From: Acidobacteriota bacterium
GTDB taxonomy: Bacteria > Acidobacteriota > Thermoanaerobaculia > Gp7-AA8
Direction of reading: 5' to 3'
DNA: 64,000 bases
Assembly (NCBI GenBank): GCA_019244185.1
Contig: JAFATB010000025.1
Span: forward strand, 352,798-416,797
Position numbers and translations under genes: made by a program
In this document: one piece after another, positions 1-64,000 of the stretch
Layout: each line of letters opens with the position of its first letter
Numbering within the stretch: the first letter of the stretch is position 1
Notes under the pieces: generated by a model
What the model was told of the DNA's origin: nothing
What the model saw: only the letters and a program-made list of their open reading frames with translations
Databases searched by the model: none

Positions 1-1013
1 CGACCCGCGAAGGCGCGGGCGAGATCACGGTCGTGCTCAAGCGCACCGGCAACGTCTCGCTGCCCGTGCACATGAAGCTCGACGCCGGCGCGCTTCTCAA
101 ATTCAAAGACGAGCCGGAGACGCGCGAGCACCAGATCACGATGGCTGCCGGTCAGACGGAGCTGCCGCTGACGCTGCTCGTGCCGGATGACGACGTCTTC
201 GACGGCGAGCGGCGCGAGTTCGTCTACGTCTACTCCAACAGCGGCGAGGCGGTCATGCCCTCGTATCAAACGCTCGCCAGCACGTTCGTGCGCATCGTCG
301 ACGACGAAGCGGGACCGCACCTCTCCGTCGGCGACGACGTCACGGTCGCCGAAGGCGACAGCGGGCATGCGCTCATCTCGATTCCGCTCACGCTCTCGCA
401 GCCGATCGCGCAGGATCTCCCGCTCTTCGTCACGTACGTCGACGGTACCGCCACCGTGGGCCGTGACTACGAGACTCCCGACGGCGAGCACGGCGTCATC
501 CACGACCTCACGATTCCCGCCGGCAGCACGCACGCGAACCTCACCGCCTACATCCTCGGCGACACGGAAACGGAGCCGAACGAGACGTTCCACATCGTCC
601 TCGAACGCCCGACCGTCGCGCCGCCGGTGACGCTCGACCGCGGCGAGGTGCTCGTGACCATCGTCGACGACGACCTCTATCACTTCGCGTCCGACGTGAA
701 GCAAGCCGTGGCCGGCGTCGACGATACGCTGACCATCATCAACGGCCATCCGAGCGCGGCGCCGGTCGAGGTCGCGCTGCATTCGTCGGCGCCGACGGTC
801 GTCTCGGTGCCCGTGCACGTGACGCTCAGCGGCGCAAACGCGGCGTTCGCCATGCACCCGCTGCGCGCCGGCAACGCGAGGATCACCGCGACGGCGAGCG
901 ACGGCTCGACGTTCGACACGCTCGTCGTCGTCGCGATGCCGCAGGACGAACCGCCTCCTCCCCCGCCGCCGCCCACCACCGTGAACGGCAAGCATCGCGG
1001 CGTGCGGCACTAG
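1..1013 (+). CDS. Calx-beta domain surface/secreted protein (5' partial), Pro-rich linker and basic C-terminal tail
   Basis: Frame is open to the left edge (TREGAGEITVVLKRTG). Calx-beta signatures: IVDDE, VAEGDSG, DGTATVGRDY, GDTETEPNETF, VTIVDDD. Ends PPPPPPPTTVNGKHRGVRH. Confidence 0.75.
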   Translation, partial: TREGAGEITVVLKRTGNVSLPVHMKLDAGALLKFKDEPETREHQITMAAGQTELPLTLLVPDDDVFDGERREFVYVYSNSGEAVMPSYQTLASTFVRIVDDEAGPHLSVGDDVTVAEGDSGHALISIPLTLSQPIAQDLPLFVTYVDGTATVGRDYETPDGEHGVIHDLTIPAGSTHANLTAYILGDTETEPNETFHIVLERPTVAPPVTLDRGEVLVTIVDDDLYHFASDVKQAVAGVDDTLTIINGHPSAAPVEVALHSSAPTVVSVPVHVTLSGANAAFAMHPLRAGNARITATASDGSTFDTLVVVAMPQDEPPPPPPPPTTVNGKHRGVRH

Positions 1014-1025
1014 CGATCGCGCGCG

Positions 1026-2555
1026 TCACTTCGTCGACATGAACGGGTGCGCGATGCGCGGCTGCGTAGCGATGTCGACGAGCGCGTCGATGAGCACGCG
1101 CGCGCCGCGTTGCAGATCGTCGACGGAGATTTTCTCGTCGACGTCGTGCCCGGGATACGGCTTGCCGGGAAACCACATGCCGAAGGCGATCGAGTTCGGA
1201 AGTCTTTTCGCGTACGTCCCGCCGCCGGAGATCGCCGGCTTCGGCGACGCGACGCCGGTCGCGCGAGCGTACGCCTTCATCAGGCGCTGCACGAGCGGCT
1301 CGTGCGGATCGAAGCCGAGCGGCTCGTCTTCGAAGTAGGTCTTGGCCGCGTTGATCGTCAGCGACGCGCCGGTGCGTTTGTTGAAGTCGGCGACGAACGC
1401 CTCGAGATACGCGCGCGCCTGCGGCGCGGTGCGCGGCGGAATGCGGCGCAGGTTCGTGACGAAGACGAACGTCTTCGCATCGTTCGCATCGCGCTTGATC
1501 GTGGCCACGTTCACGGAGTAGCGGCCCCATATCGGATCGGAGTCGGTGATGCCGAGGCCCGTGCCGTGGAGATCCTGGCCGGCAAGACGTGCAAACGCGA
1601 GGAGATCGTCGGCGCCGCCGGTCGGCAGCTGCCCTTCGAGCACGCGCGCGAGCGCGACGAGCGCGTTGCGTCCGCCTTCGATGTTGACGCCGGCGTGCGC
1701 GGAGTGGCCGTACGTGACGACGCGCAGAATCGCGCCCTGCGGACCGAGGACGAGACGCGTGCCCTCGGGCAGCGCGACCTTCGTCAGCGCGTCCATGAGC
1801 GGCTGCCAGTTCGCATGCTCGCCGGTCCAGAAGAGACGCGCCTCCGCGTGATCGGGCACGATGCTCGTCGACAGTCCCGCGTCGAGCAGATCGACGCGAT
1901 ACGGCTTCTCGACGCCGGGACGGGAGTCGAGCGTCGTGGCGACGGCAAGCGCGTCCCACGCCTTCTCGCCGACCACGACCGGGAACTCGGAGTCGAGCAC
2001 GAGCGAGTAATCGGGCGGCTGATGCTCCTTCAGATACTCGGGGATCTCCTTCGCGTCGGATTCCTCTTCGCTGCCGACCAGCAGGCGGATGTGATGCGTG
2101 CGGCGGACGCGGCTCTCCTTCAGCGCCTTCATGGCCAGCAGCGCCTGCACGAGCGGACCTTTGTCGTCGGCGGCGCCGCGACCGAGCATGTAGCCGTCGA
2201 CGACGCGCCCTTCGAACGGCGGAATCGTCCACGCCTCGACGTCGACCGGCTGCACGTCGCCATGCACGACCAGGCCGAGGATCGGCGCGGGCTCGACGCT
2301 CGCGGGCAGATCGATCTCGACGATCTTGCCGGTGTTGCGCGCGGAGAAGCCGAGGTCGTGCGCGGTCTTCAGCAGCCACTCCTTCTGCTGCGCGTGCGCC
2401 TCGTCGTTGTTCTGATAGGTCGGGAAGCGCACGACTTCCGAAAGCATCGGCACGAGGCGCTGCGCCTCGTGTTTGCGGTAGTGCTCGAGCACCGCCGTCG
2501 TGTGCGTGGCGAGCGAGGTGGCGAGAAGGAGCGACGCGACGATCATGGCGTTCAT
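1026..2555 (-). CDS. M20 family metallopeptidase (PepV/Sapep-like dipeptidase), signal peptide
   Basis: HGDVQP, GRGAADDKGP, GSEEES, SGGGTYA and GHDVDE metal-binding motifs. Confidence 0.88.
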   Translation of the reverse strand: MNAMIVASLLLATSLATHTTAVLEHYRKHEAQRLVPMLSEVVRFPTYQNNDEAHAQQKEWLLKTAHDLGFSARNTGKIVEIDLPASVEPAPILGLVVHGDVQPVDVEAWTIPPFEGRVVDGYMLGRGAADDKGPLVQALLAMKALKESRVRRTHHIRLLVGSEEESDAKEIPEYLKEHQPPDYSLVLDSEFPVVVGEKAWDALAVATTLDSRPGVEKPYRVDLLDAGLSTSIVPDHAEARLFWTGEHANWQPLMDALTKVALPEGTRLVLGPQGAILRVVTYGHSAHAGVNIEGGRNALVALARVLEGQLPTGGADDLLAFARLAGQDLHGTGLGITDSDPIWGRYSVNVATIKRDANDAKTFVFVTNLRRIPPRTAPQARAYLEAFVADFNKRTGASLTINAAKTYFEDEPLGFDPHEPLVQRLMKAYARATGVASPKPAISGGGTYAKRLPNSIAFGMWFPGKPYPGHDVDEKISVDDLQRGARVLIDALVDIATQPRIAHPFMSTK

Positions 2556-2569
2556 TGTATGGTTCGCGA

Positions 2570-3103
2570 ATGACGATCTCCGGACGTCCCGCCGACGGCG
2601 AGTTCGCGGCGTACGCGACGAGCGACATCGACTTCGTCGCCGGCGACGACGCCGTGGCCGCGTTGCGCGCGCAATGCGACGAGGTCGTCGCGCTCTTCAA
2701 CACGCTCCGCAACGACGACGTTCGCGGCCTCGCCTACGCTCCCGGCAAGTGGACGCTCAAGGAAGTCCTCGGGCACCTCGCCGACGACGAGCGCATCTTC
2801 GCGTATCGCGCGCTCTGCATCGCGCGCGGCGACACGCGTCCGCTGCCGGGCTTCGACGAGCAGGAGTACGTGGCCGGGAGCCGCTTCGAGGAGCGCACGC
2901 TCGCCGACGTGCTCGACGAGTACCGCATCGTGCGCGCGGCGTCGCTCGCGCTGTTCGCATCGCTCGATGAACCCGCGTGGCTGCGGCGCGGCATCGTGAA
3001 CGAATACGAGGCGTCGGTGCGCGGGCTCGCGTTCCACATCGCCGCACACGAGCTGCATCACCTGCGCATCGTGCGCGAAAAGTACCTCGCTACTCGACTT
3101 TGA
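2570..3103 (+). CDS. DinB/YfiT-like metal-dependent protein
   Basis: YAPGKWTLKEVLGHLADDERIFAYRAL and HIAAHELHH. ATG 2570 chosen as start. Confidence 0.88.
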   Translation: MTISGRPADGEFAAYATSDIDFVAGDDAVAALRAQCDEVVALFNTLRNDDVRGLAYAPGKWTLKEVLGHLADDERIFAYRALCIARGDTRPLPGFDEQEYVAGSRFEERTLADVLDEYRIVRAASLALFASLDEPAWLRRGIVNEYEASVRGLAFHIAAHELHHLRIVREKYLATRL

Positions 3104-3884
3104 CGTCGCCGAGGTCGATCTTCGGGTACGACATGTCGAGGGAGTCGAGCGTCTCGGCGATCGTGCGCGCGACGACGTAGTTGCGGTACCACTTCGCGTT
3201 CGCCGGCACGACGTACCACGGCGCCCACGCGGTGGAGGTCTTCTCGATCGCATCCTCGTACGCCTTCATGTAGTCCTTCCACAGCTTGCGCTCATCGAGG
3301 TCGCCGTGCTGGAACTTCCAGCGCTTGGTCGGATCGTCGATGCGCTCCTGCAGGCGCTTGCGCTGCTCGTCCGCGCTGATGTGCAGGAAGAACTTGAGGA
3401 CGATGGTGTCGTTCTCGACGAGCATCCGCTCGAAGTCGTTGATCTGCTGATAGCGCTCCCGCCACTGCTTCTCCGGCACCAGCTCGTGCACGCGCACGAC
3501 CAGCACGTCCTCGTAGTGACTACGGTTGAAGACCGCGACCTCGCCCGCGGACGGCGTCTGCGCGTGAACGCGCCAGAGGTAGTCGTGCGCGAGCTCGTCC
3601 GGCGACGGCTTGCGGAACGAGACCACGCGCACGCCGGCGGGGTTAAAGCCGCTCATCACGTGGCGCACCGTGCCGTCTTTGCCCGACGTGTCCATGCCCT
3701 GCAGCACGACCAGCACTTTGCGGCGGCGCTCCGCGAAGAGAAGCTCCTGCAGCTCGCGCAGGCGATCGACGAGCTTCTCGCTTTCTTTCTTCGCCTCGGA
3801 TTTTTTGTCGGCGAGCGGCGTGTCGTCGGGATCGATCTCGCTGAGGTCGATCTTCGTGCCCGGGTCGATGCGATGCTTGTTCAC
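3090..3884 (-). CDS. ppk2: Polyphosphate kinase 2 family (polyphosphate:nucleotide phosphotransferase)
   Basis: LQGMDTSGKDG Walker A, FNRSHYEDVL, KFFLHIS, APWYVVPANAKWYRN. GTG 3884 is the probable start. Confidence 0.92.
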   Translation of the reverse strand: MNKHRIDPGTKIDLSEIDPDDTPLADKKSEAKKESEKLVDRLRELQELLFAERRRKVLVVLQGMDTSGKDGTVRHVMSGFNPAGVRVVSFRKPSPDELAHDYLWRVHAQTPSAGEVAVFNRSHYEDVLVVRVHELVPEKQWRERYQQINDFERMLVENDTIVLKFFLHISADEQRKRLQERIDDPTKRWKFQHGDLDERKLWKDYMKAYEDAIEKTSTAWAPWYVVPANAKWYRNYVVARTIAETLDSLDMSYPKIDLGDVKVE

Positions 3885-3891
3885 ACGCGCA

Positions 3892-4335
3892 TCAGAACAG
3901 GCGGCGCCCCTCGTGCGCAAGCAGCCACTGTTTGCGCTCGATTCCGCCGCCGTAGCCGGTGAGCGTTCCGTTCGAGCCGATGACGCGATGACACGGCACG
4001 ATGACGGCGATGGGATTCGCGCCGTTCGCCGCGCCGACCGCGCGCACCGCGTTCGGCCGTCCGATGCGATGCGCGATCTCGGCGTACGTGACGGTCGCGC
4101 CGTACGGCACGCGCAGCAGCTCGTCCCACACCGCGCGCTGGAACTCGGTGCCGCGCGGCGCGAGGTCGAGCTCGAACACGGTGCGTTTGCCGTCGAAGTA
4201 CTCGCGCAACTGCACGATTGCGGGATGAGACGCGTCCGCTTCGCGGAGTCCGTGCGGACGGAAGCTCACCGCGACGACGCGTTCATCGTCGTCGATCGCA
4301 ACGTGCAACGGACCAATCCGCGAATCGAAGCTCAC
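3892..4335 (-). CDS. ogt: Methylated-DNA--protein-cysteine S-methyltransferase
   Basis: GTEFQRAVW, RAVGAANGANP, active-site PCHRV, GYGGG. Confidence 0.95.
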   Translation of the reverse strand: MSFDSRIGPLHVAIDDDERVVAVSFRPHGLREADASHPAIVQLREYFDGKRTVFELDLAPRGTEFQRAVWDELLRVPYGATVTYAEIAHRIGRPNAVRAVGAANGANPIAVIVPCHRVIGSNGTLTGYGGGIERKQWLLAHEGRRLF

Positions 4336-4385
4336 CGTACCGTAGAATAACGCCTACCGATCCCATCACAGCGAGGGAACTCTTC

Positions 4386-5372
4386 ATGAAAACCTTCTTC
4401 AAGGTCATCGGCATCGCCGTGCTGACCATCGTCGCGCTCGCGGCGATCGGCGTGTCGTGGCTCGCGCTGCGCAAGCCGGCGCAGCGTCCGGCGTCCGCCG
4501 AGCGCATCGAAGCGACGCCGGAGCGCATCGCGCGCGGCTCCTATCTCGTCAACCACGTGGCCGACTGCCTCGGCTGCCACTCCGAGCACACGCTTGCGTA
4601 CGGGTTCCCCATCAAACCGGGACGCGAAGGCGCCGGCGGCATCGTGTGGGACGAGAAGATGGGCTTCCCCGGCCGCCTCGCCGCCGCCAACCTCACGCCC
4701 GATCCCGAGACGGGACTCGGCAAGTGGTCCGACGGCGAGATCCTCCGCGCGATGCGCGAAGGCGTCGACCGCAACGGCGACGCGCTCTTTCCGATCATGC
4801 CGTACGTGCAGCTGCGCAATCTCTCCGACGACGACGCGAAGGCGATCGTCGCGTACCTCCGCACGCTGCGCCCGATCCGGTACGAGAAGCCGAAGAAGCA
4901 GCTGAACGTGCCGCTCAATTTCATCGAGAAGTTCATCCCGCAGCCGCTCGAAGGCCGCGTGACCGCGCCCGATCCGAACGACAGCGTGGCCTACGGCCGC
5001 TACCTCACGCGCATCGGCGGCTGCTACGAATGCCACACGCCGCACGACAACAAGGGACCCATCGAGGCGCAGGCGTTCAGCGGCGGCTGGGAAATGATTG
5101 GCCCGTGGGGCCGCAACGTGACCGCGAACCTCACGCCGCACCCCGACACGTTCGTCGGCCGCGCCACGAAGGCGGAGTTCATCGGCCGCTTCCGCGCCTT
5201 CGCGAACTTCACCGCCGCCAACGCCCCCGCCGCCCCCAAAGGCCGCAACACCGTCATGCCGTGGATCGAGCTCTCCGGCATGACCGACCACGACCTCGGC
5301 GCGATCTACGACTATCTGAAGACCGTGACGCCGGTGGCGAAGAAGGTGGACACGTTCCCAAACGCACAGTGA
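4386..5372 (+). CDS. Membrane-anchored diheme cytochrome c
   Basis: N-terminal TM helix; two CxxCH motifs (CLGCH, CYECH); duplicated NLTP...MP modules; GAGGGA RBS-like sequence upstream. Confidence 0.88.
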   Translation: MKTFFKVIGIAVLTIVALAAIGVSWLALRKPAQRPASAERIEATPERIARGSYLVNHVADCLGCHSEHTLAYGFPIKPGREGAGGIVWDEKMGFPGRLAAANLTPDPETGLGKWSDGEILRAMREGVDRNGDALFPIMPYVQLRNLSDDDAKAIVAYLRTLRPIRYEKPKKQLNVPLNFIEKFIPQPLEGRVTAPDPNDSVAYGRYLTRIGGCYECHTPHDNKGPIEAQAFSGGWEMIGPWGRNVTANLTPHPDTFVGRATKAEFIGRFRAFANFTAANAPAAPKGRNTVMPWIELSGMTDHDLGAIYDYLKTVTPVAKKVDTFPNAQ

Positions 5373-5384
5373 GCCGGTCCGACC

Positions 5385-5810
5385 GGGCCGGTGCAACCGG
5401 CTGCGCTAAAGGCCCAGCCTACCCGCACGTGCGGGCCGGTGCGACCGGCTGCGCTAAAGGCCAAGCCTACCCGCACGTACGGCTGCCCTCAATGTCGTTT
5501 GGGGGCGGCCGCATGTGCGCGTCGTATCGTGGGGACATGCATCGCATTCGCCCCGTCTCCGCCGCTGACTGCGCCGCACTAATCCCCGCGAGATAGATCA
5601 CGGACGGATGAATCGCCGACCGCCCGCCATCGACGACTGCGCGCAACTCGTGCGCAGCGCGGCGAGTGCAGCGCAGTCAGCGGCGGAGATGGGACGAATG
5701 CGATGGATGCGCCGCACGATACGACGCGCACATGCGGCCACTCGGAGCGATATTCAGGGCAGCCGCACGTGCGACTAGGCTAGGCCCTTAGCGCAGCCGG
5801 TCGGACCGGC
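5385..5810. repeat. Long imperfect inverted repeat (arms ~5435-5580 and ~5665-5810) preceded by a 48-bp tandem duplication; REP/MITE-like
   Basis: Reverse complement of 5665-5810 aligns with 5435-5580. 5385-5432 and 5433-5480 are near-identical 48-mers. Confidence 0.85.
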
Positions 5811-5881
5811 GGCTCGCAGCGCGCGCATGAGGCGCTGGGCTTCGAGGTCGTCGATCGGATCGTGAACTATCGCAAGCGTTT

Positions 5882-5917
5882 GTGAGAGCGGCGACCGCGT
5901 GCGGTCGCCGCTCTCAC
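5882..5917. terminator. Perfect GC-rich hairpin just downstream of the adhesin stop; probable terminator
   Basis: GTGAGAGCGGCGACCGC-GT-GCGGTCGCCGCTCTCAC; U-tract is weak. Confidence 0.6.
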
Positions 5918-5927
5918 TGTTTCACCT

Positions 5928-8900
5928 TCAGCTCAGACGGCGCACGGCGAGCGCGGCGAGCAGCGCGGCGACCGCGAGCAGCGCCCATTCGTCGAGCGTT
6001 GGGATGGGGAGGATCTGCTGGATGACGACCGGCGTGGCGACGTCGTTGTTCGACGGATCGTCGTCGTTGTCGGGATCGGCATCCGTGCCGTTCTGCGAGA
6101 TGTCGGTCACCGTCACCCCTTCGGGCGACTGGCCGCTGCCGCTGGTCGAGACGTTGTACGTCTTGTCTTCGCAGTTCGCGACGAGGTGGACGTTGATGTG
6201 CACGATCGCGGTCTGTCCGGGTTGCAGCGTCGCGCCGGCGAGCAGCAGGTTCTGATTCGACGCGCCGTTGTACGCCGGGTCGACGGCGAGGTCGCTGCTG
6301 GTGATCGACGTGACGCTGTACGTCGCCGGCGGCACGAAGACGCTCGCGAGCGGGGTCGTGGCCTGCACGTTCGACAGCGCGACGTTGCCGAGGTTCTCGA
6401 GGCGGACGTCGAAGACGAGATCGTAGACGCCGCAGGTGCCGGTGTACGTCGACGTCACGTTCATCGCCACGCCGATGCGCGGGCTCTCCGCGACGATCGT
6501 GACGAGGTGATCCTCGACTTCGCCGTCGGGCGCGAGTCCGGTGACACCGAGGCCGGTCTGCGACGAGATGCGCGCGCGGGCCACGGCGGTTCCCGCCGGC
6601 GTGTTGAGCGGCACCGTCATCGGGAACGACTGCGCGGTGTTCGCGGCGAGCAGCTGATCGGTGACGACGTGCTCACCCGCATCGTTCCAGTCGCCGTCGT
6701 GGTTGTAGTCGACCCAGAGATTGACGAAGCCGCCGGTGGCGCCGGCCTGCAGCGTGACGGTGCCGTCGGTGCCGGAGACGTAGCTGGCCGCGAACGTCAC
6801 GCCGTTCTCGTCGTCGATGCCGGCCGTGTCGTCGCCGTCGGCACCGGCGCTCGGCGCGCCGTCGGCTTCCGTATCGACACTCGGGCCGAGGGTCGGATTG
6901 TTGGCGACGAGCACGACGTGCCGCGCGCCGTTCGACGCGAGGAGCGTCGGATACGTCGGATCGGGCGCATCGCCGAAGTCGAGACCTTCGACGTCGATGG
7001 CGTAGTCCTCGACCTCGCCGTTGGTTGCGGCGCCGGTGGGCGTGGCGATACCGGTGGAGCTGAGGCGGAAGCGCGCGTAGCTGGCGGACGTGTGCGCGTT
7101 GCACGGCACGTTCACGGGGATGACGTTCGCGCCGGCGCTCACCGCGAGCGACGTGGCGATGCGGTCGCCGGCGTCGAACGTGCCGTTGCCGTCGAAGTCG
7201 ATCCATGCGTCGAGGCGCGGCGTGGCGATGCCGGCGGTGTTCGTCAGCGTCACGGTCACGTTCTGCGTCGAGCAGGCGACGAGTGCGGACGGCAGCAGGA
7301 CGCCGTCTTCATCCGCGCCGTCGCCGGTCGCGCCGCTGCTCGGCTGGCCGTTGCTCTCCGCATCGACGGTCGCGCCGAGGGAGAAGCCGGTGACGAGGAT
7401 GTGATGCGGGCCGTCGGCCGCGAGCGAGGTGCCGTACGAATCGGGCGCATCGCCGAAGTCGACCGCGCCGATGGTGAACGCGTAGTCCTCGACCTCGCCG
7501 TCCGCGGCGTCGCTCGTCGGCGTCAAGCCGCCGGCGGACGAGAGGCGGAAGCGCGCGTACGTCAGGCCTGACGTAGCGTTGCACGGCACGGTCGTGGTGA
7601 GCGCGTTCGCGCCGGCGATCACGGGGACGTTGATGAAGATCTGTTCGCCCGCGTCGGCGAAGTCGCCGTCGCCGTTGTAGTCGATCCACGCGTCGAGTTT
7701 CGCCGCGCCGCTGCTGGTCACGGTGAACGATGCCGGATCGCACGTCGCGAAGGTCGACGTCAGCACGACGCCGTCCTCGTCGTCGGCGCAAGTGCCGATG
7801 CGGCTCGTGCCGGTCGCGAGATCGTCGCCATTTGCGCCGACACTGTCCTGCGACGCGGTCTCGGTGTCGACGCAGGTACCAAGGTACAACGGTACGAGCG
7901 GATCGACGACGTGCTCGGCGGAGCCGTAGCTCGCCGGCGCGTCGCCGAAGTCGGCGCCGGTCACGGTGACGGCGTAGTCCTCGACCTCGCCGTCGGCCGC
8001 GGGACCGGTGGGTGCGAGGCCGCCGGCGCTCGAGCAGCGGAAGCGCGCGTAGGTCGTGCCAGGGAGCGCGTTCGCGGGCACGGCCGGATTGAGAACCGTC
8101 GGCGCTCCGATGGGAATGACGAGCGACGCGGCGATCTGTTCGCCGTTGTCGTTGAAAACACCGTTCTGGTTCCAGTCGACCCACGCGTCGAGCGTGCACG
8201 GCGTGGGACCGCCGGACGTGACGGAGAACGCCGCCGTCGCGCCGGGCGTGAACGAGCCGCTGAACGCGACGCCGTCCTCGTCGTCGCCGCCGCTGCAGGT
8301 GCCGGTCGTGGTTCCGGCGGCGAGATCGTCAGCGTTCGCGGCGATGTTCTGCGCGAAACCGCCGTCGCTGTCGACGCACGCGCCGAGGTACGGGGCGTTC
8401 GAGACGCCGAGCTGATGGCGCGGACCGTTGTCGAGCGCGGTCGTGTTGTAGTCGTTGTGCGCGACGCCCGCGCCGACGTCGGGCGCGTCGCCGTAATCGT
8501 AGAGCAGCGGCGTCACGCTGCCGGTGATGAAGCCGAAGTCGACGGTGAGGTTCGTGTCGTTGTTGCCGTCTTCCGACGTCGGCTCGCCGTTGTCGGTGAG
8601 CGTCACCGGATCGCTGGCGACGAGCGCGCCGACGTTGGTGCCGTTGTCGTCGCCGTTCACGTCGTCGTCGGGATCGGGCGCGGGATCGTTGCCGGTGCTC
8701 GTGGTGAGTCCCGCGAGCGCGCCGCCGCCGTTGAAGTTCTCGGGCGCGACGACGACGATGTAGTTGCCGGGCGCGAGGTTGTCGAAGCGATAGCGGCCGG
8801 CGAAGCCGCCGGACGTCGCGGTGGTGGACGAGCCGGAGAACTCGTCGAGCGTCGGCTCGCCGTCGTTGTTCACGTCGCGATAGAGATCGAGGCGGACGTC

Positions 8901-11900
8901 GTCGATGCCGCTCTCGCCGTTCTGCGGTTCGTACACGCCGTCGTTGTCGGTGTCGCGCCAGACCTGATCGCCGAGGGAGAGCGTGCCGGACGGCAGGATG
9001 AAGCCGGCGTCGAACGTGCGGTTCGTCTCGAGCGCGGCCACGCTGAAGATCGGCGTGAGGCCGGCGGCGTCGGGATCGGAATCGGCGGCATCGTCGCCGC
9101 CCGCGTTCGGCGTCGTCGCGGACGTCGCGGCCGCGGGCTGCACGAACTCGATGAAGTACGGCAGGCCCGGCGCGAGATGTTCGAAGAGGTAGTAGCCGGG
9201 ACGTCCATACACGTCGTCGGCGGTGACGGTCGTGGCGATGAGCGGATCGCCGGCGCCCGGCTCGCGGGTGCCGTTGCCGTTGTCGAGATAGAGATGCACG
9301 GTGACGCCGTTGAGTCCATTCGTCACCGGCTCGTTCTGGATGCCGTCGTGGTTGCTGTCGAACCAGACGTAGTCGCCGGCGGCGCCGAACGCGGTCGGCA
9401 CGAGGCCGAAGTCGACGGTCGGATCGTTCTGGTTCGCGGCGAGCGTGACGAGGTGGGAGTTGCCGTTCGCATCGCCGTCGGAGTCTTCCGCGTCGTTCGT
9501 CGTGTCGCGCGCCGACGGAGTGTGATTCGGCGGGCGCACGATGTGGACGTAGTAGGCGCCGGGCGCGAGTCCCGGGAACGTGTACCAGCCGGGCGCGCCG
9601 GTGGGCGAATCGCTGGTGATCGTCGACGCGAGCGGCACGTCGTCGAGCGTTCCGACGACGCCGTCGGCGCCGGGCGAATAGAGCGTCACCGGCACGCCGT
9701 TGAGTCCCGTCGGTCCGTCGTTCTGGATGCCGTCGTCGTTCGTGTCGAGCCAGACGTAGTCGCCGAGGCTTGCGGCGTCGCAGGCGCCGAGCGCGATGCC
9801 GACCTTCTGCGGTTCGGCGGCGAGCGAGCCGAGTCCGTCGGCGCGGTCGGCCTGATACGCGAACGAGTTGTACGCGATCGCGCTGGGCGGCACGTTGCCC
9901 GGCGTCGTCATGACGAACGTGAACTCGATGAAGTCGAACGGATTGACGACGCGGTTGCCGAATTCGAGCTTGAACGAACGCACGCTCGTGATCGGATCGG
10001 GCGCGACGGACGTCCAGTTCGGCGGATCGCAGCTCGTCGTCGGTCCGCCCACTTCCCCGCGACATGGATTGCCGGACGTCGAGTAGTAGATGGTCGTGCC
10101 CGATGGCGGCACGATCGGCGCGGCGAGGAGCGGCGACCATTGCGAGCCGCGCGGGTTCGTGTCGCGCACGCCGGTGTCGCCGACGAACGGCAGGATGTCG
10201 ACGAGCACGAAGTTCTGCATCGGCACGGTGCCGACGTTCTGCACGCGCAGGTGGTATTCGATGCCGCCGCCCGTGAGCGTGCCCGCGGAAGACGACACCG
10301 CGCCGCCGTCGCACGTGCCTTTGATCGTTTTGCTGGAGACGAGCTGCGCGATGCCGGCCACGGTGAGCGTGCCGGTGGCGCGGCAGAGCGTCTCCGCGGT
10401 GTCGCCGTCGCCGTCGTAGTCGAGCGCGTCCGGCTGCGACGAGCCGCTGCAGCGCAGGGCGAGCGACGGCGCGTCGGAGTCCATGGTCACGTCGTTGGAC
10501 AGACTTCCGGACTGTGCGCCGTTGCGGATGGTCGTATTGATGTTGATCCAGACTTGCTGATTGACGCCGAGATTGCCGCTGCCGGCGTTCCAGCTCCAGC
10601 GCAGCAGCGTGCGGCCGGTGCCGGCGAAGTTCGGGATCTGCGTGAAGTTCTGCGGCGCGGGCAGGCCCGTGGCCTGATCGTCGAACGTCCAGCTGACGAA
10701 GACGAGATCGACCGGCAGGAGATCGGTGACGACGAGATCCTCCAGCGGCGCGGGATCGCTCGACTGCGCGGCGCTGCGCACGCGCAGACGCCAGGCGACG
10801 CTTTGTCCGGGATTGAAGGGACCGCCGCCGGAGAGGAGATCCTTCGCGGGATTGAGCTGCACGAACGGACCGCTGAGCGTGAAGGAGCGGCAGGCGTTGC
10901 GCGTGACGTTCGTCGGACCGGCGGTGTAGAGGGAGGTGAGGGCGGCGCAGTTCTGGATCGTGTCGCCGGCTGCGACGGGACCGCCGGCGTTGTCGGGATT
11001 GATGATGCGTCCGGTGATCTGCGGCCGCGTCGACGCCGACATCCCGGCGGCGGCCTGGCCGTACTCCCAGCGCACGCGCGTGACGTACTCGCCCGCGCCG
11101 AGGCCGGGAGGCGGCGCGGTGAGCGTCGTGTTGGTGGTCGTGTTCGGCGAGCTGCCCCACAGCGTGAAGACGCCGGGCGCGGTGTTCTTCTCGTAGCTGA
11201 CGCGCACGCCCTCGCCCGCGGCGAAGTCGGAGAGATTGTTGTACGCGCCGGTGGTGACGCTGGCGAGCTGCAGCTCGACCGGCAGCGTGTCGATGATGAC
11301 GAGGTTGTCGAGCGGCACGTTGCCGTTGTTCGACGGCACGAGCTCGTAGCTGAAGGTCTGGTTGAGCGTCGGCGGATTCGGCGAGCTGCCGGAGACGTTC
11401 TTCTGCAGTGCCGCGCCGGGCGAGGGCACGAACGTCGTGACGTTGTGCGTCGTCGAGCCGACGCCGAGGTTCTCCGACGGCTTGCCGAGCGGCGTCGCGT
11501 CGGCGGTGAAGGTGTTCGTCACGCTCGTGCCGGACGGAAACGTCGCCGACGGGAACGTGACGTTGACGCTGACGTCGCAGTTGCTGCCGGGCGTGAGCGG
11601 CGTCGCGCACGGCGAGGTCCACGTCACGGTCGCGGGCGTCGTGCCGACGCAGCCGGGCTGGCAGTCGGCGGCGGGCGTCGCGCCGTTGAACACCGTTCCC
11701 GAGGGCAGCGTATCGACGACGGGACCGATCGAGGTGAGGTTCAGCGTGCCGTCGGCGTTCGAGTTCGCGATGCGCAGCCGGTACGTCTCGGGCATGTTGA
11801 GATTCGCCGGCGACGTCGTTAGCGTCTTCGAGAGCGTCGCATTCTCGGCCGCGACCGCAGTGACGTTCACCGGCGGCGTGGTCATCGTGCCGGGCGACGG

Positions 11901-12335
11901 GCCGAGGTTCGTCCCGTCGGCGGTGTTCGTCGCGACGGTGCCGTCGGGAGTCGAACCGTTGGGGAACTTCACGTTGATGATGAGGTCCCCGCTATTGCCC
12001 GCGGGCAGCGGATTGATGAACGTGAACTGCACGCGCGTGCGTCCGGTGCCGCCGAAGTTCGGCGTCGTGTTGATCGCGGCGACGTCTCCGGTCGGACTCG
12101 CGGGCACGGTCGAGACGAGCTGCACTTCCGCCGGCAGGAGGTCGGTCACGCTCGCGTTGAGGCATGGTCCCGAGGTGCTGCTGCAGTTGTACGTGAGCCG
12201 GTAGCCGAATGTGGCGCCCGTCTGCTTCTTGTTGCCGGGATCGACCTGAATGGCCGATTTGACGAGCGGCTGCGCGGCGAGCTGCAGCGCGAACAGACAG
12301 GCCACGACCAGGAATCCGGAGCGGAAACGGAGCAC
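5928..12335 (-). CDS. Giant surface adhesin-like protein: DUF11/isopeptide-type Ig domains, 3 SdrD B-like domains, 4 GEVED modules, IPTL-CTERM
   Basis: Signal peptide; GD(Y/Q)VWxDxxxDG x3; D(Y/F)GDAP...GEVED x4; C-terminal IPTLDEWALLAVAALLAALAVRRLS. AGGAGG lies 5 nt before GTG 12335 (ORF track starts at 12341). Confidence 0.85.
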   Translation of the reverse strand: MLRFRSGFLVVACLFALQLAAQPLVKSAIQVDPGNKKQTGATFGYRLTYNCSSTSGPCLNASVTDLLPAEVQLVSTVPASPTGDVAAINTTPNFGGTGRTRVQFTFINPLPAGNSGDLIINVKFPNGSTPDGTVATNTADGTNLGPSPGTMTTPPVNVTAVAAENATLSKTLTTSPANLNMPETYRLRIANSNADGTLNLTSIGPVVDTLPSGTVFNGATPAADCQPGCVGTTPATVTWTSPCATPLTPGSNCDVSVNVTFPSATFPSGTSVTNTFTADATPLGKPSENLGVGSTTHNVTTFVPSPGAALQKNVSGSSPNPPTLNQTFSYELVPSNNGNVPLDNLVIIDTLPVELQLASVTTGAYNNLSDFAAGEGVRVSYEKNTAPGVFTLWGSSPNTTTNTTLTAPPPGLGAGEYVTRVRWEYGQAAAGMSASTRPQITGRIINPDNAGGPVAAGDTIQNCAALTSLYTAGPTNVTRNACRSFTLSGPFVQLNPAKDLLSGGGPFNPGQSVAWRLRVRSAAQSSDPAPLEDLVVTDLLPVDLVFVSWTFDDQATGLPAPQNFTQIPNFAGTGRTLLRWSWNAGSGNLGVNQQVWININTTIRNGAQSGSLSNDVTMDSDAPSLALRCSGSSQPDALDYDGDGDTAETLCRATGTLTVAGIAQLVSSKTIKGTCDGGAVSSSAGTLTGGGIEYHLRVQNVGTVPMQNFVLVDILPFVGDTGVRDTNPRGSQWSPLLAAPIVPPSGTTIYYSTSGNPCRGEVGGPTTSCDPPNWTSVAPDPITSVRSFKLEFGNRVVNPFDFIEFTFVMTTPGNVPPSAIAYNSFAYQADRADGLGSLAAEPQKVGIALGACDAASLGDYVWLDTNDDGIQNDGPTGLNGVPVTLYSPGADGVVGTLDDVPLASTITSDSPTGAPGWYTFPGLAPGAYYVHIVRPPNHTPSARDTTNDAEDSDGDANGNSHLVTLAANQNDPTVDFGLVPTAFGAAGDYVWFDSNHDGIQNEPVTNGLNGVTVHLYLDNGNGTREPGAGDPLIATTVTADDVYGRPGYYLFEHLAPGLPYFIEFVQPAAATSATTPNAGGDDAADSDPDAAGLTPIFSVAALETNRTFDAGFILPSGTLSLGDQVWRDTDNDGVYEPQNGESGIDDVRLDLYRDVNNDGEPTLDEFSGSSTTATSGGFAGRYRFDNLAPGNYIVVVAPENFNGGGALAGLTTSTGNDPAPDPDDDVNGDDNGTNVGALVASDPVTLTDNGEPTSEDGNNDTNLTVDFGFITGSVTPLLYDYGDAPDVGAGVAHNDYNTTALDNGPRHQLGVSNAPYLGACVDSDGGFAQNIAANADDLAAGTTTGTCSGGDDEDGVAFSGSFTPGATAAFSVTSGGPTPCTLDAWVDWNQNGVFNDNGEQIAASLVIPIGAPTVLNPAVPANALPGTTYARFRCSSAGGLAPTGPAADGEVEDYAVTVTGADFGDAPASYGSAEHVVDPLVPLYLGTCVDTETASQDSVGANGDDLATGTSRIGTCADDEDGVVLTSTFATCDPASFTVTSSGAAKLDAWIDYNGDGDFADAGEQIFINVPVIAGANALTTTVPCNATSGLTYARFRLSSAGGLTPTSDAADGEVEDYAFTIGAVDFGDAPDSYGTSLAADGPHHILVTGFSLGATVDAESNGQPSSGATGDGADEDGVLLPSALVACSTQNVTVTLTNTAGIATPRLDAWIDFDGNGTFDAGDRIATSLAVSAGANVIPVNVPCNAHTSASYARFRLSSTGIATPTGAATNGEVEDYAIDVEGLDFGDAPDPTYPTLLASNGARHVVLVANNPTLGPSVDTEADGAPSAGADGDDTAGIDDENGVTFAASYVSGTDGTVTLQAGATGGFVNLWVDYNHDGDWNDAGEHVVTDQLLAANTAQSFPMTVPLNTPAGTAVARARISSQTGLGVTGLAPDGEVEDHLVTIVAESPRIGVAMNVTSTYTGTCGVYDLVFDVRLENLGNVALSNVQATTPLASVFVPPATYSVTSITSSDLAVDPAYNGASNQNLLLAGATLQPGQTAIVHINVHLVANCEDKTYNVSTSGSGQSPEGVTVTDISQNGTDADPDNDDDPSNNDVATPVVIQQILPIPTLDEWALLAVAALLAALAVRRLS

Positions 12336-12487
12336 ACCCACCTCCTACCTTGCGCGAACGGATTTCGGGGGACGAGAAACGACCGCGCGCAGGGTAGCAT
12401 CCCGCGCGCAACAGAACGTCAGCGCGGCGCGAAAGAGGCGTCGTTTCGACGCAAAACTCCTCTGCCGCAATTCCGTATAAGCGGCGC

Positions 12488-13372
12488 ATGTCCCTCGAAC
12501 TGCGCATTGACGGCCTCTCGAAGACGTACTCCAACGGCGTTCGCGCGCTGCAGAACGTCACGCTGACGATCCCCACCGGCATGTTCGGCCTCCTCGGACC
12601 GAACGGCGCCGGCAAGTCGACGCTGATGCGCACGATCGCGACGCTGCAGGAAGCCGACGCCGGCTCGATCCTCCTCGGCGATCTCGACGTGCTGCGCCGC
12701 AAGGACGAAGTCCGCCGCGTGCTCGGCTATCTGCCGCAGGAGTTCGGCGTGTACCCGCGCGTGTCGGCCGAGGCGTTGCTCGATCACTTCGCGATCCTGA
12801 AGGGCATTCAGAATCGCAAGGAGCGCCGCGAGATCGTCACCGCGCTGCTGCAGCGCACGAATCTCTTCGAAGTCCGCAAACAGAACCTCGGCACGTTCTC
12901 CGGCGGCATGCGCCAGCGCTTCGGCATCGCGCAGGCGCTCCTCGGCAATCCGAAGCTGATCATCGTCGACGAGCCGACCGCGGGACTCGACCCCGGCGAG
13001 CGCGTGCGCTTTCACAATCTGCTCGCGGAGATCGGCGAGAACGTCATCGTCATCCTGTCGACGCACATCGTCGAAGACGTGAGCGACCTCTGCTCGCGCA
13101 TGGCCATCATTTCGCACGGCCGCGTGCTCGCGCAGGGTGATCCGCTCGAGGCGATGCGCGAGGTCGACGGCAAGATCTGGCGGCGGACGATCGCGAAGGA
13201 CGAGCTGGCCGCGTATCAGCGCGAGCACGCCGTCATCTCCACGCGCCTGGTGAGCGGACGCACGGTCGTGCACGTCTTCAGTGAAGCGCAGCCGGACGTC
13301 TCGTTCGAGCCGGTGCCCGCCAGCCTCGCCGACGTTTATTTTTCGACGCTGCATCAGGCGGAGGCAGCGTAG
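12488..13372 (+). CDS. ABC transporter ATP-binding protein
   Basis: GPNGAGKS, FSGGMRQR, IIVDEPT, STH motifs. Confidence 0.95.
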   Translation: MSLELRIDGLSKTYSNGVRALQNVTLTIPTGMFGLLGPNGAGKSTLMRTIATLQEADAGSILLGDLDVLRRKDEVRRVLGYLPQEFGVYPRVSAEALLDHFAILKGIQNRKERREIVTALLQRTNLFEVRKQNLGTFSGGMRQRFGIAQALLGNPKLIIVDEPTAGLDPGERVRFHNLLAEIGENVIVILSTHIVEDVSDLCSRMAIISHGRVLAQGDPLEAMREVDGKIWRRTIAKDELAAYQREHAVISTRLVSGRTVVHVFSEAQPDVSFEPVPASLADVYFSTLHQAEAA

Positions 13373-16300
13373 TGTTCGGAGCCATCGCGCGGTTCGAGCT
13401 GCGGTATCACCTCCGCGGCGCGCTGTTCTACATCCTCCTGCTCTCGTACTTTCTGCTCACGTTCGGCGCGGTGACCACGGACGCCGTGCAGATCGGCGGC
13501 GCGGTCGGCAACGTGCACCGCAACGCGCCGTTCGTGATCATGCAGTTCCTCCTGGTGATGAGCATCTTCGGGATCCTCACCACCACCGCCTTCGTAGCGA
13601 ACTCGATCCATCGCGACTTCGAGCTCGGCACCGACGCGCTCTTCTTCAGCGCGCCGATCAAACGGCTGCAGTTCCTCGCCGGCCGCTTCCTCGGCTCGTT
13701 CACCGTGGCCGTGCTCGTCTACACGGGCGTCGCGCTGGCGATCGTGATCGGCGGCGTGATGCCGTGGCTCGAGAAGGCGCGGCTCGGACCGTTCGAGCTG
13801 TACCCGTACGTCTTCTCGATCGTCTTCCTGGTCATCCCGAACCTGCTGCTCGCCGGCGCGATCTTCTTCTCCGTCGCGGCGCTGACGCGCAGTTTGATGG
13901 CGACATACGCGAGCGTGGTGGCGTTCCTCGTCGCGTACGCCGTCGCGGGCTCGCTGCTCGAAGACATCGACAACGAGAAACTCGGCGCGCTGCTCGATCC
14001 GTTTGGCTTCACCGCGTTCGGCGTGGCCACGCGCTACTGGACGGTCTTTCAGAAGAACACGCAGGTGCTGCCGCTCGGCGGCATCTATCTCTGGAACCGC
14101 GTGCTGTGGCTCGGGCTCGCGCTGGCCGTGCTCGCGTTCACGTTCTGGCGCTTCCGCTTCACCACCGGCACGCGCAAGGCGTCGCGCCGCGCGCGCAAGG
14201 CGGAGGCGATTGCAGAAGCGGACGTCGCCGCGCCGGCCGCGACGCTGCCGCACGTGGCGCAACGCTTCGGCGGCCGCTCCTCGTGGACGCAGTACTTTGC
14301 GACGGTCGGCCTCGAGACGCGCGGCATCTTCAAGAGCATCCCCTTCGCGATCATGCTGCTGCTCGGCGTGCTGAACGTCTGGGGCGGCGCGGTCAGCTTC
14401 GAAGACCTCTTCGGCACGCCGGTGTATCCCGCCACCCACCTCATGGTCGACGTGATCCAGGGCAACTTCGCGATCTTCGCGCTGCTGATCGCGGCGTTCT
14501 ACGCGGGCGACATCGTCTGGCGCGAGCGCAACCTGAAGCTGAGCGACGTCGTCGACGCGATGCCGGTGCCGACGTGGACGCAGTGGCTGGCGAAGCTGAC
14601 GTCGCTGGTGCTGGTCGTCTTCACGACCCTCGTCGCGGCGGTGCTGACCACGATCCTCATCCAGACCGTCAAGGGCTATCACCACTACGAGCTCGGCGTG
14701 TACGCGAAGTCGGTGCTGCAGATCGGCGTCTGGCTGGCGCTGCTGACCGGGCTCGCGTTCGTGATGCAGGTGCTGTTCAACCAGAAATTCGTCGGCTTCC
14801 TCGGCGTGATGCTCTACTTCGTGGTCAGCCGCGCGCTCCCCGCGCTCGACCACGAGCATCGCCTCTACCGCTTCGCCTCCGTGCCGCCGTTCGACTACTC
14901 GGACATGAACGGCTTCGGCCACTTCGTGAAGCCGATCGTCGCCTTCGACTCGTACTGGCTCCTGTTCGTCGCCATCCTCCTCGTCGCCGCGCATCTCTTC
15001 TGGGTACGCGGCACGGAAAGCGGACTGCGGCAGCGGCGCAGCCTGGCGCGGCAGCGCTTCAACGGCCGCGTCGCGGCGGCGCTCGCGCTGTTCGTCATCG
15101 GCTTCGCGGGGATCGGCGCCTACATCTACCACAACACCAACGTGCTCAATCGCTACCGCACGACGAAGGAGCGCGAGCGGCTGCAGGCGGACTACGAGAA
15201 GAAATACAAGCGCTTCGAGCGCGTCGCCCAGCCGCGCATCACCGACGTCGCCGCGGACGTCGATCTCTTCCCCGAGCGCCGCGCGGTCGACATCCGCGGC
15301 CATTACACGCTCGTCAACAAAACCGCCGCGCCGATCGCCGAGCTGCACGTCGTCGAAGACGTCAACGTGTTGACCACCACGGAGATCTCCATTCCCGGCG
15401 CGCGCGTGAAGAGCGACGACCGCACGCTCGGCTACACGATCTACACGCTCGCGGCGCCGCTCGCGCCGGGCGCGTCGCTGCCGCTCACGTTCCACACCGC
15501 CTTCGCCGCGCGCGGCTTCGTCAACGGCGAGTCGAACACGCAGGTCGTGGCGAACGGGACGTTCATCAACAGCTCGCAGTACTTCCCGCACCTCGGCTAC
15601 CAGCGCGGTCTCGAGCTGCAGGATCCGAACAAGCGCCGGCGCAACGGCCTCGGTCCGCTCGAGCGCATGCGCCCCGCGACCGATCTCGCCGCGCGCGGCA
15701 ACAACTACATCTCCACCGACTCCGACTGGCTGAACCTCGACACGACCGTCTCCACCGTCGCCGATCAGACCGCGATCGCGCCCGGTTACCTGCAGCGGAC
15801 GTGGACCGCGAACGGCCGCCGCTACTTCCGCTACAAGACCACCTCGCCGATCCTCGGCTTCTGGTCGTATCTCTCCGCGCGTTACTCCGTGAAGCGCGAC
15901 CAGTGGCACGGCATGCCGATCGAGGTCTACTACGACGCCAAGCATCCGTACAACGTCGACCGCATGATTTACGCGGTGAAGAAGTCGCTCGACTACTACA
16001 CCGCGCACTTCTCGCCTTACCAGCACCGCCAGGTGCGCATTCTCGAGTTCCCGCGCTACGAGCGCTTCGCGCAGTCGTTCCCGAACACGATCCCCTTCTC
16101 CGAATCGATCGGCTTCATCGCCGACCTGCGCGACAAGGACGCCATCGACTACGTCTACTACGTCACCGCGCACGAGGTCGGGCACCAGTGGTGGGCGCAT
16201 CAGGTCATCGGCGGCGCCGTGCAGGGCTCGACGATGCTCAGCGAGACGATGGCGCAGTACTCCGCGCTCATGGTGCAGGAGCACGAGTACGGCCCGGCGA

Positions 16301-16929
16301 AGATGCAGAAGTTCTTAAAGTACGAGCTCGATCGCTATCTGCGCGACCGCGGCGGCGAGCTCGTGGCGGAGATGCCGCTCGTGCGCGTCGAAGACCAGGG
16401 CTACATCCACTACCGCAAGGGCAGTCTCGTGATGTACGACCTGCGCGATGCGATCGGCGAGGACCGCGTCAACGCGGCGCTGGCGAAGTTCCTCCGCGAC
16501 TACGGCTTCCAGCAGCCGCCGTACACGACGGCGCCGGAGCTCGTGCGCTACTTCCGCGCCGTCGCGCCCGCGGACCGGCAGAACCTCATCACCGATCTCT
16601 TCGAGCGCATCACGCTCTACGACGTCGAGGCGCGCGACGCGTCCGCGACCAAACGCGCCGACGGCAAGTACGTCGTCACGATGACGGTCGCGGCGAAGAA
16701 GCTGCGCTCCGATGCAAAGGGCGAGGAACAGCCGGTGCCGGTCGATGACTGGATCGACATCGGCGTCCTCGGCGACGACGACAAGGTGCTCTTCTCCGAG
16801 AAGCGGCACATCACGAAAGCGTCGGAGACGTTCACGGTCGTCGTCAGCGAGAAGCCGAAGCGCGCGGGCATCGATCCGTTCAACAAACTGATCGACCGGA
16901 ATCCGAAGGACAACACGAAGAGCGTTTGA
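13372..16929 (+). CDS. ABC-2 type permease fused to M1 family aminopeptidase
   Basis: Two multi-TM permease halves, then a soluble domain with HEVGHQWW...SETMAQY and YRKGS (gluzincin HExxH+E). Confidence 0.9.
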   Translation: MFGAIARFELRYHLRGALFYILLLSYFLLTFGAVTTDAVQIGGAVGNVHRNAPFVIMQFLLVMSIFGILTTTAFVANSIHRDFELGTDALFFSAPIKRLQFLAGRFLGSFTVAVLVYTGVALAIVIGGVMPWLEKARLGPFELYPYVFSIVFLVIPNLLLAGAIFFSVAALTRSLMATYASVVAFLVAYAVAGSLLEDIDNEKLGALLDPFGFTAFGVATRYWTVFQKNTQVLPLGGIYLWNRVLWLGLALAVLAFTFWRFRFTTGTRKASRRARKAEAIAEADVAAPAATLPHVAQRFGGRSSWTQYFATVGLETRGIFKSIPFAIMLLLGVLNVWGGAVSFEDLFGTPVYPATHLMVDVIQGNFAIFALLIAAFYAGDIVWRERNLKLSDVVDAMPVPTWTQWLAKLTSLVLVVFTTLVAAVLTTILIQTVKGYHHYELGVYAKSVLQIGVWLALLTGLAFVMQVLFNQKFVGFLGVMLYFVVSRALPALDHEHRLYRFASVPPFDYSDMNGFGHFVKPIVAFDSYWLLFVAILLVAAHLFWVRGTESGLRQRRSLARQRFNGRVAAALALFVIGFAGIGAYIYHNTNVLNRYRTTKERERLQADYEKKYKRFERVAQPRITDVAADVDLFPERRAVDIRGHYTLVNKTAAPIAELHVVEDVNVLTTTEISIPGARVKSDDRTLGYTIYTLAAPLAPGASLPLTFHTAFAARGFVNGESNTQVVANGTFINSSQYFPHLGYQRGLELQDPNKRRRNGLGPLERMRPATDLAARGNNYISTDSDWLNLDTTVSTVADQTAIAPGYLQRTWTANGRRYFRYKTTSPILGFWSYLSARYSVKRDQWHGMPIEVYYDAKHPYNVDRMIYAVKKSLDYYTAHFSPYQHRQVRILEFPRYERFAQSFPNTIPFSESIGFIADLRDKDAIDYVYYVTAHEVGHQWWAHQVIGGAVQGSTMLSETMAQYSALMVQEHEYGPAKMQKFLKYELDRYLRDRGGELVAEMPLVRVEDQGYIHYRKGSLVMYDLRDAIGEDRVNAALAKFLRDYGFQQPPYTTAPELVRYFRAVAPADRQNLITDLFERITLYDVEARDASATKRADGKYVVTMTVAAKKLRSDAKGEEQPVPVDDWIDIGVLGDDDKVLFSEKRHITKASETFTVVVSEKPKRAGIDPFNKLIDRNPKDNTKSV

Positions 16930-16940
16930 ACGGCTCAGCC

Positions 16941-17666
16941 TCAGAGCTGCTCGAGCACGGCCACGATGCCGCCCGCGGTGGCGAGTCCCGCGAGCGTCGA
17001 GAAGATGAGCGCGGGGCGCGGACGCTCGTGGACGTGCGGGAGCAGATCGCTCGCGCCGAGGTAGAGGAGAAAGCCGGCGAAGAACGCGAGCTGGAAGGCG
17101 AGGATGCGCGGGTCGATGTGCAGCACGTTCGTCAAGAGCGCGCCTGCGACCGGCGCGAGCGCGTCGACGATCAGCAGCGACAGCGTGCGCCAGCGGCTGT
17201 TGCGCGTGGCCAGCATGAACGTCACGGTGTTGAGGCCATCCGCGAAATCGTGCGCGACGACGGCCAGCAGCACGACGATGCCGACCTCGTTGCCCGCCTG
17301 AAAGCCGACGCCGATGGCGAGGCCGTCGAGGAAGCTGTGGAACGAGAGACCGATCGCGCCAGCGAGGCCGACGTTGTGGTGGTGGCCCGGCGTGTCGTGC
17401 GACTTTTCGCTGTGGATGATGGTCAGCTTCTCGAGGAGGAAGATGCCGACGAAGCCGCCGACGACCGTGAGCGTCAGCCAGCGGATCGGCAGAGCATGGC
17501 TGTGCGACAGGTCGAAGAGCTCCGGCATCAGATCGAGGAAGACGACGCCGATCAGCAGGCCGGCCGAGAAGGCCATGATCGCCTGCAGCGAGCTGCGGTA
17601 GCGGAACGCGAACCCGCCGCCGGCGAGAGTCATCACAAACGCCAGCAGCGCCCAGACCGCACTCAT
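16941..17666 (-). CDS. ZIP family metal transporter
   Basis: HSFLDGLAIG, HDFADG, His-rich loop (GHHHN). Confidence 0.88.
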   Translation of the reverse strand: MSAVWALLAFVMTLAGGGFAFRYRSSLQAIMAFSAGLLIGVVFLDLMPELFDLSHSHALPIRWLTLTVVGGFVGIFLLEKLTIIHSEKSHDTPGHHHNVGLAGAIGLSFHSFLDGLAIGVGFQAGNEVGIVVLLAVVAHDFADGLNTVTFMLATRNSRWRTLSLLIVDALAPVAGALLTNVLHIDPRILAFQLAFFAGFLLYLGASDLLPHVHERPRPALIFSTLAGLATAGGIVAVLEQL

Positions 17667-17695
17667 GCGGGCGGGATTGTACAGAACGCGGACGC

Positions 17696-17724
17696 AAAAA
17701 AAGCGACGCCCGCGGCGTCGCTTT
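17696..17724 (-). terminator. Rho-independent terminator
   Basis: AAAGCGACGCC-CGC-GGCGTCGCTTT stem followed by a T run on the minus strand, just after the stop at 17750. Confidence 0.75.
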
Positions 17725-17749
17725 CGTGCTTCGGATTCTTCTTACGGCG

Positions 17750-17989
17750 TCAGGCGGCGTAGACGCGCACGAGGAAGACCGAGTCTTCCTTCTTCACCGT
17801 CGCAATCGATTCGAGACCGCGGGCGGGGCGCATGAAGCTGACCAGCTCGCAGTCGCTTTCGGTGATGTACTGCGCGATCGCGTCGGTCGCGTTCGTGGCC
17901 TCGACCACGGTCCGGCGGGCCTCGCCGTCATACGAAGGGCGGTGGGTGTATTCGTTCGTCAGTTCGCGTGCTTCGATCGTGTATTGCAA
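17750..17989 (-). CDS. Small hypothetical protein, 79 aa (MQYTIEARELTNEY...FLVRVYAA)
   Basis: TTG start preceded by GGAGGGG; GC3-biased codons; own terminator. It is the C-terminal part of the spurious 579-aa ORF. Confidence 0.7.
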   Translation of the reverse strand: MQYTIEARELTNEYTHRPSYDGEARRTVVEATNATDAIAQYITESDCELVSFMRPARGLESIATVKKEDSVFLVRVYAA

Positions 17990-18032
17990 AGCACCCCTCC
18001 GGAAAAGTTTGCGTCTCCCGCAAGTGAAGCTC

Positions 18033-18049
18033 AGCAATCGGCAGGCCAG
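18033..18049 (-). promoter_or_regulatory. Sigma-54 (-24/-12) promoter candidate
   Basis: Minus strand CTGGCCTGCCGATTGCT matches TGGC-N7-TTGC spacing, about 45 nt upstream of the 79-aa gene. Confidence 0.6.
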
Positions 18050-18064
18050 TATTTGAGAAAAACC

Positions 18065-18158
18065 GAATGAAGAACGCAGAACGCAGAATGAAGAATTGAG
18101 AACGGACGACTGGTGCTTTTTTCTACGTTCTTCATTCTGCGTTCTGCATTCTTCATTC
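18065..18158. repeat. Heptamer-repeat palindrome (GAATGAA/GAACGCA units, inverted arms)
   Basis: GAATGAAGAACGCAGAACGCAGAATGAAGAA ... TTCTTCATTCTGCGTTCTGCATTCTTCATTC. Confidence 0.85.
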
Positions 18159-18183
18159 AAGCGGCGCACAGCGCCGCGTCGAA

Positions 18184-19842
18184 CTATCTCTCGCGCAGGT
18201 ATCCGTGAATGAGCTGCACCGCCATCGCCCCTTCTCCCACCGCCGAGCCGACGCGCTTTGCCGAGCCGTGCCTTACATCGCCGGCCACGAACACGCCGCG
18301 CATGCTGCTCTCGAGCGGCGCGGGCCAGACGTCTTCCGGCCAGCCGGGCAGCTGCTTGCGGTGCAGCTTGCGTCCCGTGACGATGAAGCCCTGTTTGTCG
18401 CGGACGACCGTGTCGGAGAGCCACTCCGTGTTCGGCTTCGCGCCGATCCAGATGAAGAGCGCGTCGGTGCGCAGCTCGCGCTGCTCCTTCGTCTCCGTGT
18501 TCTCGACGACCACCGCCTCGACGCGCTCCTCCCCTTTCACCTCGACCACGCTCGTCTTGGTCAACAGCTTGACCTTCTCGAGCGACTCGATGCGGTCGAC
18601 GAGGTAGCGCGACATGGTCGTCTCGAGTGACTCGTCGATGGTGATGATGGTCAGACGCCGCACGTAGCGCGCGAGCAGCAGCGCGGCCTGCGCGGCGGAG
18701 TTGCCGCTGCCGAGGAGACAGACGTCGCGGCCGCGAAAGCGGGCGGCCTCCGCGGCGGCGGCGCCGTAGTAGACTCCGGAGCCGGCGAGGCGTTCCGCGC
18801 CCGCGCCGGTGAAGCGGCGGTACGCTACGCCCATCGCCAGCAGCACGGTATGGCTCACGATCTCGGTGCCGTCGTCGAGCTCCACGAGCCGATAGCCGCG
18901 ATCGTCGCGCAACCCGGTCGCGGATTTCGTGAGCAGGATCTCGGTGCCGAACTTCTGCGCCTGCGTCACCGCGCGCGACGCGAGCTCCGCGCCCGACAGG
19001 CCGTCCGGAAATCCGAGATAGTTCTCGATCAGCGCGCTCGATCCCGCCTGCCCGCCCGGCACGTCGCGCTCGATGATCACCGTGCGCAGTCCTTCCGAGC
19101 TCGCGTACACCGCCGCCGCGAGTCCCGCCGGACCTCCGCCGACGATCACGAGGTCGTAGAACGACTCCTCGGGTGACGTGCTGAAGCCGAGCTTCTGCGC
19201 GAGGTCTTCGTCCGACGGATCGACGAGCTCCGTGCCGTCGGGGAACACGATGCGCGTCGTCGGGTCGCGATCCTCGTCGTCCTCGTCCTCGGAGCCGGTC
19301 TCGATCCACTGATACGGCACGCGATGCCGCGCCATGAGATCGCGCACGTCGTGGCAGCGCGGCGCCCACTGATCGCCGATGATCTGCACGATGTCGTTCG
19401 CCGCCAGTGCGCTCGTCGCACCGGTCGTCTCCCACGCGCGCAACGCGTCGCGCACGATCGGCTGCAACGACGTCTCGGGCGCTTCCCACGGCTCGGCGAT
19501 GCTGATGTCGACGAGGCCGTCGCGTTTCGCGGCGGCGGCGAACCCCGGATCGAGATCGTCGGCGTAGAGGATGACGCGCACGCCCGGAGTCACTTCCTTC
19601 GCGCGCGCGAGCAGCTCGCGGAACTTCCCTTCGTCGAGCACGTGGCGGACGAGCAGCAGCACGAGCGGCTGTTTCGTCCGCGCGACGTCGTCGAGCACCT
19701 TGCGCGCGTCGTCGAGATTGCGCGCGGTGGCGACGTCGAACGACGACGAGCAGTCGCCGCGCAGGAACTCCTCCCCGCGCGCGAGGTGCTCCTCGTGCGG
19801 CTCGACGAGCAGGATCAGAGGACGGGCGGTTTCCGGACCCAC
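18184..19842 (-). CDS. Receiver-like domain + glutaredoxin-like linker + thioredoxin-reductase-like FAD oxidoreductase
   Basis: GGGPAGLAAA, IENYLGFP, GSGNSA, GVFVAGDVR. N-terminal REC-like fold. GTG 19842 is the probable start. Confidence 0.85.
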   Translation of the reverse strand: MGPETARPLILLVEPHEEHLARGEEFLRGDCSSSFDVATARNLDDARKVLDDVARTKQPLVLLLVRHVLDEGKFRELLARAKEVTPGVRVILYADDLDPGFAAAAKRDGLVDISIAEPWEAPETSLQPIVRDALRAWETTGATSALAANDIVQIIGDQWAPRCHDVRDLMARHRVPYQWIETGSEDEDDEDRDPTTRIVFPDGTELVDPSDEDLAQKLGFSTSPEESFYDLVIVGGGPAGLAAAVYASSEGLRTVIIERDVPGGQAGSSALIENYLGFPDGLSGAELASRAVTQAQKFGTEILLTKSATGLRDDRGYRLVELDDGTEIVSHTVLLAMGVAYRRFTGAGAERLAGSGVYYGAAAAEAARFRGRDVCLLGSGNSAAQAALLLARYVRRLTIITIDESLETTMSRYLVDRIESLEKVKLLTKTSVVEVKGEERVEAVVVENTETKEQRELRTDALFIWIGAKPNTEWLSDTVVRDKQGFIVTGRKLHRKQLPGWPEDVWPAPLESSMRGVFVAGDVRHGSAKRVGSAVGEGAMAVQLIHGYLRER

Positions 19843-19902
19843 GCCCCGCCTCGTTTGCGATTCCGATGCCTCAGCGCGCTTTTTGCACGCAGCGCAAAGA
19901 CG

Positions 19903-20733
19903 ATGTCGGAAGAAACCGAAGGGCGCACCTCGCCGACAACCGCCACCGTTCACCACTCCATCTTCGAGGAAGGCGTGGGAGAGCTCGAGCGGACGTCGTC
20001 CGCGCTGGCGTGGTCCGGCGTCGCCGCGGGCCTCTACATGGGCTTCTCCTTCCTCGGCAGCGGCGTGCTGCGCGCGCATCTGCCGCAGGCGCACTGGGAG
20101 CCGCTCGTCACCGCGCTCGGCTACACGCTCGGCTTCGTCCTGGTGATCATCGGCCGCCAGCAGCTCTTCACCGAGAACACGCTCACGGTGATGCTGCCGC
20201 TCTTTCACCGGCGCGATGCGCGTACGTTCGCGAACGTGCTGCGGGTCTGGGGCATCGTCCTCGTCGCGAACGTCATCGGCTGCCTGATCTTCGCGTTCGT
20301 GCTCGCGCGCACGGAGCTCGTCGACGGCGAGGTCTTCGCGGCGCTGAAGGCGCTGGCCACGCAGAGCACGAGCCATACGTTCGGCGTGCAGTTCCTGCGC
20401 GGCATCTTCGCGGGGTGGCTGATCGCGCTCGTGGTCTGGCTGCTGCCGTACGCGGAGAACGCGCACGTCCTCGTGATCGTGCTGCTGACGTACACCATCG
20501 GCGCCGCGCAACTCCCGCACGTCATCATCGGAACGATCGAAACCATCTTCCTGCTGTTCATCGGGAAAGCGGGATGGAGCGAGTTCTTCATCGGCTTCTT
20601 TCTACCCGTGCTGCTCGGCAACGTGCTCGGCGGCGTCGGCCTGGTCGCGGCGCTCGGACACGCGCAGGTCGCGGCGAACGGCGATCTGGAAGAAGAAGAG
20701 GATGAGGAAGAGAACGGCTTGATTATTGCTTAG
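19903..20733 (+). CDS. Formate/nitrite transporter family protein (YfdC-like)
   Basis: EGVGELER, QQLFTENT, GWLIA, LGNVLGG; about 6 TM helices. Confidence 0.88.
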   Translation: MSEETEGRTSPTTATVHHSIFEEGVGELERTSSALAWSGVAAGLYMGFSFLGSGVLRAHLPQAHWEPLVTALGYTLGFVLVIIGRQQLFTENTLTVMLPLFHRRDARTFANVLRVWGIVLVANVIGCLIFAFVLARTELVDGEVFAALKALATQSTSHTFGVQFLRGIFAGWLIALVVWLLPYAENAHVLVIVLLTYTIGAAQLPHVIIGTIETIFLLFIGKAGWSEFFIGFFLPVLLGNVLGGVGLVAALGHAQVAANGDLEEEEDEEENGLIIA

Positions 20734-20744
20734 AGCGCCTGACA

Positions 20745-21203
20745 ATGTCCTTGGTTAAGGGTCCCGAGGTCGCCAACGTGCTGGTGGTGGATGACGAACC
20801 GGCCATCCGTGCGCTCGTTGCGAAGATCGTCGAGCGCGCCGGCTTTCCGGTCGACAGCGCCCGCGACGGCGCGGAAGCCATTCAGCGCCTCGAGGAGAAG
20901 TCGTATGCGGTGCTCGTCGTCGACCTGATGATGCCGAACGTCGACGGCTTCGCGCTCATCGATTACGTGCGCCAGCGCGGCGGCGCCAGACCGGCGATCA
21001 TCGTCGTCAGCGCGGGGGACTCCGCGGCGCTGCGCCGCCTCGACGGGTCGATGGTGCACTCGATCCTGCGCAAGCCTTTCGACATCGACGTCCTCGGCGA
21101 CCTGATCACCGCCGCCGCCCGGACGATCTCCGCGGAACGCCAGCAGGAAGAGAAGGCGTCCGAGGGTGCCGTGATCCCGTTCCCGCGCGAAAACGTCTGC
21201 TGA
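20745..21203 (+). CDS. Single-domain response regulator
   Basis: VLVVDDE, DLMMP, KPF. Confidence 0.9.
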   Translation: MSLVKGPEVANVLVVDDEPAIRALVAKIVERAGFPVDSARDGAEAIQRLEEKSYAVLVVDLMMPNVDGFALIDYVRQRGGARPAIIVVSAGDSAALRRLDGSMVHSILRKPFDIDVLGDLITAAARTISAERQQEEKASEGAVIPFPRENVC

Positions 21204-21213
21204 CGTTGAAGCC

Positions 21214-22203
21214 TCAGCGCCGCGAACGCCGCATGAGCGCGAACAGCGCGGCGACGCCGAGCAACCCTGCCGCGCGACGCCATCCCGGATGCAGTTCCAC
21301 CGTGCGCGTGTAGACGCTCGCGCGCCGCGACTCGTCGGAGTAATCGCCGTCGACGTCGGTCTCGTGCGCGGTGTGAAAGAGGTTCGACTCCCCTGCATCG
21401 GCTGTGGTGCTGTATTGCTGGCGGAAAAAGTTGCGGCCGCGCAGCATGTACCAGTCGAGCGCGCGCGGGCTGAGGCGGGTGCCCCACGCCATCAACTTTG
21501 CGAGCGAGCCGACGTAAACGTCGCGCTGCGGCCGATCCACCGCACGAAGGATTGCGCGCGCGACTTCCTCCGGCGGATAGATGACCGAGATGGGATGCGG
21601 CCGCACGCCGAGGCGCGACGCGCCCCAGCGGTAGAACGGCGTGTTGATCGACGCCGGGAGGATCGAGACGACGTCGATCGGCGCGTGAGTCGCGCGCAGT
21701 TCCATGCGCAGCGCGTCGTTGAACGACTTGATCGCGGCCTTCGTCGCCGAATACGTCGACAGCAGCGGCACCGCATGCTCGGCGACGGCGGACGAGACGT
21801 TCACGATGACGCCGCGGCCGCGCGCGCGGAGATGCGGGATGGCGATGCGCGTGCCGTACATCACGCCGAGGAGGTTCACTTCGACGACGCGGCGCATGGA
21901 GGCGGGAGTCATTTCCTCGACGAGCGCCCACTCCCCCACCGCGGCGTTGTTGATCCAGACGTCGATGCCGCCGAATGCCGCGACGGCCGCGTCCGCGACG
22001 CGCTCGAGGTCCTCGGCGCGCGCGACGTCGCCGGCGATCGCCAGCGCGGCGCCTCCCGCGCGCACGAGCTCTTCGGCCACCTGCGCGAGCGCGTCCGCGC
22101 TGCGGCTGACGAGTACGACCGCGTCGCCGCGCCGCGCGAAGGCGAGCGCGGTCGCATGGCCGATGCCGCTCGAGGCGCCGGTGATCACGACCACGCGTTT
22201 CAC
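21214..22203 (-). CDS. Short-chain dehydrogenase/reductase
   Basis: ITGASSGIG, WINNA, YSATK. GTG 22203 is the probable start. Confidence 0.92.
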   Translation of the reverse strand: MKRVVVITGASSGIGHATALAFARRGDAVVLVSRSADALAQVAEELVRAGGAALAIAGDVARAEDLERVADAAVAAFGGIDVWINNAAVGEWALVEEMTPASMRRVVEVNLLGVMYGTRIAIPHLRARGRGVIVNVSSAVAEHAVPLLSTYSATKAAIKSFNDALRMELRATHAPIDVVSILPASINTPFYRWGASRLGVRPHPISVIYPPEEVARAILRAVDRPQRDVYVGSLAKLMAWGTRLSPRALDWYMLRGRNFFRQQYSTTADAGESNLFHTAHETDVDGDYSDESRRASVYTRTVELHPGWRRAAGLLGVAALFALMRRSRR

Positions 22204-22255
22204 GCAGGCATGAGGTGTCAAATCGCGTGCCGCGTCTCGGGTTATCCTGCGTCGC

Positions 22256-23782
22256 ATGCAATCGTCGTCGTCGCGGTACGCGTTGCGCATCGCCGTGTTC
22301 GTCGCCGGCGCGCTCCTCATGGCGCTCGAGGTCGCGGCGTTCCGCATCATCGGCAAAACGTTCGGCGCCGCGCTGCGCGAGACGACCACCGTGATCGCCG
22401 TCTTTCTCGCGGCGATGAGCGCGGGCTACTGGGCGGGCGGACGGGCGGGCGACCGCTGGCCGCGGCCGGAGACGCTCGTCGCAACGCTGGTGCTCTCCGC
22501 GCTGTCGCTCTTCACCGTGCCGTGGCTGGACGCCGCGCTCTCGCCGCGCATCGCCGCGTCGTCGCTCGCGCTCGCGACACACGCGTTCATCGCCACGAGC
22601 GTGCTCTTCGCGATCCCGACGTTCCTCCTCGCCGCCACCTCGCCGATCGCCATCCGACTCTTCACGACCAGCACCGGCGCGAGCGGCTCGACGGCCGGCT
22701 CGATCTCCGCGCTCTCGACCGCGGGCAGCATCGCCGGAAGTCTCGCCACGGCGTTCTTCCTCATCGATTGGCTGGCCAGCATCAGCCGCACGGTGCTCCT
22801 CGTCGGCGCCGCCGCGCTCGCGACCGCGCTCCTCGTGCAGCTCGCATCGGCCGAACGCGCCGGCACGCGGCGGCTCGCGCTCGCACTTTCCGCGGCCGCG
22901 GCGGTCATCGTCGCGACGAGCGTCTTCGTCGCGCGTTCATCCGCGCTCGAGCAGTCGCTGCTCCGTCCGCTGCCGAACACGCGCGTGCTCTTCGTCGGCG
23001 ACAGCGGCTATCACCGCGTCACGGTCCGCGACCGCGCGCGCCAGCGCGAGATGCTCTTCAACCTCGGCGTTCAGACACGCATGCCGCTCAACGACCCGTT
23101 CGGTCCCGGCAACGCGTACTCCGACGCGCTGCATCTCGCGCGGCTGATGCGTCCGCAGACGAAGCGCGTGCTCGTCATCGGCCTCGGCGGCGGCACCGCG
23201 GCGAAGCAATACATGCATCACTACCCCGACACGATCGTCGACGCCGTCGACGTCGACCCGCTCGTCGTCGACGTCGCGCAACGCTTCTTCACCGTCGCGC
23301 CGGGACCGCGGCTGCGGCTGCACGTCGCCGACGGCCGCACGTTCCTGCGGCGCACGAACGAGCGCTGGGACCTCATCATCCTCGACGCGGCCACGACCAA
23401 CCGCTACGGCGATACGTTTCCGCCGCACCTCGCCACGCGCGAATTTTTTACCGAGGTCTCGACGCACCTCACGCCGGGCGGCATTCTGCATCTCCACAAC
23501 GGCTTCCATGCGTCGAAGCTGATGCCCGCCCTGCACAAGACCGTGGGCAGCGTGTACGGGAGCGTGCTGATGACCGGCGGCGAGCTCCTCGCCAGCGACG
23601 GCGCGCTCGTCATCGACCGTCCCGCGCTCGTGGCCCGCGCGCGCGAGAACGGCCTGCTGGCACAGCTCCCGAATCTCGGCACTGCCATCGAGCAGCTGAC
23701 GGATTCGAAGCCGGCGTACGGCGACGTGCCGCTCCTCACCGATGACTACGCGCCGGTCGACACGCTCCTCCGCAGCCGCTGA
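22256..23782 (+). CDS. Fused membrane domain / spermidine synthase-like SAM methyltransferase
   Basis: About 7 TM N-terminus; VLVIGLGGG, VDVDP, DGRTFL, DLIILDA; C-terminal LTDDYAPVD. Confidence 0.88.
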   Translation: MQSSSSRYALRIAVFVAGALLMALEVAAFRIIGKTFGAALRETTTVIAVFLAAMSAGYWAGGRAGDRWPRPETLVATLVLSALSLFTVPWLDAALSPRIAASSLALATHAFIATSVLFAIPTFLLAATSPIAIRLFTTSTGASGSTAGSISALSTAGSIAGSLATAFFLIDWLASISRTVLLVGAAALATALLVQLASAERAGTRRLALALSAAAAVIVATSVFVARSSALEQSLLRPLPNTRVLFVGDSGYHRVTVRDRARQREMLFNLGVQTRMPLNDPFGPGNAYSDALHLARLMRPQTKRVLVIGLGGGTAAKQYMHHYPDTIVDAVDVDPLVVDVAQRFFTVAPGPRLRLHVADGRTFLRRTNERWDLIILDAATTNRYGDTFPPHLATREFFTEVSTHLTPGGILHLHNGFHASKLMPALHKTVGSVYGSVLMTGGELLASDGALVIDRPALVARARENGLLAQLPNLGTAIEQLTDSKPAYGDVPLLTDDYAPVDTLLRSR

Positions 23783-24326
23783 GCCGCCCGGCGGTCTCCG
23801 CTACGTCGCGGACTTCCTCACGCCGGACGAGGAGCGAGCGCTGGTGGAGGAGATCGATGGATATCCATTTCATGAGGTGCGCATGCGCGGCCAGGTCGCG
23901 CGGCGGACGGTGATCCACTTCGGCTGGGACTACGACTACGACGGCTGGAGCATCCATCCCACGACGCCGCCGTCGCCGCGATTGCGCGCGCTGGCCGATC
24001 GTTGCGCGGCCGCGGCGGAGATCGCGCCGGAAGCGCTGCAGCAGTTCCTCGTCGCGCGCTATCCGCCGGGAGCGACGATCGGCTGGCACCGCGACGCGCC
24101 GATGTTCGGCAGTCCGGTGCTCGGCGTCTCGCTGCTCGCGCCATGCACGATGCGCTTCCGCAGAAAAAGCGGTGAGTCGTACGAAGTGTGGGCGCAGCCG
24201 CTGGCGCCGCGCGCGCTCTACATTCTGGGCGGCGCGGCGCGCATGCAGTGGCAGCACTCCATCCCGCCGGTGAAGGCGCTGCGTTACTCCATCACCATGC
24301 GCAGCTTGCGCGACGCGCAAAAGTGA
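23742..24326 (+). CDS. AlkB-like 2OG-Fe(II) dioxygenase
   Basis: YPPGATIGWHRD (HxD), WQHSIPP, RYSITMR. Confidence 0.88.
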   Translation: MTTRRSTRSSAAAEPPGGLRYVADFLTPDEERALVEEIDGYPFHEVRMRGQVARRTVIHFGWDYDYDGWSIHPTTPPSPRLRALADRCAAAAEIAPEALQQFLVARYPPGATIGWHRDAPMFGSPVLGVSLLAPCTMRFRRKSGESYEVWAQPLAPRALYILGGAARMQWQHSIPPVKALRYSITMRSLRDAQK

Positions 24327-24372
24327 AGCCTCAGGCTGGTCTGAATTTCGCAAGCCGCCAGACGCGAAACTG

Positions 24373-26208
24373 ATGCGGACGTGGGTGGCCTGCAGCCTCG
24401 TTCTCATGACAGCCTTCGCCGGCTGTAACCGCGCGAACTCTACCCGCCCGAAGCAACTTCCATACATCCAGCGTTACACCAGTTCGCCCGCGACGAGCCT
24501 CGCCTCCGTGCTCGCGGACGACGGCCAGTGGGTGATGGCGCCGAAGGACTACGCGAACACGCGCTTCTCCTCGCTCGATCAGATCAACACGAAGAACGTC
24601 GGCAACCTGCAGGCCGCGTGGACGTTCTCGACCGGCATCCTGCGCGGCCACGAGGCGGCGCCGCTCATCGTGAACAACACGATGTACATCGTCGGACCGT
24701 TTCCGAACCCCGTCTTCGCGCTCGACCTCACGCGTCCCGGCGGTCCGCTCAAGTGGCAGTACAAGCCGGCCGTGATCTCCGGCGCGAAAGGCGTCGCGTG
24801 CTGCGATTGGGTCAACCGAGGGGCGGCGTTCGGCGACGGCAAGATCGTCTTCAACACGCTCGACAACCAGACCATCGCGCTCGACGCGAACACCGGCGCC
24901 GAAGTTTGGAAGACGACCCTCGGCGACATCAATCAGGGCGAGACCATCACCATGGCCCCGCTCATCGTCAAAGACAAAGTGCTCGTCGGCAATGCGGGCG
25001 GCGAGTTCGGCGTGCGCGGCTGGCTGCAGGCGCTCGACCTGAAAACCGGAAAGCCCGTCTGGAAGGCATTCCATACAGGTCCCGATACGGATTGCCTGAT
25101 CGGCCCCGACTTCAAGCCCTTCTACCCGCTCGACGCCGGCAAAGACCTCGGCGTGAAAACGTGGTCGCCCGAATCGTGGCGGCAGGGCGGCGGCACGATG
25201 TGGGGCTGGATCTCTTACGACCCGCAGCTGAACCTCATCTACTACGGCACCGGCAATCCCGGCCCGTGGAACCCCGAGCTGCGTCCCGGCGACAACAAGT
25301 GGACCGCGACGCTCTTCGCGCGCGACGTCGACACCGGCGCCGCGAAGTGGGCGTATCAGTTCCAGCCGCACGACAACTTCGACTACGACGCCGTCAACGA
25401 GTCGACGCTGCTCGACCTGCACCTGCCCGGCGGCCAGCTGCGCAAAGTGCTCGTGCGCGCGGAGCGCAACGGCTACATGTACATGATCGACCGCGCGAAC
25501 GGCCAGGTGCTCTCCGCCGATCCGTACGCGTTCATCACGTCGACGAAAGGCATCGATCTCAAGACGGGGCGTCCGATCGAGAATCCCGACAAACAGCCGA
25601 AGAGCGGCAAAGTGATTCGCGAGATCTGCCCCGCCGTGCCCGGCGCGAAAGACTGGCAGCCGTCCGCGTACTCGCCGCGCACCGGGCTGCTGTACGTGCC
25701 CTCCGAAAACCTCTGCATGGACTTCGAGGGGCTCGAGGCGAACTACATCGCCGGCACGCCTTATCTGGGCGCGAATATCCGTTACTACGCGGGTCCCGGC
25801 GGCAACCGCGGCGAGCTGCTCGCGTGGGACGTCGTGCATCGGAAAAAAGTGTGGGGCGTGAAGGAACGCTTCCCGACGTACAGCGGCGCCGTCGCCACCG
25901 CGGGCGATCTCGTTTTCTACGGCACCATGGACGGCTGGTTCAAAGCGCTCGACGCCCGCAGCGGCGACACGCTCTGGAAGTTCAAGACCGACAGCGGAAT
26001 CATCAGCCAGCCGGTGACGTGGCGCGGGCCCGACGGCAAGCAGTACGTCGCGGTACTCACCGGCGTCGGCGGCTGGCCGGGCGCCATCGTCTCCGGCGAT
26101 CTCGATCCGCGCGACGCCGGCGCCGGCGACGGCTTCGTCAGCGCCATGAGCGACCTGCCCAAATTCACGGAGAAAGGGAGCACGTTGTATGTCTTCGCGC
26201 TTCCTTAG
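24373..26208 (+). CDS. xoxF: PQQ-dependent methanol/ethanol dehydrogenase, lanthanide-type (XoxF-like) paralog 1, lipoprotein signal
   Basis: Vicinal CC (VACCDWVNRG), GGEFGVRG, GTGNPGPWN, FDYDAVNE (D-Y-D at 25381-25389), FAGC lipobox. Confidence 0.88.
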   Translation: MRTWVACSLVLMTAFAGCNRANSTRPKQLPYIQRYTSSPATSLASVLADDGQWVMAPKDYANTRFSSLDQINTKNVGNLQAAWTFSTGILRGHEAAPLIVNNTMYIVGPFPNPVFALDLTRPGGPLKWQYKPAVISGAKGVACCDWVNRGAAFGDGKIVFNTLDNQTIALDANTGAEVWKTTLGDINQGETITMAPLIVKDKVLVGNAGGEFGVRGWLQALDLKTGKPVWKAFHTGPDTDCLIGPDFKPFYPLDAGKDLGVKTWSPESWRQGGGTMWGWISYDPQLNLIYYGTGNPGPWNPELRPGDNKWTATLFARDVDTGAAKWAYQFQPHDNFDYDAVNESTLLDLHLPGGQLRKVLVRAERNGYMYMIDRANGQVLSADPYAFITSTKGIDLKTGRPIENPDKQPKSGKVIREICPAVPGAKDWQPSAYSPRTGLLYVPSENLCMDFEGLEANYIAGTPYLGANIRYYAGPGGNRGELLAWDVVHRKKVWGVKERFPTYSGAVATAGDLVFYGTMDGWFKALDARSGDTLWKFKTDSGIISQPVTWRGPDGKQYVAVLTGVGGWPGAIVSGDLDPRDAGAGDGFVSAMSDLPKFTEKGSTLYVFALP

Positions 26209-27988
26209 CTCCCTCGGCGTCGCGGCAGTCCTTTGCGCGTGCGCCTGCGCGCGATCGAATCCGCCGGTGAAAACGGATCTGCACCAGCTCTCGCGCGACG
26301 ACGCGCAGTGGGTGATGCCAGCCAAGGATTACGCGTCGACGCGCTACAGCGGCCTCGCGCAGATCAACACCTCGAACGCGAAACAGCTCAAGCTCGCGTG
26401 GACCGTGTCGACGGGACACGACCGCGGACACGAGGCCGGTCCGCTCGTCATCGGCGACACGATGTACTACGTGACGCCGTTCCCCAACGATCTCATCGCC
26501 ATCGATCTGAAGAATCCGACCGGTCCGCCGAAATGGAAGTACCGGCCGCAGAACCTCGAGACCGAATCGCAGGGCGTCGCCTGCTGCGACGTCGTCAACC
26601 GCGGCGCCGCGTACGCGAACGGCAAGGTGTTCCTCAACACGCTCGACGGTCGCACGTGCGCCGTCGATGCGGAGACCGGCAAGGAAGTGTGGGTGAGGCA
26701 GCTCGCCGACATCAACCGCGGCGAGACCATCACCATGGCGCCGCTGGTCGTGAAGAACAAAGTGCTCGTCGGCGACAGCGGCGGCGAGTTCGGTGTGCGC
26801 GGCTGGGTCACGGCGCTCGATTCCGAAACGGGAAAAATCGCGTGGCGCGCCTACGCCACCGGTCCCGATAAGGACGTGCTCATCGGCCCGAACTTCAAGC
26901 CGTTCTACGCCACCGACCGCGGCAAGGATCTGGGCGTCAGCACGTGGCCGAAGGACAAGTGGAAGATCGGCGGCGGCACGATGTGGGGCTGGATCTCCTA
27001 CGACCCCGAGCTCGATCTCATCTACTACGGCACCGGCAACCCGGGACCGTGGAATCCCGAGCTGCGCCCCGGCGACAACAAGTGGACCTCCGGGATCTTC
27101 GCGCGCCGCCCCGACACCGGCGAGGCGGTCTGGTACTACCAGTGGTCGCCGCACGACGAGTTCGATTACGACGGCATCAACGAACAACTCCTGCTCGATC
27201 TCCCGATCGGCGGCAAGACGCGCAAAGTCCTCGTGCGCCCGGAGCGCAACGGCTACATGTACGTGCTCGACCGCGCAACCGGCGAAGTGCTCTCCGCCGA
27301 TGCGTACGGCGCGGTCACCTCGAGCTTCGGCGTCGATCTGAAATCCGGCCGCCTCATCCCGAACAAGGCGAAGGAGCCGGGCACGGGGAAAGTGATCCCC
27401 GACATCTGCCCTGCCGCGCCCGGCGCGAAGGACTGGCAGCCATCGGCGTACTCGCCGCGGACGCGCCTCATCTACGTCCCGCACCAGAACCTCTGCATGC
27501 AGCACGAGGGCACGGACGTGAACTACATCGCCGGCACGCCGTACGTCGGCGCGAACGTCGTCATGGTTCCCGGCCCCGGCGGCCATCGCGGCGAGTTCGA
27601 CGCGTGGGATCCGGTGCAGCGCAAGAAAGTCTGGTCGATCCGCGAGAACTTTCCCGTGTGGTCCGGCGCGCTCGTCACCGCGGGTGACGTCGCCTTCTAC
27701 GGCACGATGGACGGCTGGTTCAAAGCCGTCGACGCCCGCACCGGCACGCTGCTCTGGCAGTTCAAAACCTCCAGCGGAATCATCGGCCAGCCCGTCACCT
27801 ACCGCGGCCCCGACGGCAAGCAGTACGTGACCATCGCCGCGGGAGTCGGCGGCTGGGCCGGCGCGATCGTCGCCGGAGGACTGGACCCGAGGGACGCGAC
27901 GGCGGCGCTGGGGTTTGTAAATGCGATGAAGGATTTGCCGGGAGCCACCAACAAGGGTGGGGTGATTTACACGTTTGCGTTGCCCTGA
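26189..27988 (+). CDS. xoxF: PQQ-dependent methanol/ethanol dehydrogenase, lanthanide-type (XoxF-like) paralog 2
   Basis: VACCDVVNRG, GGEFGVRG, GTGNPGPWN, FDYDGINE (D-Y-D at 27164-27172). Cys-containing signal peptide; 20-bp overlap with paralog 1. Confidence 0.88.
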   Translation: MSSRFLSSLGVAAVLCACACARSNPPVKTDLHQLSRDDAQWVMPAKDYASTRYSGLAQINTSNAKQLKLAWTVSTGHDRGHEAGPLVIGDTMYYVTPFPNDLIAIDLKNPTGPPKWKYRPQNLETESQGVACCDVVNRGAAYANGKVFLNTLDGRTCAVDAETGKEVWVRQLADINRGETITMAPLVVKNKVLVGDSGGEFGVRGWVTALDSETGKIAWRAYATGPDKDVLIGPNFKPFYATDRGKDLGVSTWPKDKWKIGGGTMWGWISYDPELDLIYYGTGNPGPWNPELRPGDNKWTSGIFARRPDTGEAVWYYQWSPHDEFDYDGINEQLLLDLPIGGKTRKVLVRPERNGYMYVLDRATGEVLSADAYGAVTSSFGVDLKSGRLIPNKAKEPGTGKVIPDICPAAPGAKDWQPSAYSPRTRLIYVPHQNLCMQHEGTDVNYIAGTPYVGANVVMVPGPGGHRGEFDAWDPVQRKKVWSIRENFPVWSGALVTAGDVAFYGTMDGWFKAVDARTGTLLWQFKTSSGIIGQPVTYRGPDGKQYVTIAAGVGGWAGAIVAGGLDPRDATAALGFVNAMKDLPGATNKGGVIYTFALP

Positions 27989-27999
27989 AGAGTCAAAGC

Positions 28000-28098
28000 G
28001 AATGAAGAACGCAGAACGCAGAACGCAGAACGTAGAAAGAGGACCGGATGCGCGGAGCGTTTCTACATTCTTCATTCTGCGTTCTGCGTTCTTCATTC
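28000..28098. repeat. Heptamer-repeat palindrome, second copy, overlapping the xoxJ 5' end
   Basis: GAATGAAGAACGCAGAACGCAGAACGCAGAACGTAGAAA ... TTTCTACATTCTTCATTCTGCGTTCTGCGTTCTTCATTC. Confidence 0.85.
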
Positions 28099-28886
28099 TG
28101 CTTTTCACGTGTTGCACGGCACAGTCGCCCCATCCAACGCAGCCCGCTCCCACCTTGCGCGTCTGCTCCGACCCCAACAACCTTCCCTTCTCCAACCGCG
28201 CCGGCCAGGGCTTCGAAAACAAGATCGCGAACCTCATCGCGAACGACCTTCACGAGAAAGTCGAGTACACCTGGTGGGCGCAGCGGCGCGGGTTCCTGCG
28301 CAATACGCTGAAGGCGAAGCAGTGCGACGTCGTGATGGGGTTGCCGACCGGCGTCGACATGGCGGCCGTCACGCGGCCGTATTACCGCTCGACCTACGTC
28401 TTCGTCTCGCGCCGCGACCGGCACCTCGGCATCACGTCGTTCGACGATCCGAAGCTGAAGGCGCTCAAGATTGGGGTCCAGATCATCGGCGATGACGGAG
28501 CGAACGCGCCGCCCGCGCATGCGCTCGCCGCGCGCGGCATCGTCGACAACGTGCGCGGCTACACCGTCTACGGCGACTACCGCCAGCCGAATCCGCCCGC
28601 GCGGATCATCGACGCGGTCGCGCGCGGCGAAGTCGATCTCGCCGTCGTATGGGGTCCGCTGGCGGGCTACTTCGCCAAACGCGAGCCGGTGCCGCTCGAG
28701 CTCGTCCCCGTCTCGCCGGAGATCGATCTCCCGTTCCTGCCGTTCGTCTTCGACATCGGCCTCGCCACGCGCTACGACGACGCCGCGCTGCGCCAGAAGC
28801 TCGAGCTGATCCTCGAGCGGCGCAAGCCGGAGATCGACCGCATCCTCGCCGACTACGGCGTCCCGCGACTCGATACGGAGCTCTGA
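28002..28886 (+). CDS. xoxJ: XoxJ/MxaJ-like periplasmic substrate-binding protein
   Basis: LRVCSDPNNLPFSN...GFENKIA, PYYRSTYVFV, VWGPLAGYFA; lies directly after xoxF. Confidence 0.88.
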   Translation: MKNAERRTQNVERGPDARSVSTFFILRSAFFILLFTCCTAQSPHPTQPAPTLRVCSDPNNLPFSNRAGQGFENKIANLIANDLHEKVEYTWWAQRRGFLRNTLKAKQCDVVMGLPTGVDMAAVTRPYYRSTYVFVSRRDRHLGITSFDDPKLKALKIGVQIIGDDGANAPPAHALAARGIVDNVRGYTVYGDYRQPNPPARIIDAVARGEVDLAVVWGPLAGYFAKREPVPLELVPVSPEIDLPFLPFVFDIGLATRYDDAALRQKLELILERRKPEIDRILADYGVPRLDTEL

Positions 28887-28891
28887 ACACC

Positions 28892-29422
28892 ATGAGAAAC
28901 GCGCTCCTCCTCGCCTCGTGCCTCCTCGCCGCAGCAGCCTGCCGCCGCGAGCAGCGCGAGATCGTCCACTCCCCCGCCGCCTCGCATGCGTCCGGCGGCA
29001 TCGTGCGTCTCTCGGAACTGCAGCCCGGCCAGCCGACGCCCGAAGTCGAAGTGCGGAACGCGTCGGAAGAGAAGGCCTACGACATCAACGAAGGGAAGCG
29101 CCTCTTCGCCGCGTACAACTGCAGCGGATGTCACTCCCACGGCGGCGGCGGCATCGGTCCCGCGCTGATGGACAACTACTGGGTTTACGGCAGCCATCCG
29201 GAAAACATCCACGACACCATTGTCGAAGGGCGTCCCAACGGCATGCCGTCGTTCGGCGGAAAAATCCCCGACTACCAGATCTGGGAGATCGTCGCGTACG
29301 TGCGCTCGCTCTCCGGCCTCGTGAACCCCACCGTCGCCCCGTCGCGCGACGATCACATGCAGGTCAAGGTCGCCGAGCAGTCGAAGAAAGAAGAATCGAC
29401 GGAAGAGAAAAAGAAACCGTGA
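28892..29422 (+). CDS. xoxG: XoxG/cytochrome cL-like monoheme cytochrome c, lipoprotein
   Basis: GKRLFAAYNCSGCH..GGGGIGPALMD..WVYG; GRPNGMP; AAAC lipobox. Confidence 0.8.
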   Translation: MRNALLLASCLLAAAACRREQREIVHSPAASHASGGIVRLSELQPGQPTPEVEVRNASEEKAYDINEGKRLFAAYNCSGCHSHGGGGIGPALMDNYWVYGSHPENIHDTIVEGRPNGMPSFGGKIPDYQIWEIVAYVRSLSGLVNPTVAPSRDDHMQVKVAEQSKKEESTEEKKKP

Positions 29423-30381
29423 GGCTCCTCTTCGCCACGTTCCAGTCGCCGCTGCATCCCGCCGGGCCGTACGCCCGTGCGATCGAGAGGCTGTGGTGGG
29501 TCTTCTTCGCGATCACGGCCGTGATCTACGTGCTCATGCTGATCGGCTTCGCGCTCGCCGTGCGCAAAGGCGCGCGCCGCAAGCAGGCCGATCTCAGCGA
29601 CGAGGCCACGCGCAGCGGCGCGCGCTTCATCACCATCGCCCTCAGCGCGACGACGGTCATCCTCATCGGCCTGCTCTTCACCAGCATCGCCACGGGGCGT
29701 GACATCTCACCGGTCGACGACAAGGTCACGCGCGAGATCAAGATCACCGGGCATCAGTGGTGGTGGGAAGTGCAGTACGCCGAGGCGCGGCCGGACATGA
29801 TCGTCGAGACCGCGAACGAGCTGCATCTCCCGGTCGGCGAGCGCGTGAAGCTCATCCTCGACTCGGACGACGTCATCCACAGCCTCTGGATTCCGAACCT
29901 CCACGGCAAACGCGATCTCATCCCCGGCTACGACGGCGTGCTCACGCTCACCGCCGACAAGACCGGCACGTACCGCGCGCAATGCGCGGAGTTCTGCGGC
30001 CTGCAGCACGCGAAGATGGCCTTTCTCGTCATCGTCGAGCCGAAAGCGGACTTCGAGCGCTGGCTGACCGCGCAGCGGCTCCCCGCCCCGTTCCCGAAGA
30101 CCGCCGATCAGCAGCACGGCCAGCAGGTCTTCCTCACCTCGACCTGCGTGATGTGCCACGCCATCAAAGGCACGTCCGCGGGTGCGCGCACGGGACCCGA
30201 TCTCACGCACCTCGCCAGCCGCCGCACGCTCGGCGCCGGCATTCTGCCCAACACGCTCGGCAATCTGCACGGCTGGATCGCGAACGCGCAAACGATCAAG
30301 CCGGGCGTGCTGATGCCGCCGAATCCGCTCGAACCGAACGACCTGCACGCGCTGGTGGCGTATCTGGAGACGCTGCAATGA
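29419..30381 (+). CDS. coxB: Cytochrome c oxidase subunit II with C-terminal cytochrome c (caa3 type)
   Basis: GHQWWW, DVIHSLW, CuA motif CAEFCGLQHAKM, CVMCH. GTGA overlap with xoxG stop. Confidence 0.93.
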   Translation: MRLLFATFQSPLHPAGPYARAIERLWWVFFAITAVIYVLMLIGFALAVRKGARRKQADLSDEATRSGARFITIALSATTVILIGLLFTSIATGRDISPVDDKVTREIKITGHQWWWEVQYAEARPDMIVETANELHLPVGERVKLILDSDDVIHSLWIPNLHGKRDLIPGYDGVLTLTADKTGTYRAQCAEFCGLQHAKMAFLVIVEPKADFERWLTAQRLPAPFPKTADQQHGQQVFLTSTCVMCHAIKGTSAGARTGPDLTHLASRRTLGAGILPNTLGNLHGWIANAQTIKPGVLMPPNPLEPNDLHALVAYLETLQ

Positions 30382-32261
30382 ACGACCAGGAGCTCCATCT
30401 CCGACTCTCCGCGACGTGGCACAAGCCGACGGGGTTGTGGGGCTGGCTCACCGACAACCACCACACCACCATCGGCAAGCGCTTCATCATCACCGCCTTC
30501 GTCTTCTTCATCCTCGGCGGGATCGAAGCGCTGATCATGCGCACGCAGCTCGCGCTGCCCGAGAACCACGTCGTCAGCAACGATCTGTACAACCAGCTCT
30601 TCACCACGCACGGTTCGACGATGATGTTTCTCTTCGCCGTCCCCGTGATGGAAGGCCTCGGCCTCTACTTCGTGCCGCTGATGATCGGCACGCGGCAGAT
30701 GGCGTTCCCGCGTCTCAACCAGTTCGCGTACTTCAGCTATCTCATCGGCGGCGTGCTGCTCTACGTGGGACTCTTCGGCAACTTCGGTCCCGACGCCGGC
30801 TGGTTCGCGTACACGCCGCTCTCCGGCCCCGAGTTCTCACCCGGGAAACGCGTCGACGTCTGGGCGCAGATGATCACCTTCACGGAGATGGCAGCCCTCG
30901 GCGGCGCGGTGAGCATCATCGCCACCGTGTTCAAGCACCGCGCGCCCGGCATGTCGCTGAATCGCATGCCGCTCTTCGTGTGGGGGCAGCTCGTCACCTC
31001 GTTCATGATCATCTTCGCGATGCCGTCGGTGATGGTCGCCAGCGGCATGCTCGCCACCGACCGGCTCATCGCCACGCACTTCTTCAACAAGGCGGAAGGC
31101 GGCGACAACCTGCTGTGGCAGCACCTGTTCTGGTTCTTCGGGCATCCCGAGGTGTACATCATCTTCATTCCGGGCACGACGATGATGTCGACGCTCGTCT
31201 CCGCGTTCACGAAGCGCCCCAACTTCGGCTACCTCGGCATGGTGCTCTCGCTGATCGCGACCGGCTTCATCGGCTTCGGCGTGTGGGTGCATCACATGTT
31301 CGCGACGGGATTGCCGCAGCTCGGCCTCAGCTTCTTCACCGCGTCGAGCGTGCTGATCACGATTCCGACCGCGTTCCAGTTCTTCTCGTGGCTGACGACG
31401 TTGTGGCACGGCAAGATCCACTTCCACTCGCCGATCCTCTATTCGTTCAGCTTCATCGTCATCTTCCTCATCGGCGGACTCACCGGCGTCATGCTCGCGT
31501 CGGTGCCGCTCGACTGGCAGCTGCACGACACCTTCTTCGTCGTCGCGCACTTCCACTACGTCCTGATCGGCGGCGCGATCTTCCCGCTGCTCGGCGCGCT
31601 GACGTACTGGTTCCCGAAGCTCACCGGGCGTCTGATGAACGAGAAGCTGAGCGTCGTCACCGTCTCGCTGCTGTTCGTCGGCTTCAACGTCACGTTCTTC
31701 CCGATGCACCAGCTCGGCCTCATGGGCATGCCGCGCCGCGTATACACGTATCTCCCGAACCTCGGCTGGACGAACCTCAATCTGCTCGCGACGGTGGGCG
31801 CATACATCTTCGGCCTCGGCAGCCTGCTGTTCGTGCTCAACGCGCTGATCTCCGCGCGCATCGGCGTCATCGCCGGTGACGACCCGTGGGGCGGCGCGGA
31901 CCTCGAGTGGGCCACGGCGTCGCCGCCGCCCGCGTACAACTTCCTCTACGTCCCGACCGTTCGAGACCGGTATCCGCTCTGGAGCATGGAGCCCGATCAG
32001 CCGCTCGTCACCGGACTGGCGACGGACCGGCGCGAGATCCTCGTCACGAAGCTGATGGACGCCGAGCCCGATCATCTCTACGAGACGCCCGACCCGTCGA
32101 TCTCGCCGACGCTCGTCGCGTTGGGCGCGGGTATCGGCATCATTGCGGCGATCTTCAACCCTTGGGGCGTGCCGATCGGCTTCGTCCTCGCGGGACTCGG
32201 CCTGCTCGGCTGGTTTTGGCCAAAGCCGCCGCACAAGGAACTGCTGGAGCCGCAGCCGTGA
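30378..32261 (+). CDS. coxA: Cytochrome c oxidase subunit I (A-family like, atypical proton channels)
   Basis: FTTHG, WFFGHPEVY, VWVHHM, LHDTFFVVAHFHYV, GMPRR. ATGA overlap with coxB. Confidence 0.95.
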   Translation: MNDQELHLRLSATWHKPTGLWGWLTDNHHTTIGKRFIITAFVFFILGGIEALIMRTQLALPENHVVSNDLYNQLFTTHGSTMMFLFAVPVMEGLGLYFVPLMIGTRQMAFPRLNQFAYFSYLIGGVLLYVGLFGNFGPDAGWFAYTPLSGPEFSPGKRVDVWAQMITFTEMAALGGAVSIIATVFKHRAPGMSLNRMPLFVWGQLVTSFMIIFAMPSVMVASGMLATDRLIATHFFNKAEGGDNLLWQHLFWFFGHPEVYIIFIPGTTMMSTLVSAFTKRPNFGYLGMVLSLIATGFIGFGVWVHHMFATGLPQLGLSFFTASSVLITIPTAFQFFSWLTTLWHGKIHFHSPILYSFSFIVIFLIGGLTGVMLASVPLDWQLHDTFFVVAHFHYVLIGGAIFPLLGALTYWFPKLTGRLMNEKLSVVTVSLLFVGFNVTFFPMHQLGLMGMPRRVYTYLPNLGWTNLNLLATVGAYIFGLGSLLFVLNALISARIGVIAGDDPWGGADLEWATASPPPAYNFLYVPTVRDRYPLWSMEPDQPLVTGLATDRREILVTKLMDAEPDHLYETPDPSISPTLVALGAGIGIIAAIFNPWGVPIGFVLAGLGLLGWFWPKPPHKELLEPQP

Positions 32262-32920
32262 CGCTGACACCGCCGGCCGCTGATACGACTCCCGCGCCGA
32301 TCGGACGGCGTCTCGTCGACGTGTCGTCGCTGCCGAAGTTCGCGTTCGGCCATCGCGACCCGCTGTGGTGGGGCGTCTGGCTGCTGATCTGTATCGAAGG
32401 AACGATGTTCGTGATGCTCGCGGCGTCGTACGTTTATCTGCGCGGCAACTCCTCGCAGTGGCCACCCGCGGGCGCCGCGAACGCGCCGCTCGCCGTCACC
32501 GCGTCGACCGTCGCGCTGCTGCTCATCAGCATCATCCCCACCGCGATTGCGTTCCGCGCCGCGCTCGATGGACGGCTGCGCGTGATCCAGCTCAACATGG
32601 TGCTCGTCACATTGATCAGCATCGCCGCGGCCGGGACGCGGTGGCTCGAGCTGACGAGCATCGGCTACAACTGGAACAGCCACGCCTACGGCTCCGTCGT
32701 CTGGGGCTTCTACTTCATGCACACGTTCCATCTCGTCTCGGGGGTGTTCGAGAACCTCGTCTTCACGGCGCTGCTCTTCATCGGCCCGGTCGAGAAGAAG
32801 CACATGGTGGACATGCGGCTGTCGGCGATCTACTGGCTGTTCGTCGTCGTGGCGTGGACGCTGCTGTGGGGACTCTTCACCTTCGATTCGCTGCTGTTCC
32901 GCAACTCGATCATCAGCTGA
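32258..32920 (+). CDS. coxC: Cytochrome c oxidase subunit III-like protein
   Basis: WGVWLLICIEGTMF, AYGSVVW..MHTFH, IYWLFVVVAW; about 5 TM; GTGA overlap. Confidence 0.82.
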   Translation: MTLTPPAADTTPAPIGRRLVDVSSLPKFAFGHRDPLWWGVWLLICIEGTMFVMLAASYVYLRGNSSQWPPAGAANAPLAVTASTVALLLISIIPTAIAFRAALDGRLRVIQLNMVLVTLISIAAAGTRWLELTSIGYNWNSHAYGSVVWGFYFMHTFHLVSGVFENLVFTALLFIGPVEKKHMVDMRLSAIYWLFVVVAWTLLWGLFTFDSLLFRNSIIS

Positions 32921-32921
32921 C

Positions 32922-33326
32922 ATGAGCATCCGCGAAGACACGAAGACCGACATCGTCCCCGACCGCGGGAGCGTCCGCCTCTGGACCGTGACGCTCATCC
33001 CGCCGCTGCTGTGGGGACTGCATCTGCAGATCTGCTACTCGCTGCATGAAAGCGTCTGCGAGGCGCAGTCGCCGCTGAAGGGCTACCTCGTCTCCGCGCT
33101 CGCGCTGGTCATCATCGTCATCGACGCGGTCGTCGCCTGGCGGCTCTGGCAGTCGTGGCCGCCGCCGGATGCGGGCGGCGCGGCCGGCTGGTCGGAAGAG
33201 AAAGAGCCGCGCTGGCGCAGCCGCGCGCGCTTCATGGCCGCGGGCGCGTTCGTCGCCGCCTGCTACTTCGGTCTCGTGATCCTGGGACAGACCGTCCCGC
33301 TCGTGATGCTGCGGCCATGCGACTGA
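32922..33326 (+). CDS. Small 3-TM membrane protein in the cox operon
   Basis: Three hydrophobic helices; starts immediately after coxC stop and overlaps ctaG. Confidence 0.7.
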   Translation: MSIREDTKTDIVPDRGSVRLWTVTLIPPLLWGLHLQICYSLHESVCEAQSPLKGYLVSALALVIIVIDAVVAWRLWQSWPPPDAGGAAGWSEEKEPRWRSRARFMAAGAFVAACYFGLVILGQTVPLVMLRPCD

Positions 33327-34465
33327 TCTGGAACCTCCTCGTCGTCCTCTGCATGACCGCGTCGCTCGGTCTCTACTTCCGCGGACTCGCGCGGCTGCGC
33401 GCACGAAGCGACCGAGGCATTCGCTGGTGGGAAGCGAGCGCGTTCGCGCTGGGGTGGTTCACCATCGGCATCGCGCTCCTCTCCCCCATCGCGCGCATCT
33501 CCGACGTCCTTTTCTCCGTGCACATGACGCAGCACGAGCTGCTGATGCTCGTCGCCGCGCCGCTCATCGTCGCGGGCCGGCCGATGATCGCGGGAGTGTG
33601 GGGGCTCGGCGAAGACGCGCGCGCGCGCTTCCTCGCCGTCTCGCGCGCGCCCGCGTTCCTCCGCGCGTGGCACGCCATGACCGGCCCGTTCACCGTGCTC
33701 ATCGTGCACGCGGTGGTGCTGTGGGCGTGGCACATCCCGCGCGCGTTCGAGTGGGCGCTGCACAACCCCTCCGTGCACGCGATGCAGCACCTCATGTTCT
33801 TCATCACGGCCGCGCTGTTCTGGTGGGCGCTCATTCACGGGCGCTACGGGCGCGTCGGCTACGGCGTCGCGGTCTTCTTCGTCTTTGCCACCGCGATGCA
33901 CACCAGCCTTCTCGGCGTGCTGCTCACGTTCGCGCGGCACGTCTGGTATCCGACCTACGCCGCGCACACGCCGCATGCGCTCGAAGACCAGCAGCTCGCG
34001 GGCCTCATCATGTGGATTCCCGCAGGCGTGATCTTCATGCTCATCGGTCTCGCGCTCTTCGCCGCGTGGCTCGGGGAGTCGGAGCGACGCGCGCGCATCG
34101 TGACGATGCTCGTCCTCGCCTTCGTGCTCGCGCGCTGCTCCGATTATCCGAGCGAGCGCGTCGCCTCGGCCGAACACCTCACCGGCGGCAATGTCGATCG
34201 CGGCAAACAGGAGATCCGGCAGTACGGCTGTGCGTCGTGCCACACCATTCCCGGCATTCCCGGTGCGGACGCCACCGTCGGTCCTCCGCTCGACAAGCTC
34301 TCCGCGCGCGGCTACCTCGGCGGACGTCTCGCGAACAATCCCGCGAACCTGCTGCTCTGGATCCGCGCGCCGCAGTCGGTCGATCCGAAGAGCGCGATGC
34401 CGAACGTCGGCGTCACCGACCGCGACGCGCGCGACATCGCCGCGTATCTGTACTCGCTGAAGTAA
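33317..34465 (+). CDS. ctaG: Caa3-type CtaG assembly factor fused to C-terminal cytochrome c
   Basis: FSVHMTQHELLMLVAAPL, WAWHIP, HAMQH, EDQQLAGLIMWIP, then YGCASCH...MP. Confidence 0.85.
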   Translation: MRLIWNLLVVLCMTASLGLYFRGLARLRARSDRGIRWWEASAFALGWFTIGIALLSPIARISDVLFSVHMTQHELLMLVAAPLIVAGRPMIAGVWGLGEDARARFLAVSRAPAFLRAWHAMTGPFTVLIVHAVVLWAWHIPRAFEWALHNPSVHAMQHLMFFITAALFWWALIHGRYGRVGYGVAVFFVFATAMHTSLLGVLLTFARHVWYPTYAAHTPHALEDQQLAGLIMWIPAGVIFMLIGLALFAAWLGESERRARIVTMLVLAFVLARCSDYPSERVASAEHLTGGNVDRGKQEIRQYGCASCHTIPGIPGADATVGPPLDKLSARGYLGGRLANNPANLLLWIRAPQSVDPKSAMPNVGVTDRDARDIAAYLYSLK

Positions 34466-34476
34466 AGTCGCCGCCG

Positions 34477-34881
34477 ATGAAACGCCTCGCCTGGGTTCTC
34501 TTCGTCGCGTCGCTCGCCTGCGCCAAATCCGAAACGCCGCAATCCGCCACCGCCCAACCGACGACCGCGCAGGCCGCGCCGCCGCCCGCGACGTCTGCCG
34601 CGAATCCCGCGCACGGCCAGCAGCTCATCGTGCAGTACGGCTGCACGGCCTGTCATGCGATCCCCGGCATCGAAGGCGCGCAGGGCTCGCTGGCGCCCGC
34701 GCTCGCGCACGTCGCCGCGCGTCCGACGATCAGCAACAACAAGGTGCAGAACACGCCCGAGAACCTGCAGCGCTTCATCCAGAACCCGCCGTCGATGAAT
34801 CCAGGGAGCGGCATGCCGCCGCTGGCGATTCCCGACGCCGACGCGCACGACATCGTCGCGTACCTCGAGACGCTGCGATGA
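34477..34881 (+). CDS. Monoheme cytochrome c lipoprotein
   Basis: SLAC lipobox, Ala/Pro/Thr linker, YGCTACH...GMP. Confidence 0.85.
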   Translation: MKRLAWVLFVASLACAKSETPQSATAQPTTAQAAPPPATSAANPAHGQQLIVQYGCTACHAIPGIEGAQGSLAPALAHVAARPTISNNKVQNTPENLQRFIQNPPSMNPGSGMPPLAIPDADAHDIVAYLETLR

Positions 34882-35849
34882 ACGCGCGCGCCGCCGCCGC
34901 GCTCGCGATGGCGCTCGTCGTTGCGCTGCCCGCGCTCGCGGAACGCATCTACGTCTCGAACGAGCGCGCCGGCACGATCCAGGCGATCGACACGGCGACC
35001 GACCGCATCGTCGCCACGGCGAAGATCGGCGATCGTCCGCGCGGCATCGTGCTGTCGCCCGACGGCAAACGGCTCTACGTCGCGCGCAGCTGGTGGAAAG
35101 GAAAGCACGCCGGCAGCGAGGCCATCGTCGCGATCGATGCAGCCACATTGAAGATCGTGCGGACCTATCCGGCGGGCACCGATCCCGAGGGAGTCGCGCT
35201 GTCGCCGGACGGCAAGCGGCTGTACATGTCGAATGAAGACGCGGCGACGGCGACGATCGTCGACACGTCGACAGCGAAAGAGCTCGAGACGCTGGTCGTC
35301 GGCACGGAACCGGAGGGAGTCGCGGCGAGTCCGGATGGCAAGTGGGTGTACGTGACGGCGGAGACGAGCAACGTCCTCACGGTCATCGACGCGAAGCAGA
35401 AGAAAGTCGTGGCGAACATCCTCGTCGATCCGCGGCCGCGCTACACCGTCTTCACGCGCGACGCGACGCGCGCGTGGGCGAGCGCGGAGATTGGCGGCAG
35501 CGTCTCGCTCATCGACGCGCAGCGCCATCGCGTGCTCGCGCGCGTGAAGCTCGGCAAGACCGACCGCCCCGTCGGGCTCGTGCTCTCGCCCGACGAGAAG
35601 CGGCTCTACATCGGCACCGGCCGCGGCAACAGCGTGCTCGTCCTCGACACGACCACGCGCCGCGTCATCGCCACGATCCCCGCGGGCCAGCGCGTTTGGG
35701 GACTGGCGCGCACGCGCGACGGCAAAAAGCTCTACGCGGCCGGCAGCCTCTCCAACACGATCACCGTCATCGACACCGTCACGCTGCGCCCGATCGCCAC
35801 GATCAAGACGGGCGACGGACCGTGGGGACTCGCCGCGCTGCATCGCTGA
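34878..35849 (+). CDS. YVTN-type beta-propeller (PQQ-catabolism-associated type)
   Basis: Repeated PxG(I/V)xxSPDGKxxYV blades; signal peptide; ATGA overlap. Confidence 0.85.
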   Translation: MNARAAAALAMALVVALPALAERIYVSNERAGTIQAIDTATDRIVATAKIGDRPRGIVLSPDGKRLYVARSWWKGKHAGSEAIVAIDAATLKIVRTYPAGTDPEGVALSPDGKRLYMSNEDAATATIVDTSTAKELETLVVGTEPEGVAASPDGKWVYVTAETSNVLTVIDAKQKKVVANILVDPRPRYTVFTRDATRAWASAEIGGSVSLIDAQRHRVLARVKLGKTDRPVGLVLSPDEKRLYIGTGRGNSVLVLDTTTRRVIATIPAGQRVWGLARTRDGKKLYAAGSLSNTITVIDTVTLRPIATIKTGDGPWGLAALHR

Positions 35850-35888
35850 CCGCGAGCCCGGCACAAACATCGCAAACCGCAGAGCCGG

Positions 35889-37163
35889 GTGGCGTTCTAC
35901 ATTCGTAAAACGCTTGCGCTGGGGCCGATCCGATTCGGCGTCGCTCCCCGCAAGCCGCTCGAGTCGATCGATTCCGACGCCGCGCTCTCGACGGGCGCGA
36001 AGGGAGAATTCCTCCGCCGCCAGACGCGCGCGTTCTTCTTCGCCGACAACCGCAGCACGCCGGGCGCGACGCTCCCCGTCACGCGCGGCATTTCCGGAAC
36101 GCCGTTCTGGAAATCCGTGTTCGACGGCACGACGCGCGGCTGGATCTTTCTCGCCTCCACGATTCTCGGCGTGATCCTGCTTCTCCTCGGCGTCGCCGTC
36201 ATCGCGCGCAAGGGCCCGCAAGGCTGGGTCGAAGTGATCCTCGGCCTCGCCGCGATCGTCACGCCGCTGGTCATGACCGCGCAGACGCGCCGCAAGATCC
36301 GCGAGCAGGAAGAGCGCGACCGCGCCGCGCGCGAGGAAGAAGAACGCCGCAACCGCGAGATGCTCGCCGCCTACACGACCGCGCTCGACAACCTTCGCGC
36401 TTCTCCGAACGACGTCGCCCTCGGCGCCGCCGCGCGCGAGCGCGAGGCGCTAACGCTGCCGTACGAGATCTGGAGCGGCCTCGCGCGCCGCACCGTCGTC
36501 GCCATCGCTTTCGACGCGCTCCACCGCCTCGGCAGCGAAAAGGCATCCGAGGTGAACGACCTCGTCACGCGCGCCTCGCGTGCGGTGGGCCTCTCGCCTG
36601 CGGACGAGCTGGGCGTGAAGGTCGATCTCTATCGCACCGCCGCGTGGCATCTGCTCGCCGACGATCGCGCCGCGAGCGCGCAGGAAGCGTCGCTGCGCCA
36701 GCTGCGCGAAGGACTCGAGCTCGGCGAGAACGACGTGCCGCTCGAACTGAGCGCCGTCGACGAGTTCGCGCGCCTGCGCGGCTACTCGCGCGATCACGCG
36801 CCGAAGACCGACTGTCCCTTCCCGCTCGGCTTCCACGAGTACTGCCTGCACGTCGCGAAAGGCTCGATCCTCAAGCGCACCAAAGCGCGCGTCGACAAGA
36901 AGCGCATCGAGAAGCTCGTCCCCGACGAGCCGTGCACGCTCATCGTCACGAACCGCCGCCTGATCCTCGACGCGAAGAAGCGCACCGAGATCCTGCTGCC
37001 GAAGATCGACGACGTGGAGCTCGACGCGGATGAAAACGTGCTCGCCATCCGCGCCGCGAAAGGCATCAAGCCGCTCGATCTGCAGCTCGACGATCCGATC
37101 TACACCGGCACCGTGATCGACATCGCCACGAGTCTCAACGAGCGGCCGCGCGGCTTCGCCTGA
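35889..37163 (+). CDS. Hypothetical membrane protein with DUF4236-like N-terminus and PH-like C-terminus
   Basis: MAFYIRKTLALGPIRF start; two TM helices; coiled coil; LIVTNRRLIL. Confidence 0.6.
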   Translation: MAFYIRKTLALGPIRFGVAPRKPLESIDSDAALSTGAKGEFLRRQTRAFFFADNRSTPGATLPVTRGISGTPFWKSVFDGTTRGWIFLASTILGVILLLLGVAVIARKGPQGWVEVILGLAAIVTPLVMTAQTRRKIREQEERDRAAREEEERRNREMLAAYTTALDNLRASPNDVALGAAAREREALTLPYEIWSGLARRTVVAIAFDALHRLGSEKASEVNDLVTRASRAVGLSPADELGVKVDLYRTAAWHLLADDRAASAQEASLRQLREGLELGENDVPLELSAVDEFARLRGYSRDHAPKTDCPFPLGFHEYCLHVAKGSILKRTKARVDKKRIEKLVPDEPCTLIVTNRRLILDAKKRTEILLPKIDDVELDADENVLAIRAAKGIKPLDLQLDDPIYTGTVIDIATSLNERPRGFA

Positions 37164-37172
37164 CGTCGCGCA

Positions 37173-37388
37173 TCAGTAGCGCCAGTGTCCCGGCACCCAC
37201 ACGCGGCGCGCGAATGCGCGGCGTTCGTAGTGACCGCTGATCCAGACCGCGCCGGCACGCGGCGGGCGCACCCAGCGGCCTTCGACGAGGACGAGCTCCG
37301 CGCGCGGCGGGCGGACGGCGACCGTGGTCGCGCATCCCGACAGCGCCAGCGCGCAGGTGACAGCGAGCGTTGCGAATGTCTTTCTCAT
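37173..37388 (-). CDS. Small lipoprotein with YXWGXW-like repeats
   Basis: LSGC lipobox; WISGHY and WVPGHW repeats. Confidence 0.75.
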   Translation of the reverse strand: MRKTFATLAVTCALALSGCATTVAVRPPRAELVLVEGRWVRPPRAGAVWISGHYERRAFARRVWVPGHWRY

Positions 37389-37433
37389 ACCGAAAAGACG
37401 CGGGCCGCGCCGCCGCTGTTTACGGCGTCAACG

Positions 37434-37553
37434 TCAATGCACGCCGTGCATCCGCAGCAGCATGTGCCACAGCCAGCTCCCGCCACCTGCAGCGAGTCCG
37501 ACGACGACCACGAGCAGAACGACGACGAGCACGACGTTCGAGCGTTTATTCAT
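37434..37553 (-). CDS. 39-aa single-TM peptide coupled to the ABC permease (MNKRSNVVL...LLRMHGVH)
   Basis: ATG overlaps the permease end (TATGAATAA); hydrophobic helix; His-containing tail. Confidence 0.55.
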   Translation of the reverse strand: MNKRSNVVLVVVLLVVVVGLAAGGGSWLWHMLLRMHGVH

Positions 37554-39926
37554 ACGCGAGTGCCTCCCGAATGGTGAGTTGCGACGCGCGCCACGCCGGC
37601 TGCAGGCTGGCGAGTGCGCCGAGGATGAGGACGAGTGCGAGCCAGCCGAGCGCGCCGGCGGGAGCGACGACGAACGGCAGCGGCGCGCCGATGAACATGC
37701 GCCCCGTGGTCGCGTTGACGAAGAGCGTGAGCGGCACGGCGAACGCGAGCGCGACGCACCAGCTGAGCGCACTGATCACGACGCCCTGCAGGACGACGTC
37801 GCGCGCGAGCGCGTTCGGCGTAGCGCCGAGGGAGCCCATGATGCCCAGCTCGCGCGTGCGCTCGACGACGCTGAGCGCCATCGTCGACGCCAGTCCGAGC
37901 GTGCCGACGAGCAGCACCAGCGTCGCCGCGAGCAGCAGCGCGGTGTTGATGATCACGAGATGATCGGCAAACGCCTGGCGCGTGTCGGCCAATGACTGCA
38001 CGGACGTGACGCGCGGCAACACGCGCTCGATCGCACGCGCGGCGGCGCGGCGCGTGGCCACGTCGTGCGCGCGCGTGACGATGCGGATGCTTCGCGTCGC
38101 CACGGGCGGCGGCGCTTCGGTCGTGTAGACGGCGGGAATCGGCGCGAGCTCTTTCACGACGCCGACGAGTCGCAGCGAGACGTCGCGGCCATCGACGCGC
38201 AGGCGCAGCGGATCGCCGAGGCGGAGCGGCGGCACGCGTGCGAGCAATGACTGATTCACGACAGCGACGCCGCGGTCGCCGGCGCGCAGCCAGCGGCCCT
38301 GCAGCAACGGCAGTGCGAGCAGCGACGTCGGCACCTGCGGCCGAACGAGCAGCGCGTGCTCGTCGTCGAGGCCGTGCACGCGCACGCGGACCGGCGTCTT
38401 CACGACGCGCGGCAGGCGCGCGACGCTCTCCGTCCAATACTCCGCGTGCGCGACCTCGGGAACGCGCGCCAGTGCATTCGCGAGCTCCGCGATGGGCCGC
38501 GGCTCCGCGAGACGCACGTCGAGGTCGTAGCGCCGCGCCTCCCCTTCTTCCGCGAGCACGCGTCGCCACGCGGCGGCGGCATCGAGCGTCGTCACGAACA
38601 CCGCGCCGCCCGCGGCGAGCGTCGCGACGGTGAGCGCGAGCCGCCCGCGGCGGCGAAACGCGGTGCGCAGCGAGAGCATCAGCGGACGCGGAAGCCACGC
38701 GATGCGCGCGAGCAGTCGATCGAATGCACTCGCGCCGAACGCGCGCCGTCCTGCATCGTTCGCCAGCGCGTCGTGTACCGAGATGCGCGACGCGTGCAGC
38801 ACAGGACCCGCGGCGACGAGGAGCGGCACGAGCAGTCCCGCCGCGATCTGTGCGGCGATCGCCCACGCCGGCACCGCGTGGCTGGCGACGGTCGCGTTGA
38901 GCATGTTCGCCGCGAACGCCGTGTACGCGCGGCCGGCCGCGAATCCGAGCGGCATGCCGAGGATGAGGGCGGCGCAGGCGAGAAGCGACACCTGCACGAG
39001 GTACAGCGCCGCGATCTGCGTCGTCGTCGCGCCGAGCGCCTTCATCACGCCGACCTGTCGCAGCTGTTCGGTGAGCAGCGCGTGGATCATCGTCGCCACG
39101 AGCACGGCCGAGAGCGCGAGCGCGAGGACGCCGAAGCAGCCGAGGAGAAAGAGGAATGTGGCCATCTGATCGGCGTGCGGGTGGCGGCCCGGGCGAGGGA
39201 TCTCGATGTCGACGACGTTGAGTCCGCGCCGCGCGAGCAGCGCGCGCACGTCGGACGCGACGACGCGGATGTGCGACTCGTCGAGCCGATCGCCGCGTAC
39301 GACGACGAGCAATCGCCCGCCGCGCGCGTGCTGCAGCGAACGCGGATTCGCGAAGGCGGCGACGTGATGATCCATCCACCCCGGCGCGAGTCCCGCGGCG
39401 TGCACGGTGCCGGCGATGCGCAGCGAGCGCTCGGTGCCGTCGGAGGTTTTCATCACGATGCGATCGCCGACCGCGGCGTGCGCGACCGACATCGACGAGC
39501 GTTCGACGAGAATCTCGTCCGGGCGCAGCGCGGCGAGACAATCGGCGATCGCTTTGCCGCCGCAGTCGGACGACGCGATGCGGTCGATGCGATTGCCGTC
39601 CATCACGAACAGCGTCATCGCGCGCGCGTCGCCGTTCGCGAGACGCGCGCGGGCGTAAATGGCCGGCCGCGACTCGGCCTCCGCGACGTCCGGCAGCGCG
39701 CGCACGGCGGCCAGCGCGGCGTCGTCGAGATGCTCGACGGTCAGCACCGCCGACGCCGGGATCGTTCCGTCGTACGTCGCCTTCAGCTCGCGCGTGAGAA
39801 TCGTGTACGACGTGAGGATCGTGCCGACACCGAACGCCCCCGCGGTCATCGCCAGCACCGCCAGCGCGCAGCGCACCGGATGCTCGGCGAGATCGCGCAC
39901 GACCTTCCGCCAGCGCGGCGCGAGCG

Positions 39927-39930
<4 letters not shown>
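37546..39930 (-). CDS. FtsX/MacB-like ABC transporter permease (double)
   Basis: QVGVMKALGA and ERTRELGIMGSLGA FtsX motifs; ATGA overlap with the ATPase. Confidence 0.88.
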
Positions 39931-40604
<674 letters not shown>

Positions 40605-40619
40605 GCTACGCGGCGCGCG

Positions 40620-40659
40620 CTGAACGCGTACTGAATGATTCGTTCAGCTTCCGTTCAGC
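40620..40659. promoter_or_regulatory. Paired 11-bp-spaced direct repeats: putative OmpR/PhoB-family binding sites
   Basis: CTGAA-N6-CTGAA (40620-40635) and TTCAG-N6-TTCAG (40643-40658) in the divergent intergenic region. Confidence 0.6.
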
Positions 40660-40680
40660 GGCGCCGCGAAAGATGCAGCC

Positions 40681-41343
40681 ATGCGCGTGTTGGTCGTCGA
40701 AGACGAGCCTCGCCTGAACGAGCAGCTCGCCGCGAGCCTCGAGGAAGCGGGCTACGCGGTCGATCGCGCGCTCGACGGCGAGCGCGCCGACTTTCTCGCG
40801 CGCACCGAGCGCTACGACGCGCTCCTCCTTGACCTCGGCCTGCCCAACGTCGACGGCCTCACGCTGCTGCGCCGCTGGCGCGACGCCGGCATCGGCGTGC
40901 CCGTGCTCGTCCTCACCGCGCGCGGCAGCTGGCACGAGACGGTGCAGGGCATCGACGGCGGCGCCGACGACTACGTCGCGAAACCGTTTCGCATCGAGGA
41001 GGTGCTCGCGCGGCTGCGCGCGCTCATCCGCCGCGCGACGGGACAGACCACGCCCGAGCTGCGCTGCGGCGCGATCGTGCTCGATCCGCGCAGCGGCAAA
41101 GTCACGCGCGCCGATGCGCCGGTGCGCCTCACCAGCCACGAGTACCGCGTCCTGTCGTACCTCATGCACCACCGCGGCCGCGTGATCTCGCAGGCGGAGC
41201 TCACCGAGCACATTTACGCGCAGGACTTCGACCGCGACTCGAACACCGTCGAAGTCTTCATCGCGCGCCTGCGCCGCAAGCTCGGCGCCGAGACGATCGA
41301 GACCTTGCGCGGCCTCGGCTACCGCATGGAGTGCGAACGGTGA
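40681..41343 (+). CDS. OmpR/PhoP-family response regulator
   Basis: VVEDE, DLGLP, GADDYVAKPF, winged helix (SNTVEVFIARLRRKLG, TLRGLGY). Confidence 0.95.
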   Translation: MRVLVVEDEPRLNEQLAASLEEAGYAVDRALDGERADFLARTERYDALLLDLGLPNVDGLTLLRRWRDAGIGVPVLVLTARGSWHETVQGIDGGADDYVAKPFRIEEVLARLRALIRRATGQTTPELRCGAIVLDPRSGKVTRADAPVRLTSHEYRVLSYLMHHRGRVISQAELTEHIYAQDFDRDSNTVEVFIARLRRKLGAETIETLRGLGYRMECER

Positions 41344-42308
41344 CGCCGCGACGCTGGCTCCCGCGCTCGTTCCGCGCGCGCCTGCTCGCCGGCGCAATCC
41401 TCTGGACCGCCGGCCTGCTACCGCTCATGCATCTGCTGATGATGTTCGCCGTGCGCCGCCGCTACCACTGGGTCATCACGATCGATCATCACCACCTCGT
41501 CATCGCCGCGCTGCTGCTGCTCCTGTGCGGCGTGCTCGCGCTGCGCCGTCCCGTCACGTCGCTCGCGGAGCTGCGCGCGCGCCTCGCGGCGGTGCGCGAC
41601 GGCCGCGCATCGCGCGTCGACGGCACGTATCCGAGCGAAATCCAGGCGCTCGTCGACGAGCTGAATGCGCTGCTCACGGACCGCGAGCAGCAGGTCGCGC
41701 GCGCCGTCGCGAAAGCGGGCGATCTCGCGCACGGCCTCAAGACGCCGCTCGCGCTGCTGCTGCAGGAAGCGGAGCAGTCGCCTCAGGTCGCGCAGCAGGT
41801 CGAGCGGATGCGACGCCAGATCGACTATCACCTCGCCCACGCCCGCGCCGCCGCCTCCGGCGCGACCCTCGGCGCGCGGACCTCGATCCGCGATTCCGCG
41901 AACGCGCTCGCGCGCACGATGCTGCGCCTGCACGCGACGCGTGGCGTCACCATCGACGTCGACGCCGCGCCCGAGTACGCGTTCCGCGGCGGACGCGAAG
42001 ACCTCGACGAGATGCTCGGCAATCTCCTCGACAACGCCTGCAAGTGGGCGCGAACGCGCGTCACCGTGACGTCGTCGCTCGACGGCGCGCAGGTCGTCAT
42101 CGAGGTCGACGACGACGGTCCCGGCATCGATCCGTCGCTGCGCGACCGCGTGCTGCAGCGCGGCGTGCGCGCCGACGAGGCCGCGCCCGGCTCCGGCTTC
42201 GGACTCGCCATCGTGCGCGATCTCGCGGAGGTCTACGGCGGCTCGATTGCGCTCGACCGCGCGTCCCTCGGCGGCCTGCGCGCGACGCTGCGGCTGCCGT
42301 CGGCGTGA
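41340..42308 (+). CDS. Sensor histidine kinase (PhoQ/FeuQ-like, minimal extracytoplasmic loop)
   Basis: LAHGLKTPL H-box, NLLDNACKW, DDDGPG, GSGFGL. Confidence 0.92.
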   Translation: MTPRRWLPRSFRARLLAGAILWTAGLLPLMHLLMMFAVRRRYHWVITIDHHHLVIAALLLLLCGVLALRRPVTSLAELRARLAAVRDGRASRVDGTYPSEIQALVDELNALLTDREQQVARAVAKAGDLAHGLKTPLALLLQEAEQSPQVAQQVERMRRQIDYHLAHARAAASGATLGARTSIRDSANALARTMLRLHATRGVTIDVDAAPEYAFRGGREDLDEMLGNLLDNACKWARTRVTVTSSLDGAQVVIEVDDDGPGIDPSLRDRVLQRGVRADEAAPGSGFGLAIVRDLAEVYGGSIALDRASLGGLRATLRLPSA

Positions 42309-42313
42309 CGCGC

Positions 42314-42577
42314 TCAGCGCGCGACGGCGGGCGTCCGCTGCCACGCGCTCAGCAGCACGAGCAGCCCCGGCACGAGGAAGATCGCCATCGACGGATCGCG
42401 CGCGATCGTCAGCAGCGCCGCGATCGCGAAGCCGGTGTACGCGAGCCCGACCAGCAGCGCCGGCGCCGGCGTCGTCGCGCGTCCGCGGCGGGTCTACACG
42501 AAATACGCGATCGCGATCGCGCCGAAGGTCACCATCGCCAGACCGGCGAAATGCCACGGCACGCGCAAGCCGCACAT
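42314..42577 (-). pseudogene. Small 3-TM membrane protein gene interrupted by an in-frame TAG
   Basis: MCGLRVPWHFAGLAMVTFGAIAIAYFV*TRRGRATTPAPALLVGLAYTGFAIAALLTIARDPSMAIFLVPGLLVLLSAWQRTPAVAR; TAG at 42496-42494; coding-like codon bias on both sides. Confidence 0.5.
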
Positions 42578-42589
42578 CGGCCGCGGATT

Positions 42590-43528
42590 CTACGACGTGA
42601 CGCGGTTGCGCCCTTCGCGCTTCGAGCGGTACAGCAGCTCGTCGGCGCGCGCGAGCACCGCTTCGGGCTGCTCGTTCGCCGCGGTCGCGGAGCAGACGCC
42701 GAACGACGACGTGAGCTTGATCGCGAGGCCGTCGTACGTGAAGGTCTGCTCTTCCAGCGTGGCGCGGATGCGCTCGGCGATGCGCGCCGCAAGCTCGAGC
42801 GGCGTGTCGGGAAGCGCGATCGCGAACTCCTCGCCGCCCATGCGCGCGAAGATGTCGGCGTCGCGCACGAACTGCGTCGTGATCAGCGCCGACGTCGCGC
42901 GGAGGATGTGGTCGCCCGCGGCGTGGCCGTACTGGTCGTTGACCTGCTTGAAGTTGTCGAAGTCGAAGGTGATCACGCCGACCGGATGCTCGGTGCTCGC
43001 GGTATCGATGAGAAATCCGAGGCGCGCGAGGAGGTAGGCGTTGTTGAAGGTGCCGGTGAGCTGGTCGGTGATCCCGCGCGCGTGCAGCGCCTCGGTGAAC
43101 TCGACTTCGAGCAGCGAGTCGACGAACTTGAAGACGCAGTTGCCGAGCTTGAGCAGCGCGCCCTGCAGCAGCACCACCGGCGTGCGGATGCGCATCCCGT
43201 TGACGAGCGTGCCGTTCGTGCTCGCGAGGTCGTTGATCGTGACCGTATCGCGCACGCGAATGACCTCGGCGTGAATGCCGCTGACCGCACGCTCGCGCAC
43301 GCGGATGTCGCACTCCGGCCGCCGTCCGATGATCTGCCGTCCGGGATGGACGCGGAAGACCTGACCGGGAAGGTCGCCCTCGAGCATGATCAGCGCGGGC
43401 TCGTGCGTCTGCGCGCGCTCAACCGGGTCGTGGCGCTCCGCCGTTTCCACGCGGACTTCGGTGGTCTTGCGGGGTAACGGCTTTTCTTCGGCACCGGAAC
43501 GCATAACGTGTCTGAACCGCTCGAGCAT
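42590..43528 (-). CDS. FHA-GGDEF diguanylate cyclase
   Basis: FHA (IGR...VSGIHA...DLASTNGTLVN) plus DNFKQVNDQYGHAAGD and RMGGEEF. Confidence 0.92.
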   Translation of the reverse strand: MLERFRHVMRSGAEEKPLPRKTTEVRVETAERHDPVERAQTHEPALIMLEGDLPGQVFRVHPGRQIIGRRPECDIRVRERAVSGIHAEVIRVRDTVTINDLASTNGTLVNGMRIRTPVVLLQGALLKLGNCVFKFVDSLLEVEFTEALHARGITDQLTGTFNNAYLLARLGFLIDTASTEHPVGVITFDFDNFKQVNDQYGHAAGDHILRATSALITTQFVRDADIFARMGGEEFAIALPDTPLELAARIAERIRATLEEQTFTYDGLAIKLTSSFGVCSATAANEQPEAVLARADELLYRSKREGRNRVTS

Positions 43529-43570
43529 GGGCGTTGACCGCTAAGTGTAATACGGACCGGGCGTTCGTCG

Positions 43571-44452
43571 ATGCCGCGTCCCGCCTCCGGCACAATCCGC
43601 GCAAGAAACCGCGGCGTGGAAATCCGCGTTTCGTCGTGGGCCGAACTGCAGGACGCCGTCTTCGACGACGCGTGGCAGCCCGCGCTGTCGCGCCACCGCT
43701 CGAACTGCGTCTTCCGCGGCGTGCCGCGCGCGCGACACGCCCTCGCGACGAGCCTGCAAACCGGCGGATTCGAGGCGCAGGAGCGCCATCTCCTCACCAG
43801 CTTCCGCAAGTACGCGCTGCGCAGCGCCGTGCACGGCGACTGGGTCTGGAACTGGCTCTCCGTCGCGAAACACCACGGCCTGCCGACGCGCCTCCTCGAC
43901 TGGACCTATTCGCCGCTCGTGGCCATGCACTTCGCCACCCACGACATCCGCCACTTCGACGAGGACGCGGCGATCTGGTGCGTCGACTACCGCAAGACGA
44001 ACGAGCTGCTCCCCAAGCCGCTGCGGAAGATCCTCGACGAAGAAGACGTCAACCTCTTTACTACCGAGCTCCTCAACCGCGCCGCAACAACCCTCAGCGA
44101 ATTCGACACGCTCGCGAAGCACGACTTCGTGGTCTTCTTCGAGCCGCCGTCGCTCGACGAGCGCATCGTGAATCAGTTCGCACTGTTCTCGCTGCCGTCG
44201 AGCCCGACGATGTCGCTGCAGTCGCTCCTCGAACAACGCGAGTCGTCGTACCGCCGCATCATCATCCCCGCGGCGCTGAAGTGGGAAGTCCGCGACAAGC
44301 TCGATCAGGCCAACGTCACCGAGCGCGTCCTCTTCCCCGGCCTCGACGGCCTGTCCCAATGGCTGAAACGCTACTTCACGACCAGGCCCGGGGATGACGA
44401 GGAGGACCGACGAGGAGCGCCTCCGGCGGGCCGGCGCGGCCGGCAGCGCTGA
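43571..44452 (+). CDS. FRG domain protein
   Basis: VFRG, KHHGLPTRLLDWTYSPLVAMHFA, RIVNQ, LFPGLDG. True start may be GTG 43616. Confidence 0.9.
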   Translation: MPRPASGTIRARNRGVEIRVSSWAELQDAVFDDAWQPALSRHRSNCVFRGVPRARHALATSLQTGGFEAQERHLLTSFRKYALRSAVHGDWVWNWLSVAKHHGLPTRLLDWTYSPLVAMHFATHDIRHFDEDAAIWCVDYRKTNELLPKPLRKILDEEDVNLFTTELLNRAATTLSEFDTLAKHDFVVFFEPPSLDERIVNQFALFSLPSSPTMSLQSLLEQRESSYRRIIIPAALKWEVRDKLDQANVTERVLFPGLDGLSQWLKRYFTTRPGDDEEDRRGAPPAGRRGRQR

Positions 44453-44534
44453 GGGCCCAGCCAGTACGCACGTGCGTCTAGGCTAGGCCCTCAGCGCTGC
44501 CGGCCGTGCCGGCCCGCCGGAGGCGCTCCCGGTC
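44405..44534. repeat. REP-like long palindrome centred on CGCACGTGCG, between convergent FRG gene and parC
   Basis: GGAGCGCCTCCGGCGGGCCGGC...(44414) pairs with ...GCCGGCCCGCCGGAGGCGCTCC (44529). Nearly identical to the 55568-55752 copy. Confidence 0.88.
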
Positions 44535-46845
44535 AATTCACCATGTCGGCCGTGCGTCCGTCGCGGTCGCTCCAGGCGCGGATGAACGTCACGGTTTGGA
44601 AGCCGCGCGGCAGCTTGAGGCCGCGTTGTGCGCGTTTGCCAAGGTAGGGGTCGAGATCGGCGCCTTTCAGATTCGTGAAGCGCTTGCCGGCGTGGACGAC
44701 GAGGGTGCCGTCCTGGGGGACGACGGCGACGCCGACGACCTTCTCCGGTGCGATGGGAGTGCGGTGCAGTTTGATCGTTTGCACGCCTTTGCCGCGGGCG
44801 AGCGGGGGGAGCTCGGCGGCTTCGAAGAGCAGCAGCTTTCCTTCGGAGGATGCCGCGGCGATGCGGTCCGTCTCGTAGCTCGTGACGCGTTGCGGGCGCA
44901 GCACCGTCGCGCCCTTGCCGACGTTCACGACCGCCTTGCCCGCTTTGAGGCGCGTCATCATGTCCTCGAGGCGGGTGATGAAGCCGTAGCCGTCGTCGGT
45001 GGCGAGGAGCCAGAGGTCGTCGGGCTCGCCCATCATCACGGCGACGAACGTCGCGCCGGCGGGCGGCGCGAGGGAAGACGTGAGCGGCTCGCCGTGGCCT
45101 TTCGCGGACGGCAGCTCGTGTGCGGGCAGCGAGTACGTGCGGCCGGTCGAGTCGATGAAGACCGCGAGCTGATTGCTGCGCCCTTTCGCGGCGTAGAGGA
45201 ACGCATCGCCCGACTTGTACTGCAGCGCGGTCGGATCGAGATCGTGTCCCTTGCCGGCGCGGACCCAGCCGCGTTCCGAGAGCACGACCGTCACCGGCTC
45301 GGAGGGGATCAGCGCCGTCGCATCGAGCGCCTTCGCCGCCTCGCGCTCGACGATCGGTGAGCGGCGACGATCGCCGAACTCCTCGGCATCGCGGAGCAGC
45401 TCATCGCGGACCTGCTTGCGGAGACGTGCTTTCGAGCCGAGGACTTTCTCGAGGTCGGAGCGTTCGTCCTGCAGTTTCTTCTGCTCCCCGCGGATCTCCA
45501 TCTCTTCGAGGCGATTGAGGTAGCGCAGGCGCAGCTCGAGGATGTACTCGGTCTGAATCTCCGTCAGCGAGAAGCGCTTCATCAGCACCGGCTTCGGCTC
45601 GTCCTCGGTGCGGATGATGCGGATCACCTCGTCGACGTTGAGGTACGCGACCATGAGGCCGTCGAGGAGGTGCAGGCGCGCGTTGACCTGATCGTAGCGA
45701 TGCTGCAGGCGGCGCCGCACCGTCTCGATGCGGAACTCCAGCCATTCCGCGAGCAGATCGCGCAGGTTGAAGAGGCGCGGCCTCCCGTCGAGCGCGATCA
45801 TGTTCATGTTCACGCGGTACGAGCGCTCGAGGTCCGTGGTCGCAAAGAGGTGCGTCATCAGCTCGTCGAGATCGACGCGGTTCGAGCGCGGCACGATCAC
45901 GAGGCGCGTCGGCGACTCCTGGTCCGACTCGTCGCGCACGTCCTCGACCATCGGCAGCTTCTTGGCTTGCATCTGCTGCGCGATCTGCTGCTGGACCTTC
46001 GCGCCGGAGACCTGGAACGGCAGCGCGTGGATGACGAGCTCGCCGTCCTCGATGTCCCACTTCGCGCGCTGGCGGATCGAGCCGTTGCCGGTCTTGTACA
46101 TCTCGCGAATCTCGGCGGGCGGCGTGATGATCTCCGCGGCGGTCGGGAAGTCGGGACCTTTCACGTGTTTCGTCAGCTGCGCGAGCGTCGCGTCGGGATT
46201 GTCGAGCAGCTCCACGCACGCGTTCACCACCTCGCGCAGGTTGTGCGACGGGATGTCGGTGGCCATGCCGACGGCGATGCCGGACGCGCCGTTGAGCAGC
46301 ACGTGCGGCAACCGCGACGGCAGCAGCTTCGGCTCTTTCAGCGTGCCGTCGAAGTTCTGTCCCCACTCGACCGTGCCCTGTTCGAGCTCGGAGAGCAGCG
46401 ACTGCGCGAACTTCGCGAGCTTCGCTTCCGTGTAGCGCATCGCCGCGAAGCTCTTCGGATCGTCGGGCGAGCCCCAGTTGCCCTGTCCCTCGACCAATGG
46501 ATAGCGCATGGAGAACGGCTGCGCCATCAGCACCATCGCCTCGTAGCAGGCCGAGTCGCCGTGCGGGTGGAACTTGCCGATCACGTCGCCGACGGTGCGC
46601 GCCGACTTTTTCGGCTTCGCGTTCGGCCCGAGACCGAGCTCCGACATCGCGTAGACGATGCGGCGCTGGACCGGCTTCAAGCCGTCGGCGAGATGCGGCA
46701 GCGCGCGGTCGAGGATGACGTACATCGAATAGTCGAGGTACGCCTTGCGCGCGAAGTCGCCGACCGGAAGCTGTTCGATGTCGGGAAGGGTGGGAGGCGG
46801 CGGCGTGAAGGTCAGTTGCGAATTGCGCGGTTTCCTGGTGGCCAT
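44533..46845 (-). CDS. parC: DNA topoisomerase IV subunit A
   Basis: [40 protein letters not shown] (catalytic Tyr); no GyrA-box seen. Confidence 0.93.
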
Positions 46846-46910
46846 GAATGCGGCGCATAAAGTAGCGCATCTCCTTCCGCGAAAGCGACTGCCGCACTAC
46901 CATCGCGCGC

Positions 46911-48269
46911 ATGGAGCTTCCGTGGTCGCTCGATGAAGTCGCGCGCGCGTCCGACGAGCAGGTCGTGCGCCGCCGCTTCGGGCAGCGCAACGTGGTCTGG
47001 CTCTTCGTGCTGCTGCTGTTCTACGGCGCCGTCGCCGTCATGGAGATGGTGGCCAGCACGCGCACACCGTTCGATCTCGTGATCGCTTCCGCGAACTTCA
47101 CCCTCGTCGCGATCGCCCTGCTGTTTCTCCGCGACGCGCATCGGCTCGAGAAAGGCGGAGCGGGCGTGTGGGGGCCGGGACGCTGGATTCGCAACCACGT
47201 CAGCGCGGCCGTGATCACGTACGTCACGCTGCAGTTCGTGCTCTCGCTCGCCTTCACGCGGCACAGCAACGACTACACCGGGTGGATCGTCACCGTGCCG
47301 CTGATGATGATGGGCTTCCGCATGATCGTCGCGGAGATCGTGCTGCTGCACGCGATCCTCGCCGCGACGTCGGTGATCACGCTGTTCCTCCTGCCGATGG
47401 AGAAGCACGAGGGCGTCGGCTTCTACATCGCCATCGCCTCGATCAATGTGATCGCCATGGCCATCGAGCTCTTCACCTCGTATCGCCTGCGCCGCCAGGT
47501 GCTGGCCGAGTTCACCGAGCGCCGCTCGCAGGCGCGCGAGCAGATCCGCATGCGCGACGAGCTGCGTTACGCGCGCGAGCTGCAATTGAGCATGCTCCCC
47601 GAGCACGCGCCGCGGCTCGACTGGGTCGACCTCAGCAGCATGTCCGTGCCGGCCACCGAAGTCGGCGGCGACTACTACGACTACTTCATCGACGGCGACC
47701 GCATCGCGCTCGTCTGCGGCGACGTCGCCGGCCACGGCATGGCCGCGGGACTCGTGCTCTCGGCCGTGCGCAGCGGCTTCACGCTCCTGCGCGAGGCGCT
47801 CACCGATCCCGCGCTCGTGCTCCAGCGGCTGCACGACCTCGTCGCGCAGACCAGCCGCAGGCGCATGCTCGTCACCGTCGCGGTCGTGCTGCTCGATCGT
47901 GCGACGCGCACCGCGACCGTCGCGAGCGCCGGACATCCGCCGATCGTCCTGCGCCGCGTGGACGGCTCCGTCGAGACGATCGACCTCTACGCGCCCCCGC
48001 TCGGCGTGAAGCTGCCCGTCGCGATTCCGCAGCGGCAGCTCACCTTCGCCAGCGGCGACGTCTTCGTCCTGCACAGCGACGGCATCTACGAGACCACGAA
48101 CGCGCGCGGCGACACGTACGGCTTCGAACGGTTGGAGCGCGTCGTCGCGGAACACGGCGCCGCGCGCGCGGAAGAGCTCCGCGATGCGATCCTCCGCGAC
48201 GTCGCGGCATTCCGCGGCGAGCGCGAGCTGCACGACGACATCACCATCGTCGTCGCCCGCATCGCGTAA
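46911..48269 (+). CDS. Membrane-bound PP2C/SpoIIE (RsbU-like) phosphatase
   Basis: About 6 TM N-terminus; EVGGDYYD, GDVAGHG, SDGIYE, DDITIV. Confidence 0.9.
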   Translation: MELPWSLDEVARASDEQVVRRRFGQRNVVWLFVLLLFYGAVAVMEMVASTRTPFDLVIASANFTLVAIALLFLRDAHRLEKGGAGVWGPGRWIRNHVSAAVITYVTLQFVLSLAFTRHSNDYTGWIVTVPLMMMGFRMIVAEIVLLHAILAATSVITLFLLPMEKHEGVGFYIAIASINVIAMAIELFTSYRLRRQVLAEFTERRSQAREQIRMRDELRYARELQLSMLPEHAPRLDWVDLSSMSVPATEVGGDYYDYFIDGDRIALVCGDVAGHGMAAGLVLSAVRSGFTLLREALTDPALVLQRLHDLVAQTSRRRMLVTVAVVLLDRATRTATVASAGHPPIVLRRVDGSVETIDLYAPPLGVKLPVAIPQRQLTFASGDVFVLHSDGIYETTNARGDTYGFERLERVVAEHGAARAEELRDAILRDVAAFRGERELHDDITIVVARIA

Positions 48270-48292
48270 ATATGGTGTAGTACCATATCGCC

Positions 48293-49345
48293 ATGCGCCG
48301 CCTGCTCGTGCTGCTCCTTCCGCTGCTCGCCGCCGCGTCGATGCACGCGGCGGACTTCTCCGGGACGGACCTCTTCATCCCGGTCGCGGGCCGCGTGCCG
48401 GGACAGAACGGCACGTTCTGGCAGACGGACCTCAACATCACGAACGTCGAGGACAGCTCGGCGCACGTGATGGTGCTCTTCTTCGACGGCACGCCCGGCG
48501 GCCGCTCGTTCAACGTGACCATCAACGCGCACGGGACCCTCGTCATCAAGGACTTCGCGCGCGAGCGCTTCCAACTCGACAACGCCATGGGTCCCGTCGA
48601 AGTCCACTCGATCGCCCCGATCTCGCAGTTCCCCTCCGAACCCGTGCGCCTCCTCGCCAGCGCGTGGATCTACAACGCGCAGGGCGAGCACGCGCAGTTC
48701 GGTCAGGTCGTGCAGGGCGTGCCGACGGTCTCGCTGCCGATGAGCAGCGACGTCGCGGGCCTCATCGGCTCGGCCGAGCGCCGCGCGAACGCCGGCATCG
48801 CCAATCCGTTCTTCGTCACCGCATCGTTCACCGCGACGCTCTACGATGCGGACGGCGTCGCGCGAAAGACCATCGACGTCGACGTCGAGCCGCGGAACGT
48901 CCATCAGTTCAGCGTCTTCCCGGAATTTGGCGTCGAGCCGTTCGACGGCGCGACCGTGCACTTCGCGTCGCACAACGGTGTCCCCGTATACACGTACGGC
49001 TCGATCATCCAGAACGAGAATGGCGACCCGTCGTTCGTCATCGGCACCGGCACCGACACGCTGGCGACCGTCGTCACACCGCAGTGCGCCGATCCCGCGC
49101 CGCTGTGGCTGGCCGGCCAGCTGGCGCTTCCCGGCTGGTGGTTCACGCTCCGCGACGGCGCGGACGAGGAAGCGTTCAAGGCGCGCTACGGACTCGTCGA
49201 TCTGCAACCGTTCGCGGACCCCGGTTTCATGGCAACCGCGACGCCGTCGACGATCGCCACGATCCGCTGCGACAGTGACGTCGTCTCGATCGAGCAGTTC
49301 TCGGAGGGCACTCTCGTCTCCGGCGCGCGCCACGCGCATCGCTGA
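48293..49345 (+). CDS. Secreted hypothetical protein
   Basis: Signal peptide; IPVAGRVPGQNGTFWQTDL...RANAGIAN...YGSIIQNENGDP; small C-terminal Cys-flanked domain. Confidence 0.7.
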   Translation: MRRLLVLLLPLLAAASMHAADFSGTDLFIPVAGRVPGQNGTFWQTDLNITNVEDSSAHVMVLFFDGTPGGRSFNVTINAHGTLVIKDFARERFQLDNAMGPVEVHSIAPISQFPSEPVRLLASAWIYNAQGEHAQFGQVVQGVPTVSLPMSSDVAGLIGSAERRANAGIANPFFVTASFTATLYDADGVARKTIDVDVEPRNVHQFSVFPEFGVEPFDGATVHFASHNGVPVYTYGSIIQNENGDPSFVIGTGTDTLATVVTPQCADPAPLWLAGQLALPGWWFTLRDGADEEAFKARYGLVDLQPFADPGFMATATPSTIATIRCDSDVVSIEQFSEGTLVSGARHAHR

Positions 49346-49357
49346 TCGGCGCGCGGA

Positions 49358-50893
49358 TCACCGGGTCCCGCGCAATCGCGCCAGCGCCTTCTTCGCCGAT
49401 TCGCGCGACGGATCGAGTTGCAGCGCCTTCTCGTACATCGCGATCGCGTCCTCGTTCCTCCCGTTCGCGGCGAGCGCCTCGGCGTAGCTGTCGTACACGT
49501 TCGCATCGTCGGGGTGCAGCACGACGTTGATGCGGAACGGCTCGAGCGACTCGGCGGTGTAGCCGTTGTGCAGAAGGTCGTAGCCGAGGCGGTTCAGGCC
49601 GCGCTGGGTTCCGGTGAAGTGCGCCGTGTCCGCGCGCATCTCGTTGTAGCGGATCAGCGCGACGTTCGCACCGCGTTCGAGCAGCAGGCGCCCGTACTCG
49701 CGCGTCAGCGAGACGCGGCGGTCGACGTCGAGCGGCGGTCGACCGGTCAACACGTTGACGATCGAGGCGAACTTCGGATCGAAGTCCTCGCCGTCCTCGT
49801 TGTCGAAGGCGACGACGGTCTGCCGCTTCGCGCGGTCGATGTAGAGCATGGTGGCGATGCCGCGGTTGTAGCCCGAATGGCCGATGAGCTTCCCGCGCTC
49901 CGCGTCATCGCAGACGTCCCAGCCGAGGCCGTAGGAACAACGCGTGTTGTAGGGATCGTACGGCTCGTTGCGGATCGTGCCGTCGGTGAAGCGCACCGCG
50001 GTCGTCGCTTCCGCGAGCGTCGCCGGCCGCAACACCTTCCCTTGCTGCAGCGCCTCGGCGAAGCGGAAGAGATCGGGCAGCGTGGTGATGACGTTCTGAT
50101 CGCCGAGCGTCGCGCCGAGGTTGTACGTCTCGTAGCGGATGTGCCGCATCGTCACGGGATCTTTCAGGTGCACCGTCGTCACGTCGACCGGCAGCGTGTC
50201 GTACACCGCCGGCAGGACGTGGTTCTTCACGACGCGTGGATCGGGCGGCGTGTCCCGCGTGCGCACGTACGTGTCGCGCATCCCCGCGGGCGCGAACACG
50301 CGGCGCTCGAGATAGCGGGCGAACGGCATGCCGCTGGCCTGCTCGACGATCAGCGCGAGAACGACGTAGTTCGTGTTGCAGTAGCGGAACTGCGAGCCCG
50401 GCGTAAACGCGAGCCCCTGCTTCCACTCGGCGAGCGCCGGCAGCACGTCGGCGTTGGCAATCACGCGATCGGGCTCGCGCGCGACGAGCGGCTCGTACAG
50501 CTCGAGGTCCGGCAGCCCCGACGTATGCGACAACAGATGCCGGATGGTGATCGCCGGAAACGGAAACGCGCGCAGGTGCGCGACCACCGGATCGTCGAGC
50601 CGCAGCCGCTTCGCATCGGCGAGTTGCAAGATCGCGGTCGAGGTGAAGACTTTCGACAGCGACGCCGTCTGGAAGCGCGCGTCGACGGTGTTCGGCGCGC
50701 GCATGGCCCGGTCGGCGAAGCCGAAGGCGCGCGCGTACACGACCCGGCCATTCTCCCCCGCGAGCACGGCGCCGTTGAGATACGGCGTCCCGGGGGCGTC
50801 GAAGAGCGCGTCGAGCCGCGCCGCGGCGGGCGTCGGCGGCGGCGGAACGGCAGCAGCGGCGGCGAGTGCGAAGGCGGCGAGCAGCGCGAGCAT
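49358..50893 (-). CDS. Serine hydrolase (class C beta-lactamase-like) with C-terminal TPR
   Basis: SLSK (SxxK), LLSHTSG, YCN, HSG; TPR NVYDSYAEAL...YEKALQLDP. Confidence 0.9.
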   Translation of the reverse strand: MLALLAAFALAAAAAVPPPPTPAAARLDALFDAPGTPYLNGAVLAGENGRVVYARAFGFADRAMRAPNTVDARFQTASLSKVFTSTAILQLADAKRLRLDDPVVAHLRAFPFPAITIRHLLSHTSGLPDLELYEPLVAREPDRVIANADVLPALAEWKQGLAFTPGSQFRYCNTNYVVLALIVEQASGMPFARYLERRVFAPAGMRDTYVRTRDTPPDPRVVKNHVLPAVYDTLPVDVTTVHLKDPVTMRHIRYETYNLGATLGDQNVITTLPDLFRFAEALQQGKVLRPATLAEATTAVRFTDGTIRNEPYDPYNTRCSYGLGWDVCDDAERGKLIGHSGYNRGIATMLYIDRAKRQTVVAFDNEDGEDFDPKFASIVNVLTGRPPLDVDRRVSLTREYGRLLLERGANVALIRYNEMRADTAHFTGTQRGLNRLGYDLLHNGYTAESLEPFRINVVLHPDDANVYDSYAEALAANGRNEDAIAMYEKALQLDPSRESAKKALARLRGTR

Positions 50894-50956
50894 CCGCGTA
50901 TTGCAGCACATCGCGGCGCGCGTGTGTCTCGAACGCGCGATTCGCCGTGACTGACG

Positions 50957-52906
<1,950 letters not shown>

Positions 52907-52958
52907 TCAGGATTTCCGGTCGCGCGCGGCAGCGTCCTCGGAGTAACGTCCGCCCTCC

Positions 52959-53855
52959 ATGCTGTTCCGCGACGCGGCGTCCGCTTTCGTTCGACACTGC
53001 GCATCGATCCGCAAGCTCTCGCCGCACACCGTGCGCGCGTACGAGCTCGACCTGGCCCGCTTCTCCCAATTCCTCGGCCGCCGCGCCACCGTCGCGGCCT
53101 GCGACCGCAACGTGCTCCACGACTACGTCCGCCATCTCTTCGACGTGCGCGCGCTCAAGGAGTCGTCCGTCAAGCGCCACCTCGCCACGCTCCGCTCGCT
53201 CTTTCACTGGCTCGAGGAAGACGCCGCGATCGACGACCCGTTCCGCGGCACGCGCATCCGCATCCGCATGCCGAAACGCCTCCCGCGCGTCATCGCCCGC
53301 GCCGATCTGCGGCGCCTGCTGCGCCACGAATCACCGCGTACGGCCTTCAGCGATCTCACCGCGTACGTCGCCACCGAGCTCCTCTTCGCCACCGGCATGC
53401 GCGTCAGCGAGCTCGCGTCGCTGCAGGACCGTGCCGTCGATCTCGACGACGGCACGATCACCATCGTCGGCAAGGGCAACCGCCAGCGGCGCGTGTTCAT
53501 CCCCGACGACATCAAGTCGCTGCTGCGCGACTACCGCACCGCGCGCGACCGCTGCGCGGCGGCCGAGACGTTTCTCGTCAACTCGCGCGGCGCCGCGGCC
53601 TCGCCGCAGATGATCCGCCGCCTCGTGCGCATCCACGGCGAACGCGCCGACGTGCGCGACCGCATCACGCCGCACATGTTCCGCCACTCCGTCGCCACCT
53701 ACCTCCTCGAGGAAGGCGTCGACATCCGCTACGTCCAGCGCCTCCTCGGCCACCGCAGCATCTCCACGACCGAGATCTACACGCAGGTCGCCGACTCCGC
53801 GCTGAAGGTGCGCATCACCGAGAAGCACCCGCGCCGCACGATCGTCGCGGTCTGA
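52959..53855 (+). CDS. XerC/XerD-like tyrosine recombinase
   Basis: TVRAYxxDL, TGMRVSEL, GKG, HMFRH, LGH...TTEIYT; full R-K-H-R-H-Y set. Confidence 0.9.
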   Translation: MLFRDAASAFVRHCASIRKLSPHTVRAYELDLARFSQFLGRRATVAACDRNVLHDYVRHLFDVRALKESSVKRHLATLRSLFHWLEEDAAIDDPFRGTRIRIRMPKRLPRVIARADLRRLLRHESPRTAFSDLTAYVATELLFATGMRVSELASLQDRAVDLDDGTITIVGKGNRQRRVFIPDDIKSLLRDYRTARDRCAAAETFLVNSRGAAASPQMIRRLVRIHGERADVRDRITPHMFRHSVATYLLEEGVDIRYVQRLLGHRSISTTEIYTQVADSALKVRITEKHPRRTIVAV

Positions 53856-53880
53856 TCGCCCACGAACTTACAATCGGCGC

Positions 53881-55572
53881 ATGAAGCGGATGCTGCCGGT
53901 CGTCCTCTGCCTCGCCGCACTCCCCTCGCTCGCCGCCGCGAAACCATCAGCGAAACCGTTCACCGTCGTCGAGGCGTCGATCCCCGAGATGCAGGAAGCG
54001 CTGCGCACGGGCCGCACGACGTCGCACGAGCTCGTGCTGCAGTACCTCACCCGCATCGCCACGTACGAGGACAAGCTGCACGCGGCGATCACCGTCAATC
54101 CGCATGCGCTCGAGGAAGCGGACGCGCTCGACCGCGAGCGCAAAGCCGGCCACGTCCGCGGTCCGCTGCACGGCATCCCGATCGCGCTCAAGGACAACAT
54201 CCACACGACGAACCTGCCGACGACCGGCGGCGCGCTCGCGTTTGAAGGCATGATCCCGCCGTACGAGGCCACGCTGACGAAACACCTCCGCGACGCCGGC
54301 GCGATCATCCTCGCGAAGACGCAGCTCACCGAGCTCGCGAACTGGGTGGCCGGCAATCCGTCCATGCCGAACAACTACAACGCGCTGAACGGCTTCGGCT
54401 TCAATCCGTACGATCCGCGCCGCGATCCGCGCGAAGCGACCGCCGACGGCCGCCCCGCGCTCAACACCGGCGGCTCGAGCTCCGGCGCCGGCACCGCCGC
54501 GAATTTCTGGGCCGCGAACGTCGGCACCGAGACCTCCGGCTCGATCCTCAGCCCGTCCAACGCGAACATGCTCGCCGCCGTGAAACCGACCGTCGGCCGC
54601 ATCTCGCGCTACGGCGTCATCCCCATCACCGCCGATCAGGACACCCCCGGCCCCATGGCGAAGTCGGTCACCGACGCCGCGATCCTCCTCGGCATCCTCG
54701 AAGGCGATCCCGATCCGAACGATCCCGCCACCACGCGCTGCACCCCGCCGCCCAACCACGACTACACGCCGTTCCTCAAACGCGACGGCCTCCGCGGCGC
54801 ACGCATCGGCATCCCCCGCGCCTTCTACTACGAGAAGCTCACACTCCCCGGCGAAGAGAAGCCGCGCGGCGGCCTCAATGCCGACCAGGCAAAAGTGATG
54901 TCTGACGCGATCGCCATCCTCAAAGAACAAGGCGCGATCGTCGTCGATCCCGCCGACATCCCATCCATCACCGACAAGGATCCGAAGAACAACTATCTGC
55001 TCTGGGGCGTCTGCTCATCGATGGAAGAGGTGAAGGAGCGCAAGTGCTCCATCGATCTCGCCTACGGCATTGAGCGCGACTTCAATCACTGGCTCGCCTC
55101 CCTCGGCGACAAGGCACCGGTCAAGACGTTGACCGCTTTGCGCGAGTGGAACACCGCCCACCAGAAGCTCGGCGCGATCAAGTACGGTCAATCGCTTCTC
55201 GATATCTCCGACGCCATGGACCTCGAGCTCTTCCGCACCCGCTACGAGTCCGACCGCGCCAACGATCTCCGCCTCGCCGCGACGCACGGCCTCGACGAGG
55301 TCATGAACGCCCAACACCTCGACGCCGTCCTCTTTCCCGGCTCGTTCGGCGCATCCATCGCCGCCCGCCCCGGCTACCCCACCGTGATCGTCCCCTTCGC
55401 CACCGTCCCCAACACCCCCACCCCCGCCTTCCCCGAATCGTTCCACGCCAATCCCGTCCCCTTCGGCATCAGCTTCACCGCCCTCGCCTGCAGCGAGCCC
55501 ACGCTCCTCCGCCTCGCCTACGCCTTCGAACAGTCCACGCATCGGCGTGTCGCTCCTGCAGGGGTCCCGTAG
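53881..55572 (+). CDS. Amidase signature family protein, secreted
   Basis: LHGIPIALKDN, GGSSSG, GTETSGSILSPS. Confidence 0.92.
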   Translation: MKRMLPVVLCLAALPSLAAAKPSAKPFTVVEASIPEMQEALRTGRTTSHELVLQYLTRIATYEDKLHAAITVNPHALEEADALDRERKAGHVRGPLHGIPIALKDNIHTTNLPTTGGALAFEGMIPPYEATLTKHLRDAGAIILAKTQLTELANWVAGNPSMPNNYNALNGFGFNPYDPRRDPREATADGRPALNTGGSSSGAGTAANFWAANVGTETSGSILSPSNANMLAAVKPTVGRISRYGVIPITADQDTPGPMAKSVTDAAILLGILEGDPDPNDPATTRCTPPPNHDYTPFLKRDGLRGARIGIPRAFYYEKLTLPGEEKPRGGLNADQAKVMSDAIAILKEQGAIVVDPADIPSITDKDPKNNYLLWGVCSSMEEVKERKCSIDLAYGIERDFNHWLASLGDKAPVKTLTALREWNTAHQKLGAIKYGQSLLDISDAMDLELFRTRYESDRANDLRLAATHGLDEVMNAQHLDAVLFPGSFGASIAARPGYPTVIVPFATVPNTPTPAFPESFHANPVPFGISFTALACSEPTLLRLAYAFEQSTHRRVAPAGVP

Positions 55573-55752
55573 GGATACGACGAGGAGCGCCTCCGGCGGG
55601 CCGGCGCGGCCGGCGGCGCTGAGGGCCTAGCCTAGACGCACGTGCGGTCGCGCTGATCGTGTTGACGGCAGCCGCACGTGCGTACTGGCTAGGCCCTCAG
55701 CGCCGCCGGCCGCGCCGGCCCGCCGGAGGCGCTCCCGGTCGGTATCCCTACG
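55568..55752. repeat. REPIN-like inverted doublet with GTAG termini supplying both stop codons
   Basis: CGTAGGGATAC (55568-55578) pairs with GTATCCCTACG (55742-55752); arms of about 75 bp around a short spacer. Confidence 0.88.
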
Positions 55753-56557
55753 AAACCCTGCCGGAGTACACGTTGAAGCGGCCGTCGCGGACGAAGGCGA
55801 GGAGGGTTACGTTCATTTGTTGCGCTAGGTCGATGGCGAGGGAGGATGGGGCGCCGACGAAGGCGATGGTGGAGATTTGGGCGACGACCGCTTTTTGCAC
55901 CAGCTCGAAGCTGGCGCGGCTGCTCGAGATCAGGATCGTGTTCGGCGGGGGTAAGTGCTGTTCGCGGATGTAGGCGCCGATGAGTTTGTCGACGGCGTTG
56001 TGGCGTCCGATGTCCTCGCGGACGCGCAGGAGCTCGCCGCGGTGATCGACGAGGCCGGCGCCGTGCACGCCGCCGGTGGCGGGGAATGCGAGTTGGGCTT
56101 CGCGGAGGATGCGCGGCAGCACGCGGATGATGGAGGTGGGGGCGGGAGGTCGGTCGGGGAGCGGCGCGTGGGCGACGCGGATCGCATCGATGGAGGTCTT
56201 CCCGCAGACGCCGCAGCTCGACGTCGTGTAGAAGTGGCGTTCGAGTTTCGACGTATCGATGCGCGTGGAGGGGGTGAGCGCGACGCGCACGCGGTTCGGT
56301 GAGCCCCAGTGGCGGATGCTCTCGATCGCGTCGCCGGAGGCGATCAGGCCTTCCGTGAAGAGAAAGCCGGCGGCGAGATCGTAGTCGTCGCCGCGCGTGC
56401 GCATCGTCACCGAGATCGTCTTCTCGCGGAGCTCGCCGTCGAGCGTCCACGCGGCGGAGATCTCCAGCGGCTCCTCGATCACGACCACGTCCTCGGAGGC
56501 GTCGCGCGTCTCCGCGATGCGCGTCACCGGAACCGCGACCATCCGTTCTTCAGCCAT
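55748..56557 (-). CDS. fdhD: Formate dehydrogenase accessory sulfurtransferase
   Basis: EEPLEI, GFLFTEG, SSCGVCG, TGGVHGA, EDIGRHNAVDK. Confidence 0.93.
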   Translation of the reverse strand: MAEERMVAVPVTRIAETRDASEDVVVIEEPLEISAAWTLDGELREKTISVTMRTRGDDYDLAAGFLFTEGLIASGDAIESIRHWGSPNRVRVALTPSTRIDTSKLERHFYTTSSCGVCGKTSIDAIRVAHAPLPDRPPAPTSIIRVLPRILREAQLAFPATGGVHGAGLVDHRGELLRVREDIGRHNAVDKLIGAYIREQHLPPPNTILISSSRASFELVQKAVVAQISTIAFVGAPSSLAIDLAQQMNVTLLAFVRDGRFNVYSGRVS

Positions 56558-56598
56558 GCCGGACGGATGGTACAACGCAACGCCATATTAATAGTTAT

Positions 56599-56615
56599 TT
56601 GGCATAACTTCCGCT
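56599..56615 (+). promoter_or_regulatory. Possible sigma-54 promoter in an AT-rich patch upstream of the GH18 gene
   Basis: TTGGCATAACTTCCGCT (GG-N10-GC; imperfect -12 element); AAGGAG RBS at 56651. Confidence 0.35.
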
Positions 56616-56665
56616 CTTTCGGACGGTGCTGCACCACTGCACGACAATCGAAGGAGACCCGTTCC

Positions 56666-57967
56666 ATGAAACGCCTCGCACTTGCGCTCGCGCTGCTGTT
56701 TTCGGCCACGGCCGCGCGCGCCAACGACTACCGCATCACCATGTGGCTGCGCATCTACTGGGACAACCCGAACAGCGTGTCCGACTTCAACACCAACAAC
56801 CAGGGCGTCGCCCATGAAGTGAACCCGATGTGGGTCTACTTCACCACGCACACCGGCGCGAACGGCCAGGTCGTGGATCTCACCGACGTCCACGAGTCGC
56901 AGGACGTGCCCACGCTCTCCGGCGCGGCGCTCGTCCCCACCGTCAAGAACCACAACGACCAGACCAACCCCTACACCGACTCGCAGTACCTCGGCTTCAT
57001 CTTCCGCAGCGAAGCCGACATGAACGATCACGCCGACAAGATCGCCGCGATGGTCAACAACAACGGCTGGGCCGGCATCGACCTCGACTACGAGGGCGGC
57101 CTCACCGGCGTCTCCGACACCGACATCCCGAAGTGGCGCGACAACTTCACCTCGCTCGTGCGCCGCATCAAGTCGCGGCTGCCGAACAAGATCGTCTCCG
57201 TCTGCGTCTACCGCCGCCGCAGCCTCGCCGGCGACACCGACGCGCGCAACGCGCTGCTCTACGACTACAAGGCCCTCACCGCCTCCGGCGCGGCCGACTA
57301 CATCAAGATCATGATGTACAACGACCTCGACATCGGCGAGCTCGTGAACGACAGCGCCATGGAGACCGCGCTCACCTTCGCCGACGGCCAGGTCGTCGAT
57401 CACAAGAAGATCATGGTCGCGCTACCGTGGTACGCCGGTAACACCGACACCGAGGATGAGGGATCGTCCGAACCGAACGCCACGGGCCTCGGGCGCAGCA
57501 CCAGCGACGAGCAGACCTTCACCTCGCCATACAACGGCGTGCAGATCGACGCGCAGGCGCTGCAGCACAAGATCCTCGTCGTCCTCCGCAAGCATGACGT
57601 CGGCGGCTTCTCGTTCTACGAGCCGGGCGAAGAGCTCGTCGGAGTCTGGGATGTCATCCGCGGCCGCCTCGGCAAGGAAGGCGGCGTGGCCGTCGCCGGC
57701 ACGAGCACCGGCAGCGGCGGCTGCGCGGGCAACGGCATCGTCTCGACGTGGACGCCGCCGACGAGCGCGACGTCCGTGCAGTACAACTGGTTCGAGACGC
57801 AGTACACCGCCACGACCGGTACGGCCATCCTGCCGAACTGGGTCGCCAGCGGCTCGACCGCCTCGCCGTCGCTGCCGCGCGCGTTCAACACCCTACGCGT
57901 CAGCGGCCTCTCCGGCTCGAAGGTCTTCGAACTCGAAGCCGATCCGGTGCGCAACGGCTGTCCGTAA
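56666..57967 (+). CDS. Secreted GH18-like glycoside hydrolase with C-terminal accessory domain
   Basis: Signal peptide; GWAGIDLDYE, YDYKAL, IMMY, ALPWYA; Gly/Ser linker, then a beta-rich Cys-flanked domain. Confidence 0.72.
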   Translation: MKRLALALALLFSATAARANDYRITMWLRIYWDNPNSVSDFNTNNQGVAHEVNPMWVYFTTHTGANGQVVDLTDVHESQDVPTLSGAALVPTVKNHNDQTNPYTDSQYLGFIFRSEADMNDHADKIAAMVNNNGWAGIDLDYEGGLTGVSDTDIPKWRDNFTSLVRRIKSRLPNKIVSVCVYRRRSLAGDTDARNALLYDYKALTASGAADYIKIMMYNDLDIGELVNDSAMETALTFADGQVVDHKKIMVALPWYAGNTDTEDEGSSEPNATGLGRSTSDEQTFTSPYNGVQIDAQALQHKILVVLRKHDVGGFSFYEPGEELVGVWDVIRGRLGKEGGVAVAGTSTGSGGCAGNGIVSTWTPPTSATSVQYNWFETQYTATTGTAILPNWVASGSTASPSLPRAFNTLRVSGLSGSKVFELEADPVRNGCP

Positions 57968-58026
57968 TCGCGAATCACGGGAACGGCGCCGCCGCGCAGG
58001 CGAGCGGCGCCGTTTACAATCGCGCC

Positions 58027-58341
58027 ATGGCGATGGCATTGCGCGAGCTGCTCGAACAGGTGACCGACGAACCGTCCTTCAACCGCTTCCTCACCGCGCT
58101 GCGCGAGGACTGCGAGAGCGAGGAACGGTGCGGCGGGCGCTACTGGGACTGCGTCCAGCAGGATCATTGGGAGACGAAGGTCACGTCGGCGTTCCTTCGC
58201 TCGATGGAAGACTGGGCCACGCGCGGCGACTTCGCGGAAGGCGAACATCACGGCGAGCCGCTCCTGCGCCGCTTCGCGACGATGCTGTACGTCGGCCGCA
58301 GCCTCCTCCCGCACGAGCGGCCGTACGACCAGTCGCGGTAA
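58027..58341 (+). CDS. Small helical hypothetical protein (104 aa)
   Basis: Good codon bias; TACAAT 6 nt upstream; SFNRFLTAL...WE...AFL..M..W pattern. Confidence 0.65.
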   Translation: MAMALRELLEQVTDEPSFNRFLTALREDCESEERCGGRYWDCVQQDHWETKVTSAFLRSMEDWATRGDFAEGEHHGEPLLRRFATMLYVGRSLLPHERPYDQSR

Positions 58342-58390
58342 GCGTCGCGCGGGCGTGCTTCACGCAAGACATGCGTGAGGCGGGCGCCGC

Positions 58391-59851
58391 ATGGACGACA
58401 CGCATGCATTGATGTTCTCGGAGTTCACGAATCAGCCGCCGCCGCTGGCGCAGCGCTGGTTCGCGGCGCCCGCGCCGTATCTCCGCGCGCGCTGGCTCTG
58501 GCTTCGCGCCCTCGGCCTCGTCTTCTTCTCCGCGTTCTACGCCCTCTGGTTTCAGATCCACGGCCTCATCGGTCCGAACGGCATCCTCCCCGCGGGCGAG
58601 TACCTCGTCTACGCGAAGCAGGCCGTCGGCGCGAAAGCGTACTGGCTCGTGCCGTCGCTGCTGTGGTTCAGCGCCAGCCGCGGGATGCTCACCGCGATCG
58701 TCGTCGCCGGACTCGCGGCCTCGCTCGCGCTCGTTTTCGATCTCTGGCCGCGGCTCGCAATCGCCGTTGCCGGCATCTGCTTTCTCTCGTTCGTCGCAGC
58801 GGCGCAGGACTTCTCCGCCTATCAGTCGGACGGGATGCTGCTCGAGGCCGCGGCGTTCTCGCTCTTCCTCGCGCCTCGCGGCCTGCGTCCTGGGCTCGGC
58901 GCGCACGATCCGCCGACGCGCGCGGCCGTCTTTCTCCTGCAATGGGAGTGGTTCCGCATCTACTTCGAGTCGGGACTCGTGAAGATCCTCAGCGGCGAGG
59001 AGCAGTGGCGCAACCTCACCGCGATGGACAAGTACTACGAGAACGGGCCGCTGCCGACGTGGCTCGGCTGGTACGTGCAGCAGTGGCCGCACGCGTTTCA
59101 CGCCGCGTCCGCCGCCGCGACGCTGCTCATCGAGCTCTTCGTCGTCTGGCTGCTGTTCGTCCCCTCCCGGCGCGCGCGACTCGTGGCCTTCGCGATCACG
59201 ACGCCGCTGCAGCTCGGCATCATCCTCACCGCGAACTACGCCTTCCTCAACTACCTCGTCCTCGCGCTCGGCATCCTGCTCCTCGAAGACCGCGTCGCTC
59301 CGACGGAACCCGCGACGCCGCGCGTGCGGCACGTGCAGGTCGTCGCATTGCCGCTCGGCGTCGCGCTGTCGATCCTCATGTTCCTCAGCCCCGGCTCCGC
59401 GCCCGCGCGGCTCGTCGAACCATCGCGCGTCATCAACAACTACGGCCTCTTCGCCGTGATGACCCGCGCGCGCTACGAGGTCGAGTTTCAAGGCACGCGC
59501 GATGGCAAGACGTGGATCGCGTATCCCTTCCGCGACAAGCCGCAGGACCCGCGGCGCGCGCCGGGCCTCTTCGCGCCGTATCAGCCGCGCTTCGACTGGA
59601 ACCTCTGGTTCGCGTCGCTCGGCTCGTTCTCCGAGAATCCGTGGGTCGTCGCCGTCGAACAGCGGCTGCTCGCGAATGACGCCGACGTCCTCACGCTCTT
59701 CGCCGGCAATCCGTTCGCGTCCGCGCCGCCGCGTTCCGTGCGCGCGGTGGTCTGGCAATACTGGTTCACGACTCCGGCCGAACGCGCGCGCACCGGCGCG
59801 TGGTGGAACCGCCGGCTCCTCGGCGATTACGCGCCTTCGGTCTCGCGCTGA
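58391..59851 (+). CDS. Lipase maturation factor (LMF1) family membrane protein
   Basis: QIHGLIGPNGILP, QSDGMLLEA, FESGLVK, PLPT, TANYAFLNYL, NNYGLFAVMT, APYQPRFDWNLWFA. Start may be 58412. Confidence 0.9.
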   Translation: MDDTHALMFSEFTNQPPPLAQRWFAAPAPYLRARWLWLRALGLVFFSAFYALWFQIHGLIGPNGILPAGEYLVYAKQAVGAKAYWLVPSLLWFSASRGMLTAIVVAGLAASLALVFDLWPRLAIAVAGICFLSFVAAAQDFSAYQSDGMLLEAAAFSLFLAPRGLRPGLGAHDPPTRAAVFLLQWEWFRIYFESGLVKILSGEEQWRNLTAMDKYYENGPLPTWLGWYVQQWPHAFHAASAAATLLIELFVVWLLFVPSRRARLVAFAITTPLQLGIILTANYAFLNYLVLALGILLLEDRVAPTEPATPRVRHVQVVALPLGVALSILMFLSPGSAPARLVEPSRVINNYGLFAVMTRARYEVEFQGTRDGKTWIAYPFRDKPQDPRRAPGLFAPYQPRFDWNLWFASLGSFSENPWVVAVEQRLLANDADVLTLFAGNPFASAPPRSVRAVVWQYWFTTPAERARTGAWWNRRLLGDYAPSVSR

Positions 59852-59875
59852 TCGCTCGCTATACTGCCGCGCATC

Positions 59876-60361
59876 ATGCAGCGCCCTTTCGTCCTCGCAG
59901 TCGTGGCCCTCGCACTCGTCGCCCTCTCGCTCGCCTGCGCGTCGACGCCGGCCGCGACGCCCGCGGCACCATCGGCCGATCTCGATATCACGTCGACCGT
60001 CCTCGCCACGTACAACGTCATGTCCGGGCCGGCGGGACGCCGCGACTGGGATCGTTATCAGGATCTCTTCGCGCCGGGCGCGCACATCATCGCCGTGAAG
60101 CCGGACGGCCGCGACGTCGTGACGCCCGAGGAGTTCGTGACGAAGTGGAAACCGTACTACGAGCAGAATGCGCTGTTCGAGCATCCGGTCGCGACGCAGG
60201 TGCAGCGCGCGGGGAACGTCGCGCAGGTGCTGAGCACGTTCGAGTCGCGGCACGCGTCGACGGATGACGCGCCGTACGCGCGCGGCGTGCAGTCGTTCCA
60301 GCTCGTGCATCAGGGCGACCGCTGGCTGATCGTCTCGATCGTGCGCGAAGTCGCCCCGTGA
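59876..60361 (+). CDS. NTF2-like fold lipoprotein
   Basis: SLAC lipobox; SGPAGRRDWDR..LF, GNVAQV, RGVQSFQL...RWLIVS. Confidence 0.75.
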   Translation: MQRPFVLAVVALALVALSLACASTPAATPAAPSADLDITSTVLATYNVMSGPAGRRDWDRYQDLFAPGAHIIAVKPDGRDVVTPEEFVTKWKPYYEQNALFEHPVATQVQRAGNVAQVLSTFESRHASTDDAPYARGVQSFQLVHQGDRWLIVSIVREVAP

Positions 60362-61038
60362 CCGACCCGCTCCTCTCCGCGCGCGGCGTCACCGCGGTGC
60401 GCGGCCGCCGCACGATCCTCGATCGCGTCGCGTTCCACGTCCTCCCGCACGAAATCCTCGGCGTCATCGGTCCGAACGGCGCGGGCAAGACCACGCTCTT
60501 CGAATGCATCGCCGGCCTGCAGCCGGTCAGCTTCGGCCTCATCGACGGCGCGGGGCCGCGGCAGCTCTTCTACGTTCCCGACGCGATCCGCCCGTGGCCC
60601 GATCAGACCGTGCGCTGGACGCTCGAGGTCACCGCGGATGTTTACGGCGTCAACGTCGACGACGCGCTCGTCGCGCAGCTCGACCTCGCGCGCCTGCAGA
60701 CGCAGTTCGTGCGCTCGCTGTCGAAAGGCGAAGTCAAGCGGCTGAATATCGCCCTCGGGCTGGTGACGCCGCAGCCGATGCTCTTTCTCGACGAGCCGTT
60801 CGACGGGCTCGATTTGCGGCAGACGCGCGCGGTGATGGAGCTGCTGCGCGCGACGGTCGATCGCGGTCGCACGCTCGTGCTCTCGATTCACCAGCTCGCC
60901 GACGCCGCGCGCATCTGCGACCGCCTGCTCCTGCTGCACGACGGACGCGCCGTCGCGGAGGGGACGCTCGCCGAGCTGCGCGACGTCGCGTGTCTGCCGG
61001 GCGCGGACATCGAGGAGGTCTTTCTTGCGCTCACGTGA
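60358..61038 (+). CDS. ABC transporter ATP-binding protein
   Basis: GPNGAGKTT, LSKGE, LDEPFDGLD. Confidence 0.9.
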   Translation: MTDPLLSARGVTAVRGRRTILDRVAFHVLPHEILGVIGPNGAGKTTLFECIAGLQPVSFGLIDGAGPRQLFYVPDAIRPWPDQTVRWTLEVTADVYGVNVDDALVAQLDLARLQTQFVRSLSKGEVKRLNIALGLVTPQPMLFLDEPFDGLDLRQTRAVMELLRATVDRGRTLVLSIHQLADAARICDRLLLLHDGRAVAEGTLAELRDVACLPGADIEEVFLALT

Positions 61039-62344
61039 GCTGCGCGTCGTGCTGCGCAAAGACCTCGCGGAGCTCTTCGCCTCGCGCGCGTTCTGGCTGC
61101 TGCTGCTCTTCACCGGGCTGATCGCGGGACAGAGCTTCATCAGCGCGGTCGAGCTGTACGCGGAAGCGAGCGGCATCGACGGCGGCGCGCCCGCGCTCGC
61201 GCAAGGTCTCTCCCCGCTCGACGGTATCCTCTCCCCCACCCTCGGCGCGTACGACCTCGCCATCATGCTGCTCTTCCCGTTCGTGGCCATCCGCCTCGTC
61301 GCGGCGGAGAAGTCGTCGCAGGCGCTCAAGCTCGTGCTGCAGTGGCCCGTGTCGCTGCGCGCGCAGCTCGCCTCGAAGCTCGTCGCGCTCGTCATCGCGT
61401 GGCTGCTCGCGCTCGTCGCGTTCGGCGTCGCGCTGGTGCTGTGGACGAGCTACGGCGGACATCTCGACGCGGGCGAGACGTTGAATCTACTGATGGGCTA
61501 CACGCTGCGTTTCCTGCTGACCATGAGTCTGGCGATGGCCGCGGCGGCGGCGATGCCCGGCGCGGCGAATGCGGCGGTGGTCGTGCTCGCGTTCACGATC
61601 GGCACGTGGGCGCTCGACTTTCTCGCGACGGGCCGCGGCGGATGGATCGAGACGCTCGCCTCGTACACGCCCGCGTCCGCGCTGCGCACGTTCGAGCGCG
61701 GCCTGCTGCGCGCGGACGTCGTGGCCGTGCTGCTGCTGCTCACGCTCGCGCTGCTCGTGCTGACGGCGATCTGGCTGCATCCCGCCAAGCCGCCGCGTCA
61801 CGCCATCGCGCAAACGCTCGCCACGCTGGCGATGACGCTCGCGCTCTGCGCGCTCGCCTCGCGCCTGCACGCGAGCGCCGATCTCGCGGAAGACCGCCGC
61901 AACTCGTTCGCGGACGCCGACGTGCGCGCGCTGGAGCGCATCGACGCGCCGCTCGCGATCACGCTGCGGCTCGCGGCGGAAGATCCGCGCATGAACGACT
62001 TCGAGCGCGAGGTGCTGGTCAAGCTCCGGCGCGCGATGCGCGTCACGGTGCGCTATCCATACGCCGGCCGCTCGGGACTCTTCGACAACGATCCGCGGTA
62101 CGGCACGATCGAATACCACCTCGCCGGAAGGGATGCCGTCAGCCGTTCCACCACGCCCGACATCGTGCTCGAAACGATCTACGGACTCGCGCGCGTGCCG
62201 ATGCCGCCGCGCGGCGAGCCGTCGTATCCCGGCTATCCGCTGGCGAAGCACGCGCGCGGAGCGGCGGTCGTGTTCTACGCGCTCTGGCCGCTCAGCGTGC
62301 TGCTGGCGGCGCGGGGTGCAGGACGTAGTCGGCGAACTGGCTGA
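61025..62344 (+). CDS. ABC-2 permease fused to a GldG-N-like extracytoplasmic domain
   Basis: Multi-TM N-terminus with AAEKSSQALKL; DLAEDRRNSF motif; C-terminal TM. Confidence 0.75.
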   Translation: MRSRELRVVLRKDLAELFASRAFWLLLLFTGLIAGQSFISAVELYAEASGIDGGAPALAQGLSPLDGILSPTLGAYDLAIMLLFPFVAIRLVAAEKSSQALKLVLQWPVSLRAQLASKLVALVIAWLLALVAFGVALVLWTSYGGHLDAGETLNLLMGYTLRFLLTMSLAMAAAAAMPGAANAAVVVLAFTIGTWALDFLATGRGGWIETLASYTPASALRTFERGLLRADVVAVLLLLTLALLVLTAIWLHPAKPPRHAIAQTLATLAMTLALCALASRLHASADLAEDRRNSFADADVRALERIDAPLAITLRLAAEDPRMNDFEREVLVKLRRAMRVTVRYPYAGRSGLFDNDPRYGTIEYHLAGRDAVSRSTTPDIVLETIYGLARVPMPPRGEPSYPGYPLAKHARGAAVVFYALWPLSVLLAARGAGRSRRTG

Positions 62345-62981
62345 CGCTGTCGGTCTTCGACCACGTCCCCACTTTCCCGGAGACCGGCTCGGCGAGCGTG
62401 TACTCGAGCAGCAGCTTGTCGTCGAGATAGCCCTTGAGCGACGTGCCGTCGACGGCGATCTTCATGCGGTGCCACCCGCCCATCGCGAGGTGCACGTTCT
62501 CGCTTCCCTTCTTCACGAAGCTGCGCTTGCCGCTCTTGAAGGTCCAGAGCACGAGGTTGTCTTCCTTGCCGTTGAAGCGGACGGTGAGGTAGTCGCCGTT
62601 CGGCTTGAGGTTGAAGAGGATGCCCGCGCATTGATCGAGCTGTCCGCCGAGGAGGCGGAAGCGCATCGAGATGTCGCCGTTGCGGAAGTCGGGGATGTCT
62701 TTGGCGACGCTGTACGGGTAATACGCGTACGCCTTCACGCTGTCGATGAACTCCTCGTGCTGCGCGCCGTAGATCGTGCGCGCCTTCGCGGCCAGGCCCG
62801 CGGACGGCTGGCCTTTGATCCACTGCCGGCCGTCGACTTGCAGGACCTTCGCGCCGGCATCGTTCGCGACGGACCAGTCTCCGACGATGGCGAGGAAGTG
62901 ATCGGGCGAGACGGAACCGGCGGTCGCGGCGGCGAGGGCGAGCGTGGCGAAGAGGAACGTTGCGGCGGCGAGGGATTTCAT
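62292..62981 (-). CDS. Secreted DUF1080/ConA-like beta-sandwich protein
   Basis: Signal peptide; GDWSV, AGILFN, WHRMKIAVDG, GKVGTWSK, FADY. Confidence 0.65.
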   Translation of the reverse strand: MKSLAAATFLFATLALAAATAGSVSPDHFLAIVGDWSVANDAGAKVLQVDGRQWIKGQPSAGLAAKARTIYGAQHEEFIDSVKAYAYYPYSVAKDIPDFRNGDISMRFRLLGGQLDQCAGILFNLKPNGDYLTVRFNGKEDNLVLWTFKSGKRSFVKKGSENVHLAMGGWHRMKIAVDGTSLKGYLDDKLLLEYTLAEPVSGKVGTWSKTDSVSQFADYVLHPAPPAAR

Positions 62982-63007
62982 CGCCGGAAAAATATAGGAT
63001 TCGCCGC

Positions 63008-63451
63008 ATGACCGTCGAGAGAATGCTGGCCGCACTGCAGGAAAACTTCGATGGGCAACCGTGGCACGGCTCGCCGCTGCGCCGTCTGCTCGACGGCATC
63101 GACGACGCGCGCGCACACGCGCATCCCCTCCCCGCCGCCCGCAGCATCGCCGAGCTCCTCGCGCACCTCAGCGCGTGGATCGAGATCGCCGACCGCCGCA
63201 TGCACGGCGAGGAATTCGAGATCACGCCCGAGCTCGACTTCCCCGACGCCACGAACGCGCGCTTCGCTGACCTCGTCTCGCAGCTCGAGTGGCGTCACGC
63301 GTCGCTCCTGCGCACGGTCCGCGAGCTCGGCGACGACGGCCTGCTGCGCATGGTCCGCGGCAAGCCGTACTCGATCCAGTGGATGCTGCACGGCGTCATG
63401 CACCACAACACGTATCACGCCGCGCAGATCGCGCTACTACGGAAATCGTAG
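63008..63451 (+). CDS. DinB family protein
   Basis: GQPWHGSPL, SIAELLAHL, GVMHHNTYHAAQI. Confidence 0.88.
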   Translation: MTVERMLAALQENFDGQPWHGSPLRRLLDGIDDARAHAHPLPAARSIAELLAHLSAWIEIADRRMHGEEFEITPELDFPDATNARFADLVSQLEWRHASLLRTVRELGDDGLLRMVRGKPYSIQWMLHGVMHHNTYHAAQIALLRKS

Positions 63452-63566
63452 GCGTGCGGGTTCTGCGCGCGGCTACACGCACGCTCGCGCCGGGCGCGGC
63501 CGGCGGGCCGCACTGCCAGCCCACTGCGGCTTCACACCAGAGCTGGGCGGACGGGATCATCGCAGA

Positions 63567-63893
63567 ATGAGTCACGACGTCCGCATCTACGCGCTCCTCG
63601 CGCGGTCAACGGCTCGGGCGGTCGTATTCCGGCGCGGGCCCTCAAAACGAGTCTTTCTATTGGGCTGGAACACGGCCAACGATCAATTCGAGCAAGGTCA
63701 ATGGCTCAAAGGGCGAATCTACGAGCGACGGTGCGATCTCTCGCCGGACGGGCAGCTTCTTCTCTACTTCGCCGCCAACTATCAAGAGCCCTACTTCTCC
63801 TGGTCAGCAATCAGCAGACCGCCGTACCTGACGGCCCTCGCGCTGTGGCCGAAAGGTCTGACTTCAACTTTGAACTGCAACGCTGACGAATGA
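63567..63893 (+). pseudogene. Probably truncated hypothetical protein gene with atypical codon usage
   Basis: RAVVFRRGPSK...GQWLKGRIYERRCDLSPDG...AISRPPYLTALALWPKG, then an unrelated-looking tail and early stop. Many A/T-ending codons. Confidence 0.55.
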
Positions 63894-64000
63894 GCAGATG
63901 GTACAGGTTCTGTGCGTAGAGCGAGTTGAAGCCGCAGAGCGTCAGCCACTGATTCAAGTCGCATGAGACGGTGAGCGGTCGCGCAGCGTGACTCCGATCA

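Follow-up and report, generated by a model that had tools for sequence, protein, structure and literature searches.

In this work, we describe an eleven-gene operon of an Acidobacteriota bacterium which is likely a member of the XoxF3 systems, in which PQQ/lanthanide-type alcohol (most likely methanol) dehydrogenases are encoded together with their own A-family, caa3-type oxidase. The architecture has already been published and, as a genomic observation, our analysis repeats earlier work. As described by Voutsinos et al. (2024, BMC Biol, PMC10875860), XoxF3 systems in Acidobacteria comprise XoxJ, XoxG, CoxI-III, a hypothetical protein of ~110-130 aa, CtaG, CytC and a YncE-type propeller, and the link of XoxF3 to cox and ctaG genes is credited there to Keltjens 2014. 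What is added here is a deep-branching upstream paralogue of the dehydrogenase, lipobox-like signals, a docking prediction for a small membrane protein, and a host genome in which pqq and C1 markers are missing.

The window, i.e. the whole analysed stretch of 64,000 nucleotides, carries at positions 24373-35849 eleven genes of the + strand, named g1 to g11, all of whose frames are intact as judged from ORFs and translations (Table 1). The consecutive junctions measure -20, +13, +5, -4, -4, -4, +1, -10, +11 and -4 bp, in agreement with a first-pass annotation made from the sequence, which had reported eleven co-oriented genes that overlap or lie no more than ~13 bp apart. The functions it had assigned to the eleven products also agree overall with our family searches, the labels XoxJ and XoxG being treated separately below. 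A scan for regulatory sites was uninformative, with no promoter-like sites and nine terminator-like sites (7.1 ± 2.9 in shuffled sequences).

Table 1. Genes and one repeat element of the operon, in window coordinates.
Feature	Position	Strand	Basis or remark
g1, PQQ/lanthanide-type alcohol (methanol) dehydrogenase	24373-26208	+	TIGR03075 659.6 bits; divergent XoxF3-like paralogue
g2, PQQ/lanthanide dehydrogenase, canonical XoxF3-type	26189-27988	+	TIGR03075 650.1 bits
REP-like palindrome at g2/g3 junction	28000-28098	.	39-nt arms of GAACGCA heptamers
g3, XoxJ-like periplasmic solute-binding protein	28002-28886	+	TIGR03871 314.7 bits
g4, monohaem class I cytochrome c (CSGCH), probable lipoprotein	28892-29422	+	PF13442, PF00034; 'XoxG' by position only
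g5, CoxB (subunit II) with C-terminal cytochrome c (CVMCH), caa3-type	29419-30381	+	TIGR02866, PF00034
g6, CoxA (subunit I), A-family haem-copper oxidase, GHPEV motif	30378-32261	+	PF00115, TIGR02891
g7, short CoxC (subunit III)	32258-32920	+	PF00510 25.5 bits; position conserved across loci
g8, 134 aa, three transmembrane helices, predicted extra oxidase membrane subunit	32922-33326	+	No family in Pfam/NCBIfam
g9, Caa3_CtaG-type assembly factor with C-terminal cytochrome c (CASCH)	33317-34465	+	PF09678, PF00034
g10, small cytochrome c (CTACH), Cys in N-terminus	34477-34881	+	PF00034
g11, YVTN/YncE-type beta-propeller, Sec-type signal	34878-35849	+	TIGR03866 'PQQ-dependent catabolism-associated'

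Both dehydrogenases score above the cut-off of TIGR03075 (PQQ methanol/ethanol dehydrogenase, 480.05 bits), and they are the sole two genes of this type found in the genome. The best solved relative of g1 is XoxF2 of strain SolV (4MAE, 676 bits), against which g2 scores 664.7 bits. When residues were counted on the alignment of g1 to 4MAE, the motifs GGEFGVRG, GNPG and FDYDA matched E172, N256, D299 and D301; aligned to g1, g2 keeps GGEFGVRG, GNPG and DYD, and a vicinal cysteine pair is present in both. The lanthanide-type ligand set (D299-x-D301, Glu172 and Asn256 of 4MAE) is thus complete in either enzyme, and both are predicted to be lanthanide-dependent alcohol dehydrogenases. We regard it as highly unlikely that they are instead calcium-dependent or metal-promiscuous, with the lanthanide signature merely ancestral. 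In favour of such metal use one may quote the xoxF3 gene of Methylocella silvestris, barely expressed and with no response to lanthanum in the relevant part of PMC9291206, as well as the lack of lanthanide-uptake genes in the window, where the result of a Pfam pass over 33 further ORFs agrees with the first-pass observation that neither these nor pqq genes are present. However, the aspartate equivalent to D301 and the other three ligands are kept in g1 and g2, XoxF1, 2, 4 and 5 are reported to be unable to bind lanthanides without this extra aspartate (PMC10875860), and in M. trichosporium OB3b the XoxF3 protein increases with Ce and with ore (PMC12482762).

Against XoxF5, 7O6Z and most MxaF structures g1 and g2 score 527-586 bits (467-510 for the weakest MxaF chains), and just 306-360 bits against ethanol dehydrogenases of the PedH/ExaA type. 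A Bradyrhizobium XoxF5 used as a control gave 1067 bits to 6OC5 and likewise 678 bits to 4MAE, so that g1 and g2 are as far from each of the solved clades as separate clades are from one another. In a FastTree phylogeny, which has SH-like support only, flagged long outgroup branches and no named XoxF3 reference, all 80 cox-linked-type sequences, g1 and g2 among them, fall on one side of a branch excluding XoxF5 (SH-like 92, not starred), and the two enzymes group with XoxF5, not with the PedH-like paralogue. While g2 nests amid cox-linked sequences of Acidobacteriota and Gemmatimonadota, g1 belongs to a trio with L019_9950 and L001_2547 (100*) and is, by its place in this tree, a deep-branching paralogue lineage. 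XoxF4 is not known outside Methylophilaceae. The XoxF3 name of g1 and g2 comes by elimination, synteny and taxonomy, which support it indirectly; by gene families and synteny, the operon context of cox and ctaG fits the XoxF3 setting published in the corresponding part of PMC10875860.

Co-oriented coxB and coxA genes were found within 10 kb in 68 of the 80 related loci, distributed over five phyla. Among the remaining 12, three are cut by the end of the locus, six are too short to tell and three have at least 4.7 kb downstream but no cox genes. This survey and the XoxF3 passages of PMC10875860, where the same layout is given for Acidobacteria, Gemmatimonadetes and Verrucomicrobia, bear out the statement in the first-pass annotation that xoxF3-type loci are linked to cox genes, and at the same time remove the novelty which it had attributed to the architecture; the possibility it had conceded, that an identical arrangement is already characterised, holds true genomically, not biochemically. 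The tandem g1/g2 pair is rarer, being present in 4 of 34 other genomes of the genus. A recent tandem duplication as the origin of the pair was ruled out: the two enzymes share 66% identity, and for each of them closer orthologues exist in other genomes.

The cytochrome g4, which had been labelled XoxG, is indeed a class I cytochrome c in that position with one CXXCH present, but it is not a cytochrome cL/XoxG equivalog, scoring 43.3 bits against TIGR03872 (MoxG) where the cut-off is 147.8; its best PDB relatives are the haem domains of CcoP (73 bits), versus 40 bits for cytochrome cL. The second small cytochrome, g10, shares 42% identity with the C-terminus of g9 and 37% with that of g5, and is paralogous to those cytochrome c domains. 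Cys-containing N-termini were read in the translations of g1 (…AFAGC, lipobox-like), g2, g3, g4 and g10, that is in all five proteins for which lipoprotein-like signals had been noted earlier, the one of g3 being less certain; in g1 and g2 the lipobox-like N-terminus is followed by a linker of 30-45 aa. Counted with a home-made regular expression that has no measured false-positive rate, lipobox-like N-termini occur in XoxF of 21/25 Acidobacteriota, 12/13 Gemmatimonadota and 16/35 Pseudomonadota, some of the flagged Pseudomonadota sequences resembling ordinary AxA signal peptides, and in 60 of 72 homologues of g4. By this crude heuristic, such signals appear common on XoxF3 as well as on the accompanying cytochrome c.

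For g3 the earlier label XoxJ stands as far as TIGR03871 is concerned (cut-off 212.15 bits), and fails for the MoxJ equivalog TIGR03870 (149.7 bits, cut-off 258.1). The REP-like palindrome, the arms of which are 92% complementary, spans the start codon of g3 and its signal-peptide coding region. The arm is a dispersed sequence with 119 matches genome-wide, and the encoding of the g3 N-terminus by such an element makes both the start of this protein and its signal peptide less certain. Locus L019 contains an analogous element at its g2/g3 junction. The propeller g11 reaches 297.7 bits against its family (cut-off 287.3). Both the g3 and the g11 families are named for general 'PQQ-dependent catabolism', and alcohols other than methanol would fit them too.

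The oxidase genes were assigned as follows. The g5 product scores 164.8 bits against TIGR02866 (cut-off 147.7), has its PF00034 domain at residues 233-319 and contains the CuA ligands H…CAEFCGLQHAKM, as read in translation; g6 gives 477.9 bits with PF00115 and 673.8 bits with TIGR02891 (cut-off 670.75). The COX3 match of g7 is weak, the cut-off of PF00510 being 23.8 bits, and g9 matches PF09678 with 188 bits and PF00034 at residues 294-382. Subunits I and II both being equivalogs, and the latter having the CuA ligands and a cytochrome c domain of its own, the enzyme is of the A-family caa3 type. There are three COX1 genes in the genome, and the CoxA of the operon is 39% and 36% identical to subunit I of the other two haem-copper oxidases. 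Gene content thus supports the view that an oxidase dedicated to the module is encoded in the operon.

Beyond the two family libraries (Table 1), g8 found no match in a Foldseek search of the PDB at E ≤ 0.001 and no COX4 family, and the Atlas returned only unnamed clusters. In an alignment of 17 sequences P28, C46, F104, P132 and C133 are invariant, and the AF2 model (pLDDT 83.8) consists of three helices. Prediction of the complex of g8 with CoxA and CoxC gave ipSAE values of 0.74, 0.74 and 0.73, the best control being 0.00; the mark applied is reached by 116/157 solved complexes and 2/215 mismatched pairs, counts that are only approximate here, as our own alignments went into the prediction. 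The contacts are predicted on residues 286-330 of CoxA and on CoxC, with partner pLDDT of at least 76 and at least 87% of the contacts shared between runs. On this modelling, g8 is predicted to be an extra three-helix membrane subunit that docks on CoxA/CoxC.

Absence of host functions was called on a 26-contig draft genome that is 98.9% complete. The PQQ synthesis genes stay under cut-off genome-wide (pqqC 51 bits versus 240, pqqE 88 versus 381.35, pqqB 36 versus 245), so g1 and g2 would be reliant on external PQQ. For the same reason the 'acido-empty-quinoprotein' family TIGR04528 was weighed for the two dehydrogenases and ruled out, since they score 333 and 330 bits where 650 are required and their active-site residues are intact. 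No NRAMP gene or TonB receptor lies near the locus; the single Nramp gene of the genome is on contig C12. One might consider the module idle: for want of PQQ synthesis its enzymes would remain apo, and the operon would be an accessory island that is in decay or was acquired recently, all the more as it is patchy within the genus (14/34 other species genomes, or 13/33 without the unpublished G029). We give this very little credence: the eleven frames are intact and their junctions coupled, catalytic residues are kept in g1 and g2, and four further species have kept orthologous twin operons, at 76-80% identity. Moreover, of the 38 XoxF-containing genomes analysed in PMC10875860, 16 are reported to have PQQ biosynthesis capacity, which suggests that PQQ scavenging is common.

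With regard to C1 metabolism, Fae and FTHFS have no match in the genome and the best candidate for glutathione-dependent formaldehyde dehydrogenase reaches 112 bits against a cut-off of 544. An FdnG-type formate dehydrogenase is present (906 bits, above cut-off, one in-frame TGA). These gaps, together with the generic quinoprotein-catabolism families of g3 and g11, could mean that the true substrates are ethanol, longer alcohols or formaldehyde, with the range split between the paralogues and 'methanol dehydrogenase' being a misnomer. In line with this, g1-type enzymes differ by seven fixed substitutions, one of them W to Y at position 503, from at least 90% of the 77 other XoxF3 compared, and no XoxF3 enzyme has been purified or biochemically characterised according to the statement on this point in PMC10875860. 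We nevertheless find other substrates rather unlikely, since g1 and g2 are at ~665-676 bits from the SolV methanol dehydrogenase, compared with only 306-360 for the PedH/ExaA type, and lie with XoxF5 in the tree. XoxF-type enzymes are also reported in PMC10875860 to oxidise formaldehyde, and the missing formaldehyde pathways are for that reason no argument against methanol.

With methanol as the most likely substrate, what we infer about metal and substrate specificity, the route of the electrons, anchoring in the membrane and use for energy alone is as follows. Alcohol would be oxidised at PQQ/Ln3+ in g2, the canonical XoxF3, and in g1, its divergent paralogue. The first electron acceptor would be g4, a lipid-anchored class I cytochrome c, possibly together with g10; from there electrons would reach the fused cytochrome c domain of CoxB and continue via CuA and haem a to haem a3-CuB, where O2 would be reduced. 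In this scheme the oxidase would have g8 as an extra three-helix membrane subunit and would be assembled by g9 (CtaG-cytochrome c), and g3 and g11 may act as accessory periplasmic proteins. PQQ and lanthanides would be scavenged, and formate removed by the FdnG-type selenocysteine formate dehydrogenase encoded elsewhere. Because the host makes no PQQ and has no recognised route for handling formaldehyde or assimilating formate, the module would most likely serve energy only.

A more far-reaching version is offered only tentatively, as we think it more probably wrong than right. Here lipoprotein XoxF3 enzymes on tethers of 30-45 aa and a lipoprotein cytochrome c would sit on a four-subunit caa3 oxidase, whose fourth subunit would be the g8 family with its invariant periplasmic Cys pair, and form one alcohol:O2 supercomplex. 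It would be a plug-in, cofactor-scavenging chain with which soil Acidobacteria that are PQQ-auxotrophic and not methylotrophic draw energy, and nothing else, from the respiration of trace methanol, the g1 type widening the range of substrates or metals.

XoxF3 is the most abundant type of methanol dehydrogenase in the weathered-granite and soil metagenomes studied in PMC10875860, with 340 of 411 dereplicated sequences. The present locus is a clean test case, in which a canonical and a divergent enzyme are adjacent and accompanied by a complete oxidase of their own with a candidate new subunit, in a host whose nearly complete genome encodes neither PQQ synthesis nor a recognised route of C1 assimilation. 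It could reveal whether XoxF3 acts as a methanol dehydrogenase with lanthanides and whether it feeds its own oxidase. It could also tell whether abundant soil Acidobacteria burn methanol for energy alone, a question relevant to soil methanol sinks and to the cross-feeding of lanthanides and PQQ.

In the MxaFI/XoxF5 chain, electrons go from the dehydrogenase to cytochrome cL/XoxG, then to cytochrome cH and to an aa3 oxidase encoded elsewhere. The logic is shared with the present operon: a periplasmic PQQ dehydrogenase passes electrons through c-type cytochromes to a cytochrome c oxidase with no quinone pool. Bypass of the quinone pool, presented in the first-pass annotation as a special trait, is the textbook route of every PQQ methanol dehydrogenase. 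The systems differ in that g4, as the first cytochrome of the present operon, is no cL/XoxG equivalog, the oxidase, assembly factor and extra cytochromes are within one operon, and the small subunit and mxa accessory genes are lacking from it. With caa3 oxidases such as those of Thermus and Bacillus, which have a small subunit IV, the present enzyme shares CuA with fused cytochrome c, the GHPEV motif and a Caa3_CtaG factor, and in both a small hydrophobic protein, here the predicted extra subunit g8, is encoded after subunit III. In contrast, g8 has neither a COX4 nor a solved-fold match, the CtaG here has its own cytochrome c domain, and subunit III is short with a marginal COX3 match. In the closest solved structure, XoxF2 of Methylacidiphilum fumariolicum SolV (4MAE/6FKW), the four Ln ligands, the catalytic Asp and the cysteines of the vicinal disulphide all have counterparts in g1 and g2, which differ from it in that they are between-clade in score, have lipobox-like N-termini and are linked to an oxidase operon.

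The nearest likeness is to the published XoxF3 systems, as described in the corresponding parts of PMC10875860: gene set and order are alike, including a class I cytochrome c that is named XoxG there, a hypothetical protein lies between CoxIII and CtaG, and the phylum is shared. NRAMP linkage has been reported for some XoxF3 loci, unlike here, where neither NRAMP nor a TonB receptor stands beside the operon. The small hypothetical protein is described as vesicle-transport-like in that paper, while g8 is predicted by our modelling to dock on CoxA/CoxC. Finally, the present locus has two tandem dehydrogenases, the first of which comes from a deep-branching lineage.

The eleven open frames, whose start codons were picked by frame continuity and neighbouring stops, are all co-oriented, and the junctions from g1 to g11 measure in order -20, +13, +5, -4, -4, -4, +1, -10, +11 and -4 bp, so the gene cluster described in the first-pass annotation stands. 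The gene names given there were also recovered with Pfam and NCBIfam, and CuA ligands and the GHPEV motif are visible in translations of the oxidase genes. The exception is g4, which is indeed a monohaem cytochrome c but owes the name XoxG to its position only, with a cytochrome cL score of 43.3 bits against a cut-off of 147.8; among solved structures it is closest to CcoP haem domains. The cytochrome c domains of g5, g9 and g10 are mutual paralogues (g10 is 42% identical to the C-terminus of g9 and 37% to that of g5), and in many related loci the g10-like domain is seemingly present only as the CtaG fusion. Elsewhere in the window, a 2138-aa protein of surface type combines four GEVED domains with SdrD B-like repeats, DUF11 and an IPTL-CTERM sorting motif, and a further cytochrome c-domain ORF overlaps a polyphosphate kinase 2 gene on the opposite strand; where these two frames coincide, only one can be correct.

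Features of the operon, its surroundings and compared genomes (window positions unless a contig, locus or genome is named)
Feature	Position	Strand	Assignment	Basis
g1-g11	24373-35849	+	eleven-gene operon	
g1 (xoxF-a)		+	methanol/ethanol-family PQQ dehydrogenase	TIGR03075, 659.6 bits (cut-off 480)
g2 (xoxF-b)		+	methanol/ethanol-family PQQ dehydrogenase	TIGR03075, 650.1 bits (cut-off 480)
g3		+	quinoprotein-associated solute-binding protein	TIGR03871, 314.7 bits
g4		+	monohaem cytochrome c	Pfam/NCBIfam
g5	29419-30381	+	CoxB with C-terminal cytochrome c domain	Pfam/NCBIfam
g6		+	CoxA	TIGR02891, 673.8 bits (cut-off 670.75)
g7		+	short CoxC	Pfam/NCBIfam
g8		+	134 aa, without family	Pfam/NCBIfam
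g9	33317-34465	+	Caa3_CtaG fused to cytochrome c domain	Pfam/NCBIfam
g10	34477-34881	+	small cytochrome c	Pfam/NCBIfam
g11		+	YVTN propeller, 'PQQ-dependent catabolism-associated' family	TIGR03866, 297.7 bits (cut-off 287.3)
Polyphosphate kinase 2	3090-4265	-		
Cytochrome c-domain ORF	4092-5372	+		
Surface-type protein	5928-12344	-		
Single palindrome arm	18065			
Formate/nitrite transporter	~19900-20733	+	PF01226	
Response regulator	20706-21203	+	stand-alone	
REP-like palindrome	28000-28098		xoxF-b/xoxJ junction	
FdhD	55748-56587	-		
FdnG-type formate dehydrogenase	C4:575618-578527 (host genome)			906 bits
Palindromes of L019	13670-13780 and 11816-11925			
Third XoxF3-level copy of G020	C44:3900-5621			

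Both dehydrogenases find their closest match in 4MAE, the lanthanide enzyme of Methylacidiphilum fumariolicum SolV (676 bits for g1, 665 for g2). Residues equivalent to Glu172, Asn256, Asp299 and Asp301 are conserved in g1 on this alignment, as is the vicinal Cys-Cys, and g2, which is 66% identical to g1, retains identical ligand motifs. With these residues conserved in both, g1 and g2 carry the sequence signature of lanthanide dependence, and calcium use by the dehydrogenases is very unlikely. Against solved XoxF5, 7O6Z (which we take to be a XoxF1-type enzyme) and most MxaF chains they score 527-586 bits, against the weakest MxaF chains 467-510 and against ethanol-type enzymes 306-365. As a scale we used paralogues from the Bradyrhizobium genome behind one surveyed locus (L048), namely one true XoxF5, one PedH-like and one of a further type. 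The XoxF5 paralogue reaches 1067 bits to 6OC5 and 678 to 4MAE, which puts g1 and g2, as judged by score, at between-clade distance from every clade with a structure.

We computed a FastTree tree with 85 rows, made up of five outgroup paralogues and 80 XoxF-type frames no shorter than 540 aa (among them g1 and g2), leaving out two unrelated 834/835-aa PQQ proteins and short fragments. All 80 cox-linked-type rows share one side of a branch excluding XoxF5 (SH-like 92, not starred). Since this tree holds no named XoxF3 reference, the name XoxF3 for g1 and g2 rests on elimination, the acidobacterial host and the published operon context, and is tentative.

The tandem pair as a recent duplication was ruled out by the tree, where each copy groups with orthologues from the related loci L019 and L001: g2 with L019_10138 and L001_4408, nested within sequences from Acidobacteriota and Gemmatimonadota, and g1 with L019_9950 and L001_2547, close to the base of the group (both trios 100*). 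The g1 trio has seven fixed substitutions at positions where at least 90% of the 77 other XoxF3 share a residue (233 F/Y, 363 A/P, 394 I/V, 465 L/V, 471 Y/M, 503 Y/W and 586 D/L). That the true substrate is another alcohol or aldehyde, perhaps divided between the paralogues, seems to us an unlikely alternative to methanol. An XoxF3-level match was found in 14 of 34 other same-genus species genomes (13 of 33 if the unpublished G029 is set aside), four of which have the tandem pair; the 24 genomes compared from other families in that order or class gave none. One same-genus genome (G020) holds a third copy on another contig besides its tandem pair.

Nearly all acidobacterial and gemmatimonadal XoxF3 N-termini have a hydrophobic segment that closes with a lipobox-like Cys, separated from the conserved mature start by a 30-45 aa Pro/Ala/Ser/Gln-rich linker. 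By a crude heuristic, uncalibrated as a prediction, the motif occurs in 21/25 Acidobacteriota and 12/13 Gemmatimonadota XoxF3 and in 60/72 of the g4 cytochromes; the same rule also flags 16/35 Pseudomonadota, some resembling ordinary signal peptides. These counts support the earlier remark on lipoprotein-like, predicted signal peptides, and our full-text literature search returned no relevant paper on xoxF lipoproteins in Acidobacteria. Exactly at the xoxF-b/xoxJ junction we observed a REP-like palindrome with 39-nt arms, GAACGCA heptamers and 92% complementarity, which takes in the g3 start codon and, in its second arm, the codons for the hydrophobic core of that gene's signal peptide. Its 21-mer core gives 119 arm hits genome-wide, mostly +/- pairs 70-90 bp apart, and a single arm lies upstream of the operon. 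The same-genus genome of L019 has an analogous palindrome (heptamer GAAGGCA) at the equivalent junction, where the frame running through it likewise ends in a lipobox; a second one separates its two xoxF genes. The element may act as an mRNA hairpin between cistrons, or else be a mobile repeat recruited to encode a signal peptide.

The host genome (5.30 Mb, 26 contigs, 98.9% complete) contains no TIGR03075 genes other than g1 and g2. In profile searches of this draft, which covered marker families only, pqqC, pqqE and pqqB were all far under cut-offs, Fae and FTHFS gave no match and glutathione-dependent formaldehyde dehydrogenase stayed under its cut-off. The host thus looks like a PQQ auxotroph able to draw electrons from methanol, apparently without the usual markers of C1 handling and assimilation; PQQ synthesis was reported for only 16 of 38 XoxF-containing genomes analysed in PMC10875860. 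An FdnG-type formate dehydrogenase is present on another contig, with one in-frame TGA that is probably selenocysteine. Some 4 kb upstream of the operon are genes for a formate/nitrite transporter and a stand-alone response regulator, with FdhD 20 kb downstream; taken with the dehydrogenase, these genes hint at formate as the end product handled by the cell. Because the genome has three subunit I genes, with the operon CoxA 39% and 36% identical to the other two, and g3, g4, g8 and g9 have no paralogue elsewhere in it, the operon oxidase is, by gene content, an extra, dedicated one.

For g8 neither a family (Pfam, NCBIfam, Atlas search) nor a fold match was found. A 17-sequence alignment has invariant P28, C46, F104, P132 and C133, and the distribution of charges would place both cysteines on the periplasmic side. 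In models with CoxA and CoxC, g8 is predicted to dock on CoxA residues 286-330 and on CoxC (ipSAE 0.74, 0.74 and 0.73, best control 0.00; partner pLDDT at least 76, contact agreement between runs at least 87%). The docking mark is reached by 116/157 solved complexes and 2/215 mismatched pairs, counts that apply here only approximately, as the runs used three chains and alignments of our own. Structures of oxidases carrying small additional subunits have been solved, so likeness to them may contribute to the score. The model supports binding without showing it, and g8 is a predicted part of the oxidase.

The best-supported reading, which we consider probable, is that methanol would be oxidised by periplasmic, probably lipid-tethered XoxF3 enzymes and the electrons would pass through the putative lipoprotein cytochrome c and the cytochrome c domain of CoxB to O2, with g8 serving as an extra oxidase subunit and the CtaG-cytochrome c as an assembly factor. 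All PQQ methanol dehydrogenases normally bypass the quinone pool; the unusual feature is a whole branch encoded in one operon. Expression evidence for XoxF3 from other organisms is mixed: in Methylocella silvestris it is described as near-silent and without lanthanide response (PMC9291206), and in Methylosinus trichosporium OB3b as strongly induced by both Ce and ore (PMC12482762). An idle module is the reading to which we give hardly any credence. The leads to pursue are g8 as a predicted subunit of the oxidase, the putative lipid anchors, the deep paralogue and a possible energy-only way of life on scavenged cofactors.

The operon is real and exemplifies well a system that is plentiful in soils and has yet to be characterised biochemically. 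Its genomic layout has been published before and is not new: a passage of Voutsinos et al. 2024 (PMC10875860) describes a conserved hypothetical of ~110-130 aa between CoxIII and CtaG and credits cox and ctaG in xoxF3 operons to an earlier mini-review (Keltjens 2014), and the architecture recurs in our own survey. There, the best 80 loci for g1 on one-genome-per-species contigs were compared with the eleven operon proteins; they come from Acidobacteriota, Gemmatimonadota, Pseudomonadota, one Verrucomicrobiota and one Rokubacteria record. Co-oriented coxB and coxA lie at most 10 kb away in 68 of them, 55 downstream and 13 (mostly Bradyrhizobium) upstream, while three loci are cut at the locus end, six are too short to tell and only three with at least 4.7 kb downstream miss the oxidase, in agreement with the published xoxF3-cox linkage.

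Follow-up and report, generated by a model that had tools for sequence, protein, structure and literature searches.

Textbook roles for D132, the asparagines of the D-channel, and K362 of A-family heme-copper oxidases were worked out for the most part with mutants of three model enzymes. According to the account of D-pathway mutants in Marechal (2020; PMC7196763), where Rhodobacter sphaeroides D132, N139, and N207 are equated with Paracoccus denitrificans D124, N131, and N199, D132N single mutants lose pumping and most activity, and an acid at N139 or N207 uncouples the model enzymes; pumping is restored in D132N/N139D of R. sphaeroides and in second-site mutants of bo3 D135N. Other departures from the textbook channels occur naturally. 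B-family (ba3-type) oxidases use a single Lys-free K-type path in which Thr, Ser, and Tyr replace Lys, Thr, and Ser (Sousa, 2011), and A-family oxidases of iron oxidizers and their relatives lack both the Lys at K354/K362 and the subunit II Glu (Degli Esposti, 2020, 2021). The table of these K-less enzymes has I, L, V, F, M, or A at the Lys position, with T in six rows, and its authors state that the D-channel is retained.

Gene clusters that join XoxF3 dehydrogenases to cytochrome oxidase genes have been described in Acidobacteria and Gemmatimonadetes (Voutsinos, 2024, BMC Biol, PMC10875860), where the treatment of the cluster is concerned with co-localization and leaves the proton-channel residues undiscussed. 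The locus presented here resembles that cluster by gene set, sharing XoxF, XoxG, XoxJ, CoxI/II/III, a small protein, CtaG, CytC, and a YncE-like protein. The original prediction stated that oxidases with variant channels near PQQ genes were on record; the gene cluster is indeed in print, but the discussion of its channels is absent from that treatment.

Sequences and Comparisons

The window is the whole stretch of DNA analyzed, 64,000 nt from an Acidobacteriota bacterium (GCA_019244185.1, contig JAFATB010000025.1, positions 352,798 to 416,797 of the forward strand). Its oxidase subunit I, the query, was compared within a set of 203 CoxI sequences made up of 121 homologue proteins and 82 proteins taken from loci, and 40 canonical sequences in the same alignment served as the comparison group. 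Subunit II residues were counted in the 38 clade loci with data, the window included, and in the 25 canonical loci with data. A single FastTree tree was rooted on a single A2-type paralogue. Query positions are also given the R. sphaeroides numbers that we take to correspond to them. The D- and K-channel residue lists, in P. denitrificans numbering, are those of Sousa (2011).

The Oxidase Gene Row

The oxidase lies in an operon-like row of 12 genes on one strand, with the full XoxF-Cox set contained within 24373..35849:

24373..26208, + strand, XoxF-type PQQ methanol/ethanol dehydrogenase, copy 1, 611 aa (PF01011, E 7e-63)
26189..27988, + strand, XoxF-type PQQ dehydrogenase, copy 2, 599 aa (TIGR03075, 650.1 bits)
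28002..28886, + strand, XoxJ/MoxJ-like periplasmic binding protein (TIGR03871, 314.6 bits, cut-off 212)
28892..29422, + strand, XoxG-like class I cytochrome c with a signal-like N-terminus (PF13442, PF00034)
29419..30381, + strand, oxidase subunit II, made up of two TM helices, a cupredoxin domain with CuA, and a cytochrome c domain at the C-terminus (COX2, Cytochrom_C, TIGR02866)
30378..32261, + strand, oxidase subunit I (CoxI), 627 aa, 14 TM helices
32258..32920, + strand, short subunit III (CyoC/CtaE-like), 220 aa, five helices (PF00510, E 5e-05)
32922..33326, + strand, small conserved membrane protein between CoxIII and CtaG, 134 aa (no family match)
33317..34465, + strand, caa3-type CtaG assembly factor with a fused cytochrome c domain (PF09678, E 3e-55; PF00034)
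34477..34881, + strand, additional small cytochrome c (PF00034 in the C-terminal part)
34878..35849, + strand, PQQ-catabolism-associated beta-propeller, YncE-like (TIGR03866, 297.7 bits, cut-off 287.3)
35889..37163, + strand, protein with a membrane segment, membership of the unit uncertain (sub-threshold matches only)

The genes from XoxG through CoxIII are translationally coupled by overlapping GTGA, ATGA, and GTGA junctions, the GTG start of subunit II overlapping the stop of XoxG and the GTG start of CoxIII that of CoxI. The same gene order recurs in L008, L011, L012, L028, and L084-L088, and XoxF adjoins the oxidase in 12 clade loci (the clade is defined below) versus none of 39 canonical loci. 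A homologue of the last protein in the list stands beside the oxidase in none of the related loci examined. The start of XoxJ is placed at the ATG at 28002, with an alternative possible at 27975.

The two XoxF copies are 66% identical. Copy 1 scores 659.6 bits against TIGR03075 (cut-off 480), and the closest solved relative of copy 2 is the lanthanide methanol dehydrogenase 4mae_A (E 1e-198), with which its DYD motif aligns. The second Asp of D-Y-D, two residues after the catalytic Asp, is presumably the lanthanide ligand; both copies have FDYD (residue 337 of copy 1, residue 326 of copy 2) and are of the lanthanide type in this respect, their use of the metal being predicted. The TIGR03075 and 4mae_A matches bear out the earlier suggestion that the neighboring PQQ dehydrogenases are the source of electrons. 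The XoxG-like protein matches MoxG (TIGR03872) weakly.

Subunit II passes the CoxB model TIGR02866 with 163.3 bits (cut-off 147.7), and its closest solved relative is the caa3 subunit II 2yev_B (E 2e-51), to which the Cys, His, and Met ligands of CuA and the CxxCH heme c motif align. By this subunit II, with CuA and a fused cytochrome c domain, the oxidase is classified as caa3-type. TM2 of the query subunit II contains no acidic residue, the canonical Glu aligning to Thr, Arg, or Ile according to the aligner (the Glu of 2yev_B to Thr); neither alignment yields a Glu there, as originally proposed. In the MAFFT alignment the TM2 Glu is absent from 38/38 clade loci and present in 25/25 canonical ones. 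Subunit III has only weak matches to CyoC and CtaE. Homologues of the small membrane protein occur at the same place in L007, L085, and L086, and Sinorhizobium medicae pSMED03 has a 116-aa hypothetical protein at that position; a small hypothetical protein is also noted in the description of the XoxF-Cox cluster by Voutsinos (2024; PMC10875860).

Subunit I and Its Catalytic Core

CoxI matches COX1 (PF00115) with E 3.8e-143 and reaches 673.8 bits against the equivalog model TIGR02891 (CtaD_CoxA), passing its cut-off of 670.75 by only 3 bits. HMMER aligns it with solved CtaD chains of mycobacteria (6adq_F plus four more, E about 1e-138), with 44% identity over a full-length alignment. Foldseek places the AF2 model (pLDDT 82.6, pTM 0.87) closest to the caa3 I+III chain 2yev_A (608 columns, E 8.6e-37), followed by subunit I of bo3 and aa3-600, and canonical A1 aa3/caa3 oxidases (R. 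sphaeroides, P. denitrificans, 6adq_F) have the same fold, with TM-scores of 0.86-0.88 to the target. The 14 helices of the model comprise 12 core helices and two at the C-terminus that match the first two helices of subunit III. The Thermus thermophilus caa3 enzyme (2YEV) is similar in the fusion of cytochrome c to subunit II and of subunit III helices to subunit I, but in the query only two subunit III helices are fused to CoxI and the other five are encoded by a separate gene. We take 2YEV to be an A2-type enzyme (YS motif), unlike the query with its HPEVY motif. Nor does the query belong to the B family, since ba3 chains match it only at E about 1e-10 over residues 205-461, and E286 and HPEVY are kept.

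The catalytic core agrees with that of canonical A1 oxidases, the query sharing with them all six His, Glu and Tyr of the HPEVY motif, the Mg-binding site, and the paired Arg, as well as CuA in subunit II. The ligands of the low-spin heme, the high-spin heme, and CuB (H78, H256, H305, H306, H391, and H393) are invariant in 46/46 relatives; the H383-D384 pair of the Mg site and the R453-R454 pair are strictly conserved, as is E258 of GHPEVY. The latter, at the E286 position that marks the A1 subtype, is Glu in 120/121 homologues, and Y260, at the position of the cross-linked Y288, is likewise Tyr in 120/121, its covalent link being predicted. All these sites had been read as intact by eye, and they are present in the query. 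On these similarities CoxI is assigned to the A-family heme-copper oxidases as a subunit I of the O2-reducing type.

Changed proton channels are, however, typical of nitric oxide reductases, which arose several times within the superfamily in the scheme of Murali (2024), and NO had been offered as a possible substrate. These reductases have no Tyr cofactor and are recognized by the motifs H-x-Arom-x-E and HH-x-Arom-Arom-x17-E (Sousa, 2011; Murali, 2024, in its treatment of these enzymes). The query, in contrast, has the cross-link Tyr, three CuB His, and CuA, and neither H-x-Arom-x-E nor HH-x-Arom-Arom, as defined by Sousa (2011), was found in it; its top sequence and fold matches are all O2 reductases, and no denitrification genes were seen among the scanned ORFs of the window. 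A reductase of NO or another non-O2 substrate, derived from an oxidase, is on this evidence extremely improbable.

Changed Residues in the D- and K-Channels

Four residues of the query bear on the proton channels:

30696..30698 (CAG), + strand, Q107, at the D132 position (HMMER alignment and codon)
31377..31379 (CAG), + strand, Q334, at the K362 position (HMMER alignment and codon)
30651..30653, + strand, E92, a Glu in TM2 that precedes the N121 position by four residues (alignment)
30885..30887, + strand, E170, a TM4 Glu at a canonical Gly, G198 of R. sphaeroides (alignment)

HMMER alignment to the solved CtaD chains pairs igtrQmafprln of the query with igapDvafprln at D132, glgLy with gfaNl at N121, gavSii with ggvNmi at N207, and ptafQffsw with ptgiKffnw at K362. 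The substitutions D132Q, N121L, N207S, and K362Q, first proposed by eye, are upheld by this formal alignment, which places neither Asp nor Lys at the D132 and K362 positions, and the two CAG codons are confirmed. Further changes in the D-channel put Ala at S142, Ala-Ala at S200/S201, and Phe at Y33. In P. denitrificans numbering D124, N199, N113, N131, Y35, S134, and S193 correspond to Q, S, L, N, F, A, and A, so that, out of eight residues in the D-channel list of Sousa (2011), two are kept (N131 and E278), along with three of the four in the K-channel (T331, S271, and Y260), where the Lys (K354) is replaced by Q334. Neither the A1-subtype D-channel set nor the set formed by the K-channel and subunit II E78 is complete in the query. 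Compared with canonical A1 oxidases, the query lacks D132, N121, N207, S142, S200/S201, Y33, K362, and the subunit II Glu, and gains E92, E170, and T295.

An ordinary, fully pumping A1 oxidase, in which the substitutions reflect neutral drift or an alignment artefact, would account for the 44% full-length identity to mycobacterial CtaD, for the CtaD cut-off being passed, and for the retention of N139, T359, S299, Y288, and E286. Against an artefact, the HMMER and MAFFT alignments agree on the columns of the changed sites, and in the translated query no Lys, Arg, or His is available as a substitute at another point of TM6-TM9, nor any acidic residue in the TM2-3 loop. Drift is opposed by the distribution of the residues, since 162/162 members of the clade described below differ, while 40/40 canonical sequences keep every residue (N121, D132, N139, N207, Y33, and K362). 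We give this explanation very little credence. We also asked whether an Arg before the D132 position (R106) reverses the charge at the mouth of the channel, and set this aside, Arg being found there in 21/40 canonical sequences as well.

A Clade with Gln at the K362 Position and Glu in TM4

In the tree, 162 of the 203 sequences form one clade within the A-family sequences, with a FastTree support of 0.973 and no intruders. All 162 have Gln at the K362 position, where all 40 canonical sequences have Lys, and all 162 have Pro403; none has Asn at the N121 position. In TM7 a Thr (T295 in the query) usually stands in place of a conserved Ile. The lower D-region is more variable: the D132 position is acidic in only 32/162 members, and the N207 position is N in 83, E in 53, and S in 13 of the 162, with others in the remainder. 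Both halves of the clade have basal lineages with the set E92-D132-E198-E207. That set looks like a channel that was re-lined rather than abandoned, and the lower D-region looks relaxed in the crown group, which includes the query; as read from the one FastTree tree with its A2-type-paralogue root, the crown group would have lost D132 and later E207.

Members of the clade span 43-100% identity and are spread over many phyla and plasmids, rhizobial plasmids among them. Because Gln at K362 and the TM4 Glu are fixed in 162/162 members of a large monophyletic group, a selected and different design is indicated rather than decay, and residues that stay invariant over such a range of identity point to a working enzyme under purifying selection. 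Nor is the pattern attributable to chance, being conserved in 162 homologues while the textbook residues are kept in 40/40 canonical sequences. A decaying, inactive paralogue might be suspected in a genome where this is one of three A-family oxidases, the more so as mutations of this kind cripple model enzymes in the mutant studies outlined above; with the reading frame intact, the operon translationally coupled, and the signature residues invariant in 162 homologues from many phyla and plasmids, the suspicion is hardly tenable. The clade constitutes a large, widespread, and probably horizontally spread A-family branch with a different conserved set of channel residues, and it is apparently undescribed: full-text searches of the open literature turned up no account of an A-family clade that combines Gln at K362 with a TM4 Glu. 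The K-less oxidases of Degli Esposti (2020, 2021) differ in that their table lists no Gln and mentions no TM4 Glu.

Buried Glutamates in TM2 and TM4

The position of E170 is Glu in 162/162 clade members and Gly in 38/40 canonical sequences. At the position of E92, Glu is found in 96/162 members, Gln in 22/162, and Leu in 39/162, and neither Glu nor Gln ever occurs in the 40 canonical sequences. Placement of E92, E170, T295, and Q334 relative to the water paths follows helix periodicity and the general topology of oxidases. E170 precedes the S201 position by three residues, is placed below E286 by that topology, and falls on the stripe of conserved TM4 positions in canonical enzymes (170, 173 (S201), 176/177, 179 (N207), and 183); E92 lies at the edge of the corresponding TM2 stripe (89, 93, 96 (N121), and 100). 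Because some relatives have E170 as their sole extra acid, E92 is not a general replacement for D132. Neither glutamate appeared in the original prediction. Its claim that both canonical channels are altered holds for the substitutions, but the loss it implied is overstated, given that E92 and E170 lie on conserved faces of helices lining the D-pathway; the compensating neighbors that it named as evidence against itself are in part present in these two residues.

A buried salt bridge between R35 of TM1 and E170 was considered and rejected, as R35 is found in only 7/24 of the fused basal group, where E170 is invariant, and the two residues lie about ten residues apart in depth in model helices.

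In the crown group the outer half of TM4 has a polar run (K157, R158, D160, Q164, T167, and E170), with Q164 in 128/128 and T167 in 126/128 crown sequences. The run (K157-E170) could reach the periplasm and is among the observations that favor an electron sink without energy conservation, in which protons would be taken from the periplasm as in cNOR, or turnover would be uncoupled, and electrons from XoxF would be burnt so that alcohol oxidation stays fast whatever the membrane potential. Such a sink would also fit the loss from the query of D132, N121, N207, K362, and the subunit II Glu together, the loss of pumping in the D132N mutants reported in Marechal (2020; PMC7196763), and the presence in the genome of two other A-family oxidases for ordinary respiration. 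However, in the fused basal group the run is absent, with Leu and Gly at 164 and 167, and yet E170 and Q334 are still invariant; the Mg site, the Arg pair, and E286 show strict conservation; an unused path would hardly account for an invariant Gln at K362; and an uncoupled enzyme would waste the energy of alcohol oxidation, for which the oxidase would be the only coupling site. A sink of this kind is therefore judged unlikely, although less so than the other rivals considered.

Proposed Function and Proton Route

The evidence favors a working caa3-type cytochrome c:O2 oxidoreductase, probably with a rebuilt design for proton input rather than broken channels. Electrons would pass from XoxF to the XoxG cytochrome c and on to the cytochrome c domain and CuA of subunit II, and from CuA through heme a to heme a3/CuB and O2, closing a self-contained periplasmic chain. 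With the K-pathway Lys and the entrance Glu of subunit II gone and an invariant Gln in the Lys position, protons would be drawn from the cytoplasm by way of the D-region with its lining of glutamates, by a K-type path without Lys as in the B family, or by both. Among the options first put forward, an alternative proton route is the one that Gln and the TM4 Glu in 162/162 clade members favor.

Energy would be conserved at least by charge separation. As the oxidase appears to be the only possible coupling site in the chain, selective pressure for energy conservation is expected, and the energy yield of XoxF metabolism would depend on whether the enzyme pumps, only separates charge, or does neither. 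The chances that it also pumps are about even; a non-pumping enzyme is a real possibility because D132N loses pumping and acids at N139 or N207 uncouple. Set beside engineered D-pathway mutants, the query looks like a naturally occurring D132-amide enzyme whose carboxylate has moved inward (E92 and E170), and basal clade members have an acid at the N207 position, as in the uncoupled N207D mutant. The natural acids differ from the engineered ones in their placement, in TM2 four residues before N121 and in TM4 at G198, alongside the loss of N121 and K362. In the B family, the Lys-free path may be a functional analogue of the Gln-Ser/Thr-Ser-Tyr set of the query.

More tentatively, and with a likelihood that we put slightly short of even, the Gln362/Glu198 clade may represent a third A-family design beside A1 and A2, serving as a plug-in module for periplasmic lanthanide/PQQ dehydrogenases, on rhizobial plasmids as well. 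It would have no K-pathway Lys, no subunit II Glu, and, in the crown group, no D132 Asp, and its possible routes are a buried carboxylate ladder (E207, E92, E198, and E286) or, as in the B family, one path that has no Lys. A large, naturally selected clade that keeps the core and E286 and exchanges the textbook channel residues for another conserved set would, if this holds, offer a natural experiment to tell which of the channel residues proton delivery and pumping truly depend on. Members occur in culturable and genetically tractable rhizobia, for example on plasmid pSMED03 of S. medicae WSM419, and the design matters for how much energy soil Acidobacteriota, Gemmatimonadota, and Rokubacteria gain when they oxidize methanol and alcohols by lanthanide-dependent routes. 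The clade was not equated with the CoxMNOP of rhizobia and pseudomonads, which is described with a diheme CoxM and a different subunit split, in papers that list no residues of the channels. The third oxidase of this genome (L003) is of the modified-K-channel kind of Degli Esposti.

Identity of subunit I and its altered channel residues

The open reading frame at 30378-32261 (+) translates without a stop into 627 residues and encodes an A-family oxidase subunit I, as judged by fold, ligands, and the HPEVY motif. It matches the Pfam COX1 profile (E 3.8e-143), falls narrowly above the cut-off of the NCBIfam CtaD equivalog (673.8 bits; cut-off 670.75), and aligns over 517 residues with solved mycobacterial CtaD chains (HMMER, E about 1e-138). 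Membership of the B family is ruled out, as ba3 chains match only at E 1e-10, and identity as a NOR, which would have accommodated an earlier suggestion of NO as substrate, is excluded by the absence of both NOR motifs. The query departs from the A1-subtype residue definitions for the D- and K-channel.

D132, N121, N207, K362, E286, and G198 are R. sphaeroides residue numbers; E92, E170, T295, and Q334 are query numbers. Three R. sphaeroides/P. denitrificans number equivalences are given by Marechal et al. 2020 (PMC7196763). The original prediction, that residues of both proton channels are altered, is confirmed: alignment to mycobacterial CtaD (HMMER) upholds the replacement of D132 by Gln, N121 by Leu, N207 by Ser, and K362 by Gln, and the CAG codons for the D132 and K362 positions lie at 30696-30698 and 31377-31379, exactly where they had been placed. 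The same alignments reveal additional losses from the D-pathway (S142 to Ala, S200/S201 to Ala-Ala, and Y33 to Phe), and two of eight D-channel and three of four K-channel residues on the lists of Sousa 2011 are retained. The six His ligands, GHPEVY, the His-Asp Mg pair, and the Arg-Arg pair, reported as intact, are all present and are invariant among 46 relatives. Subunit II (29419-30381), suspected of lacking its TM2 Glu, indeed aligns without any acidic residue in TM2; it retains the CuA ligands and a CxxCH cytochrome c domain.

Gene module around the oxidase

The oxidase lies within a one-strand row of genes (24373-35849) whose junctions overlap or almost abut, and which comprises:

Two XoxF-type PQQ dehydrogenases, both above the TIGR03075 cut-off and both with the D-Y-D motif
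XoxJ and an XoxG-like cytochrome c
Subunit II, subunit I, and subunit III, in this order
32922-33326, +, 134-aa membrane protein between subunit III and CtaG
33317-34465, +, Caa3-type CtaG copper-assembly factor with a C-terminal cytochrome c domain
34477-34881, +, further small cytochrome c directly after CtaG
End of row, PQQ-associated beta-propeller (TIGR03866)

The second XoxF copy resembles the lanthanide enzyme 4mae_A (E 1e-198). Four junctions have overlapping start and stop codons, at 29419-29422 (GTGA, XoxG/CoxII), 30378-30381 (ATGA, CoxII/CoxI), 32258-32261 (GTGA, CoxI/CoxIII), and 34878-34881 (ATGA, cytochrome c/propeller), and suggest that translation may be coupled across the whole module. 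There are four c-type haem domains in the cluster, those of XoxG and subunit II included. The 134-aa membrane protein has no family match and may be an additional oxidase subunit or assembly factor; homologues occupy the equivalent position in three other oxidase loci (L007, L085, and L086), and on Sinorhizobium medicae plasmid pSMED03 the place is taken by a 116-aa hypothetical protein.

A clade with invariant Gln362 and Glu198

The 120 best matches in a collection of 5.8 billion proteins are 62-95% identical to the query, and those with a named source come from Thermoanaerobaculia, other Acidobacteriota, Blastocatellia, and two myxobacteria. All 120 carry Gln at the K362 position and a TM4 Glu (query E170) in place of the canonical Gly. 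When one genome per species was scanned, 80 loci emerged, 39 canonical and 41 query-like, the latter from Gemmatimonadales, Rokuibacteriota, Chloroflexia, Opitutales, a planctomycete, and Oligoflexus, together with many Alpha-, Beta-, and Gammaproteobacteria (among them Mesorhizobium, Microvirga, Paraburkholderia, Caballeronia, Ramlibacter, Halomonas, Variovorax, Delftia, and Achromobacter). The pooled set of 203 sequences combined 121 proteins with 82 from loci, some truncated at contig ends; L002 was left out because it is the window itself. The K362 position is Gln in 162 sequences, Lys in 40 (hereafter canonical), and Ile in one (L003), and the 162 Gln sequences form a single clade in a FastTree phylogeny (support 0.973, zero intruders).

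Residues distinguishing the clade (n=162) from canonical sequences (n=40)
Q334 / K362: clade Gln 162; canonical Lys 40
E170 / G198: clade Glu 162; canonical Gly 38
P403: clade Pro 162; canonical Ala 25, Gly 6, Pro 4, Thr 3
L96 / N121: clade Asn 0; canonical Asn 40
T295: clade Thr 145; canonical Ile 39

In the same alignment, all 40 canonical sequences retain N121, D132, N139, N207, Y33, and K362. Among loci with data for the subunit II Glu, all 38 of the clade (the window counted) lack it and all 25 canonical ones carry it; three rows have no sequence in that region. The XoxF-Cox cluster composition has already been published for Acidobacteria and Gemmatimonadetes by Voutsinos et al. 2024 (PMC10875860), whose cluster section does not discuss proton channels, and A-family oxidases without the K-channel Lys are likewise in print (Degli Esposti et al.). 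The K-less oxidases described there have variable residues at the Lys position (I, L, V, F, M, A, or T), whereas the Gln of the present clade is fixed. A full-text literature search found no description of this Gln362/Glu198 clade, though subscription journals or preprint supplements could hold one.

New glutamates and a provisional order of change

Two glutamates that the original prediction overlooked, E170 in TM4 and E92 in TM2, are absent from canonical oxidases and are predicted to be buried. E170 lies three residues ahead of the S201 position, and in canonical TM4 the positions 170, 173, 176/177, 179 (N207), and 183 form a single conserved stripe. Since E170 falls on this stripe, helix periodicity predicts for it a place at the upper end of the D-pathway, directly beneath E286. 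At position 92, four residues ahead of the N121 position, 96 of the 162 clade sequences have Glu, 22 have Gln, and 39 have Leu, and neither Glu nor Gln occurs there in the 40 canonical ones; at the N207 position, 53 of the 162 have Glu.

Each sequence was coded by four letters, for positions 92, 132, 198, and 207. Forms fused to subunit III (about 830 aa) read EDEE in 17 of 24 cases, and the short forms that branch off first read EDEE or LDEE. The crown (136 tips) appears to have lost the D132 Asp, the 128 acid-free short forms having Asn (104), Ser (12), Gln (8), or Ala (4) at this position, and E207 would have given way to Asn or Ser in a later crown subgroup. The query, coded EQES, sits within the most derived group. 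This polarity is provisional because it depends on a single tree, rooted on one A2-type paralogue.

Predicted structure and the division of subunit III

An AlphaFold2 model of the query, built from 46 relatives, has 14 membrane helices (mean pLDDT 82.6, pTM 0.87). Foldseek ranks the Thermus caa3 I+III chain 2yev_A first (608 columns), and subunit I of E. coli bo3 and of Bacillus aa3-600 align to it over 605-638 columns. From these matches, the last two helices of the model correspond to the first two of subunit III; the gene at 32258-32920, which has weak CyoC/CtaE matches, supplies the remaining five. A cytoplasmic beta-hairpin segment between TM12 and TM13 (window 32035-32078, +; residues 553-566) bears acidic and His residues conserved in the clade. 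Of the 162 clade sequences, 151 have Glu at position 553; among the 46 relatives, T557 and D561 never vary, and at least 90% keep D565 and H566. This hairpin could be a proton-collecting surface near a channel mouth.

Proton uptake and coupling

The O2-reducing site and electron entry are complete in the query system, and an alternative residue set is conserved. An oxidase that is inactive or performs other chemistry is very improbable. We infer an active enzyme that would still draw its protons from the cytoplasm, because the Gln at the K362 position is unvarying in the clade across 43-100% identity, the clade glutamates would lie on helix faces lining the D-pathway, and, in a putative chain from XoxF through XoxG to the oxidase, the oxidase would be the sole coupling site. 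A supply of protons from the periplasm is unlikely. The clade Gln and the new TM7 Thr resemble the Lys-free K-type path described for B-family enzymes (Sousa 2011).

D132N by itself abolishes pumping, which is restored in the R. sphaeroides D132N/N139D and bo3 D135N second-site mutants (Marechal et al. 2020, PMC7196763); a carboxylate moved inward can therefore substitute for the entrance Asp. Counting against an active enzyme with cytoplasmic proton uptake are the uncoupling of model enzymes by acids at N139 or N207, reported in the same paper, and the Leu at position 92 in many crown members. That the enzyme pumps protons is a plausible reading that we hold tentatively, and that it separates charge without pumping is possible, if somewhat doubtful.

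Distribution of the module and its linkage to XoxF

Plasmid pSMED03 of S. medicae WSM419 carries genes in an order identical to that of the window module (locus L084, 17385-25398 of the record: xoxF, xoxJ, cytochrome c, coxB, ctaD, cox3, hypothetical, ctaG). The plasmid is typed as conjugative and has an IS66 element about 3 kb downstream of the module, which fits horizontal spread. Many rhizobial plasmids carry subunit I genes 57-59% identical to the query (tblastn), with plasmid matches in Mesorhizobium japonicum MAFF303099 and Bradyrhizobium barranii among them. In the one-genome-per-species scan, XoxF (52-73% identity) adjoins the oxidase at six of 41 clade loci, five of the 41 being undecidable as the locus starts too near the oxidase, versus none of 39 canonical loci. 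Within the window's phylum, subunit I at 57% identity or above occurs in five of 301 sampled genomes, the window's own included, the next best among the matches listed being 50%; these figures derive from the best 150 matches, with the unpublished genomes G024, G049, and G152 counted only as non-holders. XoxF adjoins the oxidase in all five. At the D132 position the 12 XoxF-linked loci carry no acid (Gln in one, Asn in seven, Ala in three, Ser in one), a pattern rather than a statistical test because these loci share kinship.

Other oxidases of the genome and neighbouring genes

The window's genome (G000) carries two further A-family oxidases. The first subunit I (L001) is of canonical A2 type (YSHPAVY) with both channels. 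The third (L003, G000:C7:310296-314699, ORF 1336-3240, +) has all D-channel residues and E286, with Ile at K362, and is of the 'modified K-channel' kind catalogued by Degli Esposti et al. in iron oxidisers and relatives. Elsewhere in the window are the following:

5928-12341, -, predicted surface protein of 2137 aa with four GEVED, three SdrD_B, DUF11, and an IPTL-CTERM sorting signal
19324-20733, +, formate/nitrite-family transporter extended at its N-terminus by about 200 residues
20706-21203, +, stand-alone response-regulator receiver, after the transporter
55748-56575, -, FdhD/NarQ-family gene

The transporter, receiver, and FdhD/NarQ genes may be tied to the handling of C1 products.
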